NCBI GenBank assembly: GCA_963708295.1
Contig: CAVPSJ010000007.1
Coordinates: 96,001-160,000, forward strand
Source: an uncultured delta proteobacterium
Lineage (GTDB): Bacteria > Desulfobacterota > BSN033 > UBA1163
DNA length: 64,000 bases
Direction of reading: 5' to 3'
Every line of letters begins with the position of its first letter. Position 1 is the first letter of the stretch. The position numbers and the translations under genes were made by a program. The notes below the pieces were generated by a model that saw nothing but the letters and a program-made list of their open reading frames with translations, did not search any database and was not told the origin of the DNA. This document shows, one piece after another, positions 1 to 64,000 of the stretch.

Positions 1-1
1 G

Positions 2-199
2 ATCGATATTATCAGAAAGGTGAAGGCCAGGGGCATTACGATCATGATTATCGAACATCACATGAAAGTGATCATGTCCCTTTCTGACCGGGTGGTCGTC
101 CTAAACTACGGCGAAAAGATCGCTGAAGGCACTCCTAAAGAAATAGGGAATAATCCCCTGGTCATTGAAGCTTACCTTGGAGAGGCAGAGAGTGCTTGA
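2..199 (+). CDS. livG: branched-chain amino acid-type ABC transporter ATP-binding subunit, C-terminal fragment (5' truncated by window edge)
   Basis: Manual translation from base 2: [65 protein letters not shown], with the H-loop (IEHH) and the LivG C-terminal VIEAYLG. Overlaps the livF start. Confidence 0.85.
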
Positions 200-896
200 G
201 ATTAGAAATATTGACGTCTCCTACGGAGATGTCCAGGTCATCTGGAATGTCTCCTTTGAGGTGATCAAAGGTGAGATCGTCGCGTTGATCGGCGCAAACG
301 GAGCTGGAAAATCTACGATTCTAAGAGCCATCTCCGGCATCCTAAGACCCAAAAAGGGAGAGATTTTTTTCGAGGGCAAACCTATCTACACCTTAGACGC
401 TTTCAGGCTGATTGAACTCGGAATCGCCCACGTGCCAGAAGCCCGAAGGCTCTTTGTGGAAATGACGGTTGAAGAAAATCTGGACATGGGGTCCCTGAAA
501 GGAAAGGCGAGAACCCAGCGGGAGGAGACAAGAGAGATGGTCTTCGAGCTGCTGCCGAGGTTAAGAGAACGAAGGAGGCAGCTGGCTGGAACCTTAAGCG
601 GTGGAGAGCAACAGATGCTCGCCGTAGGAAGGGGGTTGATGTCATTACCCAAACTCCAGATGTTTGACGAGCCTTCCCTCGGACTTGCACCTCTTCTCGT
701 GAGAGATATCTTCAATACGATAAAAAAGATCAATAAAGAAGGGACAACCGTCCTCATTGTGGAACAGAATGTAAAACAGACCCTTTTGGTAGCCAGTCGA
801 GGATATGTGCTTGAAACGGGCAAGATAACCAATCAAGGAACAGGTCAGGCACTCCTCAGCGATGACCACATCAAGACAGCCTATCTCGGGGTTTAA
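192..896 (+). CDS. livF: branched-chain amino acid-type ABC transporter ATP-binding subunit
   Basis: Walker [17 protein letters not shown], signature [20 protein letters not shown]. Start set at GTG 192 (ORF track starts at 165). Confidence 0.92.
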
Positions 897-1286
897 TTCT
901 TCTTCATCTTCGCTCTACCCGTATCTTTTTTCGCCCCTTTTCTCATGCATGATATTTCTCCCACTTCATCCTTTATGACTCTTCAGTGTTTCACCGATCA
1001 TTGACTTACCTCTCATATTTCAAAAGTGATCTTCCTCTGTCCCTTGATCACCGGGGTCTGACGTGAACCAGAAAATGCTCTTCCTTGTGTGAAGGATACC
1101 ATAGGCCTCCTTCTTTTTCGCTCTACCTCTTTAGGACATTTTCCTCCGTCCCTTAATGGGTTAGGACTGCAGGGAAATCCGTTCCGTCTCCCTTTGACCT
1201 TCTTGGATTTTTCTGTCCAACCCCGGAAGCTCTCGCGATTTCTGACAATTGATCGATCGAGAGAGGGAAAAAGGTCCACGACGGAT

Positions 1287-1304
1287 TGTTCACTATAGTG
1301 AACA
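1287..1304. promoter_or_regulatory. palindromic operator, copy 1 (TGTTCACTATAGTGAACA), probable IclR-family site
   Basis: Perfect 18-bp palindrome; four related copies occur in the same region. Confidence 0.75.
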
Positions 1305-1351
1305 TCTGTATAATAATTTTATATATTGAATTCAGTACTTGTAAAAAAAGC

Positions 1352-1379
1352 TTGACAAACAAGAATTATATGCTAATAT
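1352..1379 (+). promoter_or_regulatory. sigma70-type promoter of the ferredoxin/AOR-like/anchor operon
   Basis: TTGACA-16 bp-TAATAT with an extended TG, in an AT-rich intergenic region. Confidence 0.65.
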
Positions 1380-1393
1380 TGATTTTAATAAGT

Positions 1394-1411
1394 TGTTCAC
1401 TATAAGGAACG
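1394..1411. promoter_or_regulatory. palindromic operator, copy 2 (TGTTCACTATAAGGAACG)
   Basis: Near-match to copy 1, just downstream of the -10 box (repressor position). Confidence 0.7.
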
Positions 1412-1429
1412 AATGCGGAGGTTATTCAG

Positions 1430-1903
1430 ATGAGCGCCATCTCCATCATTCCGGAACGATGTACTGGATGTCAATCCTGCGAAATGGCTTGCAGTCTCTC
1501 CCATGAGGGCTCTTGCAGTTCTTCCCTTTCGCGGATACGCATGAAGAAGTGGGAGGAGATATCCGTCTTCATCCCCACCGTCTGCCAGCACTGCGAGAAA
1601 CCCCCTTGCATGGATATCTGCCCGACGGGCGCCCGAAAGCGCGCCCCCGGAACCGATGCGATGGTAACGGACGAGAAACGATGCGTCGGCTGTAAGTCCT
1701 GCATTTATGCCTGCCCTTATGGTGCTCCGGCGATTCACCCTGCGACCAAGCGGACCATGACCTGCGACCTGTGCAAAGGCTCACCCGTCTGCACCCAGGT
1801 CTGCACCTCCGGTGCGCTTTCTTATATCCCTGAAGGAGATCCCTCGATGGAAAGGAAGAGGGCCTTCGGGCAAACCCTTTTTCATTCTATGAAAACAAGA
1901 TGA
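1430..1903 (+). CDS. 4Fe-4S dicluster protein (DmsB/CooF/AorA-like electron-transfer subunit)
   Basis: Four Cys groups: CTGCQSCEMAC, CQHCEKPPCMDICP, CVGCKSCIYACPYG, CDLC..C...C. RBS GGAGG. Confidence 0.9.
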   Translation: MSAISIIPERCTGCQSCEMACSLSHEGSCSSSLSRIRMKKWEEISVFIPTVCQHCEKPPCMDICPTGARKRAPGTDAMVTDEKRCVGCKSCIYACPYGAPAIHPATKRTMTCDLCKGSPVCTQVCTSGALSYIPEGDPSMERKRAFGQTLFHSMKTR

Positions 1904-1915
1904 GGAGGCACGGAC

Positions 1916-3427
1916 ATGGTCAAAGGATGGACAGGAAAAAGACTTCGCATCGATCTCAGCCTGCGGAAAGCATGGTCTGAGGATATTCCTTCGGGCGAGC
2001 TTCGTCAGTGGTTCGGCGGAAGAGGACTCAATGCCTCTTACTTCTCTCAACATTTCCAAACCCCGATCTCCCCTTCTTCCCCGGATAATCCGATCGCCTT
2101 TGCCGTGGGCCCCTTGACAGGAACCCTGGCCCCTTGTTCCGGATGGACGAGCATCGCATCCTTCTCACCCTTGTCAGAATTCCCCGTCTATGGTTTCACC
2201 CGGATGCCCGGTCACTTTGGAGCCTCTTTGAAAGCGGCGGGGTTTGACCAGTGCATCATCCAGGGAAAGGCGAATCGACCTGTCTCTCTTTGGATTGACA
2301 ACGGAGACGTCAAGTTCGAAAAAGCAGATCATCTCTGGGGGAAGGAGACCATTGAGACCGCAGTCACCCTTCAGGAGGAAAAGGGCGATCGAAGCATTGA
2401 GGTACTCTGCATTGGACCTGCAGGAGAGGGACAGATCCCTTTTGCCAATGTCATCCATCGTCTTTCCTGGACAGGGGACTTTCTCGGGTTGGGATACCTT
2501 TTCGGAGTGAAACAACTTAAAGCCATTGCGATCCGGGGAAAAAAACCGGTGGCCCTTCAGTATCCCCAGCAGTTCCTCAACCTCTGCCTCGCCTTAAAAG
2601 ACCAGATTCAGAAGGGGCAAAAGATGCGGAAGGTGAAAGAAGAGGGAGCGCTCTCTCTCCTTCGCCCAGAGGAAAGAGGAGATACAACAGAAGGCAATCG
2701 ATGGTTTTCTCCCGGCATGGAGAAACAATGGGCCGCCTCTTTATGGGCTAATCTCTCTGGCCGCGAAGGCTGCTTCTCATGTCCCGTTCATTGTGGCCGG
2801 AATATCCAGGATCAAGAAAAGTGTTTGGGCGGAGTTCATCTTGAGAAGGCATGGGATTTCGGACCCCAAATCGGCGTCTACAGCGGGGAGTGGACCTTGA
2901 AGCTTCAGCGTTTCTGTCAGGCCCAAGGCCTCGACCCTTTCCTGACGGCTTCTCTTCTGGGTAGGATCATGGAGGGGGACGAAACCGGAACTTTCTCAGA
3001 GAAAGATCCGAAGGGTACGGATGGTATTGAAGATCAAGGAGAAAAGGCCTTCACCCTTTTGTGTCGAATGATCGCCGGAGGCAAGAAGGAATTTCCTCTC
3101 TTCGCCCCTTCAACTTCCGAAAATGAAGACCTCGATATCCTGGCAGATGTCGTCTCATTTTGTATGATCGTGGTAAACCGCCTTAATCTGATGACAGTGT
3201 CAAATATTATCGACTTGATCAACGGAGCCACAGGGTATGCCCTAACGATTGAAGACCTGCAGGGTACGATTTCCCGTATTCGTCAAATGGAATCTCGCCT
3301 GCAGAACAAGAAAATTCATTGGAATGATCAATCCACCCTTCTCCATCTGGGGAAAGGTCAGATCAGTCAGATTTTGAGAAAGGAGGAACGTCGCAATGTA
3401 TCCATCCCTAACCGGACCGCTTCCTAG
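1916..3427 (+). CDS. aldehyde:ferredoxin oxidoreductase (AOR/WOR) family protein, shortened and degenerate
   Basis: AOR N-domain motifs (GWTGKRLRIDLS, FGGRGL, GPLTGT, LKAAGFD, IGPAGE, KQLKAIA) and GCFSCPVHC are present. GRGGxGAVMGSK, GPEYE and RGxxH are absent. Only 503 aa. Confidence 0.8.
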   Translation: MVKGWTGKRLRIDLSLRKAWSEDIPSGELRQWFGGRGLNASYFSQHFQTPISPSSPDNPIAFAVGPLTGTLAPCSGWTSIASFSPLSEFPVYGFTRMPGHFGASLKAAGFDQCIIQGKANRPVSLWIDNGDVKFEKADHLWGKETIETAVTLQEEKGDRSIEVLCIGPAGEGQIPFANVIHRLSWTGDFLGLGYLFGVKQLKAIAIRGKKPVALQYPQQFLNLCLALKDQIQKGQKMRKVKEEGALSLLRPEERGDTTEGNRWFSPGMEKQWAASLWANLSGREGCFSCPVHCGRNIQDQEKCLGGVHLEKAWDFGPQIGVYSGEWTLKLQRFCQAQGLDPFLTASLLGRIMEGDETGTFSEKDPKGTDGIEDQGEKAFTLLCRMIAGGKKEFPLFAPSTSENEDLDILADVVSFCMIVVNRLNLMTVSNIIDLINGATGYALTIEDLQGTISRIRQMESRLQNKKIHWNDQSTLLHLGKGQISQILRKEERRNVSIPNRTAS

Positions 3428-4340
3428 ACCATCTTACTTGAGGCTTCTTGAATATCAGAGACAAAGGATGGTGTTCCCGGCATATGCCGCAGATTTACCT
3501 CTGCTCCTTTTCATCTTCTTTTCACGGATTGCGGCTGGACTTTCCATCCTTTCGGTCGTTTTCCCTCATTCTGTTCTCTGGACGGGCTTGGCCCTTGGCT
3601 GCATGGGTTTGGCAACCGCTGCCTCCATTACGCATCTCACGGTGCCGACGCGTTTTTTTGCCATGATCATCAATCACCGTTCGCCTCTCGTCTGGGAAGT
3701 CCGTTTGGCGGGGGCCCTGACCGCTTCGCTCGGGGCACAGGTTTTATCTGGCCTAGGGCTTCTTCCGGGTTTCGGGGTTGTTCTCCCCTGGGCCAGCCTT
3801 TCCCTGGCCATCCTTTTCTTAATTTCAACCGGATGGGCTTATCAATTCTCCACACACCCCGCCTGGAAAACGAACATTCTCTTCGGCTATTATCTGGCTT
3901 CGGCTTCAATGACGGGATTTGCACTTTACTCCATCACATTCCCGAACCCCTTTTTTCGTCTCGTCACCGTGACTCTCCTATGCGCACAGGGTTTTCTCAT
4001 TCTTCTTTATCTGAACCATCTGTGCAAAACATCGTGGACCTCACTGAAAACGATCGATTCAGGCAGAGACCGAAGGATTTCGATGGCATTTCTCGGATCT
4101 GTCCTTCTTCTCCCCGCTCTGATTACTTTCACCCCACTCTTCACGGAAAATCTGGGGTTATTTTCAGCAGTTCTGGCATTGAGCAACGGGGTGGGAATTG
4201 TTTTTGAGCGGATTCTCTTCTTCAGGTTGGAGCAACCCGTCTTTTTCCTTTCCAGGGGTCAACATCCAGAAGCGACGACGATCAAATTCGATACGGCATT
4301 GGCAGGCGATACGGCGAAGCTTAATGCAGAGATTCTTTGA
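3396..4340 (+). CDS. DmsC/NrfD-like polytopic membrane anchor subunit
   Basis: About 8 hydrophobic segments; ASITHLTVPTRF...SPLVWEV and a terminal ERILFF resemble the DmsC motifs HLGxPxRa..SxLSxE and ERxxF. Confidence 0.7.
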   Translation: MYPSLTGPLPRPSYLRLLEYQRQRMVFPAYAADLPLLLFIFFSRIAAGLSILSVVFPHSVLWTGLALGCMGLATAASITHLTVPTRFFAMIINHRSPLVWEVRLAGALTASLGAQVLSGLGLLPGFGVVLPWASLSLAILFLISTGWAYQFSTHPAWKTNILFGYYLASASMTGFALYSITFPNPFFRLVTVTLLCAQGFLILLYLNHLCKTSWTSLKTIDSGRDRRISMAFLGSVLLLPALITFTPLFTENLGLFSAVLALSNGVGIVFERILFFRLEQPVFFLSRGQHPEATTIKFDTALAGDTAKLNAEIL

Positions 4341-5079
4341 TCTCCCGGGCAGCCTCTTGTACTTCTCGGATCACCGTCTTCACTTTCTGATCATCCAGCG
4401 TAGAGGTAAAACCGACCACCCATAAGGCCGCCGGAGGCGAGGAACGCAAGACCAAGGGGGCAGCCACCGCCCGGACGCCGGGGATGTATTCTTCGTCGTC
4501 TACGGCGTGTCCTTGCGCTTTCACTTTTTCAATCTCTCTGAGAAACTGTCTCTGATCGATCACCGTCTTCGACGTGTAACGGGCCAAGCCCTTCCTCTGT
4601 ACCATTTCTCGTGCCTTCTCTTTCTCTATCTGTGAAAGAAGGACTCGACCGGTCGCCCCTGCGAGAAGGGGAAGCCTCGTTCCGGGAGGAGAGGTGATTT
4701 TCATCTCGTTCCGGGATTCGACCATATCGACAATGGTAACGTGGTCTCCGTTTAAAACCCCCAGAAAAACGGTCTCCCCCACTTTCGCCATTAACTTCTC
4801 CATTGGCTTTCGGGCTAAATCCTTGAGATCGATCTTTGCGTAGGCGGTCCTGCAGAGTTCCAGGAGACTGTAGCCTACCGTATACCGCTTTTGAAGGGGG
4901 TCACGAACCAGAACGCCCAACTCTTCCAGGGCCGTGGTGATCCCATGAACAGTGCTCTTTCCTATCTTCAGTTTCTTTGAGAGATCACTTATGCCCAGAC
5001 CGCTTGAGGCATCTGAGATTGCATAAAGAATCTTAAAAGCTTTCTTGACCGAAGGCGCCGAATAAGTAATTTTTTTCAT
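4321..5079 (-). CDS. IclR-family transcriptional regulator
   Basis: SVKKAFKIL N-terminus, HTH (ISDLSKKLKIGKSTVHGI), GETVFLG, GTRLPLLAGATGRV, DDEEYIPGVRAVAAP. Confidence 0.93.
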   Translation of the reverse strand: MKKITYSAPSVKKAFKILYAISDASSGLGISDLSKKLKIGKSTVHGITTALEELGVLVRDPLQKRYTVGYSLLELCRTAYAKIDLKDLARKPMEKLMAKVGETVFLGVLNGDHVTIVDMVESRNEMKITSPPGTRLPLLAGATGRVLLSQIEKEKAREMVQRKGLARYTSKTVIDQRQFLREIEKVKAQGHAVDDEEYIPGVRAVAAPLVLRSSPPAALWVVGFTSTLDDQKVKTVIREVQEAAREIKESLH

Positions 5080-5104
5080 GGATTCGCCGACTTGAACTTT
5101 TTGA

Positions 5105-5134
5105 AAGATATCAGATTCGTATCGCCCCTGTCAA
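5105..5134 (-). promoter_or_regulatory. sigma70-type promoter of the IclR gene
   Basis: Minus strand TTGACA-18 bp-TATCTT with an extended TG. Confidence 0.5.
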
Positions 5135-5592
5135 TAGATCCTCATCGTTTGGGCAGTTTCCGTCCTTCCTAGCCAGGAGACTAGACAACCCTCTCTCCGA
5201 AGACTTCATCACGCCAGCTTCAGACGTATCACGGCACCCATCCCCTCCCGATCCCAGAGATTTTTCTCTCTTTTGGAAATGAATCTCATCCCTCCCGGGC
5301 TTATCTTCGGGTTTGATTCCAATATCAGTGAAGATGACTCATCCCGTTCCAATACAACCGCATACTACTGCTTTGGCCGGAACGTGCCCCTTGGCCTCGT
5401 CTTGAAGGGGAAGCTAAGCGGCGCAATACAAATGAGAGTACATTCCCTTGCGGCAGGAGCGCCGCTCTTGGCGGCAAACTTCCCAACTTGCCTGTCCATG
5501 CCCCTCCCACCTTCTTATTCCTCCGTGGTTTGAAAAACTACGACACGTCAAGCTTTCCACTGTTTTTTCTCAAGGCTCCGCTTTTCAAAATC

Positions 5593-5620
5593 TTGACAAA
5601 AGGATTGTATGTGATATGAT
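5593..5620 (+). promoter_or_regulatory. sigma70-type promoter of the NrfD/ferredoxin operon
   Basis: TTGACA-16 bp-TATGAT with an extended TG. Confidence 0.7.
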
Positions 5621-5636
5621 TAACTGCAATTTAGCT

Positions 5637-5654
5637 TGTTCACTCTGAAGAACT
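5637..5654. promoter_or_regulatory. palindromic operator, copy 3 (TGTTCACTCTGAAGAACT)
   Basis: Same GTTCAC..GAAC frame and a similar position after the -10 box as copy 2. Confidence 0.65.
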
Positions 5655-5743
5655 CTCGACCTTCTTGCAGAGCAGACGAGGCATCGAGGAAAGAATCCGT
5701 GATTTAGTCCAGAAGACACCTATTCTTAATCTGGGGGACAGGA

Positions 5744-6790
5744 ATGGCGGCAGAAAATATTAATCCCATGAGAAACGTACGGCATCTCAGGCCACAAAAA
5801 GAATGGAAGGAGATTATTGCCCTTTACCTTTACCTTGCAGGCATGGGTGCCGGCTCTTTTGTCATCGGTACGCTGATCAGCTGGATCGCCCCCCGACTCG
5901 CCCCTCCTTTCCTCTCCTCCATCACTCTCTTCGGCTATTCCCTCAACCTTTCAGAGGTCCCGATTTTTTGGGGACCGATCATGGTTGCCATCGGCGCGCC
6001 GTTTCTTATTTTTGACCTGGGAATCAAATGGAGATTTATGTATGCGTGCTTGAATCCCAGAACCTCCTGGGTGGCCCGTGGGTTTATCATCCTCTCCATC
6101 TTCATCGTTTTGGGACTGATTCTCCTTGCTAAATCCATTCTTCCGTTTGACTGGCTCCATGCAAATTCCCCCCTGTGGCGAATCCCCGAGGTCATTGCGC
6201 TGGTCTTCGCTTTCGCGACCGCCATTTACACCGGAATCCTGTTAAAGGCGACGAAATCGGTCCCTTTGTGGAATACCCGTCTGCTCCCCATCCTCTTTCT
6301 GGTATCTGCACTCTCCACGGGGTCCATGTCTATCATCCTTTCCACTTTGGGAAGCGGTTTTTTCCCCCACGACGCCGGACCCCTGAAAGTCTTGATGGTT
6401 GGAGAACAAGTTCTGGTGGTGATTGAAGGAATCGTCCTTTATCTTTTCCTTTCCCGGAGATACAGGGCTGCGGAACAGGGAAAAGAATCGGTGCGTCTTC
6501 TTCTATTTGGCGAGATGAAAATGATCTTCTGGGGAGGAGTGGTCTTGCTGGGTTTCATCTTCCCCGTCGTCCTTGAATCTATTGCGTCATTCTTTCCTGG
6601 AAATTTTGTGTTGATCTTTACTGCCGGCGTCTTTCTGCTCTGTGGCGGGTTTTTCCTCCGGCTCGGTATCCTTCACGCCGGAATCAAGGATCAGATTCCG
6701 ATGCATCGGCTGATGGAAATCCAATATAACATGTTGGCTGGCAGAACGAAGGCCTTCGCAGGAGGAAAACTGAATTCCCCGGAAGCATAA
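5744..6790 (+). CDS. NrfD/PsrC-family membrane anchor (quinone-interacting subunit)
   Basis: W..IALYLYLAGMGAG, FDLG....F, SWVARG, YTGILL....VPLWNT..LP.LFLVSALSTG, GGFFLR are all NrfD signatures. Confidence 0.9.
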   Translation: MAAENINPMRNVRHLRPQKEWKEIIALYLYLAGMGAGSFVIGTLISWIAPRLAPPFLSSITLFGYSLNLSEVPIFWGPIMVAIGAPFLIFDLGIKWRFMYACLNPRTSWVARGFIILSIFIVLGLILLAKSILPFDWLHANSPLWRIPEVIALVFAFATAIYTGILLKATKSVPLWNTRLLPILFLVSALSTGSMSIILSTLGSGFFPHDAGPLKVLMVGEQVLVVIEGIVLYLFLSRRYRAAEQGKESVRLLLFGEMKMIFWGGVVLLGFIFPVVLESIASFFPGNFVLIFTAGVFLLCGGFFLRLGILHAGIKDQIPMHRLMEIQYNMLAGRTKAFAGGKLNSPEA

Positions 6791-6915
6791 GAGATCTTAC
6801 AGGGAGTAAACACGGGATTGCTGATGTGTTCTTTGTGAGTCGCAAGACTTCTCAATCTCATGAATGATGGTCGTTTGCGCGAATCACGATTCCAGCAAAA
6901 AGAGGGAGGAAAGTA

Positions 6916-7401
6916 ATGGACCAAAAGGTATTGGTCGTCGATCAGCAAAGGTGCACGGGATGCCGTCTGTGCGAGTTGGTGTGCTCGGTGTTTCATACAG
7001 GAACAAGCAATCCAAGTCGCGCGCGGGTCAAAATTATCAAGTGGGAGGATGAGGGATTATACCTTCCCATGGCCTGCAATCACTGCGAGAAAGCCTATTG
7101 CGTCGAGGTTTGCCCGACAAAGGCTTGTCATCGGGAGTCTGAAAATAATAATCGGGTGACCATCGACAAAAATTTGTGCATTGGATGCAGGACCTGCATC
7201 ATCGCCTGCCCCTTTGGCCATCCTTTCTTCGATACCCAGGAACGGGTCACCGTGAAATGCGATTATTGTGACGGAGATCCGCAGTGTGTTCGCTTCTGTG
7301 ATATCAAGGCCATCTCTTTTACGGATGCAGACAAGACAAACGTGGTCAAAAAGCGAGAGGCTGCGTTGAAGTTTAGAAAATCGATCAATCCGCCAAGATA
7401 G
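6916..7401 (+). CDS. 4Fe-4S dicluster protein (AOR-associated)
   Basis: CTGCRLCELVC, CNHCEKAYCVEVCP, CIGCRTCIIACPFG, KCDYCDGDPQCVRFC. Close paralogue of 11439..11948. Confidence 0.9.
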   Translation: MDQKVLVVDQQRCTGCRLCELVCSVFHTGTSNPSRARVKIIKWEDEGLYLPMACNHCEKAYCVEVCPTKACHRESENNNRVTIDKNLCIGCRTCIIACPFGHPFFDTQERVTVKCDYCDGDPQCVRFCDIKAISFTDADKTNVVKKREAALKFRKSINPPR

Positions 7402-7404
7402 CCG

Positions 7405-7436
7405 ACACCCTGCTGCCCTCCGCGGCAGGGTGTTTT
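7405..7436 (+). terminator. intrinsic terminator
   Basis: ACACCCTGCTGC-loop-GCGGCAGGGTGT followed by TTT, immediately after the stop codon. Confidence 0.65.
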
Positions 7437-7495
7437 ATAAAACCTCCTGGTCGCTTCGTTGCCTTCCTCAACCGCTTACGTACGGCAGCTTTTCA

Positions 7496-7524
7496 TTGAA
7501 CCCGTTTCCCAAATGTGACATAGT
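7496..7524 (+). promoter_or_regulatory. putative promoter giving a leaderless transcript of the radical-SAM gene
   Basis: TTGAAC-17 bp-CATAGT with an extended TG. Predicted +1 falls on the ATG at 7531, which has no SD sequence. Confidence 0.45.
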
Positions 7525-7530
7525 AAAAAC

Positions 7531-8847
7531 ATGATCTTCTTCACGCACCATACGAGCGAGCCTCATGGAATATTAGGGGCTCAAGTGGCGGCAACGTTCT
7601 TCGCTCGAAAACTCTTGATACCCGCCATCGTCGTCGGGATCGAGCGGAGCTTCTCGAGCGACCGGCTCCTTCGTTTCGTGGATGAATACTACGCAGGAAA
7701 GCAAAAGATCGCGGCCTTTTCACATCTCTGTGGTAGAAAAGATCTCATGAAACTGATTCAGGAGCTGAAGCAGAAGGGGTTCATCACTCTCCTGGGGGGA
7801 CCGCAGTCCCGTCAGGATTATGTCGGCGAGCCAGATGCGAACTCGCATCCACACCGGTTCGGAGGGCTGAAATCCGCGGTCGATATCGCCTTTCATGGCC
7901 CGGTGAATCTCCTCAAACCCGAACATCTGGAAGGGGGGCAAGTGCTCCTCGATTACCCGTGGACAAACAACATCTTCCTGGAGGTTGACTGGTCGAACAT
8001 CTATACGTTCTCCGACACCCCGCGGAAGCTTGATGTTAAGATGGGACAAGTGCTGAATACGATCGGCTGCGCGTACGCCTGCAAGCCTCAGACAATAATT
8101 CTTCCGCCGCCGACTGACCTCCGCGAAAAAGGTGTTGCGGAATTTGAAGTTCGGAGCGAAGGATGCATTTTCTGCGACGTCTCACGGGATAAGGGTTACC
8201 ACGGCGCCTTAGATCGTGACAGGCTTATGGCTCAAATTGAAGGGCTTCCTGAGGTTGACGGAAGAAAGATTCCCTTTGAACTGATAGATGAATATCCCAT
8301 TCGCTCTCTCGGAAAGCTGATCGAGGACGCTCAACGCCATGAGATCAAGCTATCGCAGATCAACCTGGTCTGTCGGGTCGACGACGTCAATGTGCATGCC
8401 TCCGACCTCCCGGAAATCCTTTCCCTCGCAAGAAGTGAGGATATAAAAATCATGTTTTCGTCGATCGGGTTTGAATCGTTCAGCGATCGGTTGCTTCAAT
8501 ATTTCTGTAAAGGGATTTCCGTGGAAGACATCGTGAAATGTGTCGAAACGCTGCGCCGATTGAAAGACCGGTACGGCAGCACCTTCCTCTACCGACGGGA
8601 TGAGGGGGCAAATCACGGTTTTATTCGTCCCACGCCCTGGGATGACAGCGAAACGATGCAGGAAGTGGACAGAAATATATTTCTCCACCGGTTCTTTGAA
8701 GATATTCTTCCCGAACACAGCACTCCCCTCATCATACACCACGCGTCTTACCTTGGAGACTGGATCCGTCAGATCGAATCGGCAACAGACATCACGTTCA
8801 GCAGGGAGGGCACCTGGATAGAATGGTGGAACCCATCCTTCAGATAG
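7531..8847 (+). CDS. radical-SAM-like protein with a B12-binding-type N-terminal region and an atypical Cys motif
   Basis: LLGGPQ, GCAYAC-X26-GCIFC, SIGFESFSDRLL...KG.SVEDI, HGFIRPTPW parallel the GGxH, CxxxCxxC, GxES and FIxGxP motifs of B12-dependent radical SAM enzymes. Confidence 0.7.
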   Translation: MIFFTHHTSEPHGILGAQVAATFFARKLLIPAIVVGIERSFSSDRLLRFVDEYYAGKQKIAAFSHLCGRKDLMKLIQELKQKGFITLLGGPQSRQDYVGEPDANSHPHRFGGLKSAVDIAFHGPVNLLKPEHLEGGQVLLDYPWTNNIFLEVDWSNIYTFSDTPRKLDVKMGQVLNTIGCAYACKPQTIILPPPTDLREKGVAEFEVRSEGCIFCDVSRDKGYHGALDRDRLMAQIEGLPEVDGRKIPFELIDEYPIRSLGKLIEDAQRHEIKLSQINLVCRVDDVNVHASDLPEILSLARSEDIKIMFSSIGFESFSDRLLQYFCKGISVEDIVKCVETLRRLKDRYGSTFLYRRDEGANHGFIRPTPWDDSETMQEVDRNIFLHRFFEDILPEHSTPLIIHHASYLGDWIRQIESATDITFSREGTWIEWWNPSFR

Positions 8848-8899
8848 GAAGAGGATGAATCGGGATGACCCAGCGAAGGATGCCCTCGTCTTGTCAGAA

Positions 8900-8917
8900 G
8901 GTTCACTATCGTGAACA
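8900..8917. promoter_or_regulatory. palindromic operator, copy 4 (GGTTCACTATCGTGAACA)
   Basis: Two mismatches to copy 1; lies upstream of the AOR operon promoter. Confidence 0.75.
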
Positions 8918-9068
8918 TTCTCCCCAACGCAAGCTGGATGTCGAGAAAGAAACGACCAATTCGTACAAATAATTACTCATTCTTGAAAACTCTTACCCAA
9001 TCGATAGCCGGGCTTTAAACTTTAAAAACCTGCTTAGATATCCATAGGTTATAAAAATAAAGTTTGTC

Positions 9069-9097
9069 TTGACAAAGAGGTGAATTTCGTTTAATAA
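9069..9097 (+). promoter_or_regulatory. sigma70-type promoter of the Zn-ribbon/AOR/ferredoxin operon
   Basis: TTGACA at 9069 followed by an AT-rich -10 region (exact hexamer ambiguous). Confidence 0.5.
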
Positions 9098-9119
9098 GAA
9101 GTTGTAGTATTTTTTTAGC

Positions 9120-9137
9120 CGTTCACCATTATGAACG
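9120..9137. promoter_or_regulatory. palindromic operator, copy 5 (CGTTCACCATTATGAACG)
   Basis: GTTCA-N6-TGAAC core, downstream of the promoter. Confidence 0.7.
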
Positions 9138-9207
9138 CGTCTCGGAGCACGACGGAGACCTGAAGCCCATCTATCATTCATCTTCTGCCTTAAGAAAGGA
9201 GGTTGTC

Positions 9208-9489
9208 ATGGGGACCGAGAAAGAAGGACTTTCAACAGCCGAGAGCCTACGGAGTACCCGTACATACGGCCAGGTGAGGTGCCATAATCCCAGTTGCATG
9301 GGAAGACTTCAGCCGAAACCTGGAGAACCTACAGTGAAATGTCCTGTTTGCCATTTGGAATGGCGTGTCGCCTGGGTCAAGGATGGTTTTCCCCGCATCA
9401 GAGGTCCGGTGTGGGAGGTGAATAAGAGATTAGCCGATGAGGAGTATGCGAGAAAAATGAAGGAGGTTAAGAAAGATGGCCCTAAATAG
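9208..9489 (+). CDS. small Zn-ribbon-like protein, translationally coupled to the AOR gene
   Basis: Strong RBS AAGGAGG; CHNPSC...CPVC; 3' end overlaps the AOR start. Confidence 0.75.
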   Translation: MGTEKEGLSTAESLRSTRTYGQVRCHNPSCMGRLQPKPGEPTVKCPVCHLEWRVAWVKDGFPRIRGPVWEVNKRLADEEYARKMKEVKKDGPK

Positions 9490-11416
9490 GAAGCTGGCAA
9501 TTATTGATCTCTCGACAGGTAAAATAGAAGTCAAGTCCATCCCGATTGAGGTCCGCAAGAAATTCTTGGGAGGCCGGGGACTCGATGCCTATCTGCTTTA
9601 TAATCACACAAAACAAGGATGTGACCCTCTTGGCCCTGACAACACAGTCATGGTGAGTGGCGGGGCTTTGTGCGCCACGCTGGCTTCAGCAACCTCGAGA
9701 TGCCATGTCATGGCTAAATCACCCCTCGGAGGCATGCTGGGGAGTTGCAATATGGGAGGGTTCTTCACTCCGGAGTTGGCCTGGGCAGGTTTCCATCATC
9801 TCGTCATCAAGGGTAAGGCAGAAAAACCTGTCTACCTGTGGATCCACAATGGCAAAATTGAGATCCGCGATGCCAAAAACATTTGGGGAAAAACGGTCAC
9901 GGATGCTCAATGGGCGATCCGGGATGAGCTGGGGGATGAGGACGTCAAGAGTTTGATGATCGGTCCGGCCGGTGAAAATCTCGTCAGATATGCCAATGTC
10001 ATGACCGGAATTAAGAATTCAGGCGGAAGGACCGGGATGGGAGCGGTCATGGGCTCAAAGAATCTGAAGGCTGTTGCTGCCCGCGGAACCATGGATATAA
10101 AAATCGCCCATCCGAAGGAAGCCCTCGAATATAACAAGCGCTTTATTGAGCAGATCACGAGCGCAAAGGTGAATCAAACCCAGGGAACCCTCGGGACCCC
10201 CTTTATCTGGGGAGCCACCAACTCCTGGGGGGGGGTCCGGACCAGAAACTTTCAGTATAACCAAATGCTCTACTGCGATGAAGTTGAGCCGGAATCGATC
10301 GACGACAATTGTACAGAGACGATCGGCCCCTATCACATGACAGGCTGCTTTGGCTGCCAGGTTCACTGCCGGGCCAAGTACAAGATTCCTACCGGGCCGT
10401 ATGCGGGAAAATATGATGAGGGCCCCGAATATACTTCCCAGGGCGCTTTTTCCTCAGAACCAGACATCCCAAGTCTCGAAAACCTGTTGGTGGCGAATCA
10501 CCTGGTCGATCAGTGGGGTGTGGACAATTTGGAGATCGGAAGCCTTATTTCTTGGGCGATGGAACTCTATGAACTGGGAATTCTTACCAACAAGGAGACC
10601 GATGGCCTCGAGTTGCGGTTTGGCAGCAGCGAGGCGCTTCTGGAGATGATTGAGCGAATCTGCTTCAGAAAGGGCTGGTTGGGTAATGTCTTGGCGGAAG
10701 GGGGAATTATCGCTTCCGAAAAGATTGGAAAGAATTCTTTCGACTATCTGATTCAAGTGAAAGGGGTTAGCAATCTTCATTCCGATGAGCGGGCCACCCC
10801 TGCCCTAGCGCTCAACATTGCAACGGCTTCCCGCGGCTCAGACCATTTGAGAAGCCGTCCGGCCATCGACCTGTATCATTTACCGCAAGCAGTGATGAGA
10901 AAAATCTACAGCAGCCCGGTGCCTTACGATGGGCCCTTGAGCTCGGAACATACGGAATACATCGGCAAGCCCTGGCAGGTCTTCTGGCATGAGAACTGTT
11001 ACATGGGGGTGGATTCGATGGGCATCTGTAAGTATCACACCACCTTTCTGGGCGCGACGCTTCCCAACTTTGAAGATTGGTCCAGGGTGCTTTACTACAA
11101 TACTGGACTGGAGCTGACTCCCCGGGAAATCTGGGACGCTGCCGTGCGATCTAACATGATGGAGCGACTCTTTAACCTTCGCGAAGGATTGACGAGATAC
11201 GATCTCAAAAAGGGCGATATGCTCAATCACCGCTACTTTGATGAGCCTGCTCGGAGGGGTGCCCTCGACGTGGTCGGGAGGGTCATCGATCGGGAAAAGT
11301 TCGAAAAGATGGTTGACGAACTGTATGAATATAAGGGACTGGATAAGAATGGCGTTCCGAAACCTGAAACGCTCAAGAAGCTTGGCCTGGAAAAAGAACC
11401 ATCCCACTTGCTGTGA
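9476..11416 (+). CDS. tungsten-dependent aldehyde:ferredoxin oxidoreductase (AOR/WOR) family catalytic subunit
   Basis: FLGGRG, AKSPL, IGPAGENLVRYA, GGRTGMGAVMGSKNLKAVA, GCFGCQVHC, EGPEY, SRGSDHL, DSMGIC, G.DKNGVP..ETLKKLGL. Confidence 0.92.
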   Translation: MALNRKLAIIDLSTGKIEVKSIPIEVRKKFLGGRGLDAYLLYNHTKQGCDPLGPDNTVMVSGGALCATLASATSRCHVMAKSPLGGMLGSCNMGGFFTPELAWAGFHHLVIKGKAEKPVYLWIHNGKIEIRDAKNIWGKTVTDAQWAIRDELGDEDVKSLMIGPAGENLVRYANVMTGIKNSGGRTGMGAVMGSKNLKAVAARGTMDIKIAHPKEALEYNKRFIEQITSAKVNQTQGTLGTPFIWGATNSWGGVRTRNFQYNQMLYCDEVEPESIDDNCTETIGPYHMTGCFGCQVHCRAKYKIPTGPYAGKYDEGPEYTSQGAFSSEPDIPSLENLLVANHLVDQWGVDNLEIGSLISWAMELYELGILTNKETDGLELRFGSSEALLEMIERICFRKGWLGNVLAEGGIIASEKIGKNSFDYLIQVKGVSNLHSDERATPALALNIATASRGSDHLRSRPAIDLYHLPQAVMRKIYSSPVPYDGPLSSEHTEYIGKPWQVFWHENCYMGVDSMGICKYHTTFLGATLPNFEDWSRVLYYNTGLELTPREIWDAAVRSNMMERLFNLREGLTRYDLKKGDMLNHRYFDEPARRGALDVVGRVIDREKFEKMVDELYEYKGLDKNGVPKPETLKKLGLEKEPSHLL

Positions 11417-11438
11417 TTTCTTTGAAAGGAGAAAGTGA

Positions 11439-11948
11439 ATGGAATCCATGGGTAAAGTACTTGCGATCACTCCGGAAAAGTGCACCGGATGTAGGCTTTG
11501 TGAACTCGTCTGCTCGGTTTTTCATGACGGCGTCTCCAACGCGGCCCGAAGCCGCATAAAGGTTATGAAATGGGAGACAGAAGGACTCTATATCCCCATG
11601 TCCTGCCAGCAGTGTCAGGATGCTCCCTGTATGTCGGTTTGCCCCGTAAAAGCCATCTCCCGGGATGAGAAGCTCAGCCGGGTGATGGTTGATCACAACA
11701 TTTGCATCGGCTGCCGTTCTTGTGTGTCGGTCTGCCCCTTTGGCGCGATGAATTTCAGTGTCATTGACCGAAAGAATTTCAAATGTGACCTTTGTGACGG
11801 AGATCCGCAGTGCGTTCGTTTCTGTGATATGAAGGCTGTGGACTACGTGGAGGCTGACCGGGTGAGTATCGCCAAGAAGAGAGCTGCTGCCGAAAAAATC
11901 ACGATCGCTCAGAGGCAGGCCGTCGCCTTAGAGTCAGAATCGCACTAA
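11439..11948 (+). CDS. 4Fe-4S dicluster protein (AOR small subunit)
   Basis: Four ferredoxin Cys groups; directly follows the AOR gene. Confidence 0.9.
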   Translation: MESMGKVLAITPEKCTGCRLCELVCSVFHDGVSNAARSRIKVMKWETEGLYIPMSCQQCQDAPCMSVCPVKAISRDEKLSRVMVDHNICIGCRSCVSVCPFGAMNFSVIDRKNFKCDLCDGDPQCVRFCDMKAVDYVEADRVSIAKKRAAAEKITIAQRQAVALESESH

Positions 11949-11972
11949 GACAGATCGATTGAGTTTCTAAAA

Positions 11973-12011
11973 ACATAAAAAAGGGCTGGTAGAACCAGCC
12001 TTTTTTTATGT
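11973..12011. terminator. bidirectional intrinsic terminator
   Basis: ACATAAAAAAGGGCTGGT-AGA-ACCAGCCTTTTTTTATGT between convergent genes. Confidence 0.85.
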
Positions 12012-12077
12012 CCCCTTCTCTTAGCTTCAAAATTGGACGTGTAAGAAAATGTATCCTTTGGCGCTGACTCCATATTT

Positions 12078-13667
12078 TCAGTCAGACGAGGACTCGGGAT
12101 TCATCGCTTTTCGGCCCCTTTCTCTTGCGTTAATCGTTTGTTTGCTTTCAGCCGCTTTCTTCTGACCATGAAATACCTTGGCCGAAGAATCATGATTGGT
12201 CCTAAACATGGCCATGATCGATGCCAACTCCTCCGCCCCCGCTGCATTCTGTTGTGTCAAATTGTTCATTTCCGCCACGGCCCGACTGACCTGATCAATT
12301 CCAAGAGATTGCTCTTGTGAGGACCCCGCAATCTCCGCGATCAGCTGTACCACTTTACCTGAACTTTCCATAATCTCCTTAAACGCCTCGCTCGTCACCC
12401 CCACCAACTTCTCGCCATTCCTGATCTTCTTCACGATATCCTCTATCAAACCGGACGTGTTTTTCGCGGCTTCTGCCGCCCGGATTGCCAAATTCCTCAC
12501 CTCATCCGCCACCACGGCAAACCCTGCACCCGCTTCCCCCGCGCGAGCCGCTTCAACCGCCGCGTTCAATGCGAGAAGGTTCGTTTGGAAAGCAATTTCA
12601 TCGATGGTCTTGACGATCTTCTGTGTCTGCTCGCTGCCCGCCGCGATCTCCTTCATTGAACCTGTCAGTCCACCCATGGACACGTTGGCTTTCTCGATAA
12701 TCTGCTGGGCCGTAGACATGAGATTGTTTGCCTGGGCCGCGTTTCCCGCGGTTTGCTTGGTTTGGGATGTCATCTCCTCCAAGGAGGAAGAGGTCTCCTC
12801 CAGGGAAGCCGCCTGTTCGGACGCCGCTTCTGATAAACCCTGAGACATTGCTACCGACTGGCCCACCGTCTCTCCCATCTTCATCCGCATCGTATCCACG
12901 GACTGAGCTAATTGCCCAATCTCGTCCCGGGAGAACAACCCCATCTCTTGGGTCAAGTCCCCCTCCGCTATTCGCTGGATCACCCGCATCGTATCACCGA
13001 CCGGACGGGTAATGAGCCTGGTCGTCAAAAAGCTGATCACCACCGATAACCCTACGGCAAGTCCCAATACCAGGATAAAGATTTTTAGTACTGAGTTGAA
13101 ACTCGTGAGTGAAGAATCATGTTTTTCTTGGCTTAGCCTGTTTTCAAGATCCAATAATTCATGTAAACTCCCATTCAGTTTTTGGAACTTTTCATCAGCC
13201 GTCGCCATAAACATGGTGGCATAATTGAGATCTGAATTCGCCAGATCAATAGCTGCAAGACAAGATTTCTTGTATGCTGTAAAGTCAGTAGTGATTGTTT
13301 GATATAAAGTTTTTTCCTCTTGAGTTAACCAATCCAATTGGAGAGCTTTCCCAATCAGGTCAGCCGTTCGACCTAAAGTCGCCATTTGCTCTTTTCCGAG
13401 AAGCTCGATCTTTTTGTCTTCATATTTGGCATCCGCCCAACTGATGACCTTGTAGAGGTTGGCATGAACATTGGTAATATCTTTGACGATCGTAGCCCCG
13501 GTCTGATAAGCCTTAAAACGCTCGTCAAAAATGTTATCGATGGCCGATCGTTGGCTGGAAAGATTGTAGTAGGCAACCAAACCCAATACGACGAGAAAGA
13601 AAATAATCACCAAAGGAGTCACTAGCAATTTTTTCGACAATTTTAGATTTAGAAAGAATCTCTTCAT
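12078..13667 (-). CDS. methyl-accepting chemotaxis protein (TM, helical periplasmic domain, TM, HAMP, short signalling domain)
   Basis: [37 protein letters not shown] hairpin tip; HAMP ...RDEIGQLA. Confidence 0.93.
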   Translation of the reverse strand: MKRFFLNLKLSKKLLVTPLVIIFFLVVLGLVAYYNLSSQRSAIDNIFDERFKAYQTGATIVKDITNVHANLYKVISWADAKYEDKKIELLGKEQMATLGRTADLIGKALQLDWLTQEEKTLYQTITTDFTAYKKSCLAAIDLANSDLNYATMFMATADEKFQKLNGSLHELLDLENRLSQEKHDSSLTSFNSVLKIFILVLGLAVGLSVVISFLTTRLITRPVGDTMRVIQRIAEGDLTQEMGLFSRDEIGQLAQSVDTMRMKMGETVGQSVAMSQGLSEAASEQAASLEETSSSLEEMTSQTKQTAGNAAQANNLMSTAQQIIEKANVSMGGLTGSMKEIAAGSEQTQKIVKTIDEIAFQTNLLALNAAVEAARAGEAGAGFAVVADEVRNLAIRAAEAAKNTSGLIEDIVKKIRNGEKLVGVTSEAFKEIMESSGKVVQLIAEIAGSSQEQSLGIDQVSRAVAEMNNLTQQNAAGAEELASIMAMFRTNHDSSAKVFHGQKKAAESKQTINARERGRKAMNPESSSD

Positions 13668-13776
13668 ACTTTCTCCTTCATCTTCCCAGCAACATAAGGT
13701 GCCCCGGCGGCGAAAGAAGACATCGTTTTTTTAGCTACCTGAGGAAATGATCTTATTCAACCCGCTGTGAGATGAT

Positions 13777-14241
13777 TTATCTTTTATAAACGCCACAACC
13801 GACGATTAGATTTTCGACCCTCTCCACATAGGCAGACTTGGGCTCAAGCTTTTTCGTAATGGGATCCGTAAACTTATAGTCCTGCCAACCCTTTCCTTTT
13901 GTTTTGCAAATTTCAATTCTCTCTTTCACGAAGTACTTCCCATCCGGATCCTTCATTTCAACGAGATCTTTTCCAATCATTTTTGGGTTAAATCCATGGG
14001 CAACACACTTACCTTCCATGTCATACACAAAAACATAAAGGTCCCGATCGATAAACTTTCCTTTTGGGTTATTAATCTCAGCAAATGCCTTGTCTCTCCC
14101 GTCGGCTTTGATTAATTGGACCGCTTTCTTCACCAATGCCTCTGCCTCAGCGGTCGTCCCAAATTCAGCAGCAAAGGTCATGCGCCCTGTTATTAGCACC
14201 AGCAAACTAACCCCAATCATCACTGCAATAAGTTTTTTCAT
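13777..14241 (-). CDS. stand-alone exported single-Cache-domain protein
   Basis: Signal-peptide-like N-terminus; YVFVYD..G...AH..NPK..GK......KDPDGK, GWQDYKF..P....EPKSAY, VGCGVY (single Cache_2 pattern). Confidence 0.85.
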   Translation of the reverse strand: MKKLIAVMIGVSLLVLITGRMTFAAEFGTTAEAEALVKKAVQLIKADGRDKAFAEINNPKGKFIDRDLYVFVYDMEGKCVAHGFNPKMIGKDLVEMKDPDGKYFVKERIEICKTKGKGWQDYKFTDPITKKLEPKSAYVERVENLIVGCGVYKR

Positions 14242-14301
14242 CGAAGCACCTCCTCATAGAAATTTGACAAAGATGGGATGAGAATATTCTGGAGCCGATA
14301 T

Positions 14302-14317
14302 AGCATATTCCATGCCA
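14302..14317 (-). promoter_or_regulatory. sigma54 (-24/-12) promoter for the Cache protein/MCP pair
   Basis: Minus strand TGGCATGGAATATGCT = GG-N10-GC, about 60 bp upstream of the start codon. Confidence 0.75.
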
Positions 14318-15096
14318 AATAATTTATTTTCAGGGACAGGGTGAATTAAAGGTGAAGAATCGTTGGAAAGGGGTCAACAAGAAAGATTGACTGGCTAACA
14401 AAGGGTGAGTTTTGTGCTTCTGATTTCATAAACTTCCCTAGTATTTTTAGGGATTTAGCCATGAGATCCAAAGGGACTCTGTTTTGATTCCGCACGAGTT
14501 CCTCCAGATTTCTAGACTTGTCGCTCAAGAATCTTGGCATTGTACAAGGATCGATCTGCTAAGTTGTTCCGAACGGATCGTTCAAGAACGACCACGAGAA
14601 CCCTCATAAGTGATCAGAAAATTATCAGTCTGTCGTAGAAGAAACTAAAGAAAGCATGTTTACGACGGATTATCTGTGAGCTAAATTCAAGAGCAAGCTT
14701 TTATTTTTTCTAGTTAAAACGGTAGGTTACTTAGTTACACCGTATGAACGTTCAGGATTAACGGAGAAATACTCGTTTGGAAAAAAATGGTAAAAAATCA
14801 TACTTGAGCAATCTACTTTTGACATTTATTGCGCATCTTATCTCTCTCCGCCCCCATTGGCTCTCACATGTCTCCGGATTCGATCGTTCGATGAAAGGAA
14901 TCTCTCCATTTAAAGGAAAGAGCTAATTAATCCTTGTTTTCGACCAAAGGATTTTCAGAAAAGGGCTTAGTCGATGCCGGTATATGGAGTAAAAAGCGAT
15001 CAAACAATGGAAGGATGGAACAATAATTGCATTAATGCCTACAGTTTCAAAGGATTAAACACAATAATCACGTCATTTCCCTTAGGAGGTACCAAA

Positions 15097-17004
15097 ATGA
15101 GAAGAAAGAAATTGACCCTCAGGACGAAACTAGTTTTTGGCGGTTTAGCCCTGCTTATCGTCCCCCTCTTTGCACTTGAGTTTTTTACCGTGAATTGGGC
15201 TTCCAGGGCAGTGAATAACATCGAAAGGGACCAACTTGCCCTGCTAAAGCAGGTTGTGGCCGATCAAGTAAATATCATGCTTGACACCCAGAAGAGCCTC
15301 CTAAGAAATGCTTCGACCCATGATCCAGTCATTCACGAGACGGTGAAGACTTTGGTTGAGACCGGAGCAGTTAATATTGCCCAGTTCAACCTTGATAAGA
15401 ATACAACGGTGTTCCATGACAAGAATACCTATGACCTCTTTTTCATCACAGACGATAAGGGGATTGTCATTGCGGATACATCCGAGGGGAAATATCGCGG
15501 CACCGACCTTTCCGGAGAGGAATACTTCAAGAAAGCCTTTGAAGGAGAACCGGTCATTGGAAAGGTAAAAGCTTCGGAGAAGGACAGCTATGTCATTGTC
15601 GCTGGACCTCTAAAATCGGCGGATAAAGGGATCGGTACTATTGGAACCATCGTCTCAGGCTGGAAGTTGAATTCACTGAGCAAACGGATCAATGAACTGA
15701 AGTTGGGGCAGACAGGGTTTGCTTTCGTAGTGGATAAACAAGGCATGATCATCGTACATCCCGAGAAGGAGCTCCTGATGAAGGCAAATATCAGCGAGAT
15801 CAAAGGGATGGAAGCCCTCGGCAGGCGAATGATGTCCTCTGAGGAAGGGATTCAGGAATGTCCCTATAAAGGAGATGATAAGATTGTCGCCTATGCTCCG
15901 ATTCAGGCTGCCCAATGGAGCGTCGGTCTTGTCATTTCGAAGAAAGAATTGATGGGTCCTATTACAAATATGCGAAATATCATTATGTTAGCAGGTATCA
16001 TTGTTATTGCAGTGGCGGCTTCTATCATATTTTGGACCGTGCAAAAGAGTATCAGCACTCCGATCAATCATATTGTGGAAAACCTGAATGAAGGTGCCGA
16101 ACAGCTCTCATCCGCTTCTACGGAGATTTCATCTGCAAGCCAGATGCTAGCCGAGGGTGCATCCGAACAAGCCGCATCCATCCAGGAATCTTCCTCGTCC
16201 CTGGAAGAAATTTCCTCCAGAACCAGGAAGAATGCAGACAACGCAACTCAGGCTGACAAATTGATGAAGGAATCCAACGAAGTAGTCCTCAAAGCGAACC
16301 GGTCCATGGGAGAACTCAGTTCAGCGATGGAGGAAATTTCGAAGACGGGTGAAGAGACGGCCAAGATCATCAAGACCATTGATGAAATCGCCTTCCAGAC
16401 CAATCTCCTTGCTTTGAATGCAGCCGTCGAGGCGGCCCGGGCTGGGGAGGTAGGAGCCGGCTTCGCAGTCGTAGCAGGAGAGGTTAGAAACCTTGCGATG
16501 CGGGCCGCAGAGGCGGCCAGAAATACCTCTCATCTGATTGACGGGACGGTGAAGAGGATCAGACAGGGATCTGATCTTGTCGTGAAGACCGGTGAGGCCT
16601 TTTCCGAGGTGGCTAAGGGAACACATAAGGTGGGAGAACTTGTCAGTGAAATTGCCGTCTCCTCCCGAGAACAAGCCCAAGGACTTGATCAGGTAAACAA
16701 GGCTGTCGACGGAATGGATAAGATCGCCCAACGGAATGCTGCAAATGCCGAAGAATCAGCGAGCACCTCGGAGGAACTGAGTGCCCAGGCAGTACAGATG
16801 AAAGACATTGTGTCTGCATTGGTTAACCTGGTGGGAGAAAATGTGAATAAGGGCCCGCGAAAGGAATTGGCACCAACGTTGGAGAATCGTCCCAAAGAGT
16901 CGAAGGCAAAAAAACCTTGGAAAAGAAGGGATTTACCCCTTCGAGGGGAGATGGATCCTGAAATGATCATCCCCTTGGAAAAAACGAAACTCACGGACTT
17001 TTGA
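15097..17004 (+). CDS. methyl-accepting chemotaxis protein with a dCache-type periplasmic sensor
   Basis: RBS AGGAGG before ATG 15097; two TMs; dCache-like EYFKKA..G and GFAFVVDKQG.II.HP; MCP hairpin motif. Confidence 0.92.
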   Translation: MRRKKLTLRTKLVFGGLALLIVPLFALEFFTVNWASRAVNNIERDQLALLKQVVADQVNIMLDTQKSLLRNASTHDPVIHETVKTLVETGAVNIAQFNLDKNTTVFHDKNTYDLFFITDDKGIVIADTSEGKYRGTDLSGEEYFKKAFEGEPVIGKVKASEKDSYVIVAGPLKSADKGIGTIGTIVSGWKLNSLSKRINELKLGQTGFAFVVDKQGMIIVHPEKELLMKANISEIKGMEALGRRMMSSEEGIQECPYKGDDKIVAYAPIQAAQWSVGLVISKKELMGPITNMRNIIMLAGIIVIAVAASIIFWTVQKSISTPINHIVENLNEGAEQLSSASTEISSASQMLAEGASEQAASIQESSSSLEEISSRTRKNADNATQADKLMKESNEVVLKANRSMGELSSAMEEISKTGEETAKIIKTIDEIAFQTNLLALNAAVEAARAGEVGAGFAVVAGEVRNLAMRAAEAARNTSHLIDGTVKRIRQGSDLVVKTGEAFSEVAKGTHKVGELVSEIAVSSREQAQGLDQVNKAVDGMDKIAQRNAANAEESASTSEELSAQAVQMKDIVSALVNLVGENVNKGPRKELAPTLENRPKESKAKKPWKRRDLPLRGEMDPEMIIPLEKTKLTDF

Positions 17005-17492
17005 AGACAAGGTTGAAGCCCATCTTAGGTCTTTTGCCTTGTTTATTCGCTAAGGCTGTCACCGGGTCCCGGAAAAGCATTTGCCGTGTTCTTCTGCTAA
17101 AGAGTTGATTCCAAGCTGAGGATGGGCCACATTCTCCGGTACCCGTAGCCATATCATATCGATTTCCCTGTATCTTTTAGGACAACCCTCTTAGCTCCTG
17201 AAATTGATCCATGGAATTCTATTACTATCCCTGTTGCAGATCACGTGAAGAGCTATAGCGATCTCTAGATCTATCTTAAGGTTTATTAATTCTTTCTTGT
17301 AGTTAAAAAATGCCCAACGTAGATGACATTTTTTGTCTCTTTGAGATCTATCATGTTCGCTTGAAGTTTTCTTTAAAGAGCTTGCAGTTCCAGGATGAAT
17401 AGATGAATTTGGGGTTTTAATTGAAGAATTCATAGATAAGTGGTTACTTGGTGGAGACATATGGAGTAAACAGTGACTAAAGAACAGTGGTC

Positions 17493-17508
17493 TGGAATGA
17501 AAATTGCA
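17493..17508 (+). promoter_or_regulatory. sigma54 promoter of the chemosensory gene cluster
   Basis: TGGAATGAAAATTGCA = GG-N10-GC with TTGC, about 70 bp upstream of the first gene. Confidence 0.65.
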
Positions 17509-17576
17509 GCCAATCCCCTTGTATCCAAGTCCCGGGAAACATGACAAGTTGATCAGATGAAGGGAGGGCCTGACAA

Positions 17577-17951
17577 GTGGAAAAGATACTTATTATTCAG
17601 GATAGTCCCTCAGCAAACGCCATGCTGAAGTTTAGACTTGAGTCAGGGGGATTTTCTGTGGAGACAGCTGAAACGGGGGAGGAAGGCATTGAGAAGACAA
17701 AGATGACTCCGTACCAGCTCATTTTGTTAGATTATAACCTGCCGGGGATGAACGGAGGCCAGGTCTGTCGGATACTGAAAGAACAAGATAAAACCAGAAG
17801 TACCCCGGTCATATTCATGTCTGCCAAAGACGAGGAGAAATTGACTCAGATAACAAAGGAAGCGGGTGCCAATGGGTACATCGGCCTGCCCTTTGAAGGG
17901 AAGACGTTCATCGAGAGAATAAGGGGATTCTTGAATACACGTCAGTCGTAG
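17577..17951 (+). CDS. single-domain response regulator (REC)
   Basis: KILIIQD, LILLDYNLPGMNG, PVIFMSA. The conserved KP reads LP, so it may be atypical. Confidence 0.85.
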   Translation: MEKILIIQDSPSANAMLKFRLESGGFSVETAETGEEGIEKTKMTPYQLILLDYNLPGMNGGQVCRILKEQDKTRSTPVIFMSAKDEEKLTQITKEAGANGYIGLPFEGKTFIERIRGFLNTRQS

Positions 17952-18010
17952 GCCCAGATGCCTGATCGGCAACTTTCCCTTCTATCGATTGAGGGAATGT
18001 CTAGTTAAAG

Positions 18011-18541
18011 ATGGAAAGGAAATTGGAACGGTGGAGAATGGACCAAGCAACAGAAGCCTCTGAACAGATAGCACTTCTTCAAGAAAATCTCTACGAGCGA
18101 GAGCCGCCAAGGGAAGAAGCCCTGCAGCTTGTAGTCTTTTTGCTGGCGCGCGAATGGTACGGAGTAGAGATAACAAAAGTAAGAGAAGTCACAAGAGTGG
18201 GAAAGATAACATACTTACCCTCGTCTCCTGAGCATATCGCGGGAGTTGTGAACTTAAGAGGATATATTCTATCGGTCACGGATCTAAAGCCTATTTTGGG
18301 TTTGCCTCACGAAGAACTCACCGAGAAAGCGAGGATTATAGCCGTCGAATCCGGGATTTTTGAGACAGGGTTCTTGGTGGATGAAGTTGTTGAATCGATC
18401 GAGGTACCGTTAAGCAAGATCGAGCCTGTACTCCTGACTCTCCCTGCCGAACGGGCGAAATATCTGGGAGGACAGTGTAAGGTGAACGATAGGTTAATCG
18501 GCATCGTAAACGTAGAGAGGGTATCCGAAAAGAAGGAGTAG
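18011..18541 (+). CDS. cheW: CheW adaptor (Wsp/ACF-like type)
   Basis: VVFLL..EWYGVEI.KVREV, ITYLP..P.HIAGVVNLRG.I..V.DL. Confidence 0.88.
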   Translation: MERKLERWRMDQATEASEQIALLQENLYEREPPREEALQLVVFLLAREWYGVEITKVREVTRVGKITYLPSSPEHIAGVVNLRGYILSVTDLKPILGLPHEELTEKARIIAVESGIFETGFLVDEVVESIEVPLSKIEPVLLTLPAERAKYLGGQCKVNDRLIGIVNVERVSEKKE

Positions 18542-18607
18542 GACGAGGAGAGTCATCAATGGAAACTTTCGCCATGAGCAAAAAAGCTGAGAATCGGGGA
18601 AGGTGAG

Positions 18608-20791
18608 ATGAGCGACGAGAAACTTACACTCGACGACATTGCCGCACTTATTGTTCAAATCGAATCGACCGATCTGGCGGATTTGGCCCGTGTGCGCAGA
18701 GGGCTCAACGCCATCGCAGACTCTTCTCCCGTCTCTGTCCAAACGCCAATCGCTGAAGCCCTAAAAAGAATCAACCAGATGATGGGGGAAAAAGTCCCTG
18801 ACCCCTCCGGTCTCCTCGCTGATGCAGGCGCATTCATTGAGGAGGCCATGAACGCCATGGAGACATCCGGTGGAGAGGATACCTCCTTAGACTCCAGGCC
18901 AGAGCAGGGTGCGATCCCCGGAGCGGGTCCTGAAGCCGGGCGCTCCAAAGCGCTTCTGCCAGAAGCTGATCCAGCCCTCCTGGAGGAGTTCATCACGGAG
19001 AGTCGGGACTTGATCGCGGGCGCGGAGGCCGCCCTTTTGGAACTCGAAACGGACCCGGAAAAAACCGAAGCACTCAACATCGTTTTCCGTGCTTTTCATA
19101 CCGTCAAAGGGACGTCTGCTTTCCTTGGTCTCAACCACATATCAGAGTTCGCCCATGGGGCGGAATCCTTTCTCAGTCGAATTCGTGACAAGGAAATACG
19201 CTGTGTCGGAGGTTATGCGGATCTTGCTTTCCGCTCGGTGGACATGCTCAAGGATCTCATCAGACTGGCTCAGGACACCTTAGGCAATAGATGGGTGGCC
19301 ACACCAGATGGGCTCAATGCTTTGATGACTCTCCTTGCCGAGCCGGAAACAGTGGGTACTCTCGGGGGCGTCAACGACAAAGCGGCGGAAGCCGAAGAGA
19401 TACCCCCCCGATTGGGCGGTATTCTTGAGGATCAGGGCAAGGCTGACCCTGAAGAGATAGAGACAGCTGTCGCCGGTCAGGGGGATCAACCCGTCGACAC
19501 GGCTTTCGTAAGGGAGAAGGTTGAATCCCTCACGGAAGAGGAGCGGACGCAGCGAAAACAACGCAGCATCCCAGGCACCGAGCCCGCGACAGAATCGTCC
19601 GTCCGCGTGCGCACTGACCGTCTGGATCGTTTGATTGAGATGGTCGGGGAATTGGTGATCGGCCATTCCATGGTGATGCAGGATGAGACGGTCAACTCAG
19701 GAACCTACCCCGAGCTTCAACAGAAGGTTGCCCATACGGATAAGATCGTACGCCAGATGCAAGAGCTCTGTATGTCCATTCGTATGGTCCCGTTCAAAGC
19801 CACCGTCCATAAGATTGCACGCTTGGTTCGTGACCTGGCACGCAGGCGAAAGATCACGATCAACTTCATTCCCGTAGGAGAAGATACCGAGATCGACCGC
19901 AACATGGTCGATCTCATCAGCGACCCCCTTGTCCATTTGATTCGTAACGCTGTGGACCACGGCATTGAGCCGCCCGACCAGAGAGAAAAACTTGGAAAAC
20001 CTAGAACAGGAACCTTGTTGCTGAAGGCCTATCATTCTGGCGGCAACGTAGTGGTCGAGATATCCGATGATGGCAGGGGGTTGGACCGAGACAAGATCAT
20101 AGGGAAGGCAATCGCAAAAGGGTTGACTCCGTTCGGCCAGAGTCTGTCCGACAGCGAGATCATCAACTTGATATTCCAGCCCGGTTTTTCCACCGTCGAT
20201 ACGGTGACGGACATTTCGGGAAGAGGCGTGGGACTGGATGTGGTCAGACAAGCCGTCGAAACCCTTCGGGGCCGGGTTGATGTTTCGTCAGAGTTTGGCA
20301 AGGGATGCACGTTCTCCGTTCGTCTGCCGCTCACCATGGCCATCACCGATGGCATGCTGGTCAAAGTCGGCCGGCAGCGATACATTTTGCCGACCATCAA
20401 CATTGATATAAGCTTCCGCCCGGATCCGGCGGCGCTGTCCATTATTGCCGGACGGGCTGAGACCGTCGTCTTTAATGGAAAGGTGATCCCCATTTTTCGG
20501 CTTCACCGTCTATTCGGCATCAAGGAAGCGGTGGAAGACCCCACCCACGGGTTACTGATCATTATTGGCGACGGGAATCAGCGCTGCGCACTTTTGGTCG
20601 ACGAGTTGGTAGGACAACAGCAGGTGGTTGCCAAGTCTTTAGGGGATGGAATCGGAAAAGTCCAGGGAATTTCCGGGGGAGCCATCCTGGGCGATGGCAG
20701 GGTCGGTCTGATCCTCGATCCTCAGGGAATAGCCGCCCTGGCCAGGCAGGCGCCGGATCCGCGATCGCGAGGAAGGTGGTATATTAATTGA
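18608..20791 (+). CDS. cheA: chemotaxis histidine kinase CheA
   Basis: P1 FRAFHTVKG, dimerisation VRV...RLDRL, HLIRNAVDHGIE, DDGRG, PGFST...DISGRGVGLDVV, P5 domain. Confidence 0.95.
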   Translation: MSDEKLTLDDIAALIVQIESTDLADLARVRRGLNAIADSSPVSVQTPIAEALKRINQMMGEKVPDPSGLLADAGAFIEEAMNAMETSGGEDTSLDSRPEQGAIPGAGPEAGRSKALLPEADPALLEEFITESRDLIAGAEAALLELETDPEKTEALNIVFRAFHTVKGTSAFLGLNHISEFAHGAESFLSRIRDKEIRCVGGYADLAFRSVDMLKDLIRLAQDTLGNRWVATPDGLNALMTLLAEPETVGTLGGVNDKAAEAEEIPPRLGGILEDQGKADPEEIETAVAGQGDQPVDTAFVREKVESLTEEERTQRKQRSIPGTEPATESSVRVRTDRLDRLIEMVGELVIGHSMVMQDETVNSGTYPELQQKVAHTDKIVRQMQELCMSIRMVPFKATVHKIARLVRDLARRRKITINFIPVGEDTEIDRNMVDLISDPLVHLIRNAVDHGIEPPDQREKLGKPRTGTLLLKAYHSGGNVVVEISDDGRGLDRDKIIGKAIAKGLTPFGQSLSDSEIINLIFQPGFSTVDTVTDISGRGVGLDVVRQAVETLRGRVDVSSEFGKGCTFSVRLPLTMAITDGMLVKVGRQRYILPTINIDISFRPDPAALSIIAGRAETVVFNGKVIPIFRLHRLFGIKEAVEDPTHGLLIIIGDGNQRCALLVDELVGQQQVVAKSLGDGIGKVQGISGGAILGDGRVGLILDPQGIAALARQAPDPRSRGRWYIN

Positions 20792-20848
20792 GAACGGACC
20801 GGGAGAAGTCGGAATTACCTTCAAAACATTTACACAAGGAGAATAACA

Positions 20849-21445
20849 ATGGCTGAACAAACGACTGTAACCGTGGCTAAGACGGGGCAGGAAACCCAGG
20901 GAATGAAACGGGTCAAAACCCTAGAGGGGAAAAAGTTCTTAACTTTCCTCATGGCCAATGAAAAATATGGCCTGGAGATCTTAAAGGTTCGTGAGATTAT
21001 CGGGATCATGGACGTAACCCCTGTGCCCACAACCCCTGCTTTCGTCCGGGGGGTCATCAACTTGCGCGGCAAGGTCATCCCCGTAGTCGACCTGCGCCTT
21101 AAGTTTGGGATGGAGGCTAAGGAGGATACGCAGAGAACCTGTATCATCGTGGTCCACCTTGCCCGTGAAGGACAGGAAATGATCATGGGGATCATTGTGG
21201 ACGAAGTTTCTGAGGTGCTCGATATCGACCAGGACCAGATTGAGCCCCCACCTTCCTTCGGGGCGGACATCAGGACCGACTTCATCCTAGGAATGGGCAA
21301 GGTTAACCAACGGGTTGTGACGATGCTGGATATTGACCGGGTGCTCAGCGAGCGGGAAATTGCACTTGTTGAGAACTCAGCGGAGAGAACGAAACAGCAA
21401 CTGGATAAATCCAGTAAGATAAAAAACCAGCAGGCGAAGGAGTAA
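20849..21445 (+). CDS. cheW: CheW adaptor
   Basis: KFLTF....E.YGLEILKVREII, TPVP.TP.FVRGVINLRGKVIPVVDLR. Confidence 0.95.
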   Translation: MAEQTTVTVAKTGQETQGMKRVKTLEGKKFLTFLMANEKYGLEILKVREIIGIMDVTPVPTTPAFVRGVINLRGKVIPVVDLRLKFGMEAKEDTQRTCIIVVHLAREGQEMIMGIIVDEVSEVLDIDQDQIEPPPSFGADIRTDFILGMGKVNQRVVTMLDIDRVLSEREIALVENSAERTKQQLDKSSKIKNQQAKE

Positions 21446-21577
21446 GAATAGACGGCTTCCGGCGGAAACAATCTCGGAAGAAACAAATCCGCTCGAGGTG
21501 AAACAAGCTTTGAAAAGGACAGTCTTTTCTCGATTATCCGAAAGGGACGGTGAATTCGTTTAAAGGGAGTGCTGAAA

Positions 21578-22858
21578 ATGAAGATAAGTTTGAAGGCAAA
21601 AATCTTAATGTTCCCGGTAGTTTTCTTTCTGGTCATTTTGATGATCGTCTTTTTCACTGTCACGACTGTGCAGGACAAAGCGGGAGTACCGGATACTCAC
21701 GGTCAACGGGTAGTCAAGGACATTACCTCCAAAATCATCGTCTCCGGCATCGTCGGGTTGCTGATTGTCTCTTCGTTGAGCGTTTTTCTGATCGTTTCGA
21801 TCGACCGACCGATCCATGGGGTGATCGAGGGCCTTGCAGAGGGGGTAAGGCAGGTGTCGTCCGCATCAGGTGAGATATCCCAGGCAAGCCAACACGTGGC
21901 TCAGGGTACGAGCGATCAGGCCTCGGGCATCGAGGAGGTCTCCTCCTCCCTTGAGGAGATCTCCTCCATAACCAAACAGAACTCCGACAATGCCCAGCAG
22001 GCCAAGGTTGTTATGAATGAGGCCGGCGAGATCATAAAGAAGGTACAATACCACATGGGCCAGATGGGCCAAGCGATCGCAGAGATTACCTCACTGAGCG
22101 TGGAAACGGGAAAGATTATCAAGACCATAGATGAAATTGCATTTCAGACAAACCTCCTGGCTCTCAATGCGGCGGTCGAGGCTGCCCGGGCCGGTGAGGC
22201 TGGGGCTGGATTCTCGGTGGTCGCAAACGAGGTGCGCAACCTTGCGATGAAGGCTTCAGAGGCCGCCAAGAACACGGGTCGCCTCCTCGAAAACACGATG
22301 AAGGCTGTCAAAAAGGGAAATGAGTTGACCCAATCGACACAGGACGCCTTCAAGGAAAATATCGAAATTGCCGTGAAGCACGCAAAATTGATCGAAGAAA
22401 TTGCTGCGGCCTCTCAGGAGCAGGCTCAGGGGATTCAGCAGGTGACCGATGCTATGGCACAGATGAACCATGTGACCCAGGTGAATGCGGCCAGCGCTGA
22501 AGAATCCGCCTCGGCTAGCCAGGAACTCAATGCCCAGGCCGAGCAAGTCAACGGCTTCATTCTGGAACTCTTTGCCATCGTCGGAGACTCAAACGGGGAC
22601 CATCACGGGGACATCCGGGCATCCAGGAGGCCTAAACCCGTGGTTGAAAAGCTTCACCCTGCCACTGCAAGCCTCTTTCACCAAACCCCCAGACAAGGCC
22701 AGGCCCGGACGGTCGCACAACGGCCCATACAGAAGAACGGCGAGCCCGAAAAGGCGATGGTAAGGAAACGGTCCGCTCGGAGAGAAAAAGACGTTGTTAT
22801 TCCCTTCCACGAGGGCGGTGAAAAAGAGAAAGACAACGAAGTCCTCAAGGAATTTTGA
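21578..22858 (+). CDS. methyl-accepting chemotaxis protein with two TMs and almost no periplasmic domain
   Basis: Two hydrophobic segments about 25 aa apart; [37 protein letters not shown]. Confidence 0.9.
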
Positions 22859-22874
22859 GAAATAAAGGAGGCGA

Positions 22875-23714
22875 ATGGCCGACGACGCGAGGATACACAC
22901 TGGACTAACTCCCATTAAGCTCAAAAAGGGACAATTTGAGAGGATCAGCCAACTGGTGCATCAAATGACCGGAATCAACTTACCTCCGGGCAAACACGAG
23001 TTGGTCAGAGCGCGCCTGACAAAGCGGCTGCGTGCGCTGGGGCTAAAAAGCTTTGACACCTACATGGAACACCTGGAGCATGACCAATCCGAAGGTGAGC
23101 TTGTTACAATGATCGAAGCCATGACCACGAACAAGACCAATTTCTTTCGAGAACCACAGCACTTTGGCTATTTGTGCCGCCAGATACTGCCCGTGTTAAG
23201 AAGTCGGATGATTCGAGTATGGAGCGCTGGCTGTTCCTCTGGCGAAGAGCCCTACACCACTGCCATTTTGCTCAATGAAGCGATCGGGGACCACTCGTTA
23301 TGGGATATTAGGATCCTGGCGACGGATCTGTCGAGCCGGATGATAGCCCACGCTCGCACCGGTGTCTACGACATAAACCATCTTCGGGAGGTGCCGCCCT
23401 TATTGATATCCAAATACTTTACTTGCATTGAGACAAGGCCCGTGCGCCGCTACCAGATCATTGAAATGCTGCGCCGCCGCGTACATTTTGCCCGGCTGAA
23501 CCTGATGGAGGAATGGCCGATGCGGGGTCCCTTTGACGTGATTTTTTGCCGTAATGTCATGATCTACTTTGACAAGGCCACTCAGGAGCAACTCGTCAAT
23601 CGTTTCTGGAAGTTGATGAAGCCAGGAGGCTATCTTTTTGTCGGCCATTCTGAAAGCTTGACAGGCTCGCCGCACAAGTTTCGCTATGTGCAGCCCGCCA
23701 TCTACATGAAATGA
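22875..23714 (+). CDS. cheR: chemotaxis methyltransferase CheR
   Basis: TTNKTNFFREPQHF, RVWSAGCSSGEEPYT, DVIFCRNVMIYFD, GHSESL. Confidence 0.95.
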   Translation: MADDARIHTGLTPIKLKKGQFERISQLVHQMTGINLPPGKHELVRARLTKRLRALGLKSFDTYMEHLEHDQSEGELVTMIEAMTTNKTNFFREPQHFGYLCRQILPVLRSRMIRVWSAGCSSGEEPYTTAILLNEAIGDHSLWDIRILATDLSSRMIAHARTGVYDINHLREVPPLLISKYFTCIETRPVRRYQIIEMLRRRVHFARLNLMEEWPMRGPFDVIFCRNVMIYFDKATQEQLVNRFWKLMKPGGYLFVGHSESLTGSPHKFRYVQPAIYMK

Positions 23715-23743
23715 GACTTTAGACATTTTTCGGGGCATAAGGA

Positions 23744-24226
23744 GTGATACATACCGTCGGGGTTGCTGATATGAAGGTTTCTGCTCAGGAAGGCGACGTG
23801 ATTATAACCCATGCTCTGGGAAGTTGCCTGGGGGTCGTCGTACATGATCCAGTGGCCTGTGTGGGTGGGTTGCTCCATGTGATGCTCCCCCTTTCTACCA
23901 TCGATCCGGCGAAAGCCCAGACAAACCCGTTTATGTTCGTAGATACAGGGTTCCCGGAACTGCTCGTCGAGTGTTTTGAAACCGGCGCGCTGAGACAAAG
24001 ACTGGAAGTCAGGGTGGCGGGAGGAGCGAACTCTTGGAATAGAGGAGAAGACGATTTCTTCCAGATCGGCAAAAGGAACCTCGTGGTATTAAGGAAGCTT
24101 CTCTGGAAAAATGGCCTTTTATTGAAATCTTATGACGTGGGCGGCACCGTTTCGAGGACCATGTCCCTCGAAATTGGGACTGGGAAGGTAACCATTAAAA
24201 GCGGCGGACAAGTCAAAAATCTATAA
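23744..24226 (+). CDS. cheD: chemoreceptor glutamine deamidase CheD
   Basis: LGSCLGV, GLLHVMLP, AGGA, IGKRN, DVGG..SR. Confidence 0.92.
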   Translation: MIHTVGVADMKVSAQEGDVIITHALGSCLGVVVHDPVACVGGLLHVMLPLSTIDPAKAQTNPFMFVDTGFPELLVECFETGALRQRLEVRVAGGANSWNRGEDDFFQIGKRNLVVLRKLLWKNGLLLKSYDVGGTVSRTMSLEIGTGKVTIKSGGQVKNL

Positions 24227-24264
24227 GAGTGAGACTGTATTGTAAACCCACAGGGGAGTCAACA

Positions 24265-24672
24265 ATGGCATTAAACATTCTCGTAGTCGATGACAGTTCA
24301 GTGATGCGGGCGATCATTATCAAGACCTTACATTTGAGTCAATTGCCCATGGGCGAGGTTCATGAGGCCGCCAATGGGCAGGAGGCCTTGAACGTTCTGG
24401 ATGGTAACTGGATTGACCTCGCCTTGGTGGACATCAACATGCCCGTGATGGACGGTGAGGAGATGATCAATCGATTGAGGCAAAACCCGGCGACTTCAGA
24501 CCTGCCGGTAATCATTGTTTCCACCGAAGGCAGTGAATCCCGCAGAGAAGTGCTGATGCAGAAAGGGGCTCGGTTCGTCCACAAACCGTTCACACCTGAG
24601 ACCCTTCGGGACGCCATTTTGAGGATGCTAGGAGGATTGGATGAGCAAAAAGCTGGAGACGGAACTATTTAA
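24265..24672 (+). CDS. cheY: CheY-like response regulator
   Basis: ILVVDDS..MR, DINMPVMDG, VSTEG, KPFT. Lies between cheD and cheX. Confidence 0.85.
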   Translation: MALNILVVDDSSVMRAIIIKTLHLSQLPMGEVHEAANGQEALNVLDGNWIDLALVDINMPVMDGEEMINRLRQNPATSDLPVIIVSTEGSESRREVLMQKGARFVHKPFTPETLRDAILRMLGGLDEQKAGDGTI

Positions 24673-25096
24673 GGCGGCCACCTTGACTTTTGAGGAGCTG
24701 GGTTTTTTGCTTCCCACGCCCGAGATCGACGAGCAACAGTTGAATGCCCAGGTCGAAGCAGCGGTGAGCGTGGATTTCGATGGACCCTTCTCCGGAAAGC
24801 TTTTGGTGAGGGTCTGCGGCGGACTCCTTCCCGTCATCACCGCCAATATGTTGGGCGAAGAGGGCGTCCCCTCCAAAAGTCTTCAATACGACGCGCTGGG
24901 AGAAATCGCCAACGTCATATGCGGCAACATGCTCCCGGGGATTGCCGGCTCGAAGGATGTGTTTCACGTCAGTGCCCCCAAGATGAGTGAAAGTATTGAC
25001 TTGCCCCCTGTGGCGGAGGTTCAAGTAGGTCTGGGTCTAGGACGGGCCGATCTGCTCCTGTTCGTCTCTAGGTATCCAGCTCTTGCGGAGGAGTAA
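24641..25096 (+). CDS. cheX: CheX-family CheY-P phosphatase
   Basis: V.FDGPFSG.L and DALGEIANVICGN (ExxN motif). Confidence 0.85.
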   Translation: MSKKLETELFKAATLTFEELGFLLPTPEIDEQQLNAQVEAAVSVDFDGPFSGKLLVRVCGGLLPVITANMLGEEGVPSKSLQYDALGEIANVICGNMLPGIAGSKDVFHVSAPKMSESIDLPPVAEVQVGLGLGRADLLLFVSRYPALAEE

Positions 25097-25100
25097 CGGG

Positions 25101-26192
25101 GTGATTCGAGTATTGATCGTAGATGATTCGGCGGTGGTTCGCAAAGTCTTAACCATGGAGCTATCCAAGTTCAGAGATATTGAAGTAGTCGGCAGCGCCG
25201 TTGATCCCTACGTGGCCCGCGATAAGATCATTCGATTACGCCCCGATGTCATCACCCTTGACCTGGAGATGCCGCGAATGGACGGACTGGCGTTCTTGGC
25301 CAAGTTGATGAAATACTACCCTCTCCCCGTTGTCGTCGTAAGTTCGCTGACGCCGATGAACAGCGAGGCAGCCATCAGGGCATTGGAACTAGGGGCGGTC
25401 GAGGTGATTTGCAAACCGGGGCCAGCTTCCCGTACGCCCGAAATCTCGCATCAACTCATCCATGCTATCCGTGCCGCAGCCTCGGCGCAGATCACTCAGC
25501 AGCAGGGAACCGGGGAGACCTCTGCCGCAAGCACGACACCTCCTTTCCATTTCCAGGCCACGTATAAGGTGCTCGCGATTGGAGCCTCCACGGGCGGTAC
25601 CCAAGCTATCGAGACCGTACTCAAGCATTTGCCACCGACTTCTCCGGGCACATTGATCGTCCAACATATGCCGGAGCAATTCACCGCAAGCTTTGCCCGA
25701 AGGCTCAACCAGATCTCTCAGATGGAAGTGCGTGAAGCGCGGGACAGCGACCCCGTAGGGCCCGGGGTAGCCCTGGTTGCTCCAGGCAACCGGCATATGC
25801 TCCTCCACCAAAGCGGTAGCCGTTACCTGGTAAGGATAAAAGCCGGCCCAGCCGTGAACCATCACCGACCCAGCGTTGATGTATTATTCCAATCCGTTGC
25901 GCGGAGTGCCGGGAGCAACGCCGTCGGGGTGCTTCTCACAGGAATGGGCGCCGATGGCGCAAAGGGGCTAGTGGCGATGCATGAAAAGGGTGCGCACACA
26001 TTCGCCCAGAATGAACAAACATGCGTTGTCTTCGGCATGCCCCGAGAAGCCATCAAACTCGGGGCGGTCGATGACGTCATGCCTCTTCAAAATATTCCAC
26101 GGGCCATTATCAGCTATTGGCAATCTCAAGAAAAGGGAATGAGAGAAGAGTTCGAGTCCGGGGTGAATTCCTACAAGCAGTCAAAAGCTTGA
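25101..26192 (+). CDS. cheB: chemotaxis methylesterase CheB (REC + esterase)
   Basis: DVITLDLEMPRMDG, IGASTGG, VQHMP, HRPSVD, LTGMGADG. Confidence 0.95.
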   Translation: MIRVLIVDDSAVVRKVLTMELSKFRDIEVVGSAVDPYVARDKIIRLRPDVITLDLEMPRMDGLAFLAKLMKYYPLPVVVVSSLTPMNSEAAIRALELGAVEVICKPGPASRTPEISHQLIHAIRAAASAQITQQQGTGETSAASTTPPFHFQATYKVLAIGASTGGTQAIETVLKHLPPTSPGTLIVQHMPEQFTASFARRLNQISQMEVREARDSDPVGPGVALVAPGNRHMLLHQSGSRYLVRIKAGPAVNHHRPSVDVLFQSVARSAGSNAVGVLLTGMGADGAKGLVAMHEKGAHTFAQNEQTCVVFGMPREAIKLGAVDDVMPLQNIPRAIISYWQSQEKGMREEFESGVNSYKQSKA

Positions 26193-26336
26193 AATTCGGT
26201 TAGACACGAGGGGAATGGAATGAGAGAGTAGAAAACAACATCGATCGACTGCTGGTCCGGATGGCCGTCTTTATCTTTTTTCGGGTACAAACACAGCTCA
26301 TGCGAGTCTCCTTCACGAGCTGAAAGGGGGTTGGAA

Positions 26337-28946
26337 ATGCTTAGATGGGGGGTTTTTTCAAAGTTGAGAAACAAGCTGATCTTCTATACCGTCATGGTCG
26401 CTTTACTATCGTTCGTTCTCCTGAGCGCGTATCACTTTCATCTCTGCACGGCAGCCCTGAAGCAGCAGACGCTATCTAATCTGGGAGTTTCCGAATATCT
26501 TGTAACGCCCGTCAATCTTCTGAAGACAAGAATGCTTGTTTCCATTTTGGTTGTCTCCGGCCTAGCCGCCATCGTCCTTTACGCGACCATTCGAAGGGTC
26601 GTGGCCCCCCTTTCTAAAATAACCCATGCCGTCGCCGTGTTGGCAAAAACGGGGGATCTGACGCCATCCTTTGAAGTCGATAGCCAGGATGAAGTTGGAC
26701 AGTTGTCCAGATCCTTTCGGGACATATCGAATTGGATGAAAGAAATGGCAGGAGCGGTTTCCAGTGTTGCCGAAGGAAATTTAGACCAAGAAGTGGGAGG
26801 AAGGCCGGAGAAGGACATGCTCGGGAGGGACCTCCAGTCTATGATCGTGAACCTGAAAAATTCGTTCGAGGCGGTTAAGATCTCAGAGCAGAAATTTAGA
26901 AATTTGGCGACCCATGCCCCTATCGGCTTAAGCATTCTCGGCAAGGGGGGGATCTATGAGTATGTCAACCCCAAGTTCAGTGAAATTTTTGGATACACCT
27001 TAGAAGACATTCCTAAGGGCAAGGACTGGTTGGAGAAGGCTTATCCAGACCCGGAGTACCGTCAGAAGGTTGTAGCCTGTTGGAGAGAAGACTTGAATGA
27101 AGTAAAACCGGGCAAAACCCGCTCCCGGGTCTTCACTGTAGCCTGCAAAAAAGGCTCCTCTAAGGAGATTCTATTCAAGCGCGTCACCCTGGTCGATGGA
27201 AGAAACTTAGTGACCTCCGAGGATATCACCGAACGAAAACTGGCAGAGCAGGCGATGAGGGAATCGGAGGAAAAATATCGGACATTATTCGAGGGATCGA
27301 GGGAACCCCTTTTCGTCACCACCAAGGACGGCAAATTCGTCGATCTTAACAGGACCGTCGCCCAACTGCTCGGTTACGATAACAAAGAAGACATCATGAA
27401 GGTGGGATCAATAGCCTCTCTCTATTCCCGCCCGGAGGATTGGAGCAATATCCAAGAGGCGCTATCGAAAAAGGACTATGTCGAGGATGTGGCGCAAGAA
27501 CTGAGGAGGAAGGATGGGGGAAAGATCTATGCTTTGGCAACAGCCAGCACCAGGAAGGATTCTAAGGGAAACGTTATTGGTTACAAGGTGGCGATCAAGG
27601 ATATCACAGACCTCAAGCGGGCAGAAGAGTCGCTCAAAAAACGCGAGGAAGAGGCAGGGCAATTGGCCAGGGAAAATGCCATCTTGGCCGAGATCGGAAA
27701 GATCCTGAGTTCAAGCTTGAAGATTGAAGAAGTCTACGAGCGCTTTGCCGAGGAAGTCCGTAAGTTAATTCCTCTCGACCGAATCATGGTGGGACTCAAC
27801 AACCCCGAAAAAGGCACAGTCACCGTGGCCTATGTCTCAGGATCAAATGTGGACGGAAGACGAGTGGGAGATGTTTATCCCCTCCAGCAATCGGGCAACG
27901 ACATGGCGATGAAGACGCGGAGAGGCTTTCTCATCCAGCCAGAATCCGTTGAAGAATTAGAAAGAAGTCAACTTTCTAACCTCATCTCTACTTTTCGGAG
28001 TGGACTGAAGTCGATGATGTCCGCCCCCCTTACCTGGAGAGACCAGGTCATTGGGGCCTTGCATTTTCGGTCGACAAAATTCAAAGCCTATACCGACCGA
28101 GACCTCAAACTGGCCGAACGCATTGCTGCCCAGATTGCTGGTACCATTGCCAGTGTCCAACTGTATGAAGAAATGAAGCGGATGGTCAAACAGATCGGCA
28201 ACGCTGGGCTCCAGATCAGCACCTCCTCGGCTCAAATTCGGGCCGCCTCAGAAGAGCAAGCAACAGGGGTGGCCGGCCAGTCCTCCGCCATTAGCCAGGT
28301 GACGACCACCATTGAGGAGCTCGACACCACCGCCACTCGCATCGCCAAAAATGCAGAAAATGTCGCCCGAATAGCGGGAGATACCCTGGCGGGCATGCAG
28401 GAGATCAATGCGAAAGTAACCGATACCTCAAGAAAGATTCTCTCGCTAGGTGAGAAATCCCAATCCATCGGCAATATCACAAAACTGATTGATGATATTG
28501 CGGATCAGACGAATCTGCTGGCCCTAAACGCTGCCATTGAAGCCGCTCGAGCAGGAGAGGTGGGAAGAGGCTTTGCCGTCGTCGCCCAAGAAGTCAGGAA
28601 GCTTGCCGAGCGCTCGTCAGAATCGACTGAAGAAATCCGTCAGCTTATAAACGAGATCCAAGGGGAAACAAACTCTACGATCATGAGTATTGAAGGTTCA
28701 ACCAAATGGGTAAAGAAAGGGCTGGAGATGATTGAGGAGACAGCTAAGTCCGCCAAGGAGATTTCCATTGCGACACAACAGCAGAAGTTTGCCTCCGATC
28801 AGGTCGTACAAGCCATGCGGGAGATTGATTCTGTTACAAAACAGTTCGTCTCATCAACCAGGCAAGCAACCGATTCCGCGGCGCAGCTCAATACATTATC
28901 CGAAGAGCTTAAAAGCGCAATTTCCGACTTTAAGCTGGGTGGATAG
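26337..28946 (+). CDS. chimeric chemoreceptor: TM-TM-HAMP-HAMP-PAS-PAS-GAF-methyl-accepting domain
   Basis: Two N-terminal TMs, HAMP (QDEVGQL), PAS domains ending DITERK and DITDLKR, GAF (SMMSAPL...DQVIGAL..RS..F.AYTDRD), [21 protein letters not shown]. Confidence 0.9.
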
Positions 28947-28974
28947 GAAGAAGAAAAAACAAGGGACTTGAGAC

Positions 28975-31353
28975 ATGCCTGACACAATGAAAGATCTGAT
29001 CGCAATCTTCAAGGCAGAAACCGAAGAGCATCTGACTAAGCTGGATAACGGACTCATCGAGTTAGAGAGGCAGCCCAACAGCGTGAACTTGGCCAGCGAC
29101 CTCAACAGAGAGGTGCATACTTTGAAAGGTGCGGCTCGGGTCTTTGGATTCTGCGAAATTCAGGACATCGCACATCGGATAGAAGATATCTTTGAAGAGG
29201 TTGCAGGAAAAAGGGCCTTTTTCAGTTCTTCCATGGCTGAAAGTATATTTAAAGGTCTGGATGCCATCAGAGCAATCTTGGATAAGATCGTACAGGAGAA
29301 GGAGATCGATGTCGATGCCTCTGAAATCTGCCGGGATTTGGAAGAATGCCTTTCTGGGACACGAGGAATCAGAACACGAGGGAAACAAGAGAGGAGAGAT
29401 GAAGGAGAACAAGAACCTGTAGAGACCCCGGAGGGAGAAGCCAAAACTGAAAAGAAACGAGATGACGAGCCCGAACACCCGCAAGAAGAGGGAGCTGCCA
29501 AAACCCAACCAAAAGCCGCGGACGGAAAAGAACTCGACGCAAGAAAGACGCAAAATGAGGTTCTGGATCGCCCCGCGAGTGCACCAACCGTTCACCATCC
29601 GCCCGTACAAATGGAGGAATATATTCGTGTCCCTCTGAGCCGAGTAGACAAACTCCTTTACTTGGTCGGAGAGGTGTTGATCAACAAGTTGAAGGTCTCT
29701 GCGATAACGGCACAAGCAAAAAGTCTCTCAAAGCTCACCAAGGACGCGCAGAAAAGCGTTTCAAGCCTGAGCGAAGCGATGAAAAAGGAATTTTCATCCC
29801 CGGCAAGGGAAGTGACGAAGTTACTCGCTCAATTTGACGCCCAAATGCAGAAACTGAGGGAACACAATGTGAAGTTATACGATCATGCTTCCTCACTTGC
29901 ATTTCATCTTGACCCCGTCATCGACGAATTGCAGGCGAATATGAAGAAGATAAGAATGTTGCCCTTGTCAGCCATTTTTGATGGATTTCCCCGCATGGTA
30001 AGGGACATCGCCTCTCAACAAGGGAAAGAGGTTAATTTGCTGATTTCCGGGGAAGAAACGGAGCTTGATAAGAAGGTCCTAGACGGGATAAAGCCCTCTC
30101 TCATCCATATATTGCGTAACTGCGTAGACCATGGAATTGAGGAGCCGGAGCCGAGGACTGCCCTGGGTAAACAGCGGGCCGGAACAATAAAGGTTTCGGC
30201 TTTGCAAGAGGCAGACAATGTAGTGATCACCATCGAGGATGATGGAAGGGGCATGGATATTGATCAGATAAAGCAGACAGCCCTGAAGAAACGGCTCGTA
30301 TCTAATGACAATCTAAAAAACATGACTGAAAAAGAAATTTTGCACATCGTTTTCACGAACGGCTATTCCACAAGTCCGGTCGTGACGGACGTTTCGGGAA
30401 GGGGAATCGGACTGGATATCGTTAGACGAGACATCACCAACCTAAAAGGCCGGGTGACTTTAACCACTCAGAAAAACGGAGGATCCAAATTCACACTGGT
30501 CTTGCCATTGACCATCGCCATTATTCAAGTACTCTTGGTCGAGGTGCAGAATATGACGTTTGCCCTTCCGATGCTCCCCATTACAGAGAGCGTCAAAGTG
30601 AAAATGGAGGATGTTTCCACCATCGAAGGGAGAATGGCGATGCCGCTCCGTGAGCACATCGTGCCCTTAGTAGGGTTGAATGAAGTGCTTGAACTTCCGC
30701 AGGCGCGAAAAGAGAAGGAAAAGGGAAAAGGAGAATTGACGGTGGTGATTGCGGCCTCCCTCGACAGCCGAGTTGGATTCATTGTTGACCGGATTGTTGG
30801 AGAGGGAGAAGTCTTCATAAAGGGCTTAGGCAAGCATTTAGGAAAGGTGAAGAATGTGAGCGGCGCAATCATCATGCCAACCGGTGAAGTCGTCATCGTC
30901 CTGGATGTGGCAGACTTAATTGCCCATAGCGCCCTCAGCCTTCCGGCCTTGACTGAAAAGAAAGGGGCTCCCGAACCGAAGCACAAAGAGAAAAGAATAT
31001 TGATTGTGGAAGACGCTTTCTCCACCAGGGAACTTGAGAAAACCATATTGGAAACCCGCGGATACCTTGTAGACACGGCGGTAGACGGTTTAGATGCACT
31101 GGATAGGATCGCAGGCGCCCACTACGACCTCATTGTCAGTGACGTTGAGATGCCGAGGATGGATGGGTTTGAGCTTTGCAGGACCTTAAAGAAGAAAGAG
31201 GGATACACAGATATCCCCTTTGTGATGGTCACCGCATTGCAGAAGGAAGAAGATAAAAGGCGGGGTCTCGAGGTAGGTGCCTCCGCTTACATTGTCAAAA
31301 GCGCATTTGAGCAGACGGGTCTTTTGGATACCATTGAACGATTGGTCGGGTAA
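28975..31353 (+). CDS. cheA: hybrid CheA with C-terminal REC domain (WspE/FrzE-like)
   Basis: REVHTLKGAAR, HILRNCVDHGIE, GYSTS..VTDVSGRGIGLDIV, CheW-like domain, REC SDVEMPRMDG. Confidence 0.93.
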   Translation: MPDTMKDLIAIFKAETEEHLTKLDNGLIELERQPNSVNLASDLNREVHTLKGAARVFGFCEIQDIAHRIEDIFEEVAGKRAFFSSSMAESIFKGLDAIRAILDKIVQEKEIDVDASEICRDLEECLSGTRGIRTRGKQERRDEGEQEPVETPEGEAKTEKKRDDEPEHPQEEGAAKTQPKAADGKELDARKTQNEVLDRPASAPTVHHPPVQMEEYIRVPLSRVDKLLYLVGEVLINKLKVSAITAQAKSLSKLTKDAQKSVSSLSEAMKKEFSSPAREVTKLLAQFDAQMQKLREHNVKLYDHASSLAFHLDPVIDELQANMKKIRMLPLSAIFDGFPRMVRDIASQQGKEVNLLISGEETELDKKVLDGIKPSLIHILRNCVDHGIEEPEPRTALGKQRAGTIKVSALQEADNVVITIEDDGRGMDIDQIKQTALKKRLVSNDNLKNMTEKEILHIVFTNGYSTSPVVTDVSGRGIGLDIVRRDITNLKGRVTLTTQKNGGSKFTLVLPLTIAIIQVLLVEVQNMTFALPMLPITESVKVKMEDVSTIEGRMAMPLREHIVPLVGLNEVLELPQARKEKEKGKGELTVVIAASLDSRVGFIVDRIVGEGEVFIKGLGKHLGKVKNVSGAIIMPTGEVVIVLDVADLIAHSALSLPALTEKKGAPEPKHKEKRILIVEDAFSTRELEKTILETRGYLVDTAVDGLDALDRIAGAHYDLIVSDVEMPRMDGFELCRTLKKKEGYTDIPFVMVTALQKEEDKRRGLEVGASAYIVKSAFEQTGLLDTIERLVG

Positions 31354-31374
31354 TGTGAAACTTGGGGCCGAGGC

Positions 31375-32406
31375 ATGATACGGGTGTTAGTGGTAGACGA
31401 TTCTCCGCTGATGTGCAAGATCCTAACAAATATCCTGAACTGCGATCCTGAGATCATCGTTTCGGCAGTTGCAACGAACGGCAAAGAAGCAGTAGAGATC
31501 GTGCCTCGCATCAAACCGGATATCATTACGATGGATATTGATATGCCTGTAATGGATGGCCTTGAGGCGACGAGGCAGATCATGGCCTATCACCCCACCC
31601 CGATACTCATTGTATCCTCTGCCGTCTTTAGGGCGGGAATGGATAGGGTATTCAAGGCCATTTCTCAAGGCGCTTTGGACGTGATCGACAAAAGTGAACT
31701 TGAATTGGCTGGAAATAAAAAGTCTGGCGAGGCCCTGATCGCGAAGATAAAATTCTTAATCGGTATCAGAGTCATGCGTCAGCCACCCGCCGCCTTTTCG
31801 AAAGAAACGTCCGTCGTTGACCTTAAGGCGAACCGTAAGGACATTTCAGATAAGATCGTAGCCATTGTGGCGTCGACGGGAGGTCCACACGCACTTCTTG
31901 AGATCCTCAAAAGGCTACCCGAAGATTTCCCTTGCGGCATCGTTATTGTTCAGCACATCACCAACGGTTTTCTTTCAGGGCTGGTGGGGTGGCTTGCAAA
32001 GGAATGCAAAATCAAAGTTAAGATTGGAGAAGATTTGGAAGAAATACGACCTGGAGTGGCATACATCGCTCCGGACAACGTTCAAATGAGGGTTGAAGAA
32101 GGTGGAAGAATTCGACTTTCCAGCGAACCAGCCTATGGAGGCCACAGGCCCTCGGGTGATGTGTTGTTGGAGTCTGTAGCCAGAATCTACGGAAAAGGAG
32201 GTGTGGCCGCACTCCTCACCGGCATGGGCAGAGATGGAGCGATGGGGATGAAGGCTATAAAACAACTCCGCGGTAAAACCATCGCCCAAAACGAAAAAAG
32301 TTGTGTCGTTTTTGGCATGCCAAATGCGGCCATAGAAATGAATGCCGCGGATAAAGTATTACCCTTGGAAAGCATCGCAGAAGAGATCGTTGGAATGGTG
32401 AGATAA
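31375..32406 (+). CDS. cheB: second CheB methylesterase (WspF-like)
   Basis: REC + ASTGGP, VQHI, RPSGD, LTGMGRDG. Confidence 0.93.
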   Translation: MIRVLVVDDSPLMCKILTNILNCDPEIIVSAVATNGKEAVEIVPRIKPDIITMDIDMPVMDGLEATRQIMAYHPTPILIVSSAVFRAGMDRVFKAISQGALDVIDKSELELAGNKKSGEALIAKIKFLIGIRVMRQPPAAFSKETSVVDLKANRKDISDKIVAIVASTGGPHALLEILKRLPEDFPCGIVIVQHITNGFLSGLVGWLAKECKIKVKIGEDLEEIRPGVAYIAPDNVQMRVEEGGRIRLSSEPAYGGHRPSGDVLLESVARIYGKGGVAALLTGMGRDGAMGMKAIKQLRGKTIAQNEKSCVVFGMPNAAIEMNAADKVLPLESIAEEIVGMVR

Positions 32407-32450
32407 GCATGCGGTCATGCCTCCCAAGAGGACAGGGCGTTGAGGGCGAG

Positions 32451-32933
32451 ATGCGGAAGGGAAGCCCCGAGAAAAAAGAGGAGAAGCAGATACTGATCTT
32501 TACCTTGGCGAGCGAGGAATTGGGGCTGGATATTTCTTGTGTGCGTGAAGTACTGAGGCCACAGAAGACTTACCCTCTTCCCCGGACTCCTCTTTTTATT
32601 GAGGGAGTCATTGATTTGAGGGGATATATCATTGCGTTAATCGATTTGAGAAATAGACTTATTGGAAAACCGATGGAGAAGGAACCCAACCAAAGGATCA
32701 TCGTTTGCAGAATCCACAATTTTATCGTCGGCCTGACGGTCAACAGCTTGAAGGAGATCATCACTTTATCCAAAGACGACATTATGCCTACGCCGGAGGT
32801 CGTGGCAATGCAGATGGAGGCAGAGGTCATATCGGGGATCGCAAGGGTTGGCGAAAGAATTGTCCCCATTTTGGATCTGGAGCACATCCTGACAAGAAAA
32901 GAAGTCGCCGAGCTGTCGGCTCTTAAACAATGA
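32451..32933 (+). CDS. cheW: CheW adaptor
   Basis: IFTL..EELGLDI..VREV, PLPRTP.FIEGVIDLRG. Start uncertain (32409 or 32451). Confidence 0.88.
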   Translation: MRKGSPEKKEEKQILIFTLASEELGLDISCVREVLRPQKTYPLPRTPLFIEGVIDLRGYIIALIDLRNRLIGKPMEKEPNQRIIVCRIHNFIVGLTVNSLKEIITLSKDDIMPTPEVVAMQMEAEVISGIARVGERIVPILDLEHILTRKEVAELSALKQ

Positions 32934-34606
32934 AAAATATCTTACCCCTATCCAGCGACGATTTCTGTCTTTTTCAAGAACTGCTCATAGAAATGAGCGG
33001 CCTCTTCTTTGAAGAAAGCAGGAACCAGTCCTTGCATCTAGCCCTTTGGCAGCGCTTACAACGTCGAGGCTATGATTCCTACCGGGAATATTATAACCTT
33101 CTGAAATTCCATCCGGAGGGGCGTCTTGAGATACGAGAACTGCTCGATTTGATCACCATCGGCGAGACTTATTTCTTCAGAAACAAGGCTCAGTTTGACG
33201 TGCTGGCGAAATTTGTTTTGCCTGAAATCATGCAGAGGAAAGTGGATTCAAGGGATAAGTGGTTGCGCGTGTGGTCAGCAGGCTGCTCTGGGGGAGATGA
33301 GACCTATTCAATTGCCATGGCAATGATGGAAGTCGTCCCTTCTCACGAAGACTGGCATATCTCCATTTTGGGCACGGACATAAACAGAAATGTGCTCACT
33401 TCCGCGAAGGAAGCCATGTACAACGAAAAGCACATCGGCCATTTGCCAAAAGAATACGTGGCCAAGTACTTCACGATCCGGGGAACCACCTACGCACTGA
33501 ACTCGAACGTCAGAGAGTTGTCTTGCTTTGAATATCATAACCTGGCCAAGGATCCATTCATCCATGAAAAGATGCAAAATACAGACATTATTTTCTGCAG
33601 AAATGTCATGATATACTTTGATAGCCAGACCACTCAGAGGGTCATTGACAATTTTTACAACTGCCTTGCGCACGACGGCTATCTTTTCCTGGGACATGCA
33701 GAGACTCTGTGGCAGATTACCAACAAGTTCGAGAGAGTTGAGTTTCCTCAGACATTCATCTATAAGAAGCGGTTAGCCCCGTTTGAGGAAGACACGACGA
33801 AGCCCTTTATCGCCGTGCCCGAGATCGCCGTCGGGGACTTTGCCCCTTCGGCAGCGCCAATTCCCGCCTCGTACCAGGTCGATTCAGGGTCTTTATTTGA
33901 AGCCCAAGGAAACCATCGGGGCTCAGGTCCAGCTTGGAGCGAACCTCCGGCCGCAGATTGGGGAGCCGAGGGGGTAAGTTTCATTCAAAAAAATGGCTTA
34001 GCGAAAAGCTCTTTTTGTCAGGAGCAAGGGGTTGGGCTCCAGGAAAAACCCAAGCCCCTCGATCTTCTTCGGAGACCTTGTGACGTTAAAGAAGAAGTTG
34101 ATTCGCCATATCACGGAGCGACCCTCGGTTTGAAAGAAATGAACGGCGAGATTGCCCTCCCCTCTTCCGATCCGTTTGATAAACAGCGAACAAACTATAT
34201 GCGTGCTTATTTGACGAAGGCGACCGTTTTGGCAAATGAGGCTAAATACAAAGAAGCGACGGATATCCTTGGAAAAATCCTAGAGCTCGATAACCTGAGT
34301 GTCGAGGCGTATTATCTTCTGGGTGTTTTATCATACAAAAACAGTAATCTTGCCGAAGCCGAGACACAATTCAGAAAGGTGATTTATGTGGACCCTGATT
34401 CCGTGATTGCTTATTTTAACCTTGGAAACATGTATCTATACCAGAGAAAGTTTAGCGAAGCTGCCAGGGAATTTAGAAACGCCATCCGCCTGTTGGAAAA
34501 GAGGCCGAAAGACGAACAAGTCAGGTTTTGCGAGGACTTCACAGTGGAGTTTCTCCTACGGGCGTGTCGGAAGAGTCTTGTAGAGATCTCCAAGAGAGGT
34601 GAATGA
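32930..34606 (+). CDS. cheR: CheR methyltransferase with C-terminal TPR repeats (WspC/FrzF-like)
   Basis: TIGETYFFR, VWSAGCSGGDE, IFCRNVMIYFD; C-terminal AYYLLG...AETQFRKVIYVDPD...AYFNLG TPRs. Confidence 0.92.
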   Translation: MKNILPLSSDDFCLFQELLIEMSGLFFEESRNQSLHLALWQRLQRRGYDSYREYYNLLKFHPEGRLEIRELLDLITIGETYFFRNKAQFDVLAKFVLPEIMQRKVDSRDKWLRVWSAGCSGGDETYSIAMAMMEVVPSHEDWHISILGTDINRNVLTSAKEAMYNEKHIGHLPKEYVAKYFTIRGTTYALNSNVRELSCFEYHNLAKDPFIHEKMQNTDIIFCRNVMIYFDSQTTQRVIDNFYNCLAHDGYLFLGHAETLWQITNKFERVEFPQTFIYKKRLAPFEEDTTKPFIAVPEIAVGDFAPSAAPIPASYQVDSGSLFEAQGNHRGSGPAWSEPPAADWGAEGVSFIQKNGLAKSSFCQEQGVGLQEKPKPLDLLRRPCDVKEEVDSPYHGATLGLKEMNGEIALPSSDPFDKQRTNYMRAYLTKATVLANEAKYKEATDILGKILELDNLSVEAYYLLGVLSYKNSNLAEAETQFRKVIYVDPDSVIAYFNLGNMYLYQRKFSEAAREFRNAIRLLEKRPKDEQVRFCEDFTVEFLLRACRKSLVEISKRGE

Positions 34607-35585
34607 TATGAACGGACAGGAAAAATTCGAAGCCTATCTTTCGTCTGTCAGGCACGACCTGCGCAGCCAACTCATGGTCGTCCGCGAAGGGGCGAGCATG
34701 ATTTTAGACGGCCTGGGAGACTCCCATTGCGATAAATGCTTCTCCTTTTTGAGACCCGCCTTAGAATCCGCAGACGAATTAAATAAACTGATTGGGGAAC
34801 TCCTGAGCAGCTCTCGGTTCAATGCAATGTTACCATTGCCCACTTCCGCAAAAGAGGACAGACCGAAGAAGGCTAAGGAGGAACCTCCGGAAAATGAGCT
34901 CGAAATCATGAAAGATGAGCTAAGAAATGAGTTGGAGATTATCAAGGATGACCTGATGGGAATGATATCCCATGTCGTTCGCACCCCATTGACCGTCGTT
35001 AAGGAAAGCCTGTCCTTGATGCTGGAGGAAATACCGGGAAAACTGAATGCCAAGCAAAAGGAATTGCTTTCTACGGGAAAAGAGAACGTAGATGAATTGA
35101 TCCAATCGGTCGAGGAGATATTTGAGAAGTCCTGGAACGAAATAGTCCATCCCGCCCAGAACTGTGTCCCTACCAAAAAAGCAACACCCCAGAAAGAAAC
35201 CTTAACGGCGAGAAAAAAGATACTCATCGTAGAAGACCAACCACCTATTGTCAACATGCTCAAGATGAGACTGGAAGCCCATAATTACGAAGTCATCACC
35301 GCAGGCGACGGACAGGAGGGTTTGGAGAGAGCCCAAAAGGAAAACCCAAACTTGATTATCTTAGACGTCATGCTTCCTAAATTGAGCGGTTATAAGATCT
35401 GCCAATTTCTCAAGTCCGATCCGAAGTATAACGCGATTCCCATCATCATTTCCTCTGGAAGAACACCGCAAGAAATCAAAAAGGTGAGCCAGGAAGTGGG
35501 TGCGGACGCATTCGTCTCTAAACCGTTCGAAGCGGAGGTACTGCTCGCAAAAATGAAGGAACTTTTAGAGAAGAAGGGAAAATAG
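34599..35585 (+). CDS. protein with two HisKA-like H-box segments and a REC domain, but no ATPase domain
   Basis: SSVRHDLRSQL and ISHVVRTPL H-boxes; REC KILIVED...LDVMLP...KPF; no N, G1, F or G2 boxes. Confidence 0.8.
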   Translation: MNDMNGQEKFEAYLSSVRHDLRSQLMVVREGASMILDGLGDSHCDKCFSFLRPALESADELNKLIGELLSSSRFNAMLPLPTSAKEDRPKKAKEEPPENELEIMKDELRNELEIIKDDLMGMISHVVRTPLTVVKESLSLMLEEIPGKLNAKQKELLSTGKENVDELIQSVEEIFEKSWNEIVHPAQNCVPTKKATPQKETLTARKKILIVEDQPPIVNMLKMRLEAHNYEVITAGDGQEGLERAQKENPNLIILDVMLPKLSGYKICQFLKSDPKYNAIPIIISSGRTPQEIKKVSQEVGADAFVSKPFEAEVLLAKMKELLEKKGK

Positions 35586-35749
35586 CCTTTCCGCGCAGTG
35601 GAGGGTAAAGGAGTTGCATGAGCATACAGGGCGTTGGGATCGGCGAGGTAAGTGATGTTTGTCTCGATCGCCCTCAAGCTGAAAATGCCCGATTCTCATC
35701 CGTGATGAATTAGAGAAGAGGGAGAAACGTGTTTATAACGGCAAAAAAG

Positions 35750-36508
35750 ATGGCGAAAAAAAAGATCCTGGTGATCGACGACATGCCAAATATCGTTACC
35801 ATGGTAAAAGCCCGCCTGGAAGCGAGCGGGTACGAGGTCATTGCTGCCCTGGATGGACAGCAAGGCTTGAACTATGCCTCTTCGGAGAAACCGGATCTGA
35901 TCATACTGGATATCGTCATGCCCGCCGGCGGGGGTTATTCCGTCTATACGAGATTAAAGATGTCTCCCAAAACCCAGTCTGTCCCGGTCATTTTCCTTAC
36001 TGCGAAGGATAGACCGGAGGATGTGGCAAGGGCTTATAATTTAGGTGCGCAATATTATGTTAAGAAACCCTATAAGCCAGAAATGTTACTGGACACGGTC
36101 AAGAAAGTATTAGAATCATCCGCACGGCCGGAACAGGCCAAAGGATTGCAGAAGCGAATACTGGTCGTAGGGAAAGAGCCGGAGATTGCCGAGTTCGTGA
36201 AATTAGTCGACATGGGCTACGAAGTGAGCATCGTATCAAGCATCAGAGAGGGAGCCGAGGAGGCCAAGAAGGAAGAACCCGACGCCATCTTTCTGGATGG
36301 ATCGCTCGTCAAAGCCAATGACTATGACGGCTTTTACCAGCTCAAGCTGGAATTTGCCTCGATTAAAGCACCCATGATTATATCTGTCACCCGGGGAGAA
36401 TTGGAGGAATTTCAAAAGAAGATCGGCAGTTTCAGTAGTTATTGCTTGAAGCCGTTTAATTACATTGATCTATTAGGGCTCATCCGGGTGGCTTTACAAA
36501 AAAAATGA
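35750..36508 (+). CDS. tandem REC protein (canonical REC + degenerate REC)
   Basis: KILVIDD...LDIVMP...KPY, followed by RILVVGK...PDAIFLD...KPF. Confidence 0.85.
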   Translation: MAKKKILVIDDMPNIVTMVKARLEASGYEVIAALDGQQGLNYASSEKPDLIILDIVMPAGGGYSVYTRLKMSPKTQSVPVIFLTAKDRPEDVARAYNLGAQYYVKKPYKPEMLLDTVKKVLESSARPEQAKGLQKRILVVGKEPEIAEFVKLVDMGYEVSIVSSIREGAEEAKKEEPDAIFLDGSLVKANDYDGFYQLKLEFASIKAPMIISVTRGELEEFQKKIGSFSSYCLKPFNYIDLLGLIRVALQKK

Positions 36509-36798
36509 ACGGTTCGGTCCAACTCCCGAGCGGAGAGAGCCATGAACTGGAGTGCACTTCATACCCCAGGGATCGGCGACTCGACTCACTCTTTGCGAGA
36601 AGTTGCGTGACGAAAGAATGCCATCGCGATGGGATGCAGGATCGGGAGAAGCCTTCGAGCAAAGGAACGGAAGAAGCCGATGCAGGGACCGCGTCAAAGG
36701 ACCGAGTGGGCATCGCGTTTTCTTGCCTATCCTGTCGGTTTGCCCACGACTCGGAATCACACGGGTGAGGAAAATAGCATAGGAAGATCAAACGGCTT

Positions 36799-39579
36799 AT
36801 GGACCCATTGAAACACACCCGGCCACCTCTTCAAGGAAAGGCAGACGAATACCTCCAGCTGTCAGACGGTGGAGCGACTTGGTACCGCCTCGACCTTCAT
36901 CTGCACAGCCCCGGCGTCCTGACCTTTATGCCCCCGAAAGGGAGGAAGCGTGAAGACGGAATAGGTCTCTCGGACGTCTATATTGAGCAACTCTCAACTC
37001 AAGGAATTTCCCTGGCTGCCATCACGGACTACAATGGAGTAAACATCGAATGGTTTGAAGTGACGGCAGCGAAGGCGAGTAACCGTGGCATCACACTTTT
37101 GCCCGGGGTGGAGATGACCTTCAGACAATACAAATATGGCCTCCACATATTGGCGATCTTCGCCGGCGATACCGACCTGAATCGCTTGAACACTTATCTT
37201 CGGTCGCTCGATAAAGACCCCACCACCCCTTTGTTTGACAACCTTGGGTCTCATCGGGACATTGATCTGAAAACCAGCTTGACAGAAACCCTGAAAGACT
37301 TGCGGAGCCAGTTCAACTGCCTGTTGATCCTCCCCCATCCTGATCAGACAAATGGCATTTGTAAAAGTCTCACCGCCGAAGTGGCCGCCAAACTTCTGAT
37401 GGAGATAGGACCCGATGCCATCGAATATTGTCCGGAAAAAGAAAAAAGCAAACTTCAGTCGACGGGCATTCTGCCGGCAGACTTCTGGGATCAGGTCGCT
37501 TCCGTGGAATTCTCCAACCCGAAACGGATAGAAGAGATTGGGACACAACACCGAACGAATGGAACCCTTCGGGCGACCTACCTGAAACTCAGCGCAACAA
37601 ACTTGGACGCCCTGCGGCTAGCGCTTCACACTCCGCAGACCCGTTTGTCCGTCGGTGGGATTCCTCCTGCGAATCACCCAAGAATCAGAAGTGTTGCCGT
37701 CTCAGGGTCCGGTTTCCTTGGAAATCTGAATATATCTTGGAACCCGGATCTCAATGTCATTATCGGAGGCAAGGGTGTGGGTAAATCCGCCATTCTCGAA
37801 GCCCTCCGCTATGCGTTTGCCATGCCCCCCTATTCCGATCAATCTTCCCGCAAAGAACTCGTTGGGAGATCTCTCGGAAGTGACGGCAGGGTTGAGGTCA
37901 TCCTGGACAGGCCTATCCGGGAAGGAAAAATCCGTCAGTATCGCATCGTCCGAGCATGGGGCGAAGAACCTCAAACCTTTCAAGTTAACCCTGAAAAACC
38001 ACTCAAGGCAAGCCCTTCTGATCTCCTGACTCCAGATGGCGGGCTAACGGTCTTCGGACAACACGAGATGAATGCCGTTTCTGGAAGCCAAGACCAACGA
38101 CTTGCGTTCCTGGATGAATTGCTGGGTGAGCAGGCTCGCAAATGCGCGGACGCTGTTGATAAGGCCATGGAATCAGTCACCCATAACGCCGCTGCGATCC
38201 AGGATCTCCAGGCACGGCTGACGAGACGGGATGAATATTCCCGACGGCTTAAAGAAATCGACCATGAGATCGAAACCCTTAAAGACCACGGCCCAGAAAG
38301 GCCGGAGGAAGGGGCCGGTTCTCCCTCCATGGCAGGATGCTTGAAGAATGCGACCAATGCCCTCAGAAGTGCTTCATCGGATTGTGATCAATGGCGCCTG
38401 AACCTTCTTGCATTACTGGAAAAGACTCACCGAACCCTATCAGAGGTGGAGGACAAACCGTCACCCATCCTGCAAGAGGCTGCCAAAGTTCTCTCTGTTC
38501 TTGAGGAAAGTTTGAAGGTGGTCCTAGACGATCAAACAACCCTTTTTGAACAAGCGATACAAAGTTTGGCGCGTCTGGATATGCGGCTACAAGAAAAACT
38601 TCGCGCGTCGGGTGCAGGAGCCAACAAAATTGAAAAGAGCGCAAAAACAGAACCTCCAGGTCAAGACCGAATCTTAAAGTTAACGCAGGAAAGAACCTCC
38701 CTGTCATCCCTTTTCGCTGAGTTCAGCGGGATCGAAGATCGCTTGAAAGCCCTGACACAAGAACGGCGAGGGCTTCTTCAGCAGTTCAGGGACTGCAGAT
38801 CCAAGCAGAATGGATTACGGAAAGAGATAACAGATATTATTGCAGAATCCCTGAACGGTCGAGTCCGTCTCCGGGTAGAATTTAAGGGACAAAAGGATGG
38901 TTACAAAGGGGAGTTATCGCGTGTCTTAAAAGGATCAAACATCGCTCAGGGGGTAATCGATCAGCTTGTTCTCCCAGAAGCCACAGACGGTATTACCCTC
39001 GCCGAAGCCGTGCGAGCAGGAAGCAAGGAAGTCCAAACCGTTTTTGCCCTGACCTCTGAGATGGCGGACCGCTTGATCCATTGGCTGACCGCTGGGGAAT
39101 CTCGGCTCCTCCAACTGGAGGCATTCATCCCTCAGGATGCCCTTCGTCTGGAAATGAAGATTGACGGCCAATATCGGTCTCTTGAACATCTGTCCACAAG
39201 CCGGGGGGCCATAGAGATATTGCTTCTTCTGCTCGGCCTAAAGAGTCAGATTCTCGTCGTTGACCAACCGGAGGACTACCTCGACGACCGATCCATCCAT
39301 GAAGAGATTCTACAGATTCTTAGGGAGCAAAAAGGGTTGAATGGCCAAAGCCCGCAGCATCAGATCATCTTTGCAACAAATGACGCCACCATTCCCCTGA
39401 TGGGCGATGCCGAACTCGTAATTCCTTTGGAGGTCAGAAGCGATCGTGCCCATATCATCAGCCAGGCCTCCAACGACGATCGCTCCATGCAGGAGGTCAT
39501 CAGGACCCTCATGAAGGGCGGGAAAGAGGCGCTTCAAAAGCGCGTGAAGAAATACGGCGGATTAACTCCTGGCGCATAA
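36799..39579 (+). CDS. PHP-domain / coiled-coil ABC-ATPase fusion (Ppl/TrlF-like) with degenerate catalytic motifs
   Basis: DLHLHSP, ITDYN, PGVE, H.LAIF (PHP); IIGGKGVGKS, FGQ, long coiled coil, VVDQPEDYLD, IFATND, MKGGKEA. Confidence 0.85.
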   Translation: MDPLKHTRPPLQGKADEYLQLSDGGATWYRLDLHLHSPGVLTFMPPKGRKREDGIGLSDVYIEQLSTQGISLAAITDYNGVNIEWFEVTAAKASNRGITLLPGVEMTFRQYKYGLHILAIFAGDTDLNRLNTYLRSLDKDPTTPLFDNLGSHRDIDLKTSLTETLKDLRSQFNCLLILPHPDQTNGICKSLTAEVAAKLLMEIGPDAIEYCPEKEKSKLQSTGILPADFWDQVASVEFSNPKRIEEIGTQHRTNGTLRATYLKLSATNLDALRLALHTPQTRLSVGGIPPANHPRIRSVAVSGSGFLGNLNISWNPDLNVIIGGKGVGKSAILEALRYAFAMPPYSDQSSRKELVGRSLGSDGRVEVILDRPIREGKIRQYRIVRAWGEEPQTFQVNPEKPLKASPSDLLTPDGGLTVFGQHEMNAVSGSQDQRLAFLDELLGEQARKCADAVDKAMESVTHNAAAIQDLQARLTRRDEYSRRLKEIDHEIETLKDHGPERPEEGAGSPSMAGCLKNATNALRSASSDCDQWRLNLLALLEKTHRTLSEVEDKPSPILQEAAKVLSVLEESLKVVLDDQTTLFEQAIQSLARLDMRLQEKLRASGAGANKIEKSAKTEPPGQDRILKLTQERTSLSSLFAEFSGIEDRLKALTQERRGLLQQFRDCRSKQNGLRKEITDIIAESLNGRVRLRVEFKGQKDGYKGELSRVLKGSNIAQGVIDQLVLPEATDGITLAEAVRAGSKEVQTVFALTSEMADRLIHWLTAGESRLLQLEAFIPQDALRLEMKIDGQYRSLEHLSTSRGAIEILLLLLGLKSQILVVDQPEDYLDDRSIHEEILQILREQKGLNGQSPQHQIIFATNDATIPLMGDAELVIPLEVRSDRAHIISQASNDDRSMQEVIRTLMKGGKEALQKRVKKYGGLTPGA

Positions 39580-39813
39580 GATCAGATGGCCTCCGACCCA
39601 ATCTTCTTGCTGATCGAGCCGAACAAGCATTTGTGAAATTCCCTACCCTCCCCATTCTGCTGCGGTAAGAGATGGGCGCTCAGATCGATCATGATAGATC
39701 CTTTGCTCAAAGCCAGCTTGATGCCTTTCTAAACACTAATTCAGATTACTGTTCAGCCTCTGGGACCGATGTCCAATGCCGGCCCACGACGTGGGGAGTT
39801 AAGAAATGCGAAT

Positions 39814-39832
39814 GGGTGACACAAATTGACCC
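39814..39832. promoter_or_regulatory. putative enhancer-binding-protein site (UAS) upstream of the sigma54 promoter
   Basis: Imperfect palindrome GGGTGACACAAATTGACCC about 80-90 bp upstream of the -24 box. An IHF-like TTTCAAGTAGTTA (39878-39890) lies between them. Confidence 0.4.
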
Positions 39833-39907
39833 TTTAATCTTTCTCCGGGCACTTCGATGTTGAGAATAATTAAATTATTTCAAGTAGTTATATCGATTTT
39901 TTTGATT

Positions 39908-39923
39908 TGGCATCAAAGATGCA
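39908..39923 (+). promoter_or_regulatory. sigma54 promoter of the small-peptide pair
   Basis: TGGCATCAAAGATGCA = TGGCA..GG-N10-GC. Confidence 0.75.
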
Positions 39924-39964
39924 ATTTCTTCTTATCAAAGAGAATAGGTTAAAGGAGGTTATTT

Positions 39965-40132
39965 ATGGTCCAATATTTAGAGCTTGTTTTGAAGCGCGAT
40001 TTTGCTTCTCGGTTCAGACACGCGGCGGAAAAAGTGAGGCTGCTTCTCGAAAAAACACCCGATGAGGCTCCCAAAAAGAAGACTGAAGAACCGGATTGGA
40101 AAGAGAAGTTTGGAAAGAACTGGTACTATTGA
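39965..40132 (+). CDS. 55-aa small protein, absent from the ORF track; paralogue of 40234..40431
   Basis: RBS AAAGGAGG; MVQYLELVLKRDFASRFRHAAEKVRLLLEKTPDEAPKKKTEEPDWKEKFGKNWYY*. Confidence 0.75.
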   Translation: MVQYLELVLKRDFASRFRHAAEKVRLLLEKTPDEAPKKKTEEPDWKEKFGKNWYY

Positions 40133-40233
40133 ATTCATAGACGTAATCCAATTAACGACGCTTCTTCAATTTGGCGTTAAAGGTGGATTCAGTGCCACCC
40201 GAATGCAGACAGGTTCGATGAAAGGAGGATATT

Positions 40234-40431
40234 ATGGCACAGTATTTAGAGAATGTTTTGAAGTACGATCGTGTCTCCGGACGGAAATCTGGGTTGGAAA
40301 GATTGAGGATGTTCTTTAACGCTGCACCTGGCGTGCGTTCAAAAGAGAAGGCCGACGGGGTGGATTGTGATGAGAAGACGAAGTCGTGGGAAGAAGATAT
40401 GAAAGAGAAGCTTGGGGGATGGTGGTGGTAG
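40234..40431 (+). CDS. 65-aa small protein, paralogue of 39965..40132
   Basis: RBS AAAGGAGG; MAQYLENVLKYD...KEKLGGWWW*. Confidence 0.75.
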   Translation: MAQYLENVLKYDRVSGRKSGLERLRMFFNAAPGVRSKEKADGVDCDEKTKSWEEDMKEKLGGWWW

Positions 40432-40531
40432 TAAAGTCTTGACTCCTACACCTTGTTGCGTTTGAAATGTTCTGCAAGGTCCGATGTCCAGCCGTCCGGC
40501 TAGATTGTCATGTGGCCCACCAAAAGGTCTC

Positions 40532-40571
40532 TACGATTCAGGCACCTTTAGTGTCTGAATCGTAAGTTTTT
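40532..40571 (+). terminator. intrinsic terminator after the peptide pair
   Basis: TACGATTCAGGCAC-CTTTA-GTGTCTGAATCGTA, then AGTTTTT. Confidence 0.7.
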
Positions 40572-40614
40572 CCTGAAAAAATATTGACACCCTGCTTCCA
40601 TCTATATAATCCTC

Positions 40615-40887
40615 TCATCCTCCAGTGAGCATGACCACGAGGTGAATGTCGTCGCCATCTTTAACTGGTTTCAACAGTTCGTCCGGGTAGGCGCTGGCAT
40701 GATTCAGGTAGACTTCAACGTTGTTGAGCAGTTTATCTTTCTTGGCAAACAGCGCTTTCTCCATTCCGGGGAACTGTTTGATGAGATGGCTCAGGCATGC
40801 ACCCACGGTATTCCCCTCTACGGCCACCGACTCCAAGCCGTTGGTGAATTGTCGATGGGTGGTATGAATGTGCACGTTGACGGCCAT
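40615..40887 (-). CDS. moaD: MoaD/ThiS/SAMP-family ubiquitin-like sulfur carrier
   Basis: VEGNTVG..L, VYLN, VKDGD.I, C-terminal GG; next to moeB. Confidence 0.8.
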   Translation of the reverse strand: MAVNVHIHTTHRQFTNGLESVAVEGNTVGACLSHLIKQFPGMEKALFAKKDKLLNNVEVYLNHASAYPDELLKPVKDGDDIHLVVMLTGG

Positions 40888-40890
40888 GTC

Positions 40891-41634
40891 TTACTCCTTT
40901 TTCGCTGAAGACCCGCAATGATCACAATTCGGGTTTTTGTCGAGTCTGAATTCGCTGAACGTCACCTTCAACCCATCGTATATCAATAACCGATTGGTCA
41001 GCAGTTTACCAATCCCCACGAAATACTTGATCACCTCCGTCGCCTGAATACTCCCGATGACAGCCGGAGCAACGCCAATCACCGGAAACTTTTCTTGCGG
41101 CACAAGACCTCGATACATACACCTGAGGCAGGCTGTCTTTCCCGGAAGGACGGTCATGACCCTCCCCTCAAACCCATTGACTGCGCCGTGAAAAAATGGA
41201 ATATTCTTCTCAATAGCACAGCGATTCAAGACGTAGCGAGTCGGCAGGTTGTCCATGGCATCCACGATGGCATCGCAGTCACCCACAAGTTCTGAGACAT
41301 TTCCTTCCGTAATGGTCTCTGCGATTGCCTGGATCTCCACCATCGAATTCAGGTTCCTCAATTTCGCTCTGGCAGAGTCCACCTTTTTTCTGCCGACGTC
41401 TTCTTCCCCGTGCAAAACCTGCCTGTTCAAATTGCTGAGTGCCACGCGGTCATGGTCGACGACCCGAATCATTCCTATTCCGGCAGCGGTCAGGTAGAGG
41501 GCAATGGGAGACCCGAGCCCTCCAGCACCCGCAATGACCACCCGTGATCTTTTGAGTTTCCCTTGCCCTTCTTGTCCAAACTCTCGGATCAAGATTTGCC
41601 GATCATACCTCTCTCGCTCGCTCGGCGTCAGCAT
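40891..41634 (-). CDS. moeB: MoeB/ThiF-family adenylyltransferase
   Basis: ERYDRQ, GAGGLG, D.V.LSNLNRQ, DAMDN, CLRC, CDHC. Confidence 0.88.
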   Translation of the reverse strand: MLTPSERERYDRQILIREFGQEGQGKLKRSRVVIAGAGGLGSPIALYLTAAGIGMIRVVDHDRVALSNLNRQVLHGEEDVGRKKVDSARAKLRNLNSMVEIQAIAETITEGNVSELVGDCDAIVDAMDNLPTRYVLNRCAIEKNIPFFHGAVNGFEGRVMTVLPGKTACLRCMYRGLVPQEKFPVIGVAPAVIGSIQATEVIKYFVGIGKLLTNRLLIYDGLKVTFSEFRLDKNPNCDHCGSSAKKE

Positions 41635-41813
41635 TGCATTCCTCCATCTTTAAACTTCCGCTCGCTCATGGCTATCCTTCGGCATCCTCCAAGTTCGGGA
41701 TCACGCCCTGCTGCCGGGGAGGTTAATTCCCGAACAAAACCAAATGATAAAATCAAAGGTTCATCGGGGAAACCATGGCGTTGAGGTAGTTTGATATGAG
41801 GTCCTCAATATTG

Positions 41814-41844
41814 TTTTGGATTTCGAATTCCGTATTTAGAATTT
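41814..41844. repeat. 7-bp-periodic intergenic tract
   Basis: ttttgga tttcgaa ttccgta tttagaa ttt. Confidence 0.5.
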
Positions 41845-41883
41845 ATGCCAACGCCGGTTTTAAATCAACAGGCGGATAAGCGC

Positions 41884-43032
41884 TCACTTTAATTTCAGCA
41901 GGGTGTGGGCCACTACCATCCTCTGGACTTGATTCGTTCCTTCGAAAATCTGGATGACCTTTGCATCTCTCATCATCCTCTCAACAGGATGGTTTTTGGT
42001 GAGACCTTGCCATTGCAAGATCTGAACGGCCTGGGTCGTCACTTTCATGGCCACATCGGAGGCAAAGTACTTAGACATGGCGGAGAACATCTGCACCGGG
42101 ATACCCTTCGTCTTTTCATCCATCATATTCGCAGATTTATACACCAGCGCTCGAGCCGCCTCAATCTCCATAGCCATATCCGCGAGCATCAATTGGATCC
42201 CCAGATGATCTTGCTTGCCGTGAATCCAGCCTTTTCCCTGAACATATCGGACGACATAGTCTAAAGCGCCTTGAGCTAAACCCACGGCCTGCGCGCCAAT
42301 GGCGGGTCTTGATCGATTGAGCGTCCTCATCATCTGCCACCAACCCACCCCCTCATCTCCGATCCTTTGGACAGCAGGAACCTTCACATCTTCCAGAATG
42401 ACTTCTGTAGTATTGGAGCCTCGAATGCCCATCTTCTCTTCAGTTTTCCCAATCGTGAGGCCAGGGGTTCCCTTTTCCACCACAAAACCTGTTATCCCTT
42501 CAATTCTCTTACCTGGCTGGGTAGTGGCAAAGACCGTATAGAAATCGGCTACTCCACCGTTCGTAATGAAGCATTTCCGCCCGTTGATGACGTAATGGTC
42601 TCCATTCAACACGGCTTTGGTCCGAACGGAAGCCGCGTCTGAACCTGACTCCGGTTCAGTCAAACAAAAACAAATCAGGCCTTTCTCCCGGGCTAATCTC
42701 GGCAGAACCCTTTGCTTCAGTTCATTCGTCCCCCCTAAGACAACAGGCATCGTTCCGACCGCTTGAACGATGACCAGGAGGGCAGAAGAGGCGCAGATAC
42801 CTGCAATCTCTTCGGCGACCAGGCAAAACGAAGTAATGTCTGTGTCCATCCCTCCGTACTCTTTTGGGATGAGGAGACTCAAAAACCCGCACTTAGCGTA
42901 CACCTCGGCAAGGTCCGATGCAAATTCACCCTTGGAATCGATCTCGGCCGCCCGTGGTGCGACAACCGTCTTCGCAATTTCTCTCGCTTTCTCTCTCCAC
43001 CCCTCTCTCACCTTCTCGGTTTCGTCTATCAT
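41884..43032 (-). CDS. acyl-CoA dehydrogenase (two FAD-binding motifs altered)
   Basis: FCLTEPESGSDA, INGRKCFITNG, EKMGIRGS, ERMMRDAKVIQIFEGTNQ. Start placed at the ATG after AAGGAG. Confidence 0.9.
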   Translation of the reverse strand: MIDETEKVREGWREKAREIAKTVVAPRAAEIDSKGEFASDLAEVYAKCGFLSLLIPKEYGGMDTDITSFCLVAEEIAGICASSALLVIVQAVGTMPVVLGGTNELKQRVLPRLAREKGLICFCLTEPESGSDAASVRTKAVLNGDHYVINGRKCFITNGGVADFYTVFATTQPGKRIEGITGFVVEKGTPGLTIGKTEEKMGIRGSNTTEVILEDVKVPAVQRIGDEGVGWWQMMRTLNRSRPAIGAQAVGLAQGALDYVVRYVQGKGWIHGKQDHLGIQLMLADMAMEIEAARALVYKSANMMDEKTKGIPVQMFSAMSKYFASDVAMKVTTQAVQILQWQGLTKNHPVERMMRDAKVIQIFEGTNQVQRMVVAHTLLKLK

Positions 43033-43048
43033 TTCAAACTCCTTTGAA

Positions 43049-43156
43049 GCCCAAATGTCAAAACCCAACAGCCCTCCTTAACAAAAAAGACTTATGCGTC
43101 AAAAAGCATTTTAGTCCGATGAATTATATTTGACCTTCGGGCTTTGGCATTTAACA
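43049..43156. repeat. inverted pair of 7-bp-periodic tracts
   Basis: gcccaaa tgtcaaa acccaac ... tttgacc ttcgggc tttggca tttaaca. Confidence 0.55.
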
Positions 43157-43170
43157 TTGATTTTAATGTC

Positions 43171-43911
43171 TTACGTATTCCACCCGCCAGACACCTCGAC
43201 CATGGCTCCGGTTACAAAACTTGCTTCATCCGACACGAGAAAGCTCGCCACATTGGCCACTTCTTCGGGTCGACCGATGCGTCTCAACGGTGTATCCTCG
43301 ATAATCATCTTTTGATATTTTTCAGCCATCTTCGAAATAGTGGGGGTCAGGATCAGGCCCGGTAAAATCACATTAACATTGATCTGATACCGACCCAGCT
43401 CTCTGGCCACACTTTTCGTCAGGCCGATGATCCCTGCCTTGGCAGTACTATAACTGACCTCTGATACCGCTCCAGTTTTTCCCCACACCGAGGACATATT
43501 GACGATCTTTCCGTAACCGTTCTCGATCATATGGGGAGCAACCGCCTGGATGCAGTTCAAGGTCCCCTTCAAGTGAACTCCCAGCACTGCCTCCCAATCT
43601 TCCTCTTTCATTTTCAAGAGATGAGCGGGTCGGTCAAAGCCGGCATTGTTTACCAGAATATCAACTCTTTTCCAAACCCTTATTACCTGATCCACCATGA
43701 CCTGGACTTGTTTTTGATTCGCTACGTCCACAGAAATGGAAAGAGCCTTTCTTCCCAGAATCTCGATTTCTTTGGCCGTTTGAGCTCCAGTGCTAGGGTT
43801 CATCTCCGCAATGGCCACATCTGCGCCTTCTTGAGCCATCTTCAACGCAATGCTTCGACCAATCCCCTGTCCTGCCCCGGTAACAATCGCCTTCTTGTCT
43901 TTCAGTTTCAT
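43171..43911 (-). CDS. short-chain dehydrogenase/reductase (FabG-like)
   Basis: TGAGQGIG, VNNAG, SS, YSTAK. Confidence 0.92.
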   Translation of the reverse strand: MKLKDKKAIVTGAGQGIGRSIALKMAQEGADVAIAEMNPSTGAQTAKEIEILGRKALSISVDVANQKQVQVMVDQVIRVWKRVDILVNNAGFDRPAHLLKMKEEDWEAVLGVHLKGTLNCIQAVAPHMIENGYGKIVNMSSVWGKTGAVSEVSYSTAKAGIIGLTKSVARELGRYQINVNVILPGLILTPTISKMAEKYQKMIIEDTPLRRIGRPEEVANVASFLVSDEASFVTGAMVEVSGGWNT

Positions 43912-44048
43912 TTTCTCAGCATGGGCGGCGAAAATATTTCCAAGAGGTCCGAAATTGCAGAAATTCTAACAGATGGACCCATGGCCGTCAATGAATTTGT
44001 TCGTTTCTGTCACCCACCCCTCATCGACGGGAAAAAGAAAGAATTTCC

Positions 44049-44076
44049 TTGACAAAAGGATATTTCACAGTATGAT
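44049..44076 (+). promoter_or_regulatory. sigma70-type promoter of the IclR/catabolic operon
   Basis: TTGACA-16 bp-TATGAT. Confidence 0.7.
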
Positions 44077-44100
44077 AGATCATTCCATTGAATAAAATCT

Positions 44101-44907
44101 ATGGACAGATCCAAGAAGGAACCTTTCTATAATCGGTCATTAGAAAGAGCTTTGCAGATCCTGTGCATTTTTAAATTTGACAAGCAGGCGCTCACATTAA
44201 GTCAAATATCAGAATTGTCTCGACTTCATAAGGCCACTGTTTTGAGGCTATGTTCCACACTGATGAAGTATGACTTCCTCAGATACCATCCGGATTCAAG
44301 ACATTATTCTCTCGGTCTAAAACTATTTGAATTAGGGAGCATTCTATTTTCCTCTTTCTCCTTGAGGAGGATCGCCTCTTCCTACTTAGACCAATTGCAG
44401 TCCAAACTTGGTCAAACAGTATTCTTAGGGATCTTAGAGAATGATGAGTTAATCTACATCGATAAGAAAGAAGACCCAAGAATCCCTATCCGGTTCACCT
44501 CTCAAATAGGAACACGGCGCCCGCCTTACTTTGGAATGCTGGGACAAATCCTTATGGCCTTTCTGCCCGATCAAGAAGTCGATCGATTATTAAAAAAGGC
44601 ACCTCTGGCCCCGTTTACAAAAAAATCGCTTGTGCGCGAAAATGAATTTAAGGAGAGACTTCTCAGAATACGCAAACAAGGATTTTTCGTTGATGAAGAG
44701 GAGGCGCTGGATGGAATCAGCGGAATATCTGCGCCGATCCGGGACTACACCGGGGAGGTCATCGCCGGAGTGGGTCTCGGCTTCATCTCATCGTCCGAGG
44801 ACGCTAGGGGGAAAAAAATAATTATCAAAGAAGTATGCGAAGCAGCGAAGGGGATATCAAAACAGATGGGTTACCTTGAGAGGAAAAGATTCGCGGATAA
44901 TTCTTAA
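44101..44907 (+). CDS. IclR-family transcriptional regulator
   Basis: SLERALQIL, LHKATVLR, GQTVFLG, DEEEALDGISGISAPI. Confidence 0.93.
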   Translation: MDRSKKEPFYNRSLERALQILCIFKFDKQALTLSQISELSRLHKATVLRLCSTLMKYDFLRYHPDSRHYSLGLKLFELGSILFSSFSLRRIASSYLDQLQSKLGQTVFLGILENDELIYIDKKEDPRIPIRFTSQIGTRRPPYFGMLGQILMAFLPDQEVDRLLKKAPLAPFTKKSLVRENEFKERLLRIRKQGFFVDEEEALDGISGISAPIRDYTGEVIAGVGLGFISSSEDARGKKIIIKEVCEAAKGISKQMGYLERKRFADNS

Positions 44908-44991
44908 AGACCGACGAAACGGGTTGAGCATCCCATCCCTCTCTATCTCCAAGGATCACAGGTCGAAGGCGTTTGTCACGCAGGGGGCCGC

Positions 44992-45771
44992 ATGAGTTCA
45001 GAAGAAGTCATCCTGAGAAAAGAAGGAAGGGTGGTTTATCTTTTCATCAACCGGGAGAAGGCGCTCAATGCGTTGAACCTCAGGGTGATGACGAGGCTCG
45101 ACCAGATATTTTCTGAACTGGAGTCCGATGAGCAGACTCTCGTCATCATTATCACCGGAGTGGGCTTAAAAGCCTTTGTGGCTGGGGCGGATATCCATGA
45201 GGTAAAAGAAGCGGGCGACAAGAGAACGGAACTCATCCGAAAAGGCCAGGAGATCTTTTTCAAGATTCGAAATTCGAGCAAGGTGGTCATTGCCGCAGTC
45301 AATGGATATGCTCTGGGAGGCGGATGTGAATTGGCAATGGCGTGCGATATTCGAATCGCCTCGGAAAATGCGAAATTGGGTTTTCCTGAAACAACACTGG
45401 GACTCATCCCAGGGTACGGAGGAACCCAGCTCCTTCCGAGGCTCATTGGGATGGGATGGGCAAAATACATGATCTTTACCGGAGAAACCCTCACTGCGAT
45501 GGAAGCTTACCGACTCGGGCTCGTCGAGAAGGTCTGCAGCTTTGAAAGCTTAATGGACGAAGTCAATCGGTTAGCGAAGAAAATTGCCTCCAATGGCCCT
45601 TTGGCCGTGAAAGCCTGCAAAAGGGCCATTCACAAGGGGATGGAACTCCCCCTCAAGCAGGGTCTTGGAATAGAGATAGAAGAATATGATCGGGTTTCCC
45701 GCTCCAAGGATGCCGAAGAGGGGTTGACTTCTTTCATGGAGAGAAAACCACCCGTCTTCACGGGAAGATGA
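44992..45771 (+). CDS. enoyl-CoA hydratase (crotonase family)
   Basis: AFVAGADI, NGYALGGGCE, GFPE..LGLIPGYGGTQ. Confidence 0.93.
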   Translation: MSSEEVILRKEGRVVYLFINREKALNALNLRVMTRLDQIFSELESDEQTLVIIITGVGLKAFVAGADIHEVKEAGDKRTELIRKGQEIFFKIRNSSKVVIAAVNGYALGGGCELAMACDIRIASENAKLGFPETTLGLIPGYGGTQLLPRLIGMGWAKYMIFTGETLTAMEAYRLGLVEKVCSFESLMDEVNRLAKKIASNGPLAVKACKRAIHKGMELPLKQGLGIEIEEYDRVSRSKDAEEGLTSFMERKPPVFTGR

Positions 45772-45792
45772 CGCAAGCAAGGAGGACATTGC

Positions 45793-46974
45793 GTGAAGTA
45801 TGACAAATTGTTTTCACCCCTCGAGATAAGGGGAGTAACCTTTCGCAACAGGATCCAACGGACATCGATGGTTTCAGGACTTTCGACCGAGGACGGCTGG
45901 GTGACAGACGAACTGAAAAAAAGATACCAGCGGGAGGCAAGAGGGGGAGCCGGATCGATTGTGGTGGAAGCCGCCGTCATCATCCCTTCAAAGAGTTCCT
46001 ACAATCTCAGGATCAGCGACGATGGCTTCGTCCCGGGATTAACCGAGCTGGTCAAGGTCATCCGGGAGGCGAATCGGGAAGTCAAAATCGGCCTTCAGAT
46101 TATGCAGTTTTTGAAGATTTCCAGGACGGGATGGAGGCAAAAGGTTGAAGATTTCAAGACGGAAGACCTGCCCAGTATCGTCAAAGACCATGCCGCAGCA
46201 GCCAAACGCGCTCTTTTGGCCGGGTTCGATTTCATTGAGATTCACATGGCCCATGCTTATGTCCTTTCCTCATTTCTGTCCCGGGCAAATAAAAGAACGG
46301 ACGGCTATGGAGGCAGACTCGATCACAGGATGAAATTACCGATCGAGGTGTATCAGGCCGTCAGAAACCTTGCGGGCGAGACCTTCCCTGTGGGAATCAG
46401 AATCAACGGAGAGGACTTCGTTGTAGACGGGAATACCCTTGCTCAAAGCGCAGTCATCGCCAGGAAATTTGCTCAACTCGGAGCAGATTACATCAGCGTC
46501 TCAGCGGGCAGCCGATTTGAAGATGCATCCCCCCCGCCTGAAGGAAGCCCTCTCGACCCGATGTCTGGCTATAGCGGTCATCGAATGAGCCCCTGGTGGT
46601 GGTGGCCGGACGGAACCCATGTTTATTTAGCAGAGGGAATCAGGAAAGCCATCCGGGAGGAAGGATTGGAGACCCCTGTGATCATCGCCGGAAAGATCAG
46701 AGACCCGAAACATGCTGAAGAAATAGTCGAGCAGGGAAAAGCGGATATGATTGGATTATGCCGTGCTCTTCTGGCCGATCCGGATTGGCCAGTGAAAGCT
46801 CAAGAGGGGAGAGAAAAGGAGATTGTCAGGTGTGTGGCCTGTAATTGGTGTCTCGAAGCGGACTCGAGATATGAACAGGTCAAGTGTTCTCGGTATCCGG
46901 AAGGCCACCTGCATGCACCCGAACCTTTCTCGCCCAAGATGGCCCGACCCGGTATCTTGAAGGAAGAATCCTAA
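45793..46974 (+). CDS. old-yellow-enzyme-family flavin oxidoreductase with a C-terminal Fe-S motif and no second flavin/NAD domain
   Basis: LFSPL.I....FRNRI, EIHMAHAY.LSSFLS, RTDGYGG, RALLADPDW, CVACNWC-X11-C. Confidence 0.9.
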   Translation: MKYDKLFSPLEIRGVTFRNRIQRTSMVSGLSTEDGWVTDELKKRYQREARGGAGSIVVEAAVIIPSKSSYNLRISDDGFVPGLTELVKVIREANREVKIGLQIMQFLKISRTGWRQKVEDFKTEDLPSIVKDHAAAAKRALLAGFDFIEIHMAHAYVLSSFLSRANKRTDGYGGRLDHRMKLPIEVYQAVRNLAGETFPVGIRINGEDFVVDGNTLAQSAVIARKFAQLGADYISVSAGSRFEDASPPPEGSPLDPMSGYSGHRMSPWWWWPDGTHVYLAEGIRKAIREEGLETPVIIAGKIRDPKHAEEIVEQGKADMIGLCRALLADPDWPVKAQEGREKEIVRCVACNWCLEADSRYEQVKCSRYPEGHLHAPEPFSPKMARPGILKEES

Positions 46975-46988
46975 GGAGCTTAAGCATC

Positions 46989-48623
46989 ATGATTGATTTC
47001 CCAAAACATAAGGCAAGGGATGTCCGCCGATATACCAGGAATAGATGGTGGCTTGGCCTTACCTTGGGGGATATCCTCGACCGAACAGCCGACGTATTTC
47101 CAAATAAAGAAGCCCTGGTCGATGACCGGGTCCGGCTCACCTATTCCGAACTCCGTCATCGGGTGGACCAGGCAGCCTTGGGATTGATGAACCTTGGGAT
47201 CAAAAAAGGAGACACCGTCCTATTGCAGCTTCCCAATTGGGCTGAGTATGTTTACTCTTATTTTGCCCTTCAGAAAATTGGGTCCATTCCTATCGTCTTA
47301 ATTTCTGGGTACAGGCAGCTCGAGGTAGGCCATCTGGCACTCCTCGCCGAGGCAACGGCTTGGATTGTCCCCGACCGGTATCGAAAGATTGATTATCTCT
47401 CATTTATCGGAGAGGTGAGGCAGAAGAACCCTCAGCTTCGGCAGGTCATCTCCGTGCGTGCGGAAGAAGGACAGGAAGGGTTTACGGCAAGCCTCGAAGA
47501 CCTCATGGAAAGAAGAGCGACCCCGGCAGACCGCCATGAAATGCTCCGGAGAAAACCCAGGGCAACGGATGTGGCCCATATCATCCCTTCAGGAGGTACG
47601 ACAGGTCTGCCGAAAGGAATCCCCAGGACCCACAATGATTACATCTGCAACGTGGAATACCTGCATAAGGCATGGGAAATGAATATCAGGGACGTAAGTC
47701 TTATCGTCGTCCCCGTTGGTCACAACCTTGCTTTGCTCAACGTAGCGGGAGCGGTCTTCATGGGTTACAAGCAGGTGTTATTGGACTCCACGAAGCCCCA
47801 GGATATTTGTAGCACGATCGAGCGCGAGAAGGTTACTTACATGCCGACGGTTCCGAGCGTCGTTCGGAGAATCCTCGAGTCTGAACGACTCCACGACTAC
47901 GACTTAAGTTCATTGAAAAAGATATCGGCCGGAGGAGAACCCAGTGCCCCTGATCTGATCCGGGAAGTGGTTGAGCAATTGAACTGCACTTACATCAATG
48001 AGTTCGGGATGAGTGAGGGATTGCTTTGCCGGACGAGTCTCACCGATAGCATTGAAACGATCTGCAATACCGTCGGGAGGCCATGTTGCCCCTACGAACA
48101 GATCAAAATCCTCGACAGCGTAGGGAAACTTCTCCCTCCCGATCAGGACGGAGAGCTGGTCGCGAAGGGTCCGGGGATATTCGCCGGGTACTTGAAAAAT
48201 CCCGAAGAGAACGAAAAAAGTTTTCTGTGGAGAGGTTTTTTCCGGACAGGGGACCAAGCAAGAATCGATCGCTCACGGAACCTGAAGATTACGGGTAGGA
48301 CGAAGGATATCATTATTCGAGGAGGTGAAAACATCAGCCCTGCTCTCGTGGAGGAGCTTCTCTGCTCGCATCCGGGTATTGCCGATGCAGCCGTCATTGG
48401 GATGCCGGATAGGGAATTGGGGGAGAAGGTATGCGCTTATGTCAGGCTTGTCGAAAGGGTAAAAATAGACCCTGAAGAGATCAAATCGTTTATGGAGAGT
48501 CGGGGAGCTTCAACACTGTTGATCCCTGAACGATTTGAATTTGTGGCTACGTTACCATTGACCGAAGCCGGAAAACACGATAAAAAGGCCTTACGGGAAG
48601 ATATGAAACAAAAGATTGGATAA
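46989..48623 (+). CDS. aryl-acid adenylating enzyme / CoA ligase (DhbE/EntE-like branch)
   Basis: PSGGTTGLPKGIPRTHNDY, PVGHN, FGMSEGL, FFRTGD, KDIIIRGGENI, GK. Start ATG 46989 after AAGGAG. Confidence 0.88.
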   Translation: MIDFPKHKARDVRRYTRNRWWLGLTLGDILDRTADVFPNKEALVDDRVRLTYSELRHRVDQAALGLMNLGIKKGDTVLLQLPNWAEYVYSYFALQKIGSIPIVLISGYRQLEVGHLALLAEATAWIVPDRYRKIDYLSFIGEVRQKNPQLRQVISVRAEEGQEGFTASLEDLMERRATPADRHEMLRRKPRATDVAHIIPSGGTTGLPKGIPRTHNDYICNVEYLHKAWEMNIRDVSLIVVPVGHNLALLNVAGAVFMGYKQVLLDSTKPQDICSTIEREKVTYMPTVPSVVRRILESERLHDYDLSSLKKISAGGEPSAPDLIREVVEQLNCTYINEFGMSEGLLCRTSLTDSIETICNTVGRPCCPYEQIKILDSVGKLLPPDQDGELVAKGPGIFAGYLKNPEENEKSFLWRGFFRTGDQARIDRSRNLKITGRTKDIIIRGGENISPALVEELLCSHPGIADAAVIGMPDRELGEKVCAYVRLVERVKIDPEEIKSFMESRGASTLLIPERFEFVATLPLTEAGKHDKKALREDMKQKIG

Positions 48624-48663
48624 AGAGCACCATCGTGCCAAACGTCTCACAGGGAGGAAATGC

Positions 48664-49518
48664 ATGGAAATTAAGGCATTGGGAGTATTGGGGTGCGGTC
48701 AAATGGGATCAGGGATTGTGCAAGTGTTTGCCCAATCAGGGTATGAGGTCGTAGCCGTCGACTCAGATGAAAAGATGCTCGAAAAGGGGCTGAAAGGAAT
48801 TGACAAGAGGCTGACGAGTCGTGTAGAAAAGGGGAAATTATCACCTTCTGAAAAGGGCACGATCCTGGCCAGAATTCAAAGAAGCACTCGACCAGAGAAT
48901 CTGAAGGATTGTGATCTGGTGGAAGAAGCGGTTCCTGAGGACTTAGCGTTAAAAAAGAAGATATTTGCCCAGCTGGATGAGATTTGCAAGAAAGAGACGA
49001 TCTTCGGCACCAATACTTCCGGCCTTTCAGTCACCGACATGGCTGCAGCGACAAAAAGGCCGGATAAACTCCTAGGAATGCATTTTCATAACCCTGCCCC
49101 TGTGATGCAGCTCTTGGAATTGGTCAGAACCATTATGACGAGCGAGGAGACGATCGACTCTGTGAAACGCTGGGGAGCGACTCTCGGGAAGACAGTCGTC
49201 GTTGCTCCAGATGTGGGGGGGTTTATTGTCACCCGGCTCTTTACTCCTTTCCTCCTGGGAGCAGTCAGGATGCTCGAAGCCGGGATCGCTTCGAGAGATG
49301 AAATTGATCTCTCGATGAAGTTGGCCGTTAATCATCCTATGGGGCCTTTAGAAGTGGTTGACTTCATCGGGTTGGATACAGAGTTATCTATCGCCGAAAC
49401 CCTGTATGAGGAAACGAAAGATCCGAAGTATGCCCCTCCCCTTCTGCTGAAGAAGATGGTGACGGCGGGGTGGCTTGGGAGGAAAACCGGCAAAGGATTT
49501 TATGAATACAAGATATGA
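48664..49518 (+). CDS. 3-hydroxyacyl-CoA dehydrogenase
   Basis: GCGQMGSGI, EAVPE, NTS, GMHFHNP, HPMGP, LGRKTGKGFY. Confidence 0.93.
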   Translation: MEIKALGVLGCGQMGSGIVQVFAQSGYEVVAVDSDEKMLEKGLKGIDKRLTSRVEKGKLSPSEKGTILARIQRSTRPENLKDCDLVEEAVPEDLALKKKIFAQLDEICKKETIFGTNTSGLSVTDMAAATKRPDKLLGMHFHNPAPVMQLLELVRTIMTSEETIDSVKRWGATLGKTVVVAPDVGGFIVTRLFTPFLLGAVRMLEAGIASRDEIDLSMKLAVNHPMGPLEVVDFIGLDTELSIAETLYEETKDPKYAPPLLLKKMVTAGWLGRKTGKGFYEYKI

Positions 49519-49524
49519 ATCGAT

Positions 49525-50295
49525 GTGAGGTGTCGCTTGTTTTCGACCAATCAGGATTCTACTGCCCCCTTCTTAAGGGTTGAAAAAGTCTCTAAATCAT
49601 TTGGCGGATTGATGGTCATTCAGCAACTTTCCTTCTCCCTCCAAAAGGATGAGATCTTAGGGGTGATCGGCCCGAACGGATCCGGGAAAACGACCCTGTA
49701 TAACCTTATCACGGGCTTTCTAAGAACGGACGAGGGCAGAATCGAATATTTTGGAAAAAATATTGCAAACCAGAGACCCTCCACGATCTGTAAGTCCGGG
49801 ATTACAAGGACTTTCCAATTGGTCAAACCTTTTGTCGGATTAACCTCTTTAGAGAACGTCATGGCGGGCCGAGCCTACGGAAGGGAGCCTGCAACGGACA
49901 TCAAGCAGGCGAAAAAAGAAGCAATCGAATTACTTGATTTGACAAATTTGAGCAAGAGACAAGAGGTGGTCGCCTCAAAACTCAGTTTGATCGATCGCAA
50001 GAGACTTGAAATTGCCAGGGCTTTAGCCACCCGACCTAAATTACTATTGCTCGATGAGGTCTTTTCGGGATTAAACCCTTCCGAAACAGAGGAAGCGCTT
50101 CGTTTGATTATGAAGATCAAGGGACTTGGAATCACTCTGATGATCGTAGAACATATTCTCAAGGTGATCCTGGGGGTTTCTCATCGGATCATTGTCCTCA
50201 GTTCAGGCACCAAAATATTCGATGGCCTTCCACAGGAGGCGATTAACGATCAGAAGGTGATTGGGGCTTATTTGGGGGAAGATTTTCATGCTTGA
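49525..50295 (+). CDS. livG: Liv-type ABC transporter ATP-binding subunit
   Basis: KSFGGL, GPNGSGKT, RTFQ, LLLDE, VEH, AYLG. Start uncertain. Confidence 0.9.
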   Translation: MRCRLFSTNQDSTAPFLRVEKVSKSFGGLMVIQQLSFSLQKDEILGVIGPNGSGKTTLYNLITGFLRTDEGRIEYFGKNIANQRPSTICKSGITRTFQLVKPFVGLTSLENVMAGRAYGREPATDIKQAKKEAIELLDLTNLSKRQEVVASKLSLIDRKRLEIARALATRPKLLLLDEVFSGLNPSETEEALRLIMKIKGLGITLMIVEHILKVILGVSHRIIVLSSGTKIFDGLPQEAINDQKVIGAYLGEDFHA

Positions 50296-50998
50296 AGTAC
50301 ATCAGGTGGACGTTCATTATGGAGACATTCAGGCCTTATGGAATGTCTCGTTTCGAGTGGAAAACGGGGAGATCGTATCCTTAATCGGATCGAATGGATC
50401 TGGGAAAACGACCGTTCTAAAAACGATCTCAGGAATTTTAAGCCTCACCAAGGGAAGCGTGACCATTGATGGGGTCCGATCCGATACCATCAAGGCCTAT
50501 CAAATCGTCGAACAGGGTGTGTCTTTGGTGCCTGAGGGAAGAAGGTTATTTCGGGATATGACCGTGCTTGAGAATCTGGAACTGGGTGGCTATATCGAGA
50601 GGACACGACCACAAAAAGATAAAAACGTGAAATGGATTTTTCAAATGTTCCCTGTCCTCGATCAACGCGTCCATCAATTAGCAGGAACTCTCAGTGGCGG
50701 CGAGCAACAGATGCTGGCCATTGCAAGGGGTCTGATGTCAGAACCCAAATTGCTCCTGGTCGACGAGCTCTCTCTCGGTTTGGCCCCACTCATCGTAAAA
50801 CATATCTATATGACTCTAAAAGAAATTAACCGTTCAAAGAAAATGACTATTTTGGTTGTGGAGCAGAATGTACGGCTGGCCTTAGAAATATCGGATAGAG
50901 GATACATCATTGAAAATGGCCGGATTACGGGTGAAGGGAAAGGGAGTGAACTCCTGAAGAGCGACAAGGTCAGAAGTGCTTATCTCGCAATGGGGTAG
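50288..50998 (+). CDS. livF: Liv-type ABC transporter ATP-binding subunit
   Basis: GSNGSGKT, VPEGRRLF, LSGGEQQ, VEQN. Confidence 0.92.
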   Translation: MLEVHQVDVHYGDIQALWNVSFRVENGEIVSLIGSNGSGKTTVLKTISGILSLTKGSVTIDGVRSDTIKAYQIVEQGVSLVPEGRRLFRDMTVLENLELGGYIERTRPQKDKNVKWIFQMFPVLDQRVHQLAGTLSGGEQQMLAIARGLMSEPKLLLVDELSLGLAPLIVKHIYMTLKEINRSKKMTILVVEQNVRLALEISDRGYIIENGRITGEGKGSELLKSDKVRSAYLAMG

Positions 50999-51004
50999 AA
51001 ATTC

Positions 51005-51877
51005 GTGTTAAGGTTTATACAGATCCTTAGCTATGGGTTCCTCAATGGCGCTCTATACAGCCTGGTGGCGCTAGGATTGTCCCTGGTGTTTGGAGTGATG
51101 AATTACCTGATGGTGGCCCATGGAGGACTGATTATGCTGGCCGCTTATACGACCTTCTGGGCTTTTTTTTACACCCGTATCGATCCCTTCCTGTTCATCC
51201 TGCTCGTAACCCCTCTGTTTTTTGTCATCGGATGGATCCTGTTCAAAATCCTCTTTCAGTCACTTATGAAATTCCCTGAGGGGGAAAAAATAAAGAATTC
51301 CTTACTGATTTCTTTTGGCCTGCTATTGATCTTTTCCAATCTGGCCATCCTGTTCTGGACGGCGGATGAAAGGGCCGTGACGACGGTTTATGCCGGAAAA
51401 GTCCTGGACGTGTTTGGAATCCGTCTACCCTACATCGGCTTGGGAGGAGTGGCCATCGCCATTATCGTCATCATTGCCCTTCATTTGTTCCTTACCCGGA
51501 CTTATTTCGGAAAGGCCATTCGAGCCGTATCAATGGATCACGAGGCCGCGACGTTGATGGGTATCAATGTCAATAAAGTATATCTGGTGGCCTTCTCGAT
51601 TGGGTGTGCCTTGGCTGGAATTCCAGGTGTTTTGACCTCCTTGCACGCTTTAAACCCGGCAATCTCTTTTGATTTAACGAATAAGGCCTTGATCGTCTTA
51701 ATCCTGGCTGGAGTCGGGAGCATTAAGGGGGTATTAATCGGAGGTTTCTTCCTGGGAGCGATTGAGGCGGCCGGAGTTTATCTGGTTGGAACTCCTTACA
51801 GGGAAGTTTTTGGACTCATTCTATTTGTCTTGATCCTGATGTTTCGACCGCAGGGATTGACTGGGAAAAAGGCATGA
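51005..51877 (+). CDS. livH: Liv-type ABC transporter permease
   Basis: YSLVALGLSLVFGV, AHG, GKAIRAV..D..AA.LMGIN, RPQGL.G. Confidence 0.9.
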   Translation: MLRFIQILSYGFLNGALYSLVALGLSLVFGVMNYLMVAHGGLIMLAAYTTFWAFFYTRIDPFLFILLVTPLFFVIGWILFKILFQSLMKFPEGEKIKNSLLISFGLLLIFSNLAILFWTADERAVTTVYAGKVLDVFGIRLPYIGLGGVAIAIIVIIALHLFLTRTYFGKAIRAVSMDHEAATLMGINVNKVYLVAFSIGCALAGIPGVLTSLHALNPAISFDLTNKALIVLILAGVGSIKGVLIGGFFLGAIEAAGVYLVGTPYREVFGLILFVLILMFRPQGLTGKKA

Positions 51878-52806
51878 AGCATCTCCTTCTCCTTGTTGGA
51901 ATCGTGATCTGTTTGGCTTTGGTGCCAATGGTCATTACCAAAACTTATATACTCAACCTGATCATCCTGATCTGTCTTTATACGATTCTATCCCATAGCT
52001 GGAATATTTTGGGAGGCTATACGGGACAGATCAGCCTAGGACATTCCACCTTTTTCGGAATCGGCGCGCTGATATTCCGACACCTATGGACCCTGGGCAT
52101 CCCTCCCTATCTTGCCTTATGCGGGGCTTCAATTTCTTCACTCGTCCTTGCCTCAATCATAGGATTTCCGGCCTTCAAATTGAAGGGGCATTATTTCGCC
52201 ATCGGAACCCTGGCCCTCTCCATGATTGCCTCCGTTACGGTCCAAAACATCTTCCCTGGAGTGAGCTTTGCTCCTCCGCAACATCTCGCGAATTATAACC
52301 TCGTTCCGATCTATTACATGGCGTTGACCGTGGCTGTCATTACCATTGGCCTCGTCTCATTTTTAAACCGTTCCAAACTGGGTCTGGCATTCGTTTCTAT
52401 TCGCGAGGAGGAGGACGCTGCAGAAGCAATAGGAATCAATACCTTTAAGTATAAGGTGATTTCGATGACCCTCAGTACTCTCATTGCGGGCCTGGGAGGG
52501 GGGCTCTTCTCCTTCTATGTGGCCAGCTATTACTACTATGTCCCCTTTGAGTTGGGATGGTCATTCGATCCAGTACTCATCGCCTCGATCGGAGGCGCAG
52601 GGACAGTGCTAGGGCCTGTGTTAGGCTCTATTGTCTTTGTGATATTGAAAGAATTGTTTGCCATCAGCCTCGGACAAATGAATGTGCTCATTTTCGGCAT
52701 CGTTTTCATCTTCACGGTTCTCTTTCTTCCCAAGGGGCTTGTTGGAATCATCGGGATGGTTCGAGGGGTTAAAAAATCTCAAGTCGGTTTTGCGAAAGAG
52801 AGATGA
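51874..52806 (+). CDS. livM: Liv-type ABC transporter permease
   Basis: WNILGGYTGQISLGH, G.YFAI.TL, IREEEDAA..IGI, GG.GT..GP. Confidence 0.9.
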   Translation: MKHLLLLVGIVICLALVPMVITKTYILNLIILICLYTILSHSWNILGGYTGQISLGHSTFFGIGALIFRHLWTLGIPPYLALCGASISSLVLASIIGFPAFKLKGHYFAIGTLALSMIASVTVQNIFPGVSFAPPQHLANYNLVPIYYMALTVAVITIGLVSFLNRSKLGLAFVSIREEEDAAEAIGINTFKYKVISMTLSTLIAGLGGGLFSFYVASYYYYVPFELGWSFDPVLIASIGGAGTVLGPVLGSIVFVILKELFAISLGQMNVLIFGIVFIFTVLFLPKGLVGIIGMVRGVKKSQVGFAKER

Positions 52807-52864
52807 CCTCTCTTGAAAGAGTGAAAAAATTAGGAACTTTCTAAACGAAAGAAAGGAGGAGAAT

Positions 52865-54097
52865 ATGGAAAAGAGAAAGTTATCGAAAAAGGTGATTAGT
52901 TGGGCATGCGTTTTGGTTTTCACTATGACCCTGGGCGTCACCTCAGCGGCTTTTGCACAGGCTCCAGCGACGATTAAACTTGGAGCGGTGATCGCGCTGA
53001 CCGGTGCGATGGCCTCTGGCGGGAAGGATATCAGAGACGGTTATGAAATTGCTGTAAAACATATCAACGATGCCGGAGGTGTTTTCGTCAAGGAATATAA
53101 TAAGAAGATACCGATTGAGCTGATCATATTAGATGATGAATCAGATTCGGTCAAGACGACGACAAGGCTTGATAAGTTGGATTCGGTGGATAAAGTCGTT
53201 TGTTATCTTGGCGGATTTTCAAGTGACCTGAATGTGGTTGGCATGTCGACCGCGGAGAAAAATAAGGTCCCCTGGATCGGCGTCACCGTTGCGGCAGAGG
53301 CTCCATTCAAAAAGGGATTCAAATACATCTTTGTCCCTTTCTCACTGGCCTCCGATCAGGTGATCACTTTCTTCGATTTTCTCGATTCCATTCCAAAAGA
53401 GCAGAGGCCGACCAAGCTGGGCCACATGGAACTCCAGGTGGACTGGGGGAAGGAATGCGGCGATCACATCCGGGATATGGCCAAAAAACGGGGATACACA
53501 ATTGTGGCTGACCTGAAGTACGCCCCTCCCACGAAAGATTTTTCGTCCATCATCTTGGACTTGAAGTCCGCCGGCGCCGATGTCGTCTTCTCGGTCCCGA
53601 CCCCTCCTCAAAGCATTGTCATCGTTAAGCAGATGAAAGAGCTTAATTACGCACCCAAGGTAACTCTCTTCATTCGAGGACCCGATCTGAGTACTTATTG
53701 GGGCGCGATGGGAAAGGACGCAAACTACATCATCTCCGACGGCAACTGGCACGAAAGCATGCCTTATCCTGGGAATGACAGGGTGGTCAAAGACTATCGT
53801 GCCAAGTATCCGGATGTGTCAAGCATCGGCATCCCCGTCGGCTGCTCCTATGCAGCCGTGCAGATTCTGGCAAAAGCCATCGAGATGGCTGGGACCTTGG
53901 ATCGGGAAAAGCTTCGAAACACCATTGGAAAGGTAGAGATGATGACGGTAAGAGGTCCTATCAAATTCAGGGAGAATGGATCGGCTATTATTAAATACGG
54001 CTTCCGTCAGTGGCAGGATGGGAAAAATGTCCAGATATACCCTAAAGAAGTGGCCATCAGTCAGCTTCGTTTAGCTCCTCCATGGGACAAAAGATAA
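52865..54097 (+). CDS. Liv-type ABC transporter substrate-binding protein
   Basis: Signal peptide, IKLGA...LTG, INDAGG, DDESD, DFSSII..LK; Leu/Ile/Val-binding-protein fold. Confidence 0.9.
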   Translation: MEKRKLSKKVISWACVLVFTMTLGVTSAAFAQAPATIKLGAVIALTGAMASGGKDIRDGYEIAVKHINDAGGVFVKEYNKKIPIELIILDDESDSVKTTTRLDKLDSVDKVVCYLGGFSSDLNVVGMSTAEKNKVPWIGVTVAAEAPFKKGFKYIFVPFSLASDQVITFFDFLDSIPKEQRPTKLGHMELQVDWGKECGDHIRDMAKKRGYTIVADLKYAPPTKDFSSIILDLKSAGADVVFSVPTPPQSIVIVKQMKELNYAPKVTLFIRGPDLSTYWGAMGKDANYIISDGNWHESMPYPGNDRVVKDYRAKYPDVSSIGIPVGCSYAAVQILAKAIEMAGTLDREKLRNTIGKVEMMTVRGPIKFRENGSAIIKYGFRQWQDGKNVQIYPKEVAISQLRLAPPWDKR

Positions 54098-54133
54098 CAC
54101 CCAAAAAGATTCACTTTGGTTGACGTTGCCTTA

Positions 54134-54174
54134 GATGGAAAAGGGGAGACTCCATGGGTCTCCCCCTTTCCATC
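54134..54174. terminator. hairpin between convergent operons
   Basis: GATGGAAAAGGGGAGAC-loop-GTCTCCCCCTTTCCATC. Confidence 0.7.
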
Positions 54175-54940
54175 AGTTATCTTTCCAAGTGGGTTTGCGT
54201 TTCTCCAAAAAAGCTTTGAGTCCCTCCATGGCGTCATGGGTTTTCATCAATTTGTCGAGATAGATCTTCTCAATGGCTTTGAGCCCTTGATCCATATCAT
54301 CATTGAGGCCGGCGAGCACCGCTTCCTTTGTCAGCTTCAGAACGATCCCGCTCAATTTTGAAAACTTCCCAACGAAAGCCTCTACTTCTTGAGCCAGGGA
54401 AGCTTCAGGGACAACCTTATTCACCAGTCCGAGGCTATAAGCCTCCTGAGCACTGATGGTATCGCCGGCAAGAATGAGTTCCATGGCCTTTTTCCGGCCA
54501 ATCATCCTCGGGAAAACCAAGGCAGCAATCGGAGGGAAAACGCCGACCTGTATCTCGGGTTGTCCGAATTTTGCCTTCTCCGTGGCGAGCACCATGTCAC
54601 AGTACAAAGCCAGTTCGCATCCTCCTCCCAGGGCGGCCCCGTTGACCACAGCCAGAGACGGGACTTTCAAGGCGTCCATGAACCTGAACATCTGATGGAA
54701 GGTTTGGATCATCTTGGTTGCCAGATCCCCAAGGTGGTCTGCCACCTCCACGCCCACCGAGTAGGCCTTGCCTGCAGCCTGGACCACAAGGAGCTTCAAA
54801 CCCTTTTCACTCTTTAAGCTCGAAAGAAAACTGTTGATCTCCTCCATCATTTCGATGTTTAGCCAGTTGAGAGGAGCACGATTGAGCGTCAGGGTAGCGA
54901 CACCCTCCTTCAATTCGGTCTGAATATGTTTGAAAGCCAT
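54173..54940 (-). CDS. dch: cyclohexa-1,5-diene-1-carbonyl-CoA hydratase (BamR/Dch)
   Basis: Crotonase fold with GVEVADH, GQPEIQVGVFPP and IYLDKLMKTHDA.EG; in an operon with oah and had. Confidence 0.88.
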   Translation of the reverse strand: MAFKHIQTELKEGVATLTLNRAPLNWLNIEMMEEINSFLSSLKSEKGLKLLVVQAAGKAYSVGVEVADHLGDLATKMIQTFHQMFRFMDALKVPSLAVVNGAALGGGCELALYCDMVLATEKAKFGQPEIQVGVFPPIAALVFPRMIGRKKAMELILAGDTISAQEAYSLGLVNKVVPEASLAQEVEAFVGKFSKLSGIVLKLTKEAVLAGLNDDMDQGLKAIEKIYLDKLMKTHDAMEGLKAFLEKRKPTWKDN

Positions 54941-54965
54941 TTGATTCACCTCCCGTTCTCTTGAG

Positions 54966-55000
54966 TCGTCAACGTTGATTCGTAATCCGTTATTCGCTAG
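54966..55000. repeat. 7-bp-periodic intergenic tract
   Basis: tcgtcaa cgttgat tcgtaat ccgttat tcgctag. Confidence 0.4.
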
Positions 55001-55029
55001 AGGTAGATCTTACCGGAGCCTAAACTCCC

Positions 55030-55078
55030 AAAAAGATACCCTTTGGGCTTGAATCTCCCGCCAGCCCAAAGGGTATCT
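55030..55078 (-). terminator. intra-operon hairpin/terminator between oah and dch
   Basis: Perfect 16-bp inverted repeat AGATACCCTTTGGGCT / AGCCCAAAGGGTATCT with a T-run on the minus strand. Confidence 0.7.
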
Positions 55079-55116
55079 CACTCACTACCGTCTCGTGATC
55101 CCATAAGATACTTCAC

Positions 55117-56265
55117 TTACTTCTTCTGGGGTTTGCCTAACACTTCCTCAAAGAATTTGTCATCCACCAGCTTGCCTTCGGCAATATTCTGGCGATACTT
55201 GATGAAGTCGATCGTGTCAGCGCCCGTAATCTTCTTCGAGTTGAAGGCGCCGAACCCGAGGTAAGCCTCGCCCATCATATTGGCAGCCAGCCAATGTCGG
55301 TTGATGTTCTTTGACTGATCCCAGAAGAATTTCTTCTTGTTCCGGATACCGTCGATGGACATAATCAAGCAGCCGGGGAAGAGATTCGCAAACGTCCAGC
55401 AAATCCTCTCTACCTCTGCGTCCAGGAGTGCAAAATCAAACTCGTTGTTCTTGAGCTTGTTATTGACCAGCTCCCGTGCCTGTTTGAATTCGTCGCCCGC
55501 CTTGTAATCACCGTATACAATTTCACCGTCTTTCACATAGGCATCGGTGATGATCTGCGGGTTGCGCAACCATTTGCCTTTGTCGTCTTTCAATACGGGG
55601 ACAGCCTTCGAGATCAATCCCTTTCGCAACATCTTATAAGCAGACCACATCTCGCAGCTGATACAGTTCCACATGGCATCTTCAATGGTTAGATACCAGG
55701 GAAGAAAGTCAGAGGCGCCTCCCACCGGGGCTGACCCGTGGCGGGGACCCGCCTGGCCGAAAATAGCCAGGTCAGAAGCAACCGTGATGTCGCACGCAGT
55801 TCCGATCTCCTGACCTCCGGCAACCCTCATGCCGTTTACCCTGCAGATCACAGGTTTCTTGCACATCAGAATAGCGTCGACCATGTTATTGAAGAGTTCC
55901 ATGTAAGCCCCGTACTCTTCGGGTCGCATGCTGTAATACTCTGAGTACTCTTTCGTGTTTCCGCCGGTACAGAAAGCAAAAGGCCCGGTGCCCGTAAATA
56001 CAACCGCCACTACGGACCGATCCGTGGAAGCGTTTTCGAAACCGGCGATGACGCCCTTCACCATCTCCGTCGTGTAGGAGTTGTACTGATTGGGGTTATT
56101 GAGTCTGATCCAAGCATTATAGAGACCCTGAACGACATTGCCCTTCGCGTCCTTCACCGGCTTCTTTTCATAAACCGTACACGGGGCCTCGGTTCCCCAG
56201 TGCTCTTTGCCATACCGATCGTGATTCTTCATTTCATGTTCTCTCGGCATCCAACTTACTGTCAT
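55117..56265 (-). CDS. oah: 6-oxocyclohex-1-ene-1-carbonyl-CoA hydrolase (ring-opening; BamA/Oah)
   Basis: NNPNQYNSYTT, FCTGGNTKEY, RVNGMRVAGGQE, GQAGPRHGSAP.GG..DFLP are BamA signatures. Confidence 0.95.
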   Translation of the reverse strand: MTVSWMPREHEMKNHDRYGKEHWGTEAPCTVYEKKPVKDAKGNVVQGLYNAWIRLNNPNQYNSYTTEMVKGVIAGFENASTDRSVVAVVFTGTGPFAFCTGGNTKEYSEYYSMRPEEYGAYMELFNNMVDAILMCKKPVICRVNGMRVAGGQEIGTACDITVASDLAIFGQAGPRHGSAPVGGASDFLPWYLTIEDAMWNCISCEMWSAYKMLRKGLISKAVPVLKDDKGKWLRNPQIITDAYVKDGEIVYGDYKAGDEFKQARELVNNKLKNNEFDFALLDAEVERICWTFANLFPGCLIMSIDGIRNKKKFFWDQSKNINRHWLAANMMGEAYLGFGAFNSKKITGADTIDFIKYRQNIAEGKLVDDKFFEEVLGKPQKK

Positions 56266-56344
56266 ACAAATACCCCCTTCCCTATGGATTTAATTTTATT
56301 TCAGCCGTGACTTGGGCGTTCAATTCAAAAGGCGCCGGCTCCTT

Positions 56345-57457
56345 CTAAAAATCCGGCGTCAGAACCATTCTTTTCTCCGGCGACCCCGCCTTATGGACCT
56401 CGTCAAAAACGGATTGGATCTGACTCATCGGCCTGGTCTCGACAAAAGGACCGATATCGATTTTTTTCGAAAGGACCATATCCAGGACGATCGGGTAGTA
56501 TTCTGGCAGACATCCCCACGTCCCAATCATCTCGGCGTCAAAGGCCATCAGCCGTGAGATGCTGTATTCGTTTTTGGCCATCCCAAATCCGACCACGACC
56601 AGCTTCCCGGTGAAGGAGAGAAGTTCCAGAGCAATCTCCTGCCCTGCCTTCGTTCCGGTCACTTCGAAGATCTTCCAATCAAACCCTGCCTCCAGACCGT
56701 TCTTCTTGCAGATCTCCCGGAATTCATTTCGTAGATCCTTGATCGCCTTGTCTTGGGAGCTGATGACAAAGTCTGCTCCGTATTTCAACGCCCTCTGCAG
56801 CTTCTGCGGATTCCTCGCAATGCCGATCACCGCTTTCGCACCCAGGGCTTTTGCCGTTTGAGCCATGTACACGCCCACCCCGCCGGTGACGCCGATGATG
56901 ATGACTTTGTCCCCTGGCTGGAGATCTGCCCTCTTGGACGCTTGATAAGGGGTCGTGGCCGCATCGGCCACAACGGCCAAATGCTCCAAAGGAATATTTC
57001 CCCGGTTTCTCACCTCGCAGAGATCGATCGAGGGTACGGGGATATGGCTCGAAAATCCTCCATAAACACCTAGACTGTTTCCCGGCATCTTCTGAACTAA
57101 GCAGCGATTTCCTCTGCCGGTTTTGCAAAGCATACACTGGCGACAGGGCATCACTGCAGGAACAATCACTTCCTTCCCGACCCATTTTTCATCGCCGGCA
57201 ACGACGGTCCCGCTGATCTCATGTCCTAAGGTCAACGGTGGTTTCTGAACCGTCGGGACGCCATCGTAGAAGTAGCCCAGGTCCGTATGGCAGACGCCGC
57301 ATCCTGCCACCTTAACCAATACCTCACCGGGTTTTAAGGCCGGCACTGGAATAGAAGTCTTAGCCAACTTGCCGGGTGTGACCTCTCCAGTCTCTTTGTT
57401 TTTGGCTGTGGGTTGAACCATTTGCCAAGTCTCAATGTTATCAGGTATTGTTGCCAT
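56345..57457 (-). CDS. had: 6-hydroxycyclohex-1-ene-1-carbonyl-CoA dehydrogenase (BamQ/Had)
   Basis: AGCGVCHTDLGY, LGHEISG, PAVMPC..C..C..GR, VVADA.TTPYQA, SRLMAFDA...GTWGC. Confidence 0.93.
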   Translation of the reverse strand: MATIPDNIETWQMVQPTAKNKETGEVTPGKLAKTSIPVPALKPGEVLVKVAGCGVCHTDLGYFYDGVPTVQKPPLTLGHEISGTVVAGDEKWVGKEVIVPAVMPCRQCMLCKTGRGNRCLVQKMPGNSLGVYGGFSSHIPVPSIDLCEVRNRGNIPLEHLAVVADAATTPYQASKRADLQPGDKVIIIGVTGGVGVYMAQTAKALGAKAVIGIARNPQKLQRALKYGADFVISSQDKAIKDLRNEFREICKKNGLEAGFDWKIFEVTGTKAGQEIALELLSFTGKLVVVGFGMAKNEYSISRLMAFDAEMIGTWGCLPEYYPIVLDMVLSKKIDIGPFVETRPMSQIQSVFDEVHKAGSPEKRMVLTPDF

Positions 57458-57490
57458 TCGTTTCACCCCTTTCTGTTCAAAAATTAAAAG

Positions 57491-57620
57491 TTCGAATATC
57501 GAAATCCGAGACAATGTCAAAATCCTAATAAATAAATTTCCTAAACGTATTTTTTCTCCCAGTTATGAGTTTTGAATTTCGCCTGCCCGCCGCAGGCAGG
57601 GATTTCCTGCTTCGCATTCT
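57491..57620. repeat. 7-bp-periodic inverted tracts with an inserted GC hairpin
   Basis: ttcgaat atcgaaa tccgaga ... ttatgag ttttgaa tttcg[cctgcccgccgcaggcagg]gatttcctgcttcgcatt. Confidence 0.5.
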
Positions 57621-57725
57621 ACTTTCATCCCCCCTTTCCCAAATTTGATTTTCAAAGTGTGGATTGTTTGAATGTCACGTAGCCTAAAACTTAAGACACT
57701 TAACTCCGAACTCTAAACTTCAACA

Positions 57726-58484
57726 TCAGGTCATCCCGAGACCCCCGTCGACGCAGATAAGCTGGCCGGTGATATAGTTCGCGTCGTCCGAAGCTAAGAA
57801 GACGAAGGTCTGTGCTACCTCTTCGGGTTCGGCAAATCGAGCCAGCAAAATCCTGCCCGCGTAAATCTCTTTCAGCTTGGGGTCAGTCCGAATCTTCTCG
57901 GTCATCTCAGTACTGACATATCCCGGCTGAACCACGTTCACTGTAATCCCATAGCCAGCCAATTCCCGGGCGGCCGACTTGGTCAGAGCAATGATCCCCC
58001 CTTTTGCTGAACTGTAATTAATTTGTCCCTTTGTCCCCCACAGCCCGGCGGATGACGTCACATTGATGATCTTCCCGCTTTTTCGTTCCATCATATACTT
58101 GGAAGCCGCTTGGGTGCACAGAAAGGGCCCTTTCAACTGGATGTCGATCACCTCATCCCACTGCTCCTCTGTCATCTTGTAAAGCATGTTCGGCTTTGAT
58201 ACGCCTGCGTTGTTTACCAGAATATCGATCTTTCCGTAGTTGTCAATTGCTGTCTGAATGATTTTTTCTGCATCGGCCTTTGCAGCAACATTTCCCTTTA
58301 TTGCAACTGCTTTCTTCCCTATCTTTTTAATCATTTCGACCACTTCTTGTGCGGGCTGATCTTTGCTGGCATAGTTGACAACAACATCAGCCCCTTCCTT
58401 CGCATATGCAAGACAGATCGCTCTTCCAATGCCCCTTCCCCCACCTGTTACGACCGCAGCTTTACCCTCGAGCCTGCCCATCAT
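57726..58484 (-). CDS. short-chain dehydrogenase/reductase (3-oxoacyl reductase-like)
   Basis: TGGGRGIG, VNNAG, YSSAK. Same strand as, and upstream of, had. Confidence 0.92.
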   Translation of the reverse strand: MMGRLEGKAAVVTGGGRGIGRAICLAYAKEGADVVVNYASKDQPAQEVVEMIKKIGKKAVAIKGNVAAKADAEKIIQTAIDNYGKIDILVNNAGVSKPNMLYKMTEEQWDEVIDIQLKGPFLCTQAASKYMMERKSGKIINVTSSAGLWGTKGQINYSSAKGGIIALTKSAARELAGYGITVNVVQPGYVSTEMTEKIRTDPKLKEIYAGRILLARFAEPEEVAQTFVFLASDDANYITGQLICVDGGLGMT

Positions 58485-58524
58485 ATCCTCCTTCTTTTTC
58501 ACTTTTTTAAAAAGCCGAAATAAT

Positions 58525-58542
58525 TTGTGAATATATTCTCAT
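58525..58542. promoter_or_regulatory. Rex-like operator
   Basis: TTGTGAATATATTCTCAT matches 12/14 of TTGTGAA-N4-TTCACAA. Confidence 0.45.
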
Positions 58543-58811
58543 GAATACGCAAAAAAATACTACATTTTCATTCTAAATACAAGAGAATTCTCGATTGAAT
58601 AAAATTCATTTTAATTACGACAAGTTATGGTCAAGTTTTATCTTCTGCAACGTTTTTCTCTATGACCCTTTTAATCCGTTACCTTCTTGACCATCCCGGC
58701 GAAACTCCTCGTAATCTTTCAGAGGCAAAAACGCCTAGAAGAAAATGCGGCTGATCACCGCAGGTTTTTTTAAGTTATCACAAACGGAAGAAGTGCTCAT
58801 GGGCAGGACGG

Positions 58812-59270
58812 CTATTCGATTTTCAATTCCAGGTTGATCATCTCGCCTCCTCTTGTAAATCCCATGGCCCGAAAAAATTTGAGTAGATCCCAATCACTCC
58901 AATTCACTAAGGTGTAGACGATGCTCACACCAACCCCTTTGAGATTCCTGACAAACTCCTCACTCAATTTTCTCGCCACACCCCTGTGTTGATAATCAGG
59001 ATCGACCCCGATCGTACTGATCCACCCCACTGTTTCAGGAACGCCGAATTCCCAGCCGCTCATTTCACCCATGATGAACCCGATCACCTTCCCTTCGAGT
59101 TCTGCGACTAAACCCGAAAAGGGATACCGGGCATTAGGGAGCTCGATCTTTTTTTTCCAAAAATCCTGCCTGGCCTTACCTAAGACCTTCCGATCAATTT
59201 CAACAATCGCATCCAGATCTCCGAAGGTCAGAGGTCTGATGTCCAGTCTCTCCAGGAAATCCTCCTCCAT
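58812..59270 (-). CDS. GNAT-family N-acetyltransferase
   Basis: IRPL...DLDAI, LVAE..GKVIGF, IGVDPDYQHRGVA, FFRAMGF. Confidence 0.9.
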   Translation of the reverse strand: MEEDFLERLDIRPLTFGDLDAIVEIDRKVLGKARQDFWKKKIELPNARYPFSGLVAELEGKVIGFIMGEMSGWEFGVPETVGWISTIGVDPDYQHRGVARKLSEEFVRNLKGVGVSIVYTLVNWSDWDLLKFFRAMGFTRGGEMINLELKIE

Positions 59271-59296
59271 CGGCTCCCTTTCCCCCCATCCCATCA

Positions 59297-59513
59297 CTAT
59301 TCAATCATCGCAATGACGGCTTCTGCCTCAACCTCCTGACCCGGCGCCACACGAATCTCTTTTACCGTTCCGGTAACCGGAGCCACGACAGGCATCTCCA
59401 TTTTCATCGCCTCCAAGCACGGCCACCTGATCATCCTCTTTGACCTTATCTCCTACCTTCACTGACACTGAAACAATCTTTCCTACCATTGGTACAGTCA
59501 CTGGTGTCCCCAT
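59297..59513 (-). CDS. biotin carboxyl carrier protein, with one +1 frameshift near 59414 (probable sequencing error)
   Basis: Removing one base gives MGTPVTVPMVGKIVSVSVKVGDKVKEDDQVAVLEAMKMEMPVVAPVTGTVKEIRVAPGQEVEAEAVIAMIE*, with the EAMKM biotinylation motif. Confidence 0.85.
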
Positions 59514-59545
59514 GACATTTTCCTCCTTTTACGAAGCAAGTTTTT

Positions 59546-60697
59546 TTATTTAAGTCCCAACGCGTTTCTTGCGATGATCATCTTCTGAATGTTGGATGTT
59601 CCCTCCACAATCTGATAGGATTTGGCATCCCGGTAGAACCGTTCCACGGGATATTCCGTTGAAAAGCCGTAGGATCCGAAGATCTTGACGGCGGTGATTC
59701 GCGGCTCGAACGGCGACCTCCGCCGCATAATATTTTGCGCAGGAAACCTCGATGGTGTTCTCGTTGCCCCTGATCTCTGTTCCAGGCGGCCCGATGGACG
59801 AGCAAGCCGGGCAGCCTCTTCTTCCACATACATCTCTGCAATCTGCTCCTGAATCATCTGGAAATTCGCAATCGGCTGTCCGAATTGCTCACGCTCGTTG
59901 GCATATCGAACGGAATGCTCAAGGCAGGCCCTGGCCACACCCACGGCTCTTGCCGCTGAGGAGAGTCGGGTATTGTCCAGCATGGACATGCAGATTTTGA
60001 ACCCGTCCCCTTTTTGACCGACCAGGCAGTCCTTGGGCAGCTTCACGTCTTCAAAGACGATCTCTCCTGTCGGAGCGCAGAAAAGACCCAGTTTCGAATC
60101 GATGGACTTCTGGGTGACGCCCGGGCGCATGCATGTCCACCATGAACGCCGACATGCCCTTGATGCTTCGCCGCCTTATCCGTGTAGGCATAGACGATCC
60201 CCACATCGGCCACAGGCACCCCGGAGATCCACATCTTCGTCCCGTTCAGAATAAACCCGTCCTCCGTCTCTCTGGCCGTCGACTTCATGGAAGCCACATC
60301 GGATCCGGTGTTGGCTTCGGTGATGGCGAAACAGCCAAGCAGGTCCGCATTGATCAATTTCGGAATCCACCGTTCCCGCTGTTCCTCCGTCCCGAAATTG
60401 AGAAGGACAGACTGGATGGAGTTCATCTGAAGGTTGAAGGGAAGTCCCCACGAAGGAGAGATCCTTCGCGATCTCTTCGGTCATCACGGAGGCTGCAAGA
60501 TAACCACTTTCGTTTCCGCCGTATTTCTCGGGAGCAATACAGCCAAAGAAACCCAATCTCGCCATTTCCTTTACAATTTCTTTCCGGAAACGATGCTCCT
60601 TCTCATCTTCTTCCATGGTGGGAGCAATCTTCTTCTCTGCAAAATTCTTAGCCATTTCACGCATTGCTTCTTGTTCTTCTGTCAACTTAAAATCCAT
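59546..60697 (-). CDS. acyl-CoA dehydrogenase resembling non-decarboxylating glutaryl-CoA dehydrogenase; six +1 frameshifts (sequencing error or pseudogene)
   Basis: Overlapping ORF pieces join into one ACAD: MDFKLTEEQ..., FAITEANTGSDV, YAYTDKAA, EREQFGQPI, GSYGFSTEYPVERFYRDA, VEGTSNIQK. Confidence 0.8.
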
Positions 60698-60720
60698 AAA
60701 ATCGCCTCCTCCCGTTTAGA

Positions 60721-60757
60721 TTGTGCAATTTATAACAAAGGACTATTCTTTTGTCAA
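60721..60757 (-). promoter_or_regulatory. sigma70 promoter overlapped by a Rex-like palindrome
   Basis: Minus strand TTGACA-17 bp-TATAAA. TTGTGCAATTTATAACAA (60721-60738) overlaps the -10 box. Confidence 0.6.
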
Positions 60758-60877
60758 GATATTTCTGTTATTACTCGATAGTTTCAACCTATTGTTTTTA
60801 TTTGAGCTTTAAATATGAGTGTTAGCTGACCGAATAGGAACCTTGACAATACTGACTAAATGGGCAATAAGGAGGTG

Positions 60878-61291
60878 ATGAGAATAATGGGTTTAGACGT
60901 CGGGTCCCGCACCATTGGAATAGCGATCAGTGACGAGCTGGGGTTGACAGCTCAGGGCCTCAAAACCCTTAAGAGAAAATCGAAAGAAGACGATCTACGA
61001 GAGATCACCACCATCATTGGCCAATTTGAAATTAGCAAGATTGTCGTTGGACTTCCCAAGAACATGAACGGAACTCTTGGGGGACAGGCAGAGAACGTGC
61101 TCGGGTGGGTTGATGTCCTAAAGGATCAGACCCAACTCCCGGTGGTAACCTGGGATGAACGGCTTTCAACGGTTGGAGCCAATAGGGTTCTATTGGAGGC
61201 AGATCTTTCCAGAAGAAAGAGGAAGAAGGTGATTGACAAGCTGGCAGCCGTCTTTATTCTTCAGGGGTTCCTGGACGGAAACAGATCATGA
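60878..61291 (+). CDS. ruvX: YqgF/RuvX-family nuclease
   Basis: [40 protein letters not shown]. Confidence 0.95.
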
Positions 61292-62322
61292 AATCCTCTC
61301 TCAGGAGCAAGCTCTTCCTCTTCTCGCTGGGAATTGTCTTTCTTATTTCTGCTTCCCTTCTTTCCTGGTTTCTCTTCATCCCCTTCTCCGAGACGGAATC
61401 TACGAAGATCGTCTTCATAAAAAAAGGGACTCCTCTCAGAAGGGTTTCACAGCTCCTCGAAGAAGAGCGAATTATCAGGAATAAACGTCTTTTCGTTTTC
61501 CTCGCTACAATTCTGGGGAAAAAGACGAAGATCAAAGCAGGAGAATACGAATTCCGTACCCCAATCCTTCCTCTCGATGTGTTGTCTGCTCTTGCCAAGG
61601 GACAGGTCAAACGTCATCTGGCGACCATTCCTGAGGGATTCACCGTGACCCAAATCGCTCAATTGTTGGAAAATTTGAATCTCGTGGAGAAGAAGGGGTT
61701 CCTTCAAAAGACCTCCTCTCCGGCTTTCATCGATGCTCTCGGCCTTTCTCAATTAGCGGGACCCACTTTGGAAGGCTACCTCTTCCCTGACACCTACCAC
61801 CTGTTCAGGGAAATGGATCCGGATGAAGTCATTCAAATCATGGTCCATCGATTCAGGAAGATCTTCGGCCCCGAGTTTGCTGGTTGGGCGTCTGAATTGG
61901 GAATCCCCCAAAGGGACGTCGTTATACTAGCCTCCATCATCGAAAAAGAGACGTCCCTCCCCGAAGAGAAGCCTCTGATCTCTGCCGTGTTTCACAATCG
62001 TCTCAGAAAGAAGATCCCTCTCCAAAGTGATCCCACCGTGATCTATGGAATAAGAAATTTTAACGGAAATCTAACCAAACAAGACTTGATGAGACCCACT
62101 CCTTATAACACCTATCTCCTTCCTGGACTTCCCCCCACCCCTATCTGTAATCCTGGGAGAGACTCCCTCTCCGCCGCTGTCCACCCTGCTCCCGTCTCGT
62201 ACCTTTATTTCGTTTCTAAGAACGACGGGTCTCACTATTTTTCTTCTAACATCGAAGAACACAATCGAGCCGTGTGGAAATACCAGAAATATCCCAGAAA
62301 AAATAACTTGACAAAAAAGTGA
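61288..62322 (+). CDS. mltG: endolytic transglycosylase MltG
   Basis: [29 protein letters not shown]...LQSDPT..YG, PYNTY...GLPP.PI.NPG. Confidence 0.95.
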
Positions 62323-62337
62323 ACTCTCATTTATCTT
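62308..62337 (+). promoter_or_regulatory. sigma70-type promoter of the thiolase operon
   Basis: TTGACA-18 bp-TATCTT at the end of mltG. Confidence 0.45.
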
Positions 62338-62434
62338 TAGCCTTCATTTGTCGTATGAGTGAGGCATTTTCTCATCTTTCCCCTCCTCTTTCCTTGGGAG
62401 AGGAGAGGAAGTAAGGTGAAAAGGGAGGTTTATC

Positions 62435-63616
62435 ATGAAAGACGTGGCGGTGATCGGAGTGGGTCAGAGCAGCTTCGTCAGAGGTTATGAGGGGTCGATC
62501 CGGGAACTGGCCTTCGAGGCCTTCAGGGAAGCCATGCAAGATGCGGGCATCACACACAAAGATGTGGATGCTTCCGTTTTCTGCTCGGCTCCCGAGTATG
62601 ATAAGCAGCGCTCGCCTGCAGGCGTGCTGGCAGAATACCTGGGCCTGATTCCACAGCCGACGTTTTACGTCGAGACCGTTTGTTCTTCGAGCAGCACCGG
62701 CGTCAAAGTAGCCTACAGCATGATTAAGTCCGGCCTCCACGACGTTGTCGTTGTCCTCGGGTTCCAGAAGATGTCTGAGATCACATCTGCGGAATCCCAG
62801 GAGAGAATGGGCAGGGGCGCCGACATCCAGTGGGAGGCACCCTTCGGAACCATGATGCCCGCGTATTACGCTCTTTATGCACAGGCCTATATGGCGAGGC
62901 ATGGTCTGACCCACGATGACTTGATGGGTGTCAGGCTCAAATCATCTACCTATGGCGTGATCAATGAGAGAGCGGTCTACAGAAAGCCCGTTAAGCCCGG
63001 AGATTTTAAACAGGGTGACCCGGAAGCGAAACTGGCAGGCCCCGTCGCTTGGCCGCTTCGGGTGGGTGACTGCTGCGCGAACGCAGATGGAAGCTCCTGT
63101 ATCATCCTTGCAAATGCCCAAAAAGCGAAGGCCCTGTCGAAGAAACCGATCTGGATCGTCGGCATCGGTGCGGCCTCGGAGGCAGTCAACATGGCCGCGA
63201 GACCCGATTTTGCCAAAGGCTTAAGCGTCGGCTATGCGGCCGCCGCCCAAGCGTATAAGATGGCCGGAATCACCGCGAAAGACGTCAAGGTGGCCGAAGT
63301 GCACGACTGCTTTACCATCGCAGAAATCATGGCGTATGAGGGGCTTGGATTCGCCCCGATGGGTGAGGGAAAACAACTTATCCGTGAAAAGGCGACGTAC
63401 AAGGAAGGGAGAATTCCCGTCAACGCCGATGGCGGGCTACTTTCGAAAGGCCATCCTATCGGTGCAACGGGCGGGTCCCAGATCCGCACCATCGTTCTGC
63501 AACTTCGCGGTGAGGCGGGCCCCATGCAGGTTGCCGGCACGCCGGACATCGGCCTTGTCCACAATATCGGCGGCGTCGGACTTTACGGTAATGTGACCAT
63601 CTTTCGCAGAGATTGA
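62435..63616 (+). CDS. SCP-x-type thiolase
   Basis: VETVCSSS, ADG, VAEVHDCFT, GGLLSKGHPIGATG, HNIGG; followed by DUF35. Confidence 0.92.
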   Translation: MKDVAVIGVGQSSFVRGYEGSIRELAFEAFREAMQDAGITHKDVDASVFCSAPEYDKQRSPAGVLAEYLGLIPQPTFYVETVCSSSSTGVKVAYSMIKSGLHDVVVVLGFQKMSEITSAESQERMGRGADIQWEAPFGTMMPAYYALYAQAYMARHGLTHDDLMGVRLKSSTYGVINERAVYRKPVKPGDFKQGDPEAKLAGPVAWPLRVGDCCANADGSSCIILANAQKAKALSKKPIWIVGIGAASEAVNMAARPDFAKGLSVGYAAAAQAYKMAGITAKDVKVAEVHDCFTIAEIMAYEGLGFAPMGEGKQLIREKATYKEGRIPVNADGGLLSKGHPIGATGGSQIRTIVLQLRGEAGPMQVAGTPDIGLVHNIGGVGLYGNVTIFRRD

Positions 63617-63620
63617 GAAA

Positions 63621-63782
63621 ATCAATGCACAATGATCACTTGGCAATTATCAATGATCAGTGAAATACAAAGACCTCGGAAGGAAGAGCGTGGGGAGTTC
63701 CCCGGCTTCTTTTATTGATGATGGCTCATGGGTCATTGCCCATGGGTCATTGACCATTGCCTATTTTGCATTGATCACTTCA
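63621..63782. repeat. inverted arrays of 7-bp repeats (ATCAATG x6 / CATTGAT-like x10) flanking a ~50-bp core
   Basis: atcaatg cacaatg atcactt ggcaatt atcaatg atcagtg ... tattgat gatggct catgggt cattgcc catgggt cattgac cattgcc tattttg cattgat cacttca. Confidence 0.75.
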
Positions 63783-63795
63783 TAGGAGGTGAAGC

Positions 63796-64000
63796 ATGGG
63801 TTTCGAGAAATTCGGGAGAAAGAGCTTTACGGCAGTGACAAAGACGGCGAAATTTGTTGACTTTCTGGCGGAAGGGAAGGTCGAAGGGACGGTTTGTAAG
63901 GATTGCGGAGTAAAGTTTTTTCCTCCGAGAGCCGATTGCGCAAAATGTTTCTCAAAGAACCTCGACTGGTTTGAAATGCCCAAGAAAGGCAAGCTTGAGA
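63796..64000 (+). CDS. DUF35 Zn-ribbon/OB-fold thiolase partner (3' truncated by window edge)
   Basis: RBS AGGAGG; MGFEKFGRKSFTAVTKTAKFVDFLAEGKVEGTVCKDCGVKFFPPRADCAKC... Confidence 0.88.
   Translation, partial: MGFEKFGRKSFTAVTKTAKFVDFLAEGKVEGTVCKDCGVKFFPPRADCAKCFSKNLDWFEMPKKGKLE

Follow-up and report, generated by a model that had tools for sequence, protein, structure and literature searches.

A candidate WorSL-type nanowire oxidoreductase with exchangeable electron plugs in an uncultured delta proteobacterium

Within a window of 64,000 nt, the whole stretch of contig CAVPSJ010000007.1 that was analysed, the gene cluster at 1287..11948 is best explained, with a probability of roughly 0.55, as encoding a cytoplasmic WorSL-type nanowire oxidoreductase with exchangeable electron plugs, the plug here being a quinone one. 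Physiological functions are known for only 4 of 92 WOR clades (PMC9424855), and in the literature searched, most subscription papers lying outside its reach, we found neither a description of the cluster, which leaves the "possibly undescribed" module of the first-pass annotation standing, nor an experiment on any cluster member; passages of two Desulfobacteraceae proteome papers and one benzene paper held no link to it.

Results

Gene content and related loci

As comparison material we used GTDB loci, taking the best 80 of 410 matches to the AOR2 clade, to which all counts out of 80 refer; the clade is widespread, and its carriers, anaerobes of sediments, include aromatic degraders such as Desulfobacula, Desulfatiglandales and Syntrophorhabdus MAGs. 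The open reading frames of the cluster (Fd1, AOR1, DmsC-like, IclR, NrfD, Fd2, rSAM, Zn-ribbon, AOR2 and Fd3) lie where the first-pass annotation had placed them, LivF ending at 896, and Pfam gives AFOR_N and AFOR_C above cut-off in both AORs, an IclR domain, and NrfD at 112 bits (cut-off 25.8). The features, with strand, are as follows.

1288..1303, no strand: operator, a perfect palindrome and the distal site of unit 1 (pattern match)
1352..1410, +: sigma-70-like promoter, TTGACA at 1352, closely followed by operator 1395-1410 (sequence)
1430..1903, +: Fd1, polyferredoxin of the WorS/AorA type with 4x[4Fe-4S] and a C-terminal helix (37% to Fd3)
1916..3427, +: AOR1, conserved pseudo-enzyme; four Fe-S Cys kept, pterin and catalytic residues replaced or deleted
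3396..4340, +: DmsC/PsrC-fold anchor, 8 helices, N-terminus predicted in the cytoplasm (model, fold search)
4321..5079, -: IclR-family regulator (Pfam; orthologue in 59/80 best loci)
5082..5134, -: promoter of the IclR gene (TTGACA at 5134) and, at 5082-5097, a degenerate operator (sequence)
5593..5653, +: unit 2 sigma-70-like promoter (11/12) and operator 5638-5653 (sequence)
5744..6790, +: anchor of the NrfD/PsrC family with 8 helices, topology predicted to be inverted (N-in) (Pfam, fold)
6916..7401, +: Fd2, WorS-type paralogue of Fd3 (57%), not NrfC/DmsB-type (sequence)
7413..7432, +: terminator-like hairpin between Fd2 and rSAM (sequence)
7531..8847, +: radical SAM protein, cobalamin-dependent fold (invariant C180-X31-C212-X2-C215; 37/80 best loci)
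8901..9136, no strand: operator pair (8901, 9121) flanking the unit 3 promoter, TTGACA at 9069 (promoter read directly off the sequence)
9208..9489, +: Zn-ribbon protein, CxxxxC...CxxC, PRIRGPVW, C-terminal helix (no Pfam family)
9476..11416, +: AOR2, catalytic subunit of the WOR family, from an uncharacterised clade with high conservation (Pfam, residues, tree)
11439..11948, +: Fd3, WorS/AorA-type polyferredoxin, nanowire-type C-terminal helix (sequence)

The core of Zn-ribbon protein, AOR2 and WorS-type Fd3 recurs in 78-79 of the best 80 loci, the misses sitting at contig ends, and AOR2 (646 aa) retains 77-99% best-segment identity in 79/80. Of the genes expected beside such AORs in other genomes, the Zn-ribbon gene occurs in 78-79 of these loci, rSAM in 37 and NrfD in 22-23. 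Genes of the dch/had/oah type neighbour the cluster in 17/80 loci and, since 16 of these 17 come from one clade, may reflect inherited synteny; other neighbours in relatives include pad-like genes (L050, L075), PaaK-like ligases and UbiD/UbiX.

A shared operator

The operator GTTCA-N6-TGAAC occurs 135 times in the best 80 related GTDB loci, where about one occurrence is expected, so that the co-regulation through a shared operator proposed at first pass is well founded; it precedes the IclR gene and each unit in these relatives, and paired operators about 107 bp apart recur. Within the 64 kb window there are 6 matches to GTTCAC-N4-GTGAAC with at most 2 mismatches, 5 of them at 1288, 1395, 5638, 8901 and 9121, against a chance mean of 1.94 per whole window, and 6 were reached in 1 of 100 shuffles. 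The window alone gives moderate evidence for the shared operator, and the relatives make the case decisive. An operator stands before each of the three units, but the rSAM gene, which lies downstream of the terminator-like hairpin (7413-7432; such hairpins are common, with 27 found vs 14 expected), has none of its own.

To judge by the sequence, the promoter and operator of unit 1 are laid out in repressor geometry. The IclR operator (5082-5097) lies 3 bases upstream of the start codon and is a good match in most relatives, a conserved position that points to autoregulation if the site is bound. For the IclR protein, no NCBIfam model scored above cut-off (best BhcR, 158 vs 350) to suggest an effector. 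The Liv-type transporter, through which the substrate had been thought to be imported, was rejected as part of the system: a close LivF homologue occurs in only 2/80 best loci, and the Liv genes of L003, L007 and L028 have no operator before them.

AOR2 and its cofactor-less paralogue

By its residues, AOR2 (9476-11416) is the only one of the two AORs that can be catalytic. It has both AFOR domains, the four [4Fe-4S] cysteines and the pterin/Mg-binding residues of the AOR/WOR family: C291/294/298/518, N92 and D350 are invariant, R75 and R185 are found in 119/120 proteins, and an Asn is aligned to Pf Arg182. In 78/78 loci and 120/120 proteins AOR2 also keeps the four Cys together with the Thr, Glu and His of the aldehyde-oxidising site, which are the second-shell residues Thr243, Glu313 and His448 of AOR sensu stricto (defined in PMC12096430). 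The fourth second-shell residue, Tyr427 (Pf; His in AOR Cf), is Ser436 in 78/78 loci, with His435 beside it in 77/78. Given the change of Tyr427 to Ser with His adjacent, and of Arg182 to Asn, the reaction may not be standard aldehyde oxidation. By analogy with the family, in which W is the default and YdhV the exception (PMC12096430), the cofactor would be a bis-pyranopterin, most likely of tungsten, plus one [4Fe-4S].

The best solved match of AOR2 is Acetomicrobium mobile WorABCSL (PDB 9mqx, E 7e-86); the best plasmid AOR shares 34% identity with AOR2. An identification of AOR2 as a class II benzoyl-CoA reductase (BamB) was rejected, BamB being the weakest of 9 PDB hits: the BamB/YdhV clade is defined by loss of the aldehyde second-shell residues and a Cys ligand to the metal (PMC12096430), whereas AOR2 retains Thr, Glu and His. 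In a FastTree tree of 96 sequences, rooted on YdhV, built without the solved enzymes or the partial L024 and L043 and rough at depth, AOR2 stands apart from the AORs of Azospirillum, Thermovirga and Peptoclostridium.

AOR1, first taken for a second enzyme, proves to be a conserved pseudo-enzyme. The four Cys are kept in 120/120 homologues among the matches listed, among which Arg76 is replaced by Trp in 107, Asn93 by Arg in 106, Arg182 by Trp in 120 and Glu313 by His in 115, and the His448 region is deleted. This loss of pterin-binding and second-shell residues across the 120 homologues listed rules out a second enzyme, and the sharing of the same replacements among them (61-89%, mostly ~503 aa) rules out a decaying pseudogene. 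Its tree position is weakly supported (0.605, FastTree, rough at depth).

A predicted third subunit and nanowire-type ferredoxins

The stop of the Zn-ribbon gene overlaps or abuts the AOR2 start in 73/78 loci. Co-folding of AOR2, Fd3 and the Zn-ribbon protein scored 0.81 (best of 3 controls 0.00), on a mark reached by 116/157 solved complexes and 2/215 mismatched pairs, counts that are only rough here; with one Fd3 copy in the job, at least 84% of contacts agree between runs and partner pLDDT is at least 73. Every named Zn-ribbon contact falls on AOR2, including residues 238-251, adjoining active-site Thr241, and the model supports the Zn-ribbon protein as a predicted third subunit seated on AOR2. 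A role for the Zn-ribbon protein as the WorA-like adaptor on Fd3 was rejected, as its motif differs (0/77) and the model places no named contact outside AOR2.

Among solved structures, Fd3 and Fd2 have their best relatives in two nanowire subunits, 9mqx_E and 8c0z_C, in alignments that reach into the C-terminal helix with its role in nanowire stacking (PMC12318220). On sequence alone, the cluster has the WorS-type polyferredoxin and C-terminal stacking helix of a nanowire enzyme; such a helix can also fold back, as in WOR5. We propose Fd2 as the adaptor between nanowire and NrfD; against this role, it does not have the extension that NrfC-type partners carry at the C-terminus.

Membrane anchors predicted to be inverted

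Both anchors show the domain or fold, with 8 helices, of the NrfD/PsrC type. Pfam gave nothing of note for the DmsC-like protein (1/8 homologues at E 0.0036), and its model (pLDDT 72.6) has ActC and PsrC as best fold matches (E 2e-4 to 7e-4); an HMM of the family did not recognise E. coli DmsC, and the DmsC-like label therefore rests on the fold search and visual alignment. PDB profile searches with the rSAM, DmsC-like and NrfD families returned nothing significant.

Lys+Arg counts on the N-terminal side vs the other side are 19.2 vs 3.7 for NrfD, a bias seen in 18/18 homologues, and 14.8 vs 0.9 for the DmsC-like protein (8/8), compared with 5 vs 12 for E. coli NrfD and 4 vs 8 for DmsC. From hand-set helices and the positive-inside rule only, both are predicted N-in, unlike periplasm-facing anchors, which are N-out with a Tat-exported partner, and 0/341 partner proteins scanned carry a Tat-like motif; the cytoplasm-facing arrangement first suggested agrees with these predictions. 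The idea of a quinone-linked W-enzyme complex survives in part: a quinone link is plausible in this lineage, but the anchors are not the defining part, NrfD occurring in 22/80 and AOR1 with the DmsC-like gene in 8/80 best loci, all of one clade. Nor is an AOR-family gene beside a membrane redox subunit unprecedented, as E. coli ydhYVWXUT and the uncharacterised U-type WORs (PMC12318220) show.

Alternative electron modules in relatives

NrfD with Fd2 is an accessory of one clade (22-23 of the best 80 loci), and 27/80 loci hold another electron module, never together with NrfD/Fd2 and mostly under the same operator. Elsewhere the same regulated slot holds HdrA/HdrC, MetVF or a TmcC-FeS fusion, and L080 has a second ferredoxin and a FAD/NAD-type flavoprotein, as in AorC-type systems; within the DNA compared, 19/44 loci outside the NrfD clade have no electron module. 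Module subunits in other lineages end in a WorA-like Zn-finger/helix adaptor: its motif is present C-terminally in 8/9 TmcC-FeS proteins, 7/7 HdrC, 8/8 MetVF-linked ferredoxins and 2/2 NarI-like proteins, against 5/1070 other ORFs, and it also scored in 7/7 HdrA and 3/9 MetV, there probably through Fe-S cysteines. By HMM, the TmcC segment recovers HdrC (E 2e-8) and a homologue of WorA (E 3e-4); for the segments of the MetVF ferredoxin and NarI-like protein, which also carry the motif, a strict test gave no HMM link to the others.

The radical SAM protein

Radical_SAM in Pfam scored 23.8 bits, below the cut-off of 29.5, and there was no Pfam B12-binding hit; the model (pLDDT 92) combines a Rossmann-type cobalamin domain with a radical SAM barrel bearing three cluster cysteines. 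It matches OxsB (Z 21.4, rmsd 4.0, 367 aligned) and MgmA (Z 19.9, rmsd 3.6, 318 aligned) over the whole length and resembles in fold the cobalamin-dependent OxsB, MgmA, TsrM and CysS, with which it shares only 9-16% identity and from which its CX31CX2C motif sets it apart; AprD4 and MiaB match about as well (Z 19-20). By predicted fold it would be a cobalamin-dependent radical SAM protein, and it might, speculatively and with the odds somewhat against it, mature the AOR2 enzyme instead of catalysing a step in the catabolic route.

Discussion

We propose that an IclR repressor, placed by position on paired GTTCA-N6-TGAAC operators, would release the three units when its effector appears. Unit 3 would then supply the enzyme, AOR2 with Fd3 and the Zn-ribbon subunit on AOR2, most likely to oxidise a single intermediate of aromatic or acyl-CoA catabolism, a cytoplasmic aldehyde or a compound like one. 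By homology with WorSL and AorAB, AOR2-Fd3 protomers would stack via the C-terminal helix of Fd3, giving a short Fe-S nanowire that ends in an exchangeable plug. Here Fd2 would join the wire and pass electrons to inverted NrfD, with a cytoplasm-facing quinone site, and Fd1 with cofactor-less AOR1 would serve the DmsC-like anchor as a further adaptor protomer. A redox loop could be fed by menaquinone that takes up cytoplasmic protons on its reduction. In other lineages the same enzyme would discharge into HdrA/HdrC, MetVF, a TmcC-type cytochrome b or a flavoprotein. Against this reading, aldehyde electrons passed straight to menaquinone would waste energy.

It is possible, if rather unlikely, that the same architecture serves other chemistry, AOR2 acting on a non-aldehyde substrate (a CoA ester, methylene or aromatic-carbon hydroxylation, or a sulfonate as in WOR5/ASOR) and possibly working as a reductase, with quinol, methyl-THF or HdrA as its electron source. 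The replaced Tyr427 with His adjacent, a position that ASOR changes too (PMC12096430), the strong AOR2 conservation (77-99%, 79/80 best loci), a dedicated Zn-ribbon subunit predicted to touch 238-251 beside Thr241, partners of middling potential (quinone, MetVF) and neighbours such as dch/had/oah (17/80), pad-like genes, PaaK-like ligases and UbiD/UbiX speak for it; yet the aldehyde-oxidase Thr, Glu and His are all retained, which BamB and YdhV lack, and the ferredoxin and flavoprotein of L080 fit a low-potential donor. A fuller version, unlikely as a whole, would have a three-subunit tungsten AOR2 catalyse a family-new reaction on an aromatic-degradation intermediate, e.g. a CoA ester, with the cobalamin rSAM maturing AOR2, the EutA-like ATPase a cobalamin chaperone, and a nanowire to freely exchanged plugs, among which would be an inverted NrfD quinone plug, the first of its kind, and adaptors of the pseudo-AOR type with more than one origin.

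That the parts are co-regulated but separate, with AOR2-Fd3-Zn soluble and ferredoxin-linked, and NrfD-Fd2 and Fd1-AOR1-DmsC acting as ferredoxin:quinone modules or serving a catalytic partner elsewhere, seems improbable. Each unit has its own promoter, NrfD is absent from 58/80 best loci, and NrfD and AOR2 distances correlate at Spearman 0.05 within the clade (0.62-0.68 for rSAM, IclR, Zn and Fd3 in a wider set); however, Fd2 has the stacking helix and, at 57%, is paralogous to Fd3, and NrfD-Fd2 retains the operator when away from AOR2 (e.g. L002, L004, L005, L017) and is mutually exclusive with other electron modules. The EutA-like gene in 16/80 best loci, often directly 3' of Fd3, could hint at removal of acetaldehyde during the use of ethanolamine. 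This is very improbable, as EutA scores under its NCBIfam cut-off (389 vs 598), EutB/EutC are absent from the window and the neighbours scanned (cluster representatives and most single ORFs of at least 200 aa) gave no EutB/EutC hit.

The plug-bearing nanowire enzyme that we prefer has several known counterparts. Acetomicrobium mobile WorABCSL (9mqx; PMC12318220) is the best solved match to AOR2, Fd3 and Fd2, shares the WorS-type C-terminal helix and has the WorA-like Zn-finger/helix of the relatives' outlet subunits; the cluster differs in its other WOR clade, extra Zn-ribbon on the catalytic chain, membrane outlet, pseudo-AOR and lack of the bifurcating BfuABC subunits, only a WorA-like gene lying near 2/80 best loci. 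Aromatoleum aromaticum AorABC (8c0z) likewise joins a catalytic subunit to a filament-forming polyferredoxin ending in an outlet module (PMC12096430), but its outlet is the FAD/NAD subunit AorC, whereas the cluster has an NrfD-type anchor and has not kept Tyr427. In the U-type WORs (clade 87, uncharacterised; PMC12318220), WorSL genes neighbour a membrane module related to quinones. In the rough tree AOR2 falls apart from the Azospirillum, Thermovirga and Peptoclostridium AORs. The Azospirillum locus, in our view U-type, carries Nuo-like subunits instead of NrfD. E. coli YdhYVWXUT combines in one operon an AOR-family gene, two Fe-S proteins and a membrane redox subunit, but YdhV, with its Cys ligand and preference for Mo, is without the second-shell residues (PMC12096430), and YdhU is a cytochrome of another helix pattern. 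The NrfD/PsrC-like anchor SoeC has its partners in the cytoplasm (PMC5114278), and QrcB, which stands next to an NrfD-family anchor, is like AOR1 homologous to a catalytic subunit but devoid of cofactor (PMC6303296); SoeABC and QrcABCD are of the DMSO-reductase (bis-PGD) lineage, whereas the partners here are AOR-family and WorS-type.

On our reading, the locus would show that the nanowire-and-plug principle reaches beyond bifurcating and NAD-linked outlets and takes in those to quinone, Hdr and MetVF, with a small Zn-ribbon subunit and a pseudo-enzyme as new parts, and the operator and IclR would offer a direct route to the substrate through the effector.

Catalytic core and its distribution

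Each gene of the first-pass annotation was found at its position in the window. The cluster comprises:

1916-3427, AOR1, a pseudo-enzyme, in unit 1 with ferredoxin Fd1 and a DmsC-like anchor
4321-5079, minus strand, IclR regulator
7531-8847, rSAM, a radical SAM protein, following unit 2 (NrfD anchor and ferredoxin Fd2)
9208-9489, Zn-ribbon gene, first of unit 3
9476-11416, AOR2, catalytic WOR-family subunit
11439-11948, Fd3, WorS-type ferredoxin

AOR2 was aligned with 68 close homologues (of 120 listed), and a GTDB scan with this alignment yielded 410 relatives. The best 80 of these 410, to which all locus counts below refer, were analysed; all are MAGs, mostly titled Thermodesulfobacteriota or Deltaproteobacteria, including Syntrophorhabdus, Desulfobacula and Desulfatiglandales. 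Conservation of the neighbourhood, suggested earlier as a check, is seen for unit 3, with the Zn-ribbon gene complete in 78/80 loci and Fd3 in 79/80 (absences fall at contig ends); rSAM is present in 37/80. NrfD (22/80) is confined to one clade (support 1.0), which holds all NrfD/Fd2 loci (23 of its 36, with L024 placed by identity). IclR is present in 59/80 loci, Fd2 in 23/80, and AOR1 with the DmsC-like gene in 8/80. In the closest relative (L001:184-3053), frameshifts interrupt all three of Fd1, AOR1 and the DmsC-like gene; either unit 1 is decaying there or the sequence contains errors.

Of the two AOR paralogues noted earlier, AOR2 stands as an enzyme and AOR1 as a pseudo-enzyme. In P. 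furiosus numbering, taken from the alignment, AOR2 and its homologues keep the four cluster cysteines, Thr243, Glu313 and His448 in 78/78 loci and in 120/120 listed proteins. The closest solved relative is WorL of the Acetomicrobium mobile WorABCSL complex (9mqx; E 7e-86), and identity to the best plasmid-encoded AOR is 34%. PMC12096430 names four second-shell residues (Thr243, Glu313, Tyr427 and His448) that BamB and YdhV lack; since AOR2 keeps three of them, it is not BamB-like. By its residues AOR2 is also not quite a classical AOR, because Ser (with an adjacent His) occupies the Tyr427 position and Asn that of Arg182. AOR1 has at least 120 homologues (61-89% identity); in 120/120 listed the four cysteines are intact. 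Arg76, Asn93, Arg182 and Glu313 are replaced and the His448 region is deleted, a pattern that marks AOR1 as a maintained Fe-S-bearing scaffold. Further degenerate AORs, each with an extra ferredoxin, occur on separate tree branches (L061/L065/L070/L073 and L009/L016). In the latter pair (L009:12718-15881, L016:12705-16495) a ferredoxin, the degenerate AOR, a NarI-like membrane protein with a Zn-finger tail and a Rieske protein lie directly 3' of Fd3.

The 93-aa Zn-ribbon protein belongs to no Pfam family, and its gene abuts or overlaps AOR2 in 73/78 loci. Co-folding of AOR2, Fd3 and the Zn-ribbon protein scored 0.81 against 0.00 for the best of three controls; the mark applied, reached by 116/157 solved complexes and 2/215 mismatched pairs, is only a rough guide for this job. 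Runs share at least 84% of contacts, with partner pLDDT of at least 73. The named contacts of the modelled Zn-ribbon protein are exclusively with AOR2, including residues 238-251 near Thr241 and the clade-typical stretch 468-480, a region that, judging by AOR structure, we take to be the mouth of the substrate channel. The model thus predicts a new subunit. Its profile matches 88 clusters, part of them spurious; more distant homologues (P0145, P0155, P0158, P0161 and others) retain an RGPVW motif and may serve other WOR clades.

A shared regulon

Five operator-like palindromes lie in the window at 1288, 1395, 5638, 8901 and 9121, and a sixth match is weak and far from the cluster; the chance mean is 1.94 per window, and six matches were reached in 1/100 shuffles. 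Those at 1395 and 5638 lie directly 3' of TTGACA promoters found by a promoter scan (1352 and 5593), and a third lies downstream of a TTGACA read directly in the sequence at 9069. Such positions just downstream of promoters are those expected of repressor sites. Three bases upstream of the IclR start lies a degenerate copy. The exact core, GTTCA-N6-TGAAC, occurs in 58/80 loci, with 135 copies in 1.31 Mb of the relatives' DNA, where ~1.25 are expected at uniform base frequencies. As first proposed, the operator is shared: in the relatives it precedes IclR, the Zn-ribbon/AOR2 unit and whichever electron module is present. The window's own Liv transporter operon begins outside the window; L003, L007 and L028 show no operator ahead of their Liv genes. 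The IclR regulon around this uncharacterised WOR clade is real and conserved.

Proposed electron outlets

Fd1, Fd2 and Fd3 cluster with WorS-type and not with NrfC/DmsB-type proteins. Fd2 and Fd3 share 57% identity, and their best alignments (9mqx_E and 8c0z_C, the latter from Aromatoleum AorABC) reach into the C-terminal helix. PMC12318220 shows that WorS subunits stack through this helix to form a nanowire and that WorA docks on it via a C-terminal Zn finger and helix.

Another electron module was present in 27/80 loci, never together with NrfD/Fd2; L080 has a flavoprotein and a second ferredoxin. Within the locus DNA examined, 19 of the 44 loci outside the NrfD clade had no electron module.

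Alternative electron modules (best 80 of 410 loci) and occurrence of a CxxCG...CxxC/H tail
TmcC/HmcE-FeS fusion: 9 loci; tail in 8/9
HdrA-HdrA-HdrC: 7 loci; tail in 7/7 HdrC
MetV/MetF with small ferredoxin: MetV 9, ferredoxin 8 loci; tail in 8/8 ferredoxins
NarI-like (label from motifs) with Rieske: 2 loci; tail in 2/2

The tail, found in 5/1070 other ORFs, resembles that of WorA. In a strict HMM test the TmcC tail matched HdrC at E 2e-8 as well as a WorA homologue at E 3e-4, and the MetVF-ferredoxin and NarI-like tails showed no link to other tails. In L071 (20750-21517) and L054, genes for a Mo/W-bisPGD enzyme, a ferredoxin and a GltD-like flavoprotein are followed by a WorA homologue (E 2e-39 to 9mqx_A); this may be a second nanowire system.

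The absence of a Tat signal noted earlier extends to the partners, with no Tat-like motif among 341 proteins by a simple pattern. With eight helices assigned by hand and Lys+Arg counted per side, the N-terminal side carries 19.2 versus 3.7 in NrfD (bias in 18/18) and 14.8 versus 0.9 in the DmsC-like anchor (8/8), whereas the E. coli counterparts are reversed (NrfD 5 versus 12, DmsC 4 versus 8). PMC6303296 locates the quinone site of the NrfD/PsrC family at the face where the Fe-S partner sits; an inverted anchor would therefore put both at the cytoplasm. NrfD Tyr28, which our alignment matches to Tyr23, an essential residue in Wolinella PsrC, is invariant. SoeC is a precedent for a cytoplasm-facing anchor of this family (PMC5114278), and both ydhYVWXUT and the U-type WORs (PMC12318220) are precedents for AOR genes next to membrane modules.

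Other genes and the possible type of substrate

The rSAM model (pLDDT 92) matches cobalamin-dependent enzymes over its whole length (OxsB, Z 21.4; MgmA, Z 19.9), with comparable fold scores for AprD4 and MiaB. Its distances and the AOR2 distances are correlated (Spearman 0.68), a relation that common descent by itself could give, and in several Desulfobacterales loci it lies directly 3' of Fd3. That it is a maturase is a guess. A EutA-like ASKHA ATPase in 16/80 loci (e.g. L056:2865-4310), often directly after Fd3 and without eutBC nearby, is possibly a cobalamin chaperone for rSAM.

Neighbours of the AOR2 cluster point to aromatic catabolism: dch/had/oah in 17/80 loci (16 of one clade), and PaaK-like, UbiD/UbiX and PEP-utiliser genes. 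In L050 and L075 a pad-like phenylacetate cluster (PadG/I/E-like, DmsB-like, an 869-aa molybdoenzyme and an NrfD-family anchor) directly adjoins the AOR unit 5' of IclR. None of these dch/had/oah, pad-like, PaaK-like, UbiD/UbiX or PEP-utiliser genes carries the operator. Elsewhere in the window lie:

12078-36508, directly after the cluster, large chemotaxis/two-component region (several MCPs, two CheA, CheR, CheB)
36799-39579, 926-aa protein resembling a fusion of a PHP domain and an ATPase
40891-49518, ThiF/MoeB gene, acyl-CoA dehydrogenase, second IclR, flavin oxidoreductase, CoA ligase
54173-57520, minus strand, dch-, oah- and had-like genes (benzoyl-CoA pathway)

The chemotaxis region is not conserved beside AOR2, except partly in L001 and L030. 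The unit at 40891-49518 is another catabolic unit, its IclR comparing with that of the cluster at 28%. Homologues of the window's dch/oah/had adjoin the AOR cluster in close relatives, and those of L021 and L022 exceed NCBIfam cut-offs.

Interpretation

The available parts of PMC5109826, PMC11887813, PMC13416013 and PMC9424855 give no function for the AOR2 clade, and no published account of the cluster was found in the literature searched; it belongs to no characterised complex. We consider it somewhat better than an even chance (about 0.55) that the system works like WorSL/AorAB with an exchangeable outlet. New here are the predicted Zn-ribbon subunit, a predicted inverted NrfD outlet reached via a WorS paralogue, pseudo-AORs with a proposed role as adaptors, and a set of alternative plugs, the candidate electron-accepting partners at the end of the Fe-S nanowire.
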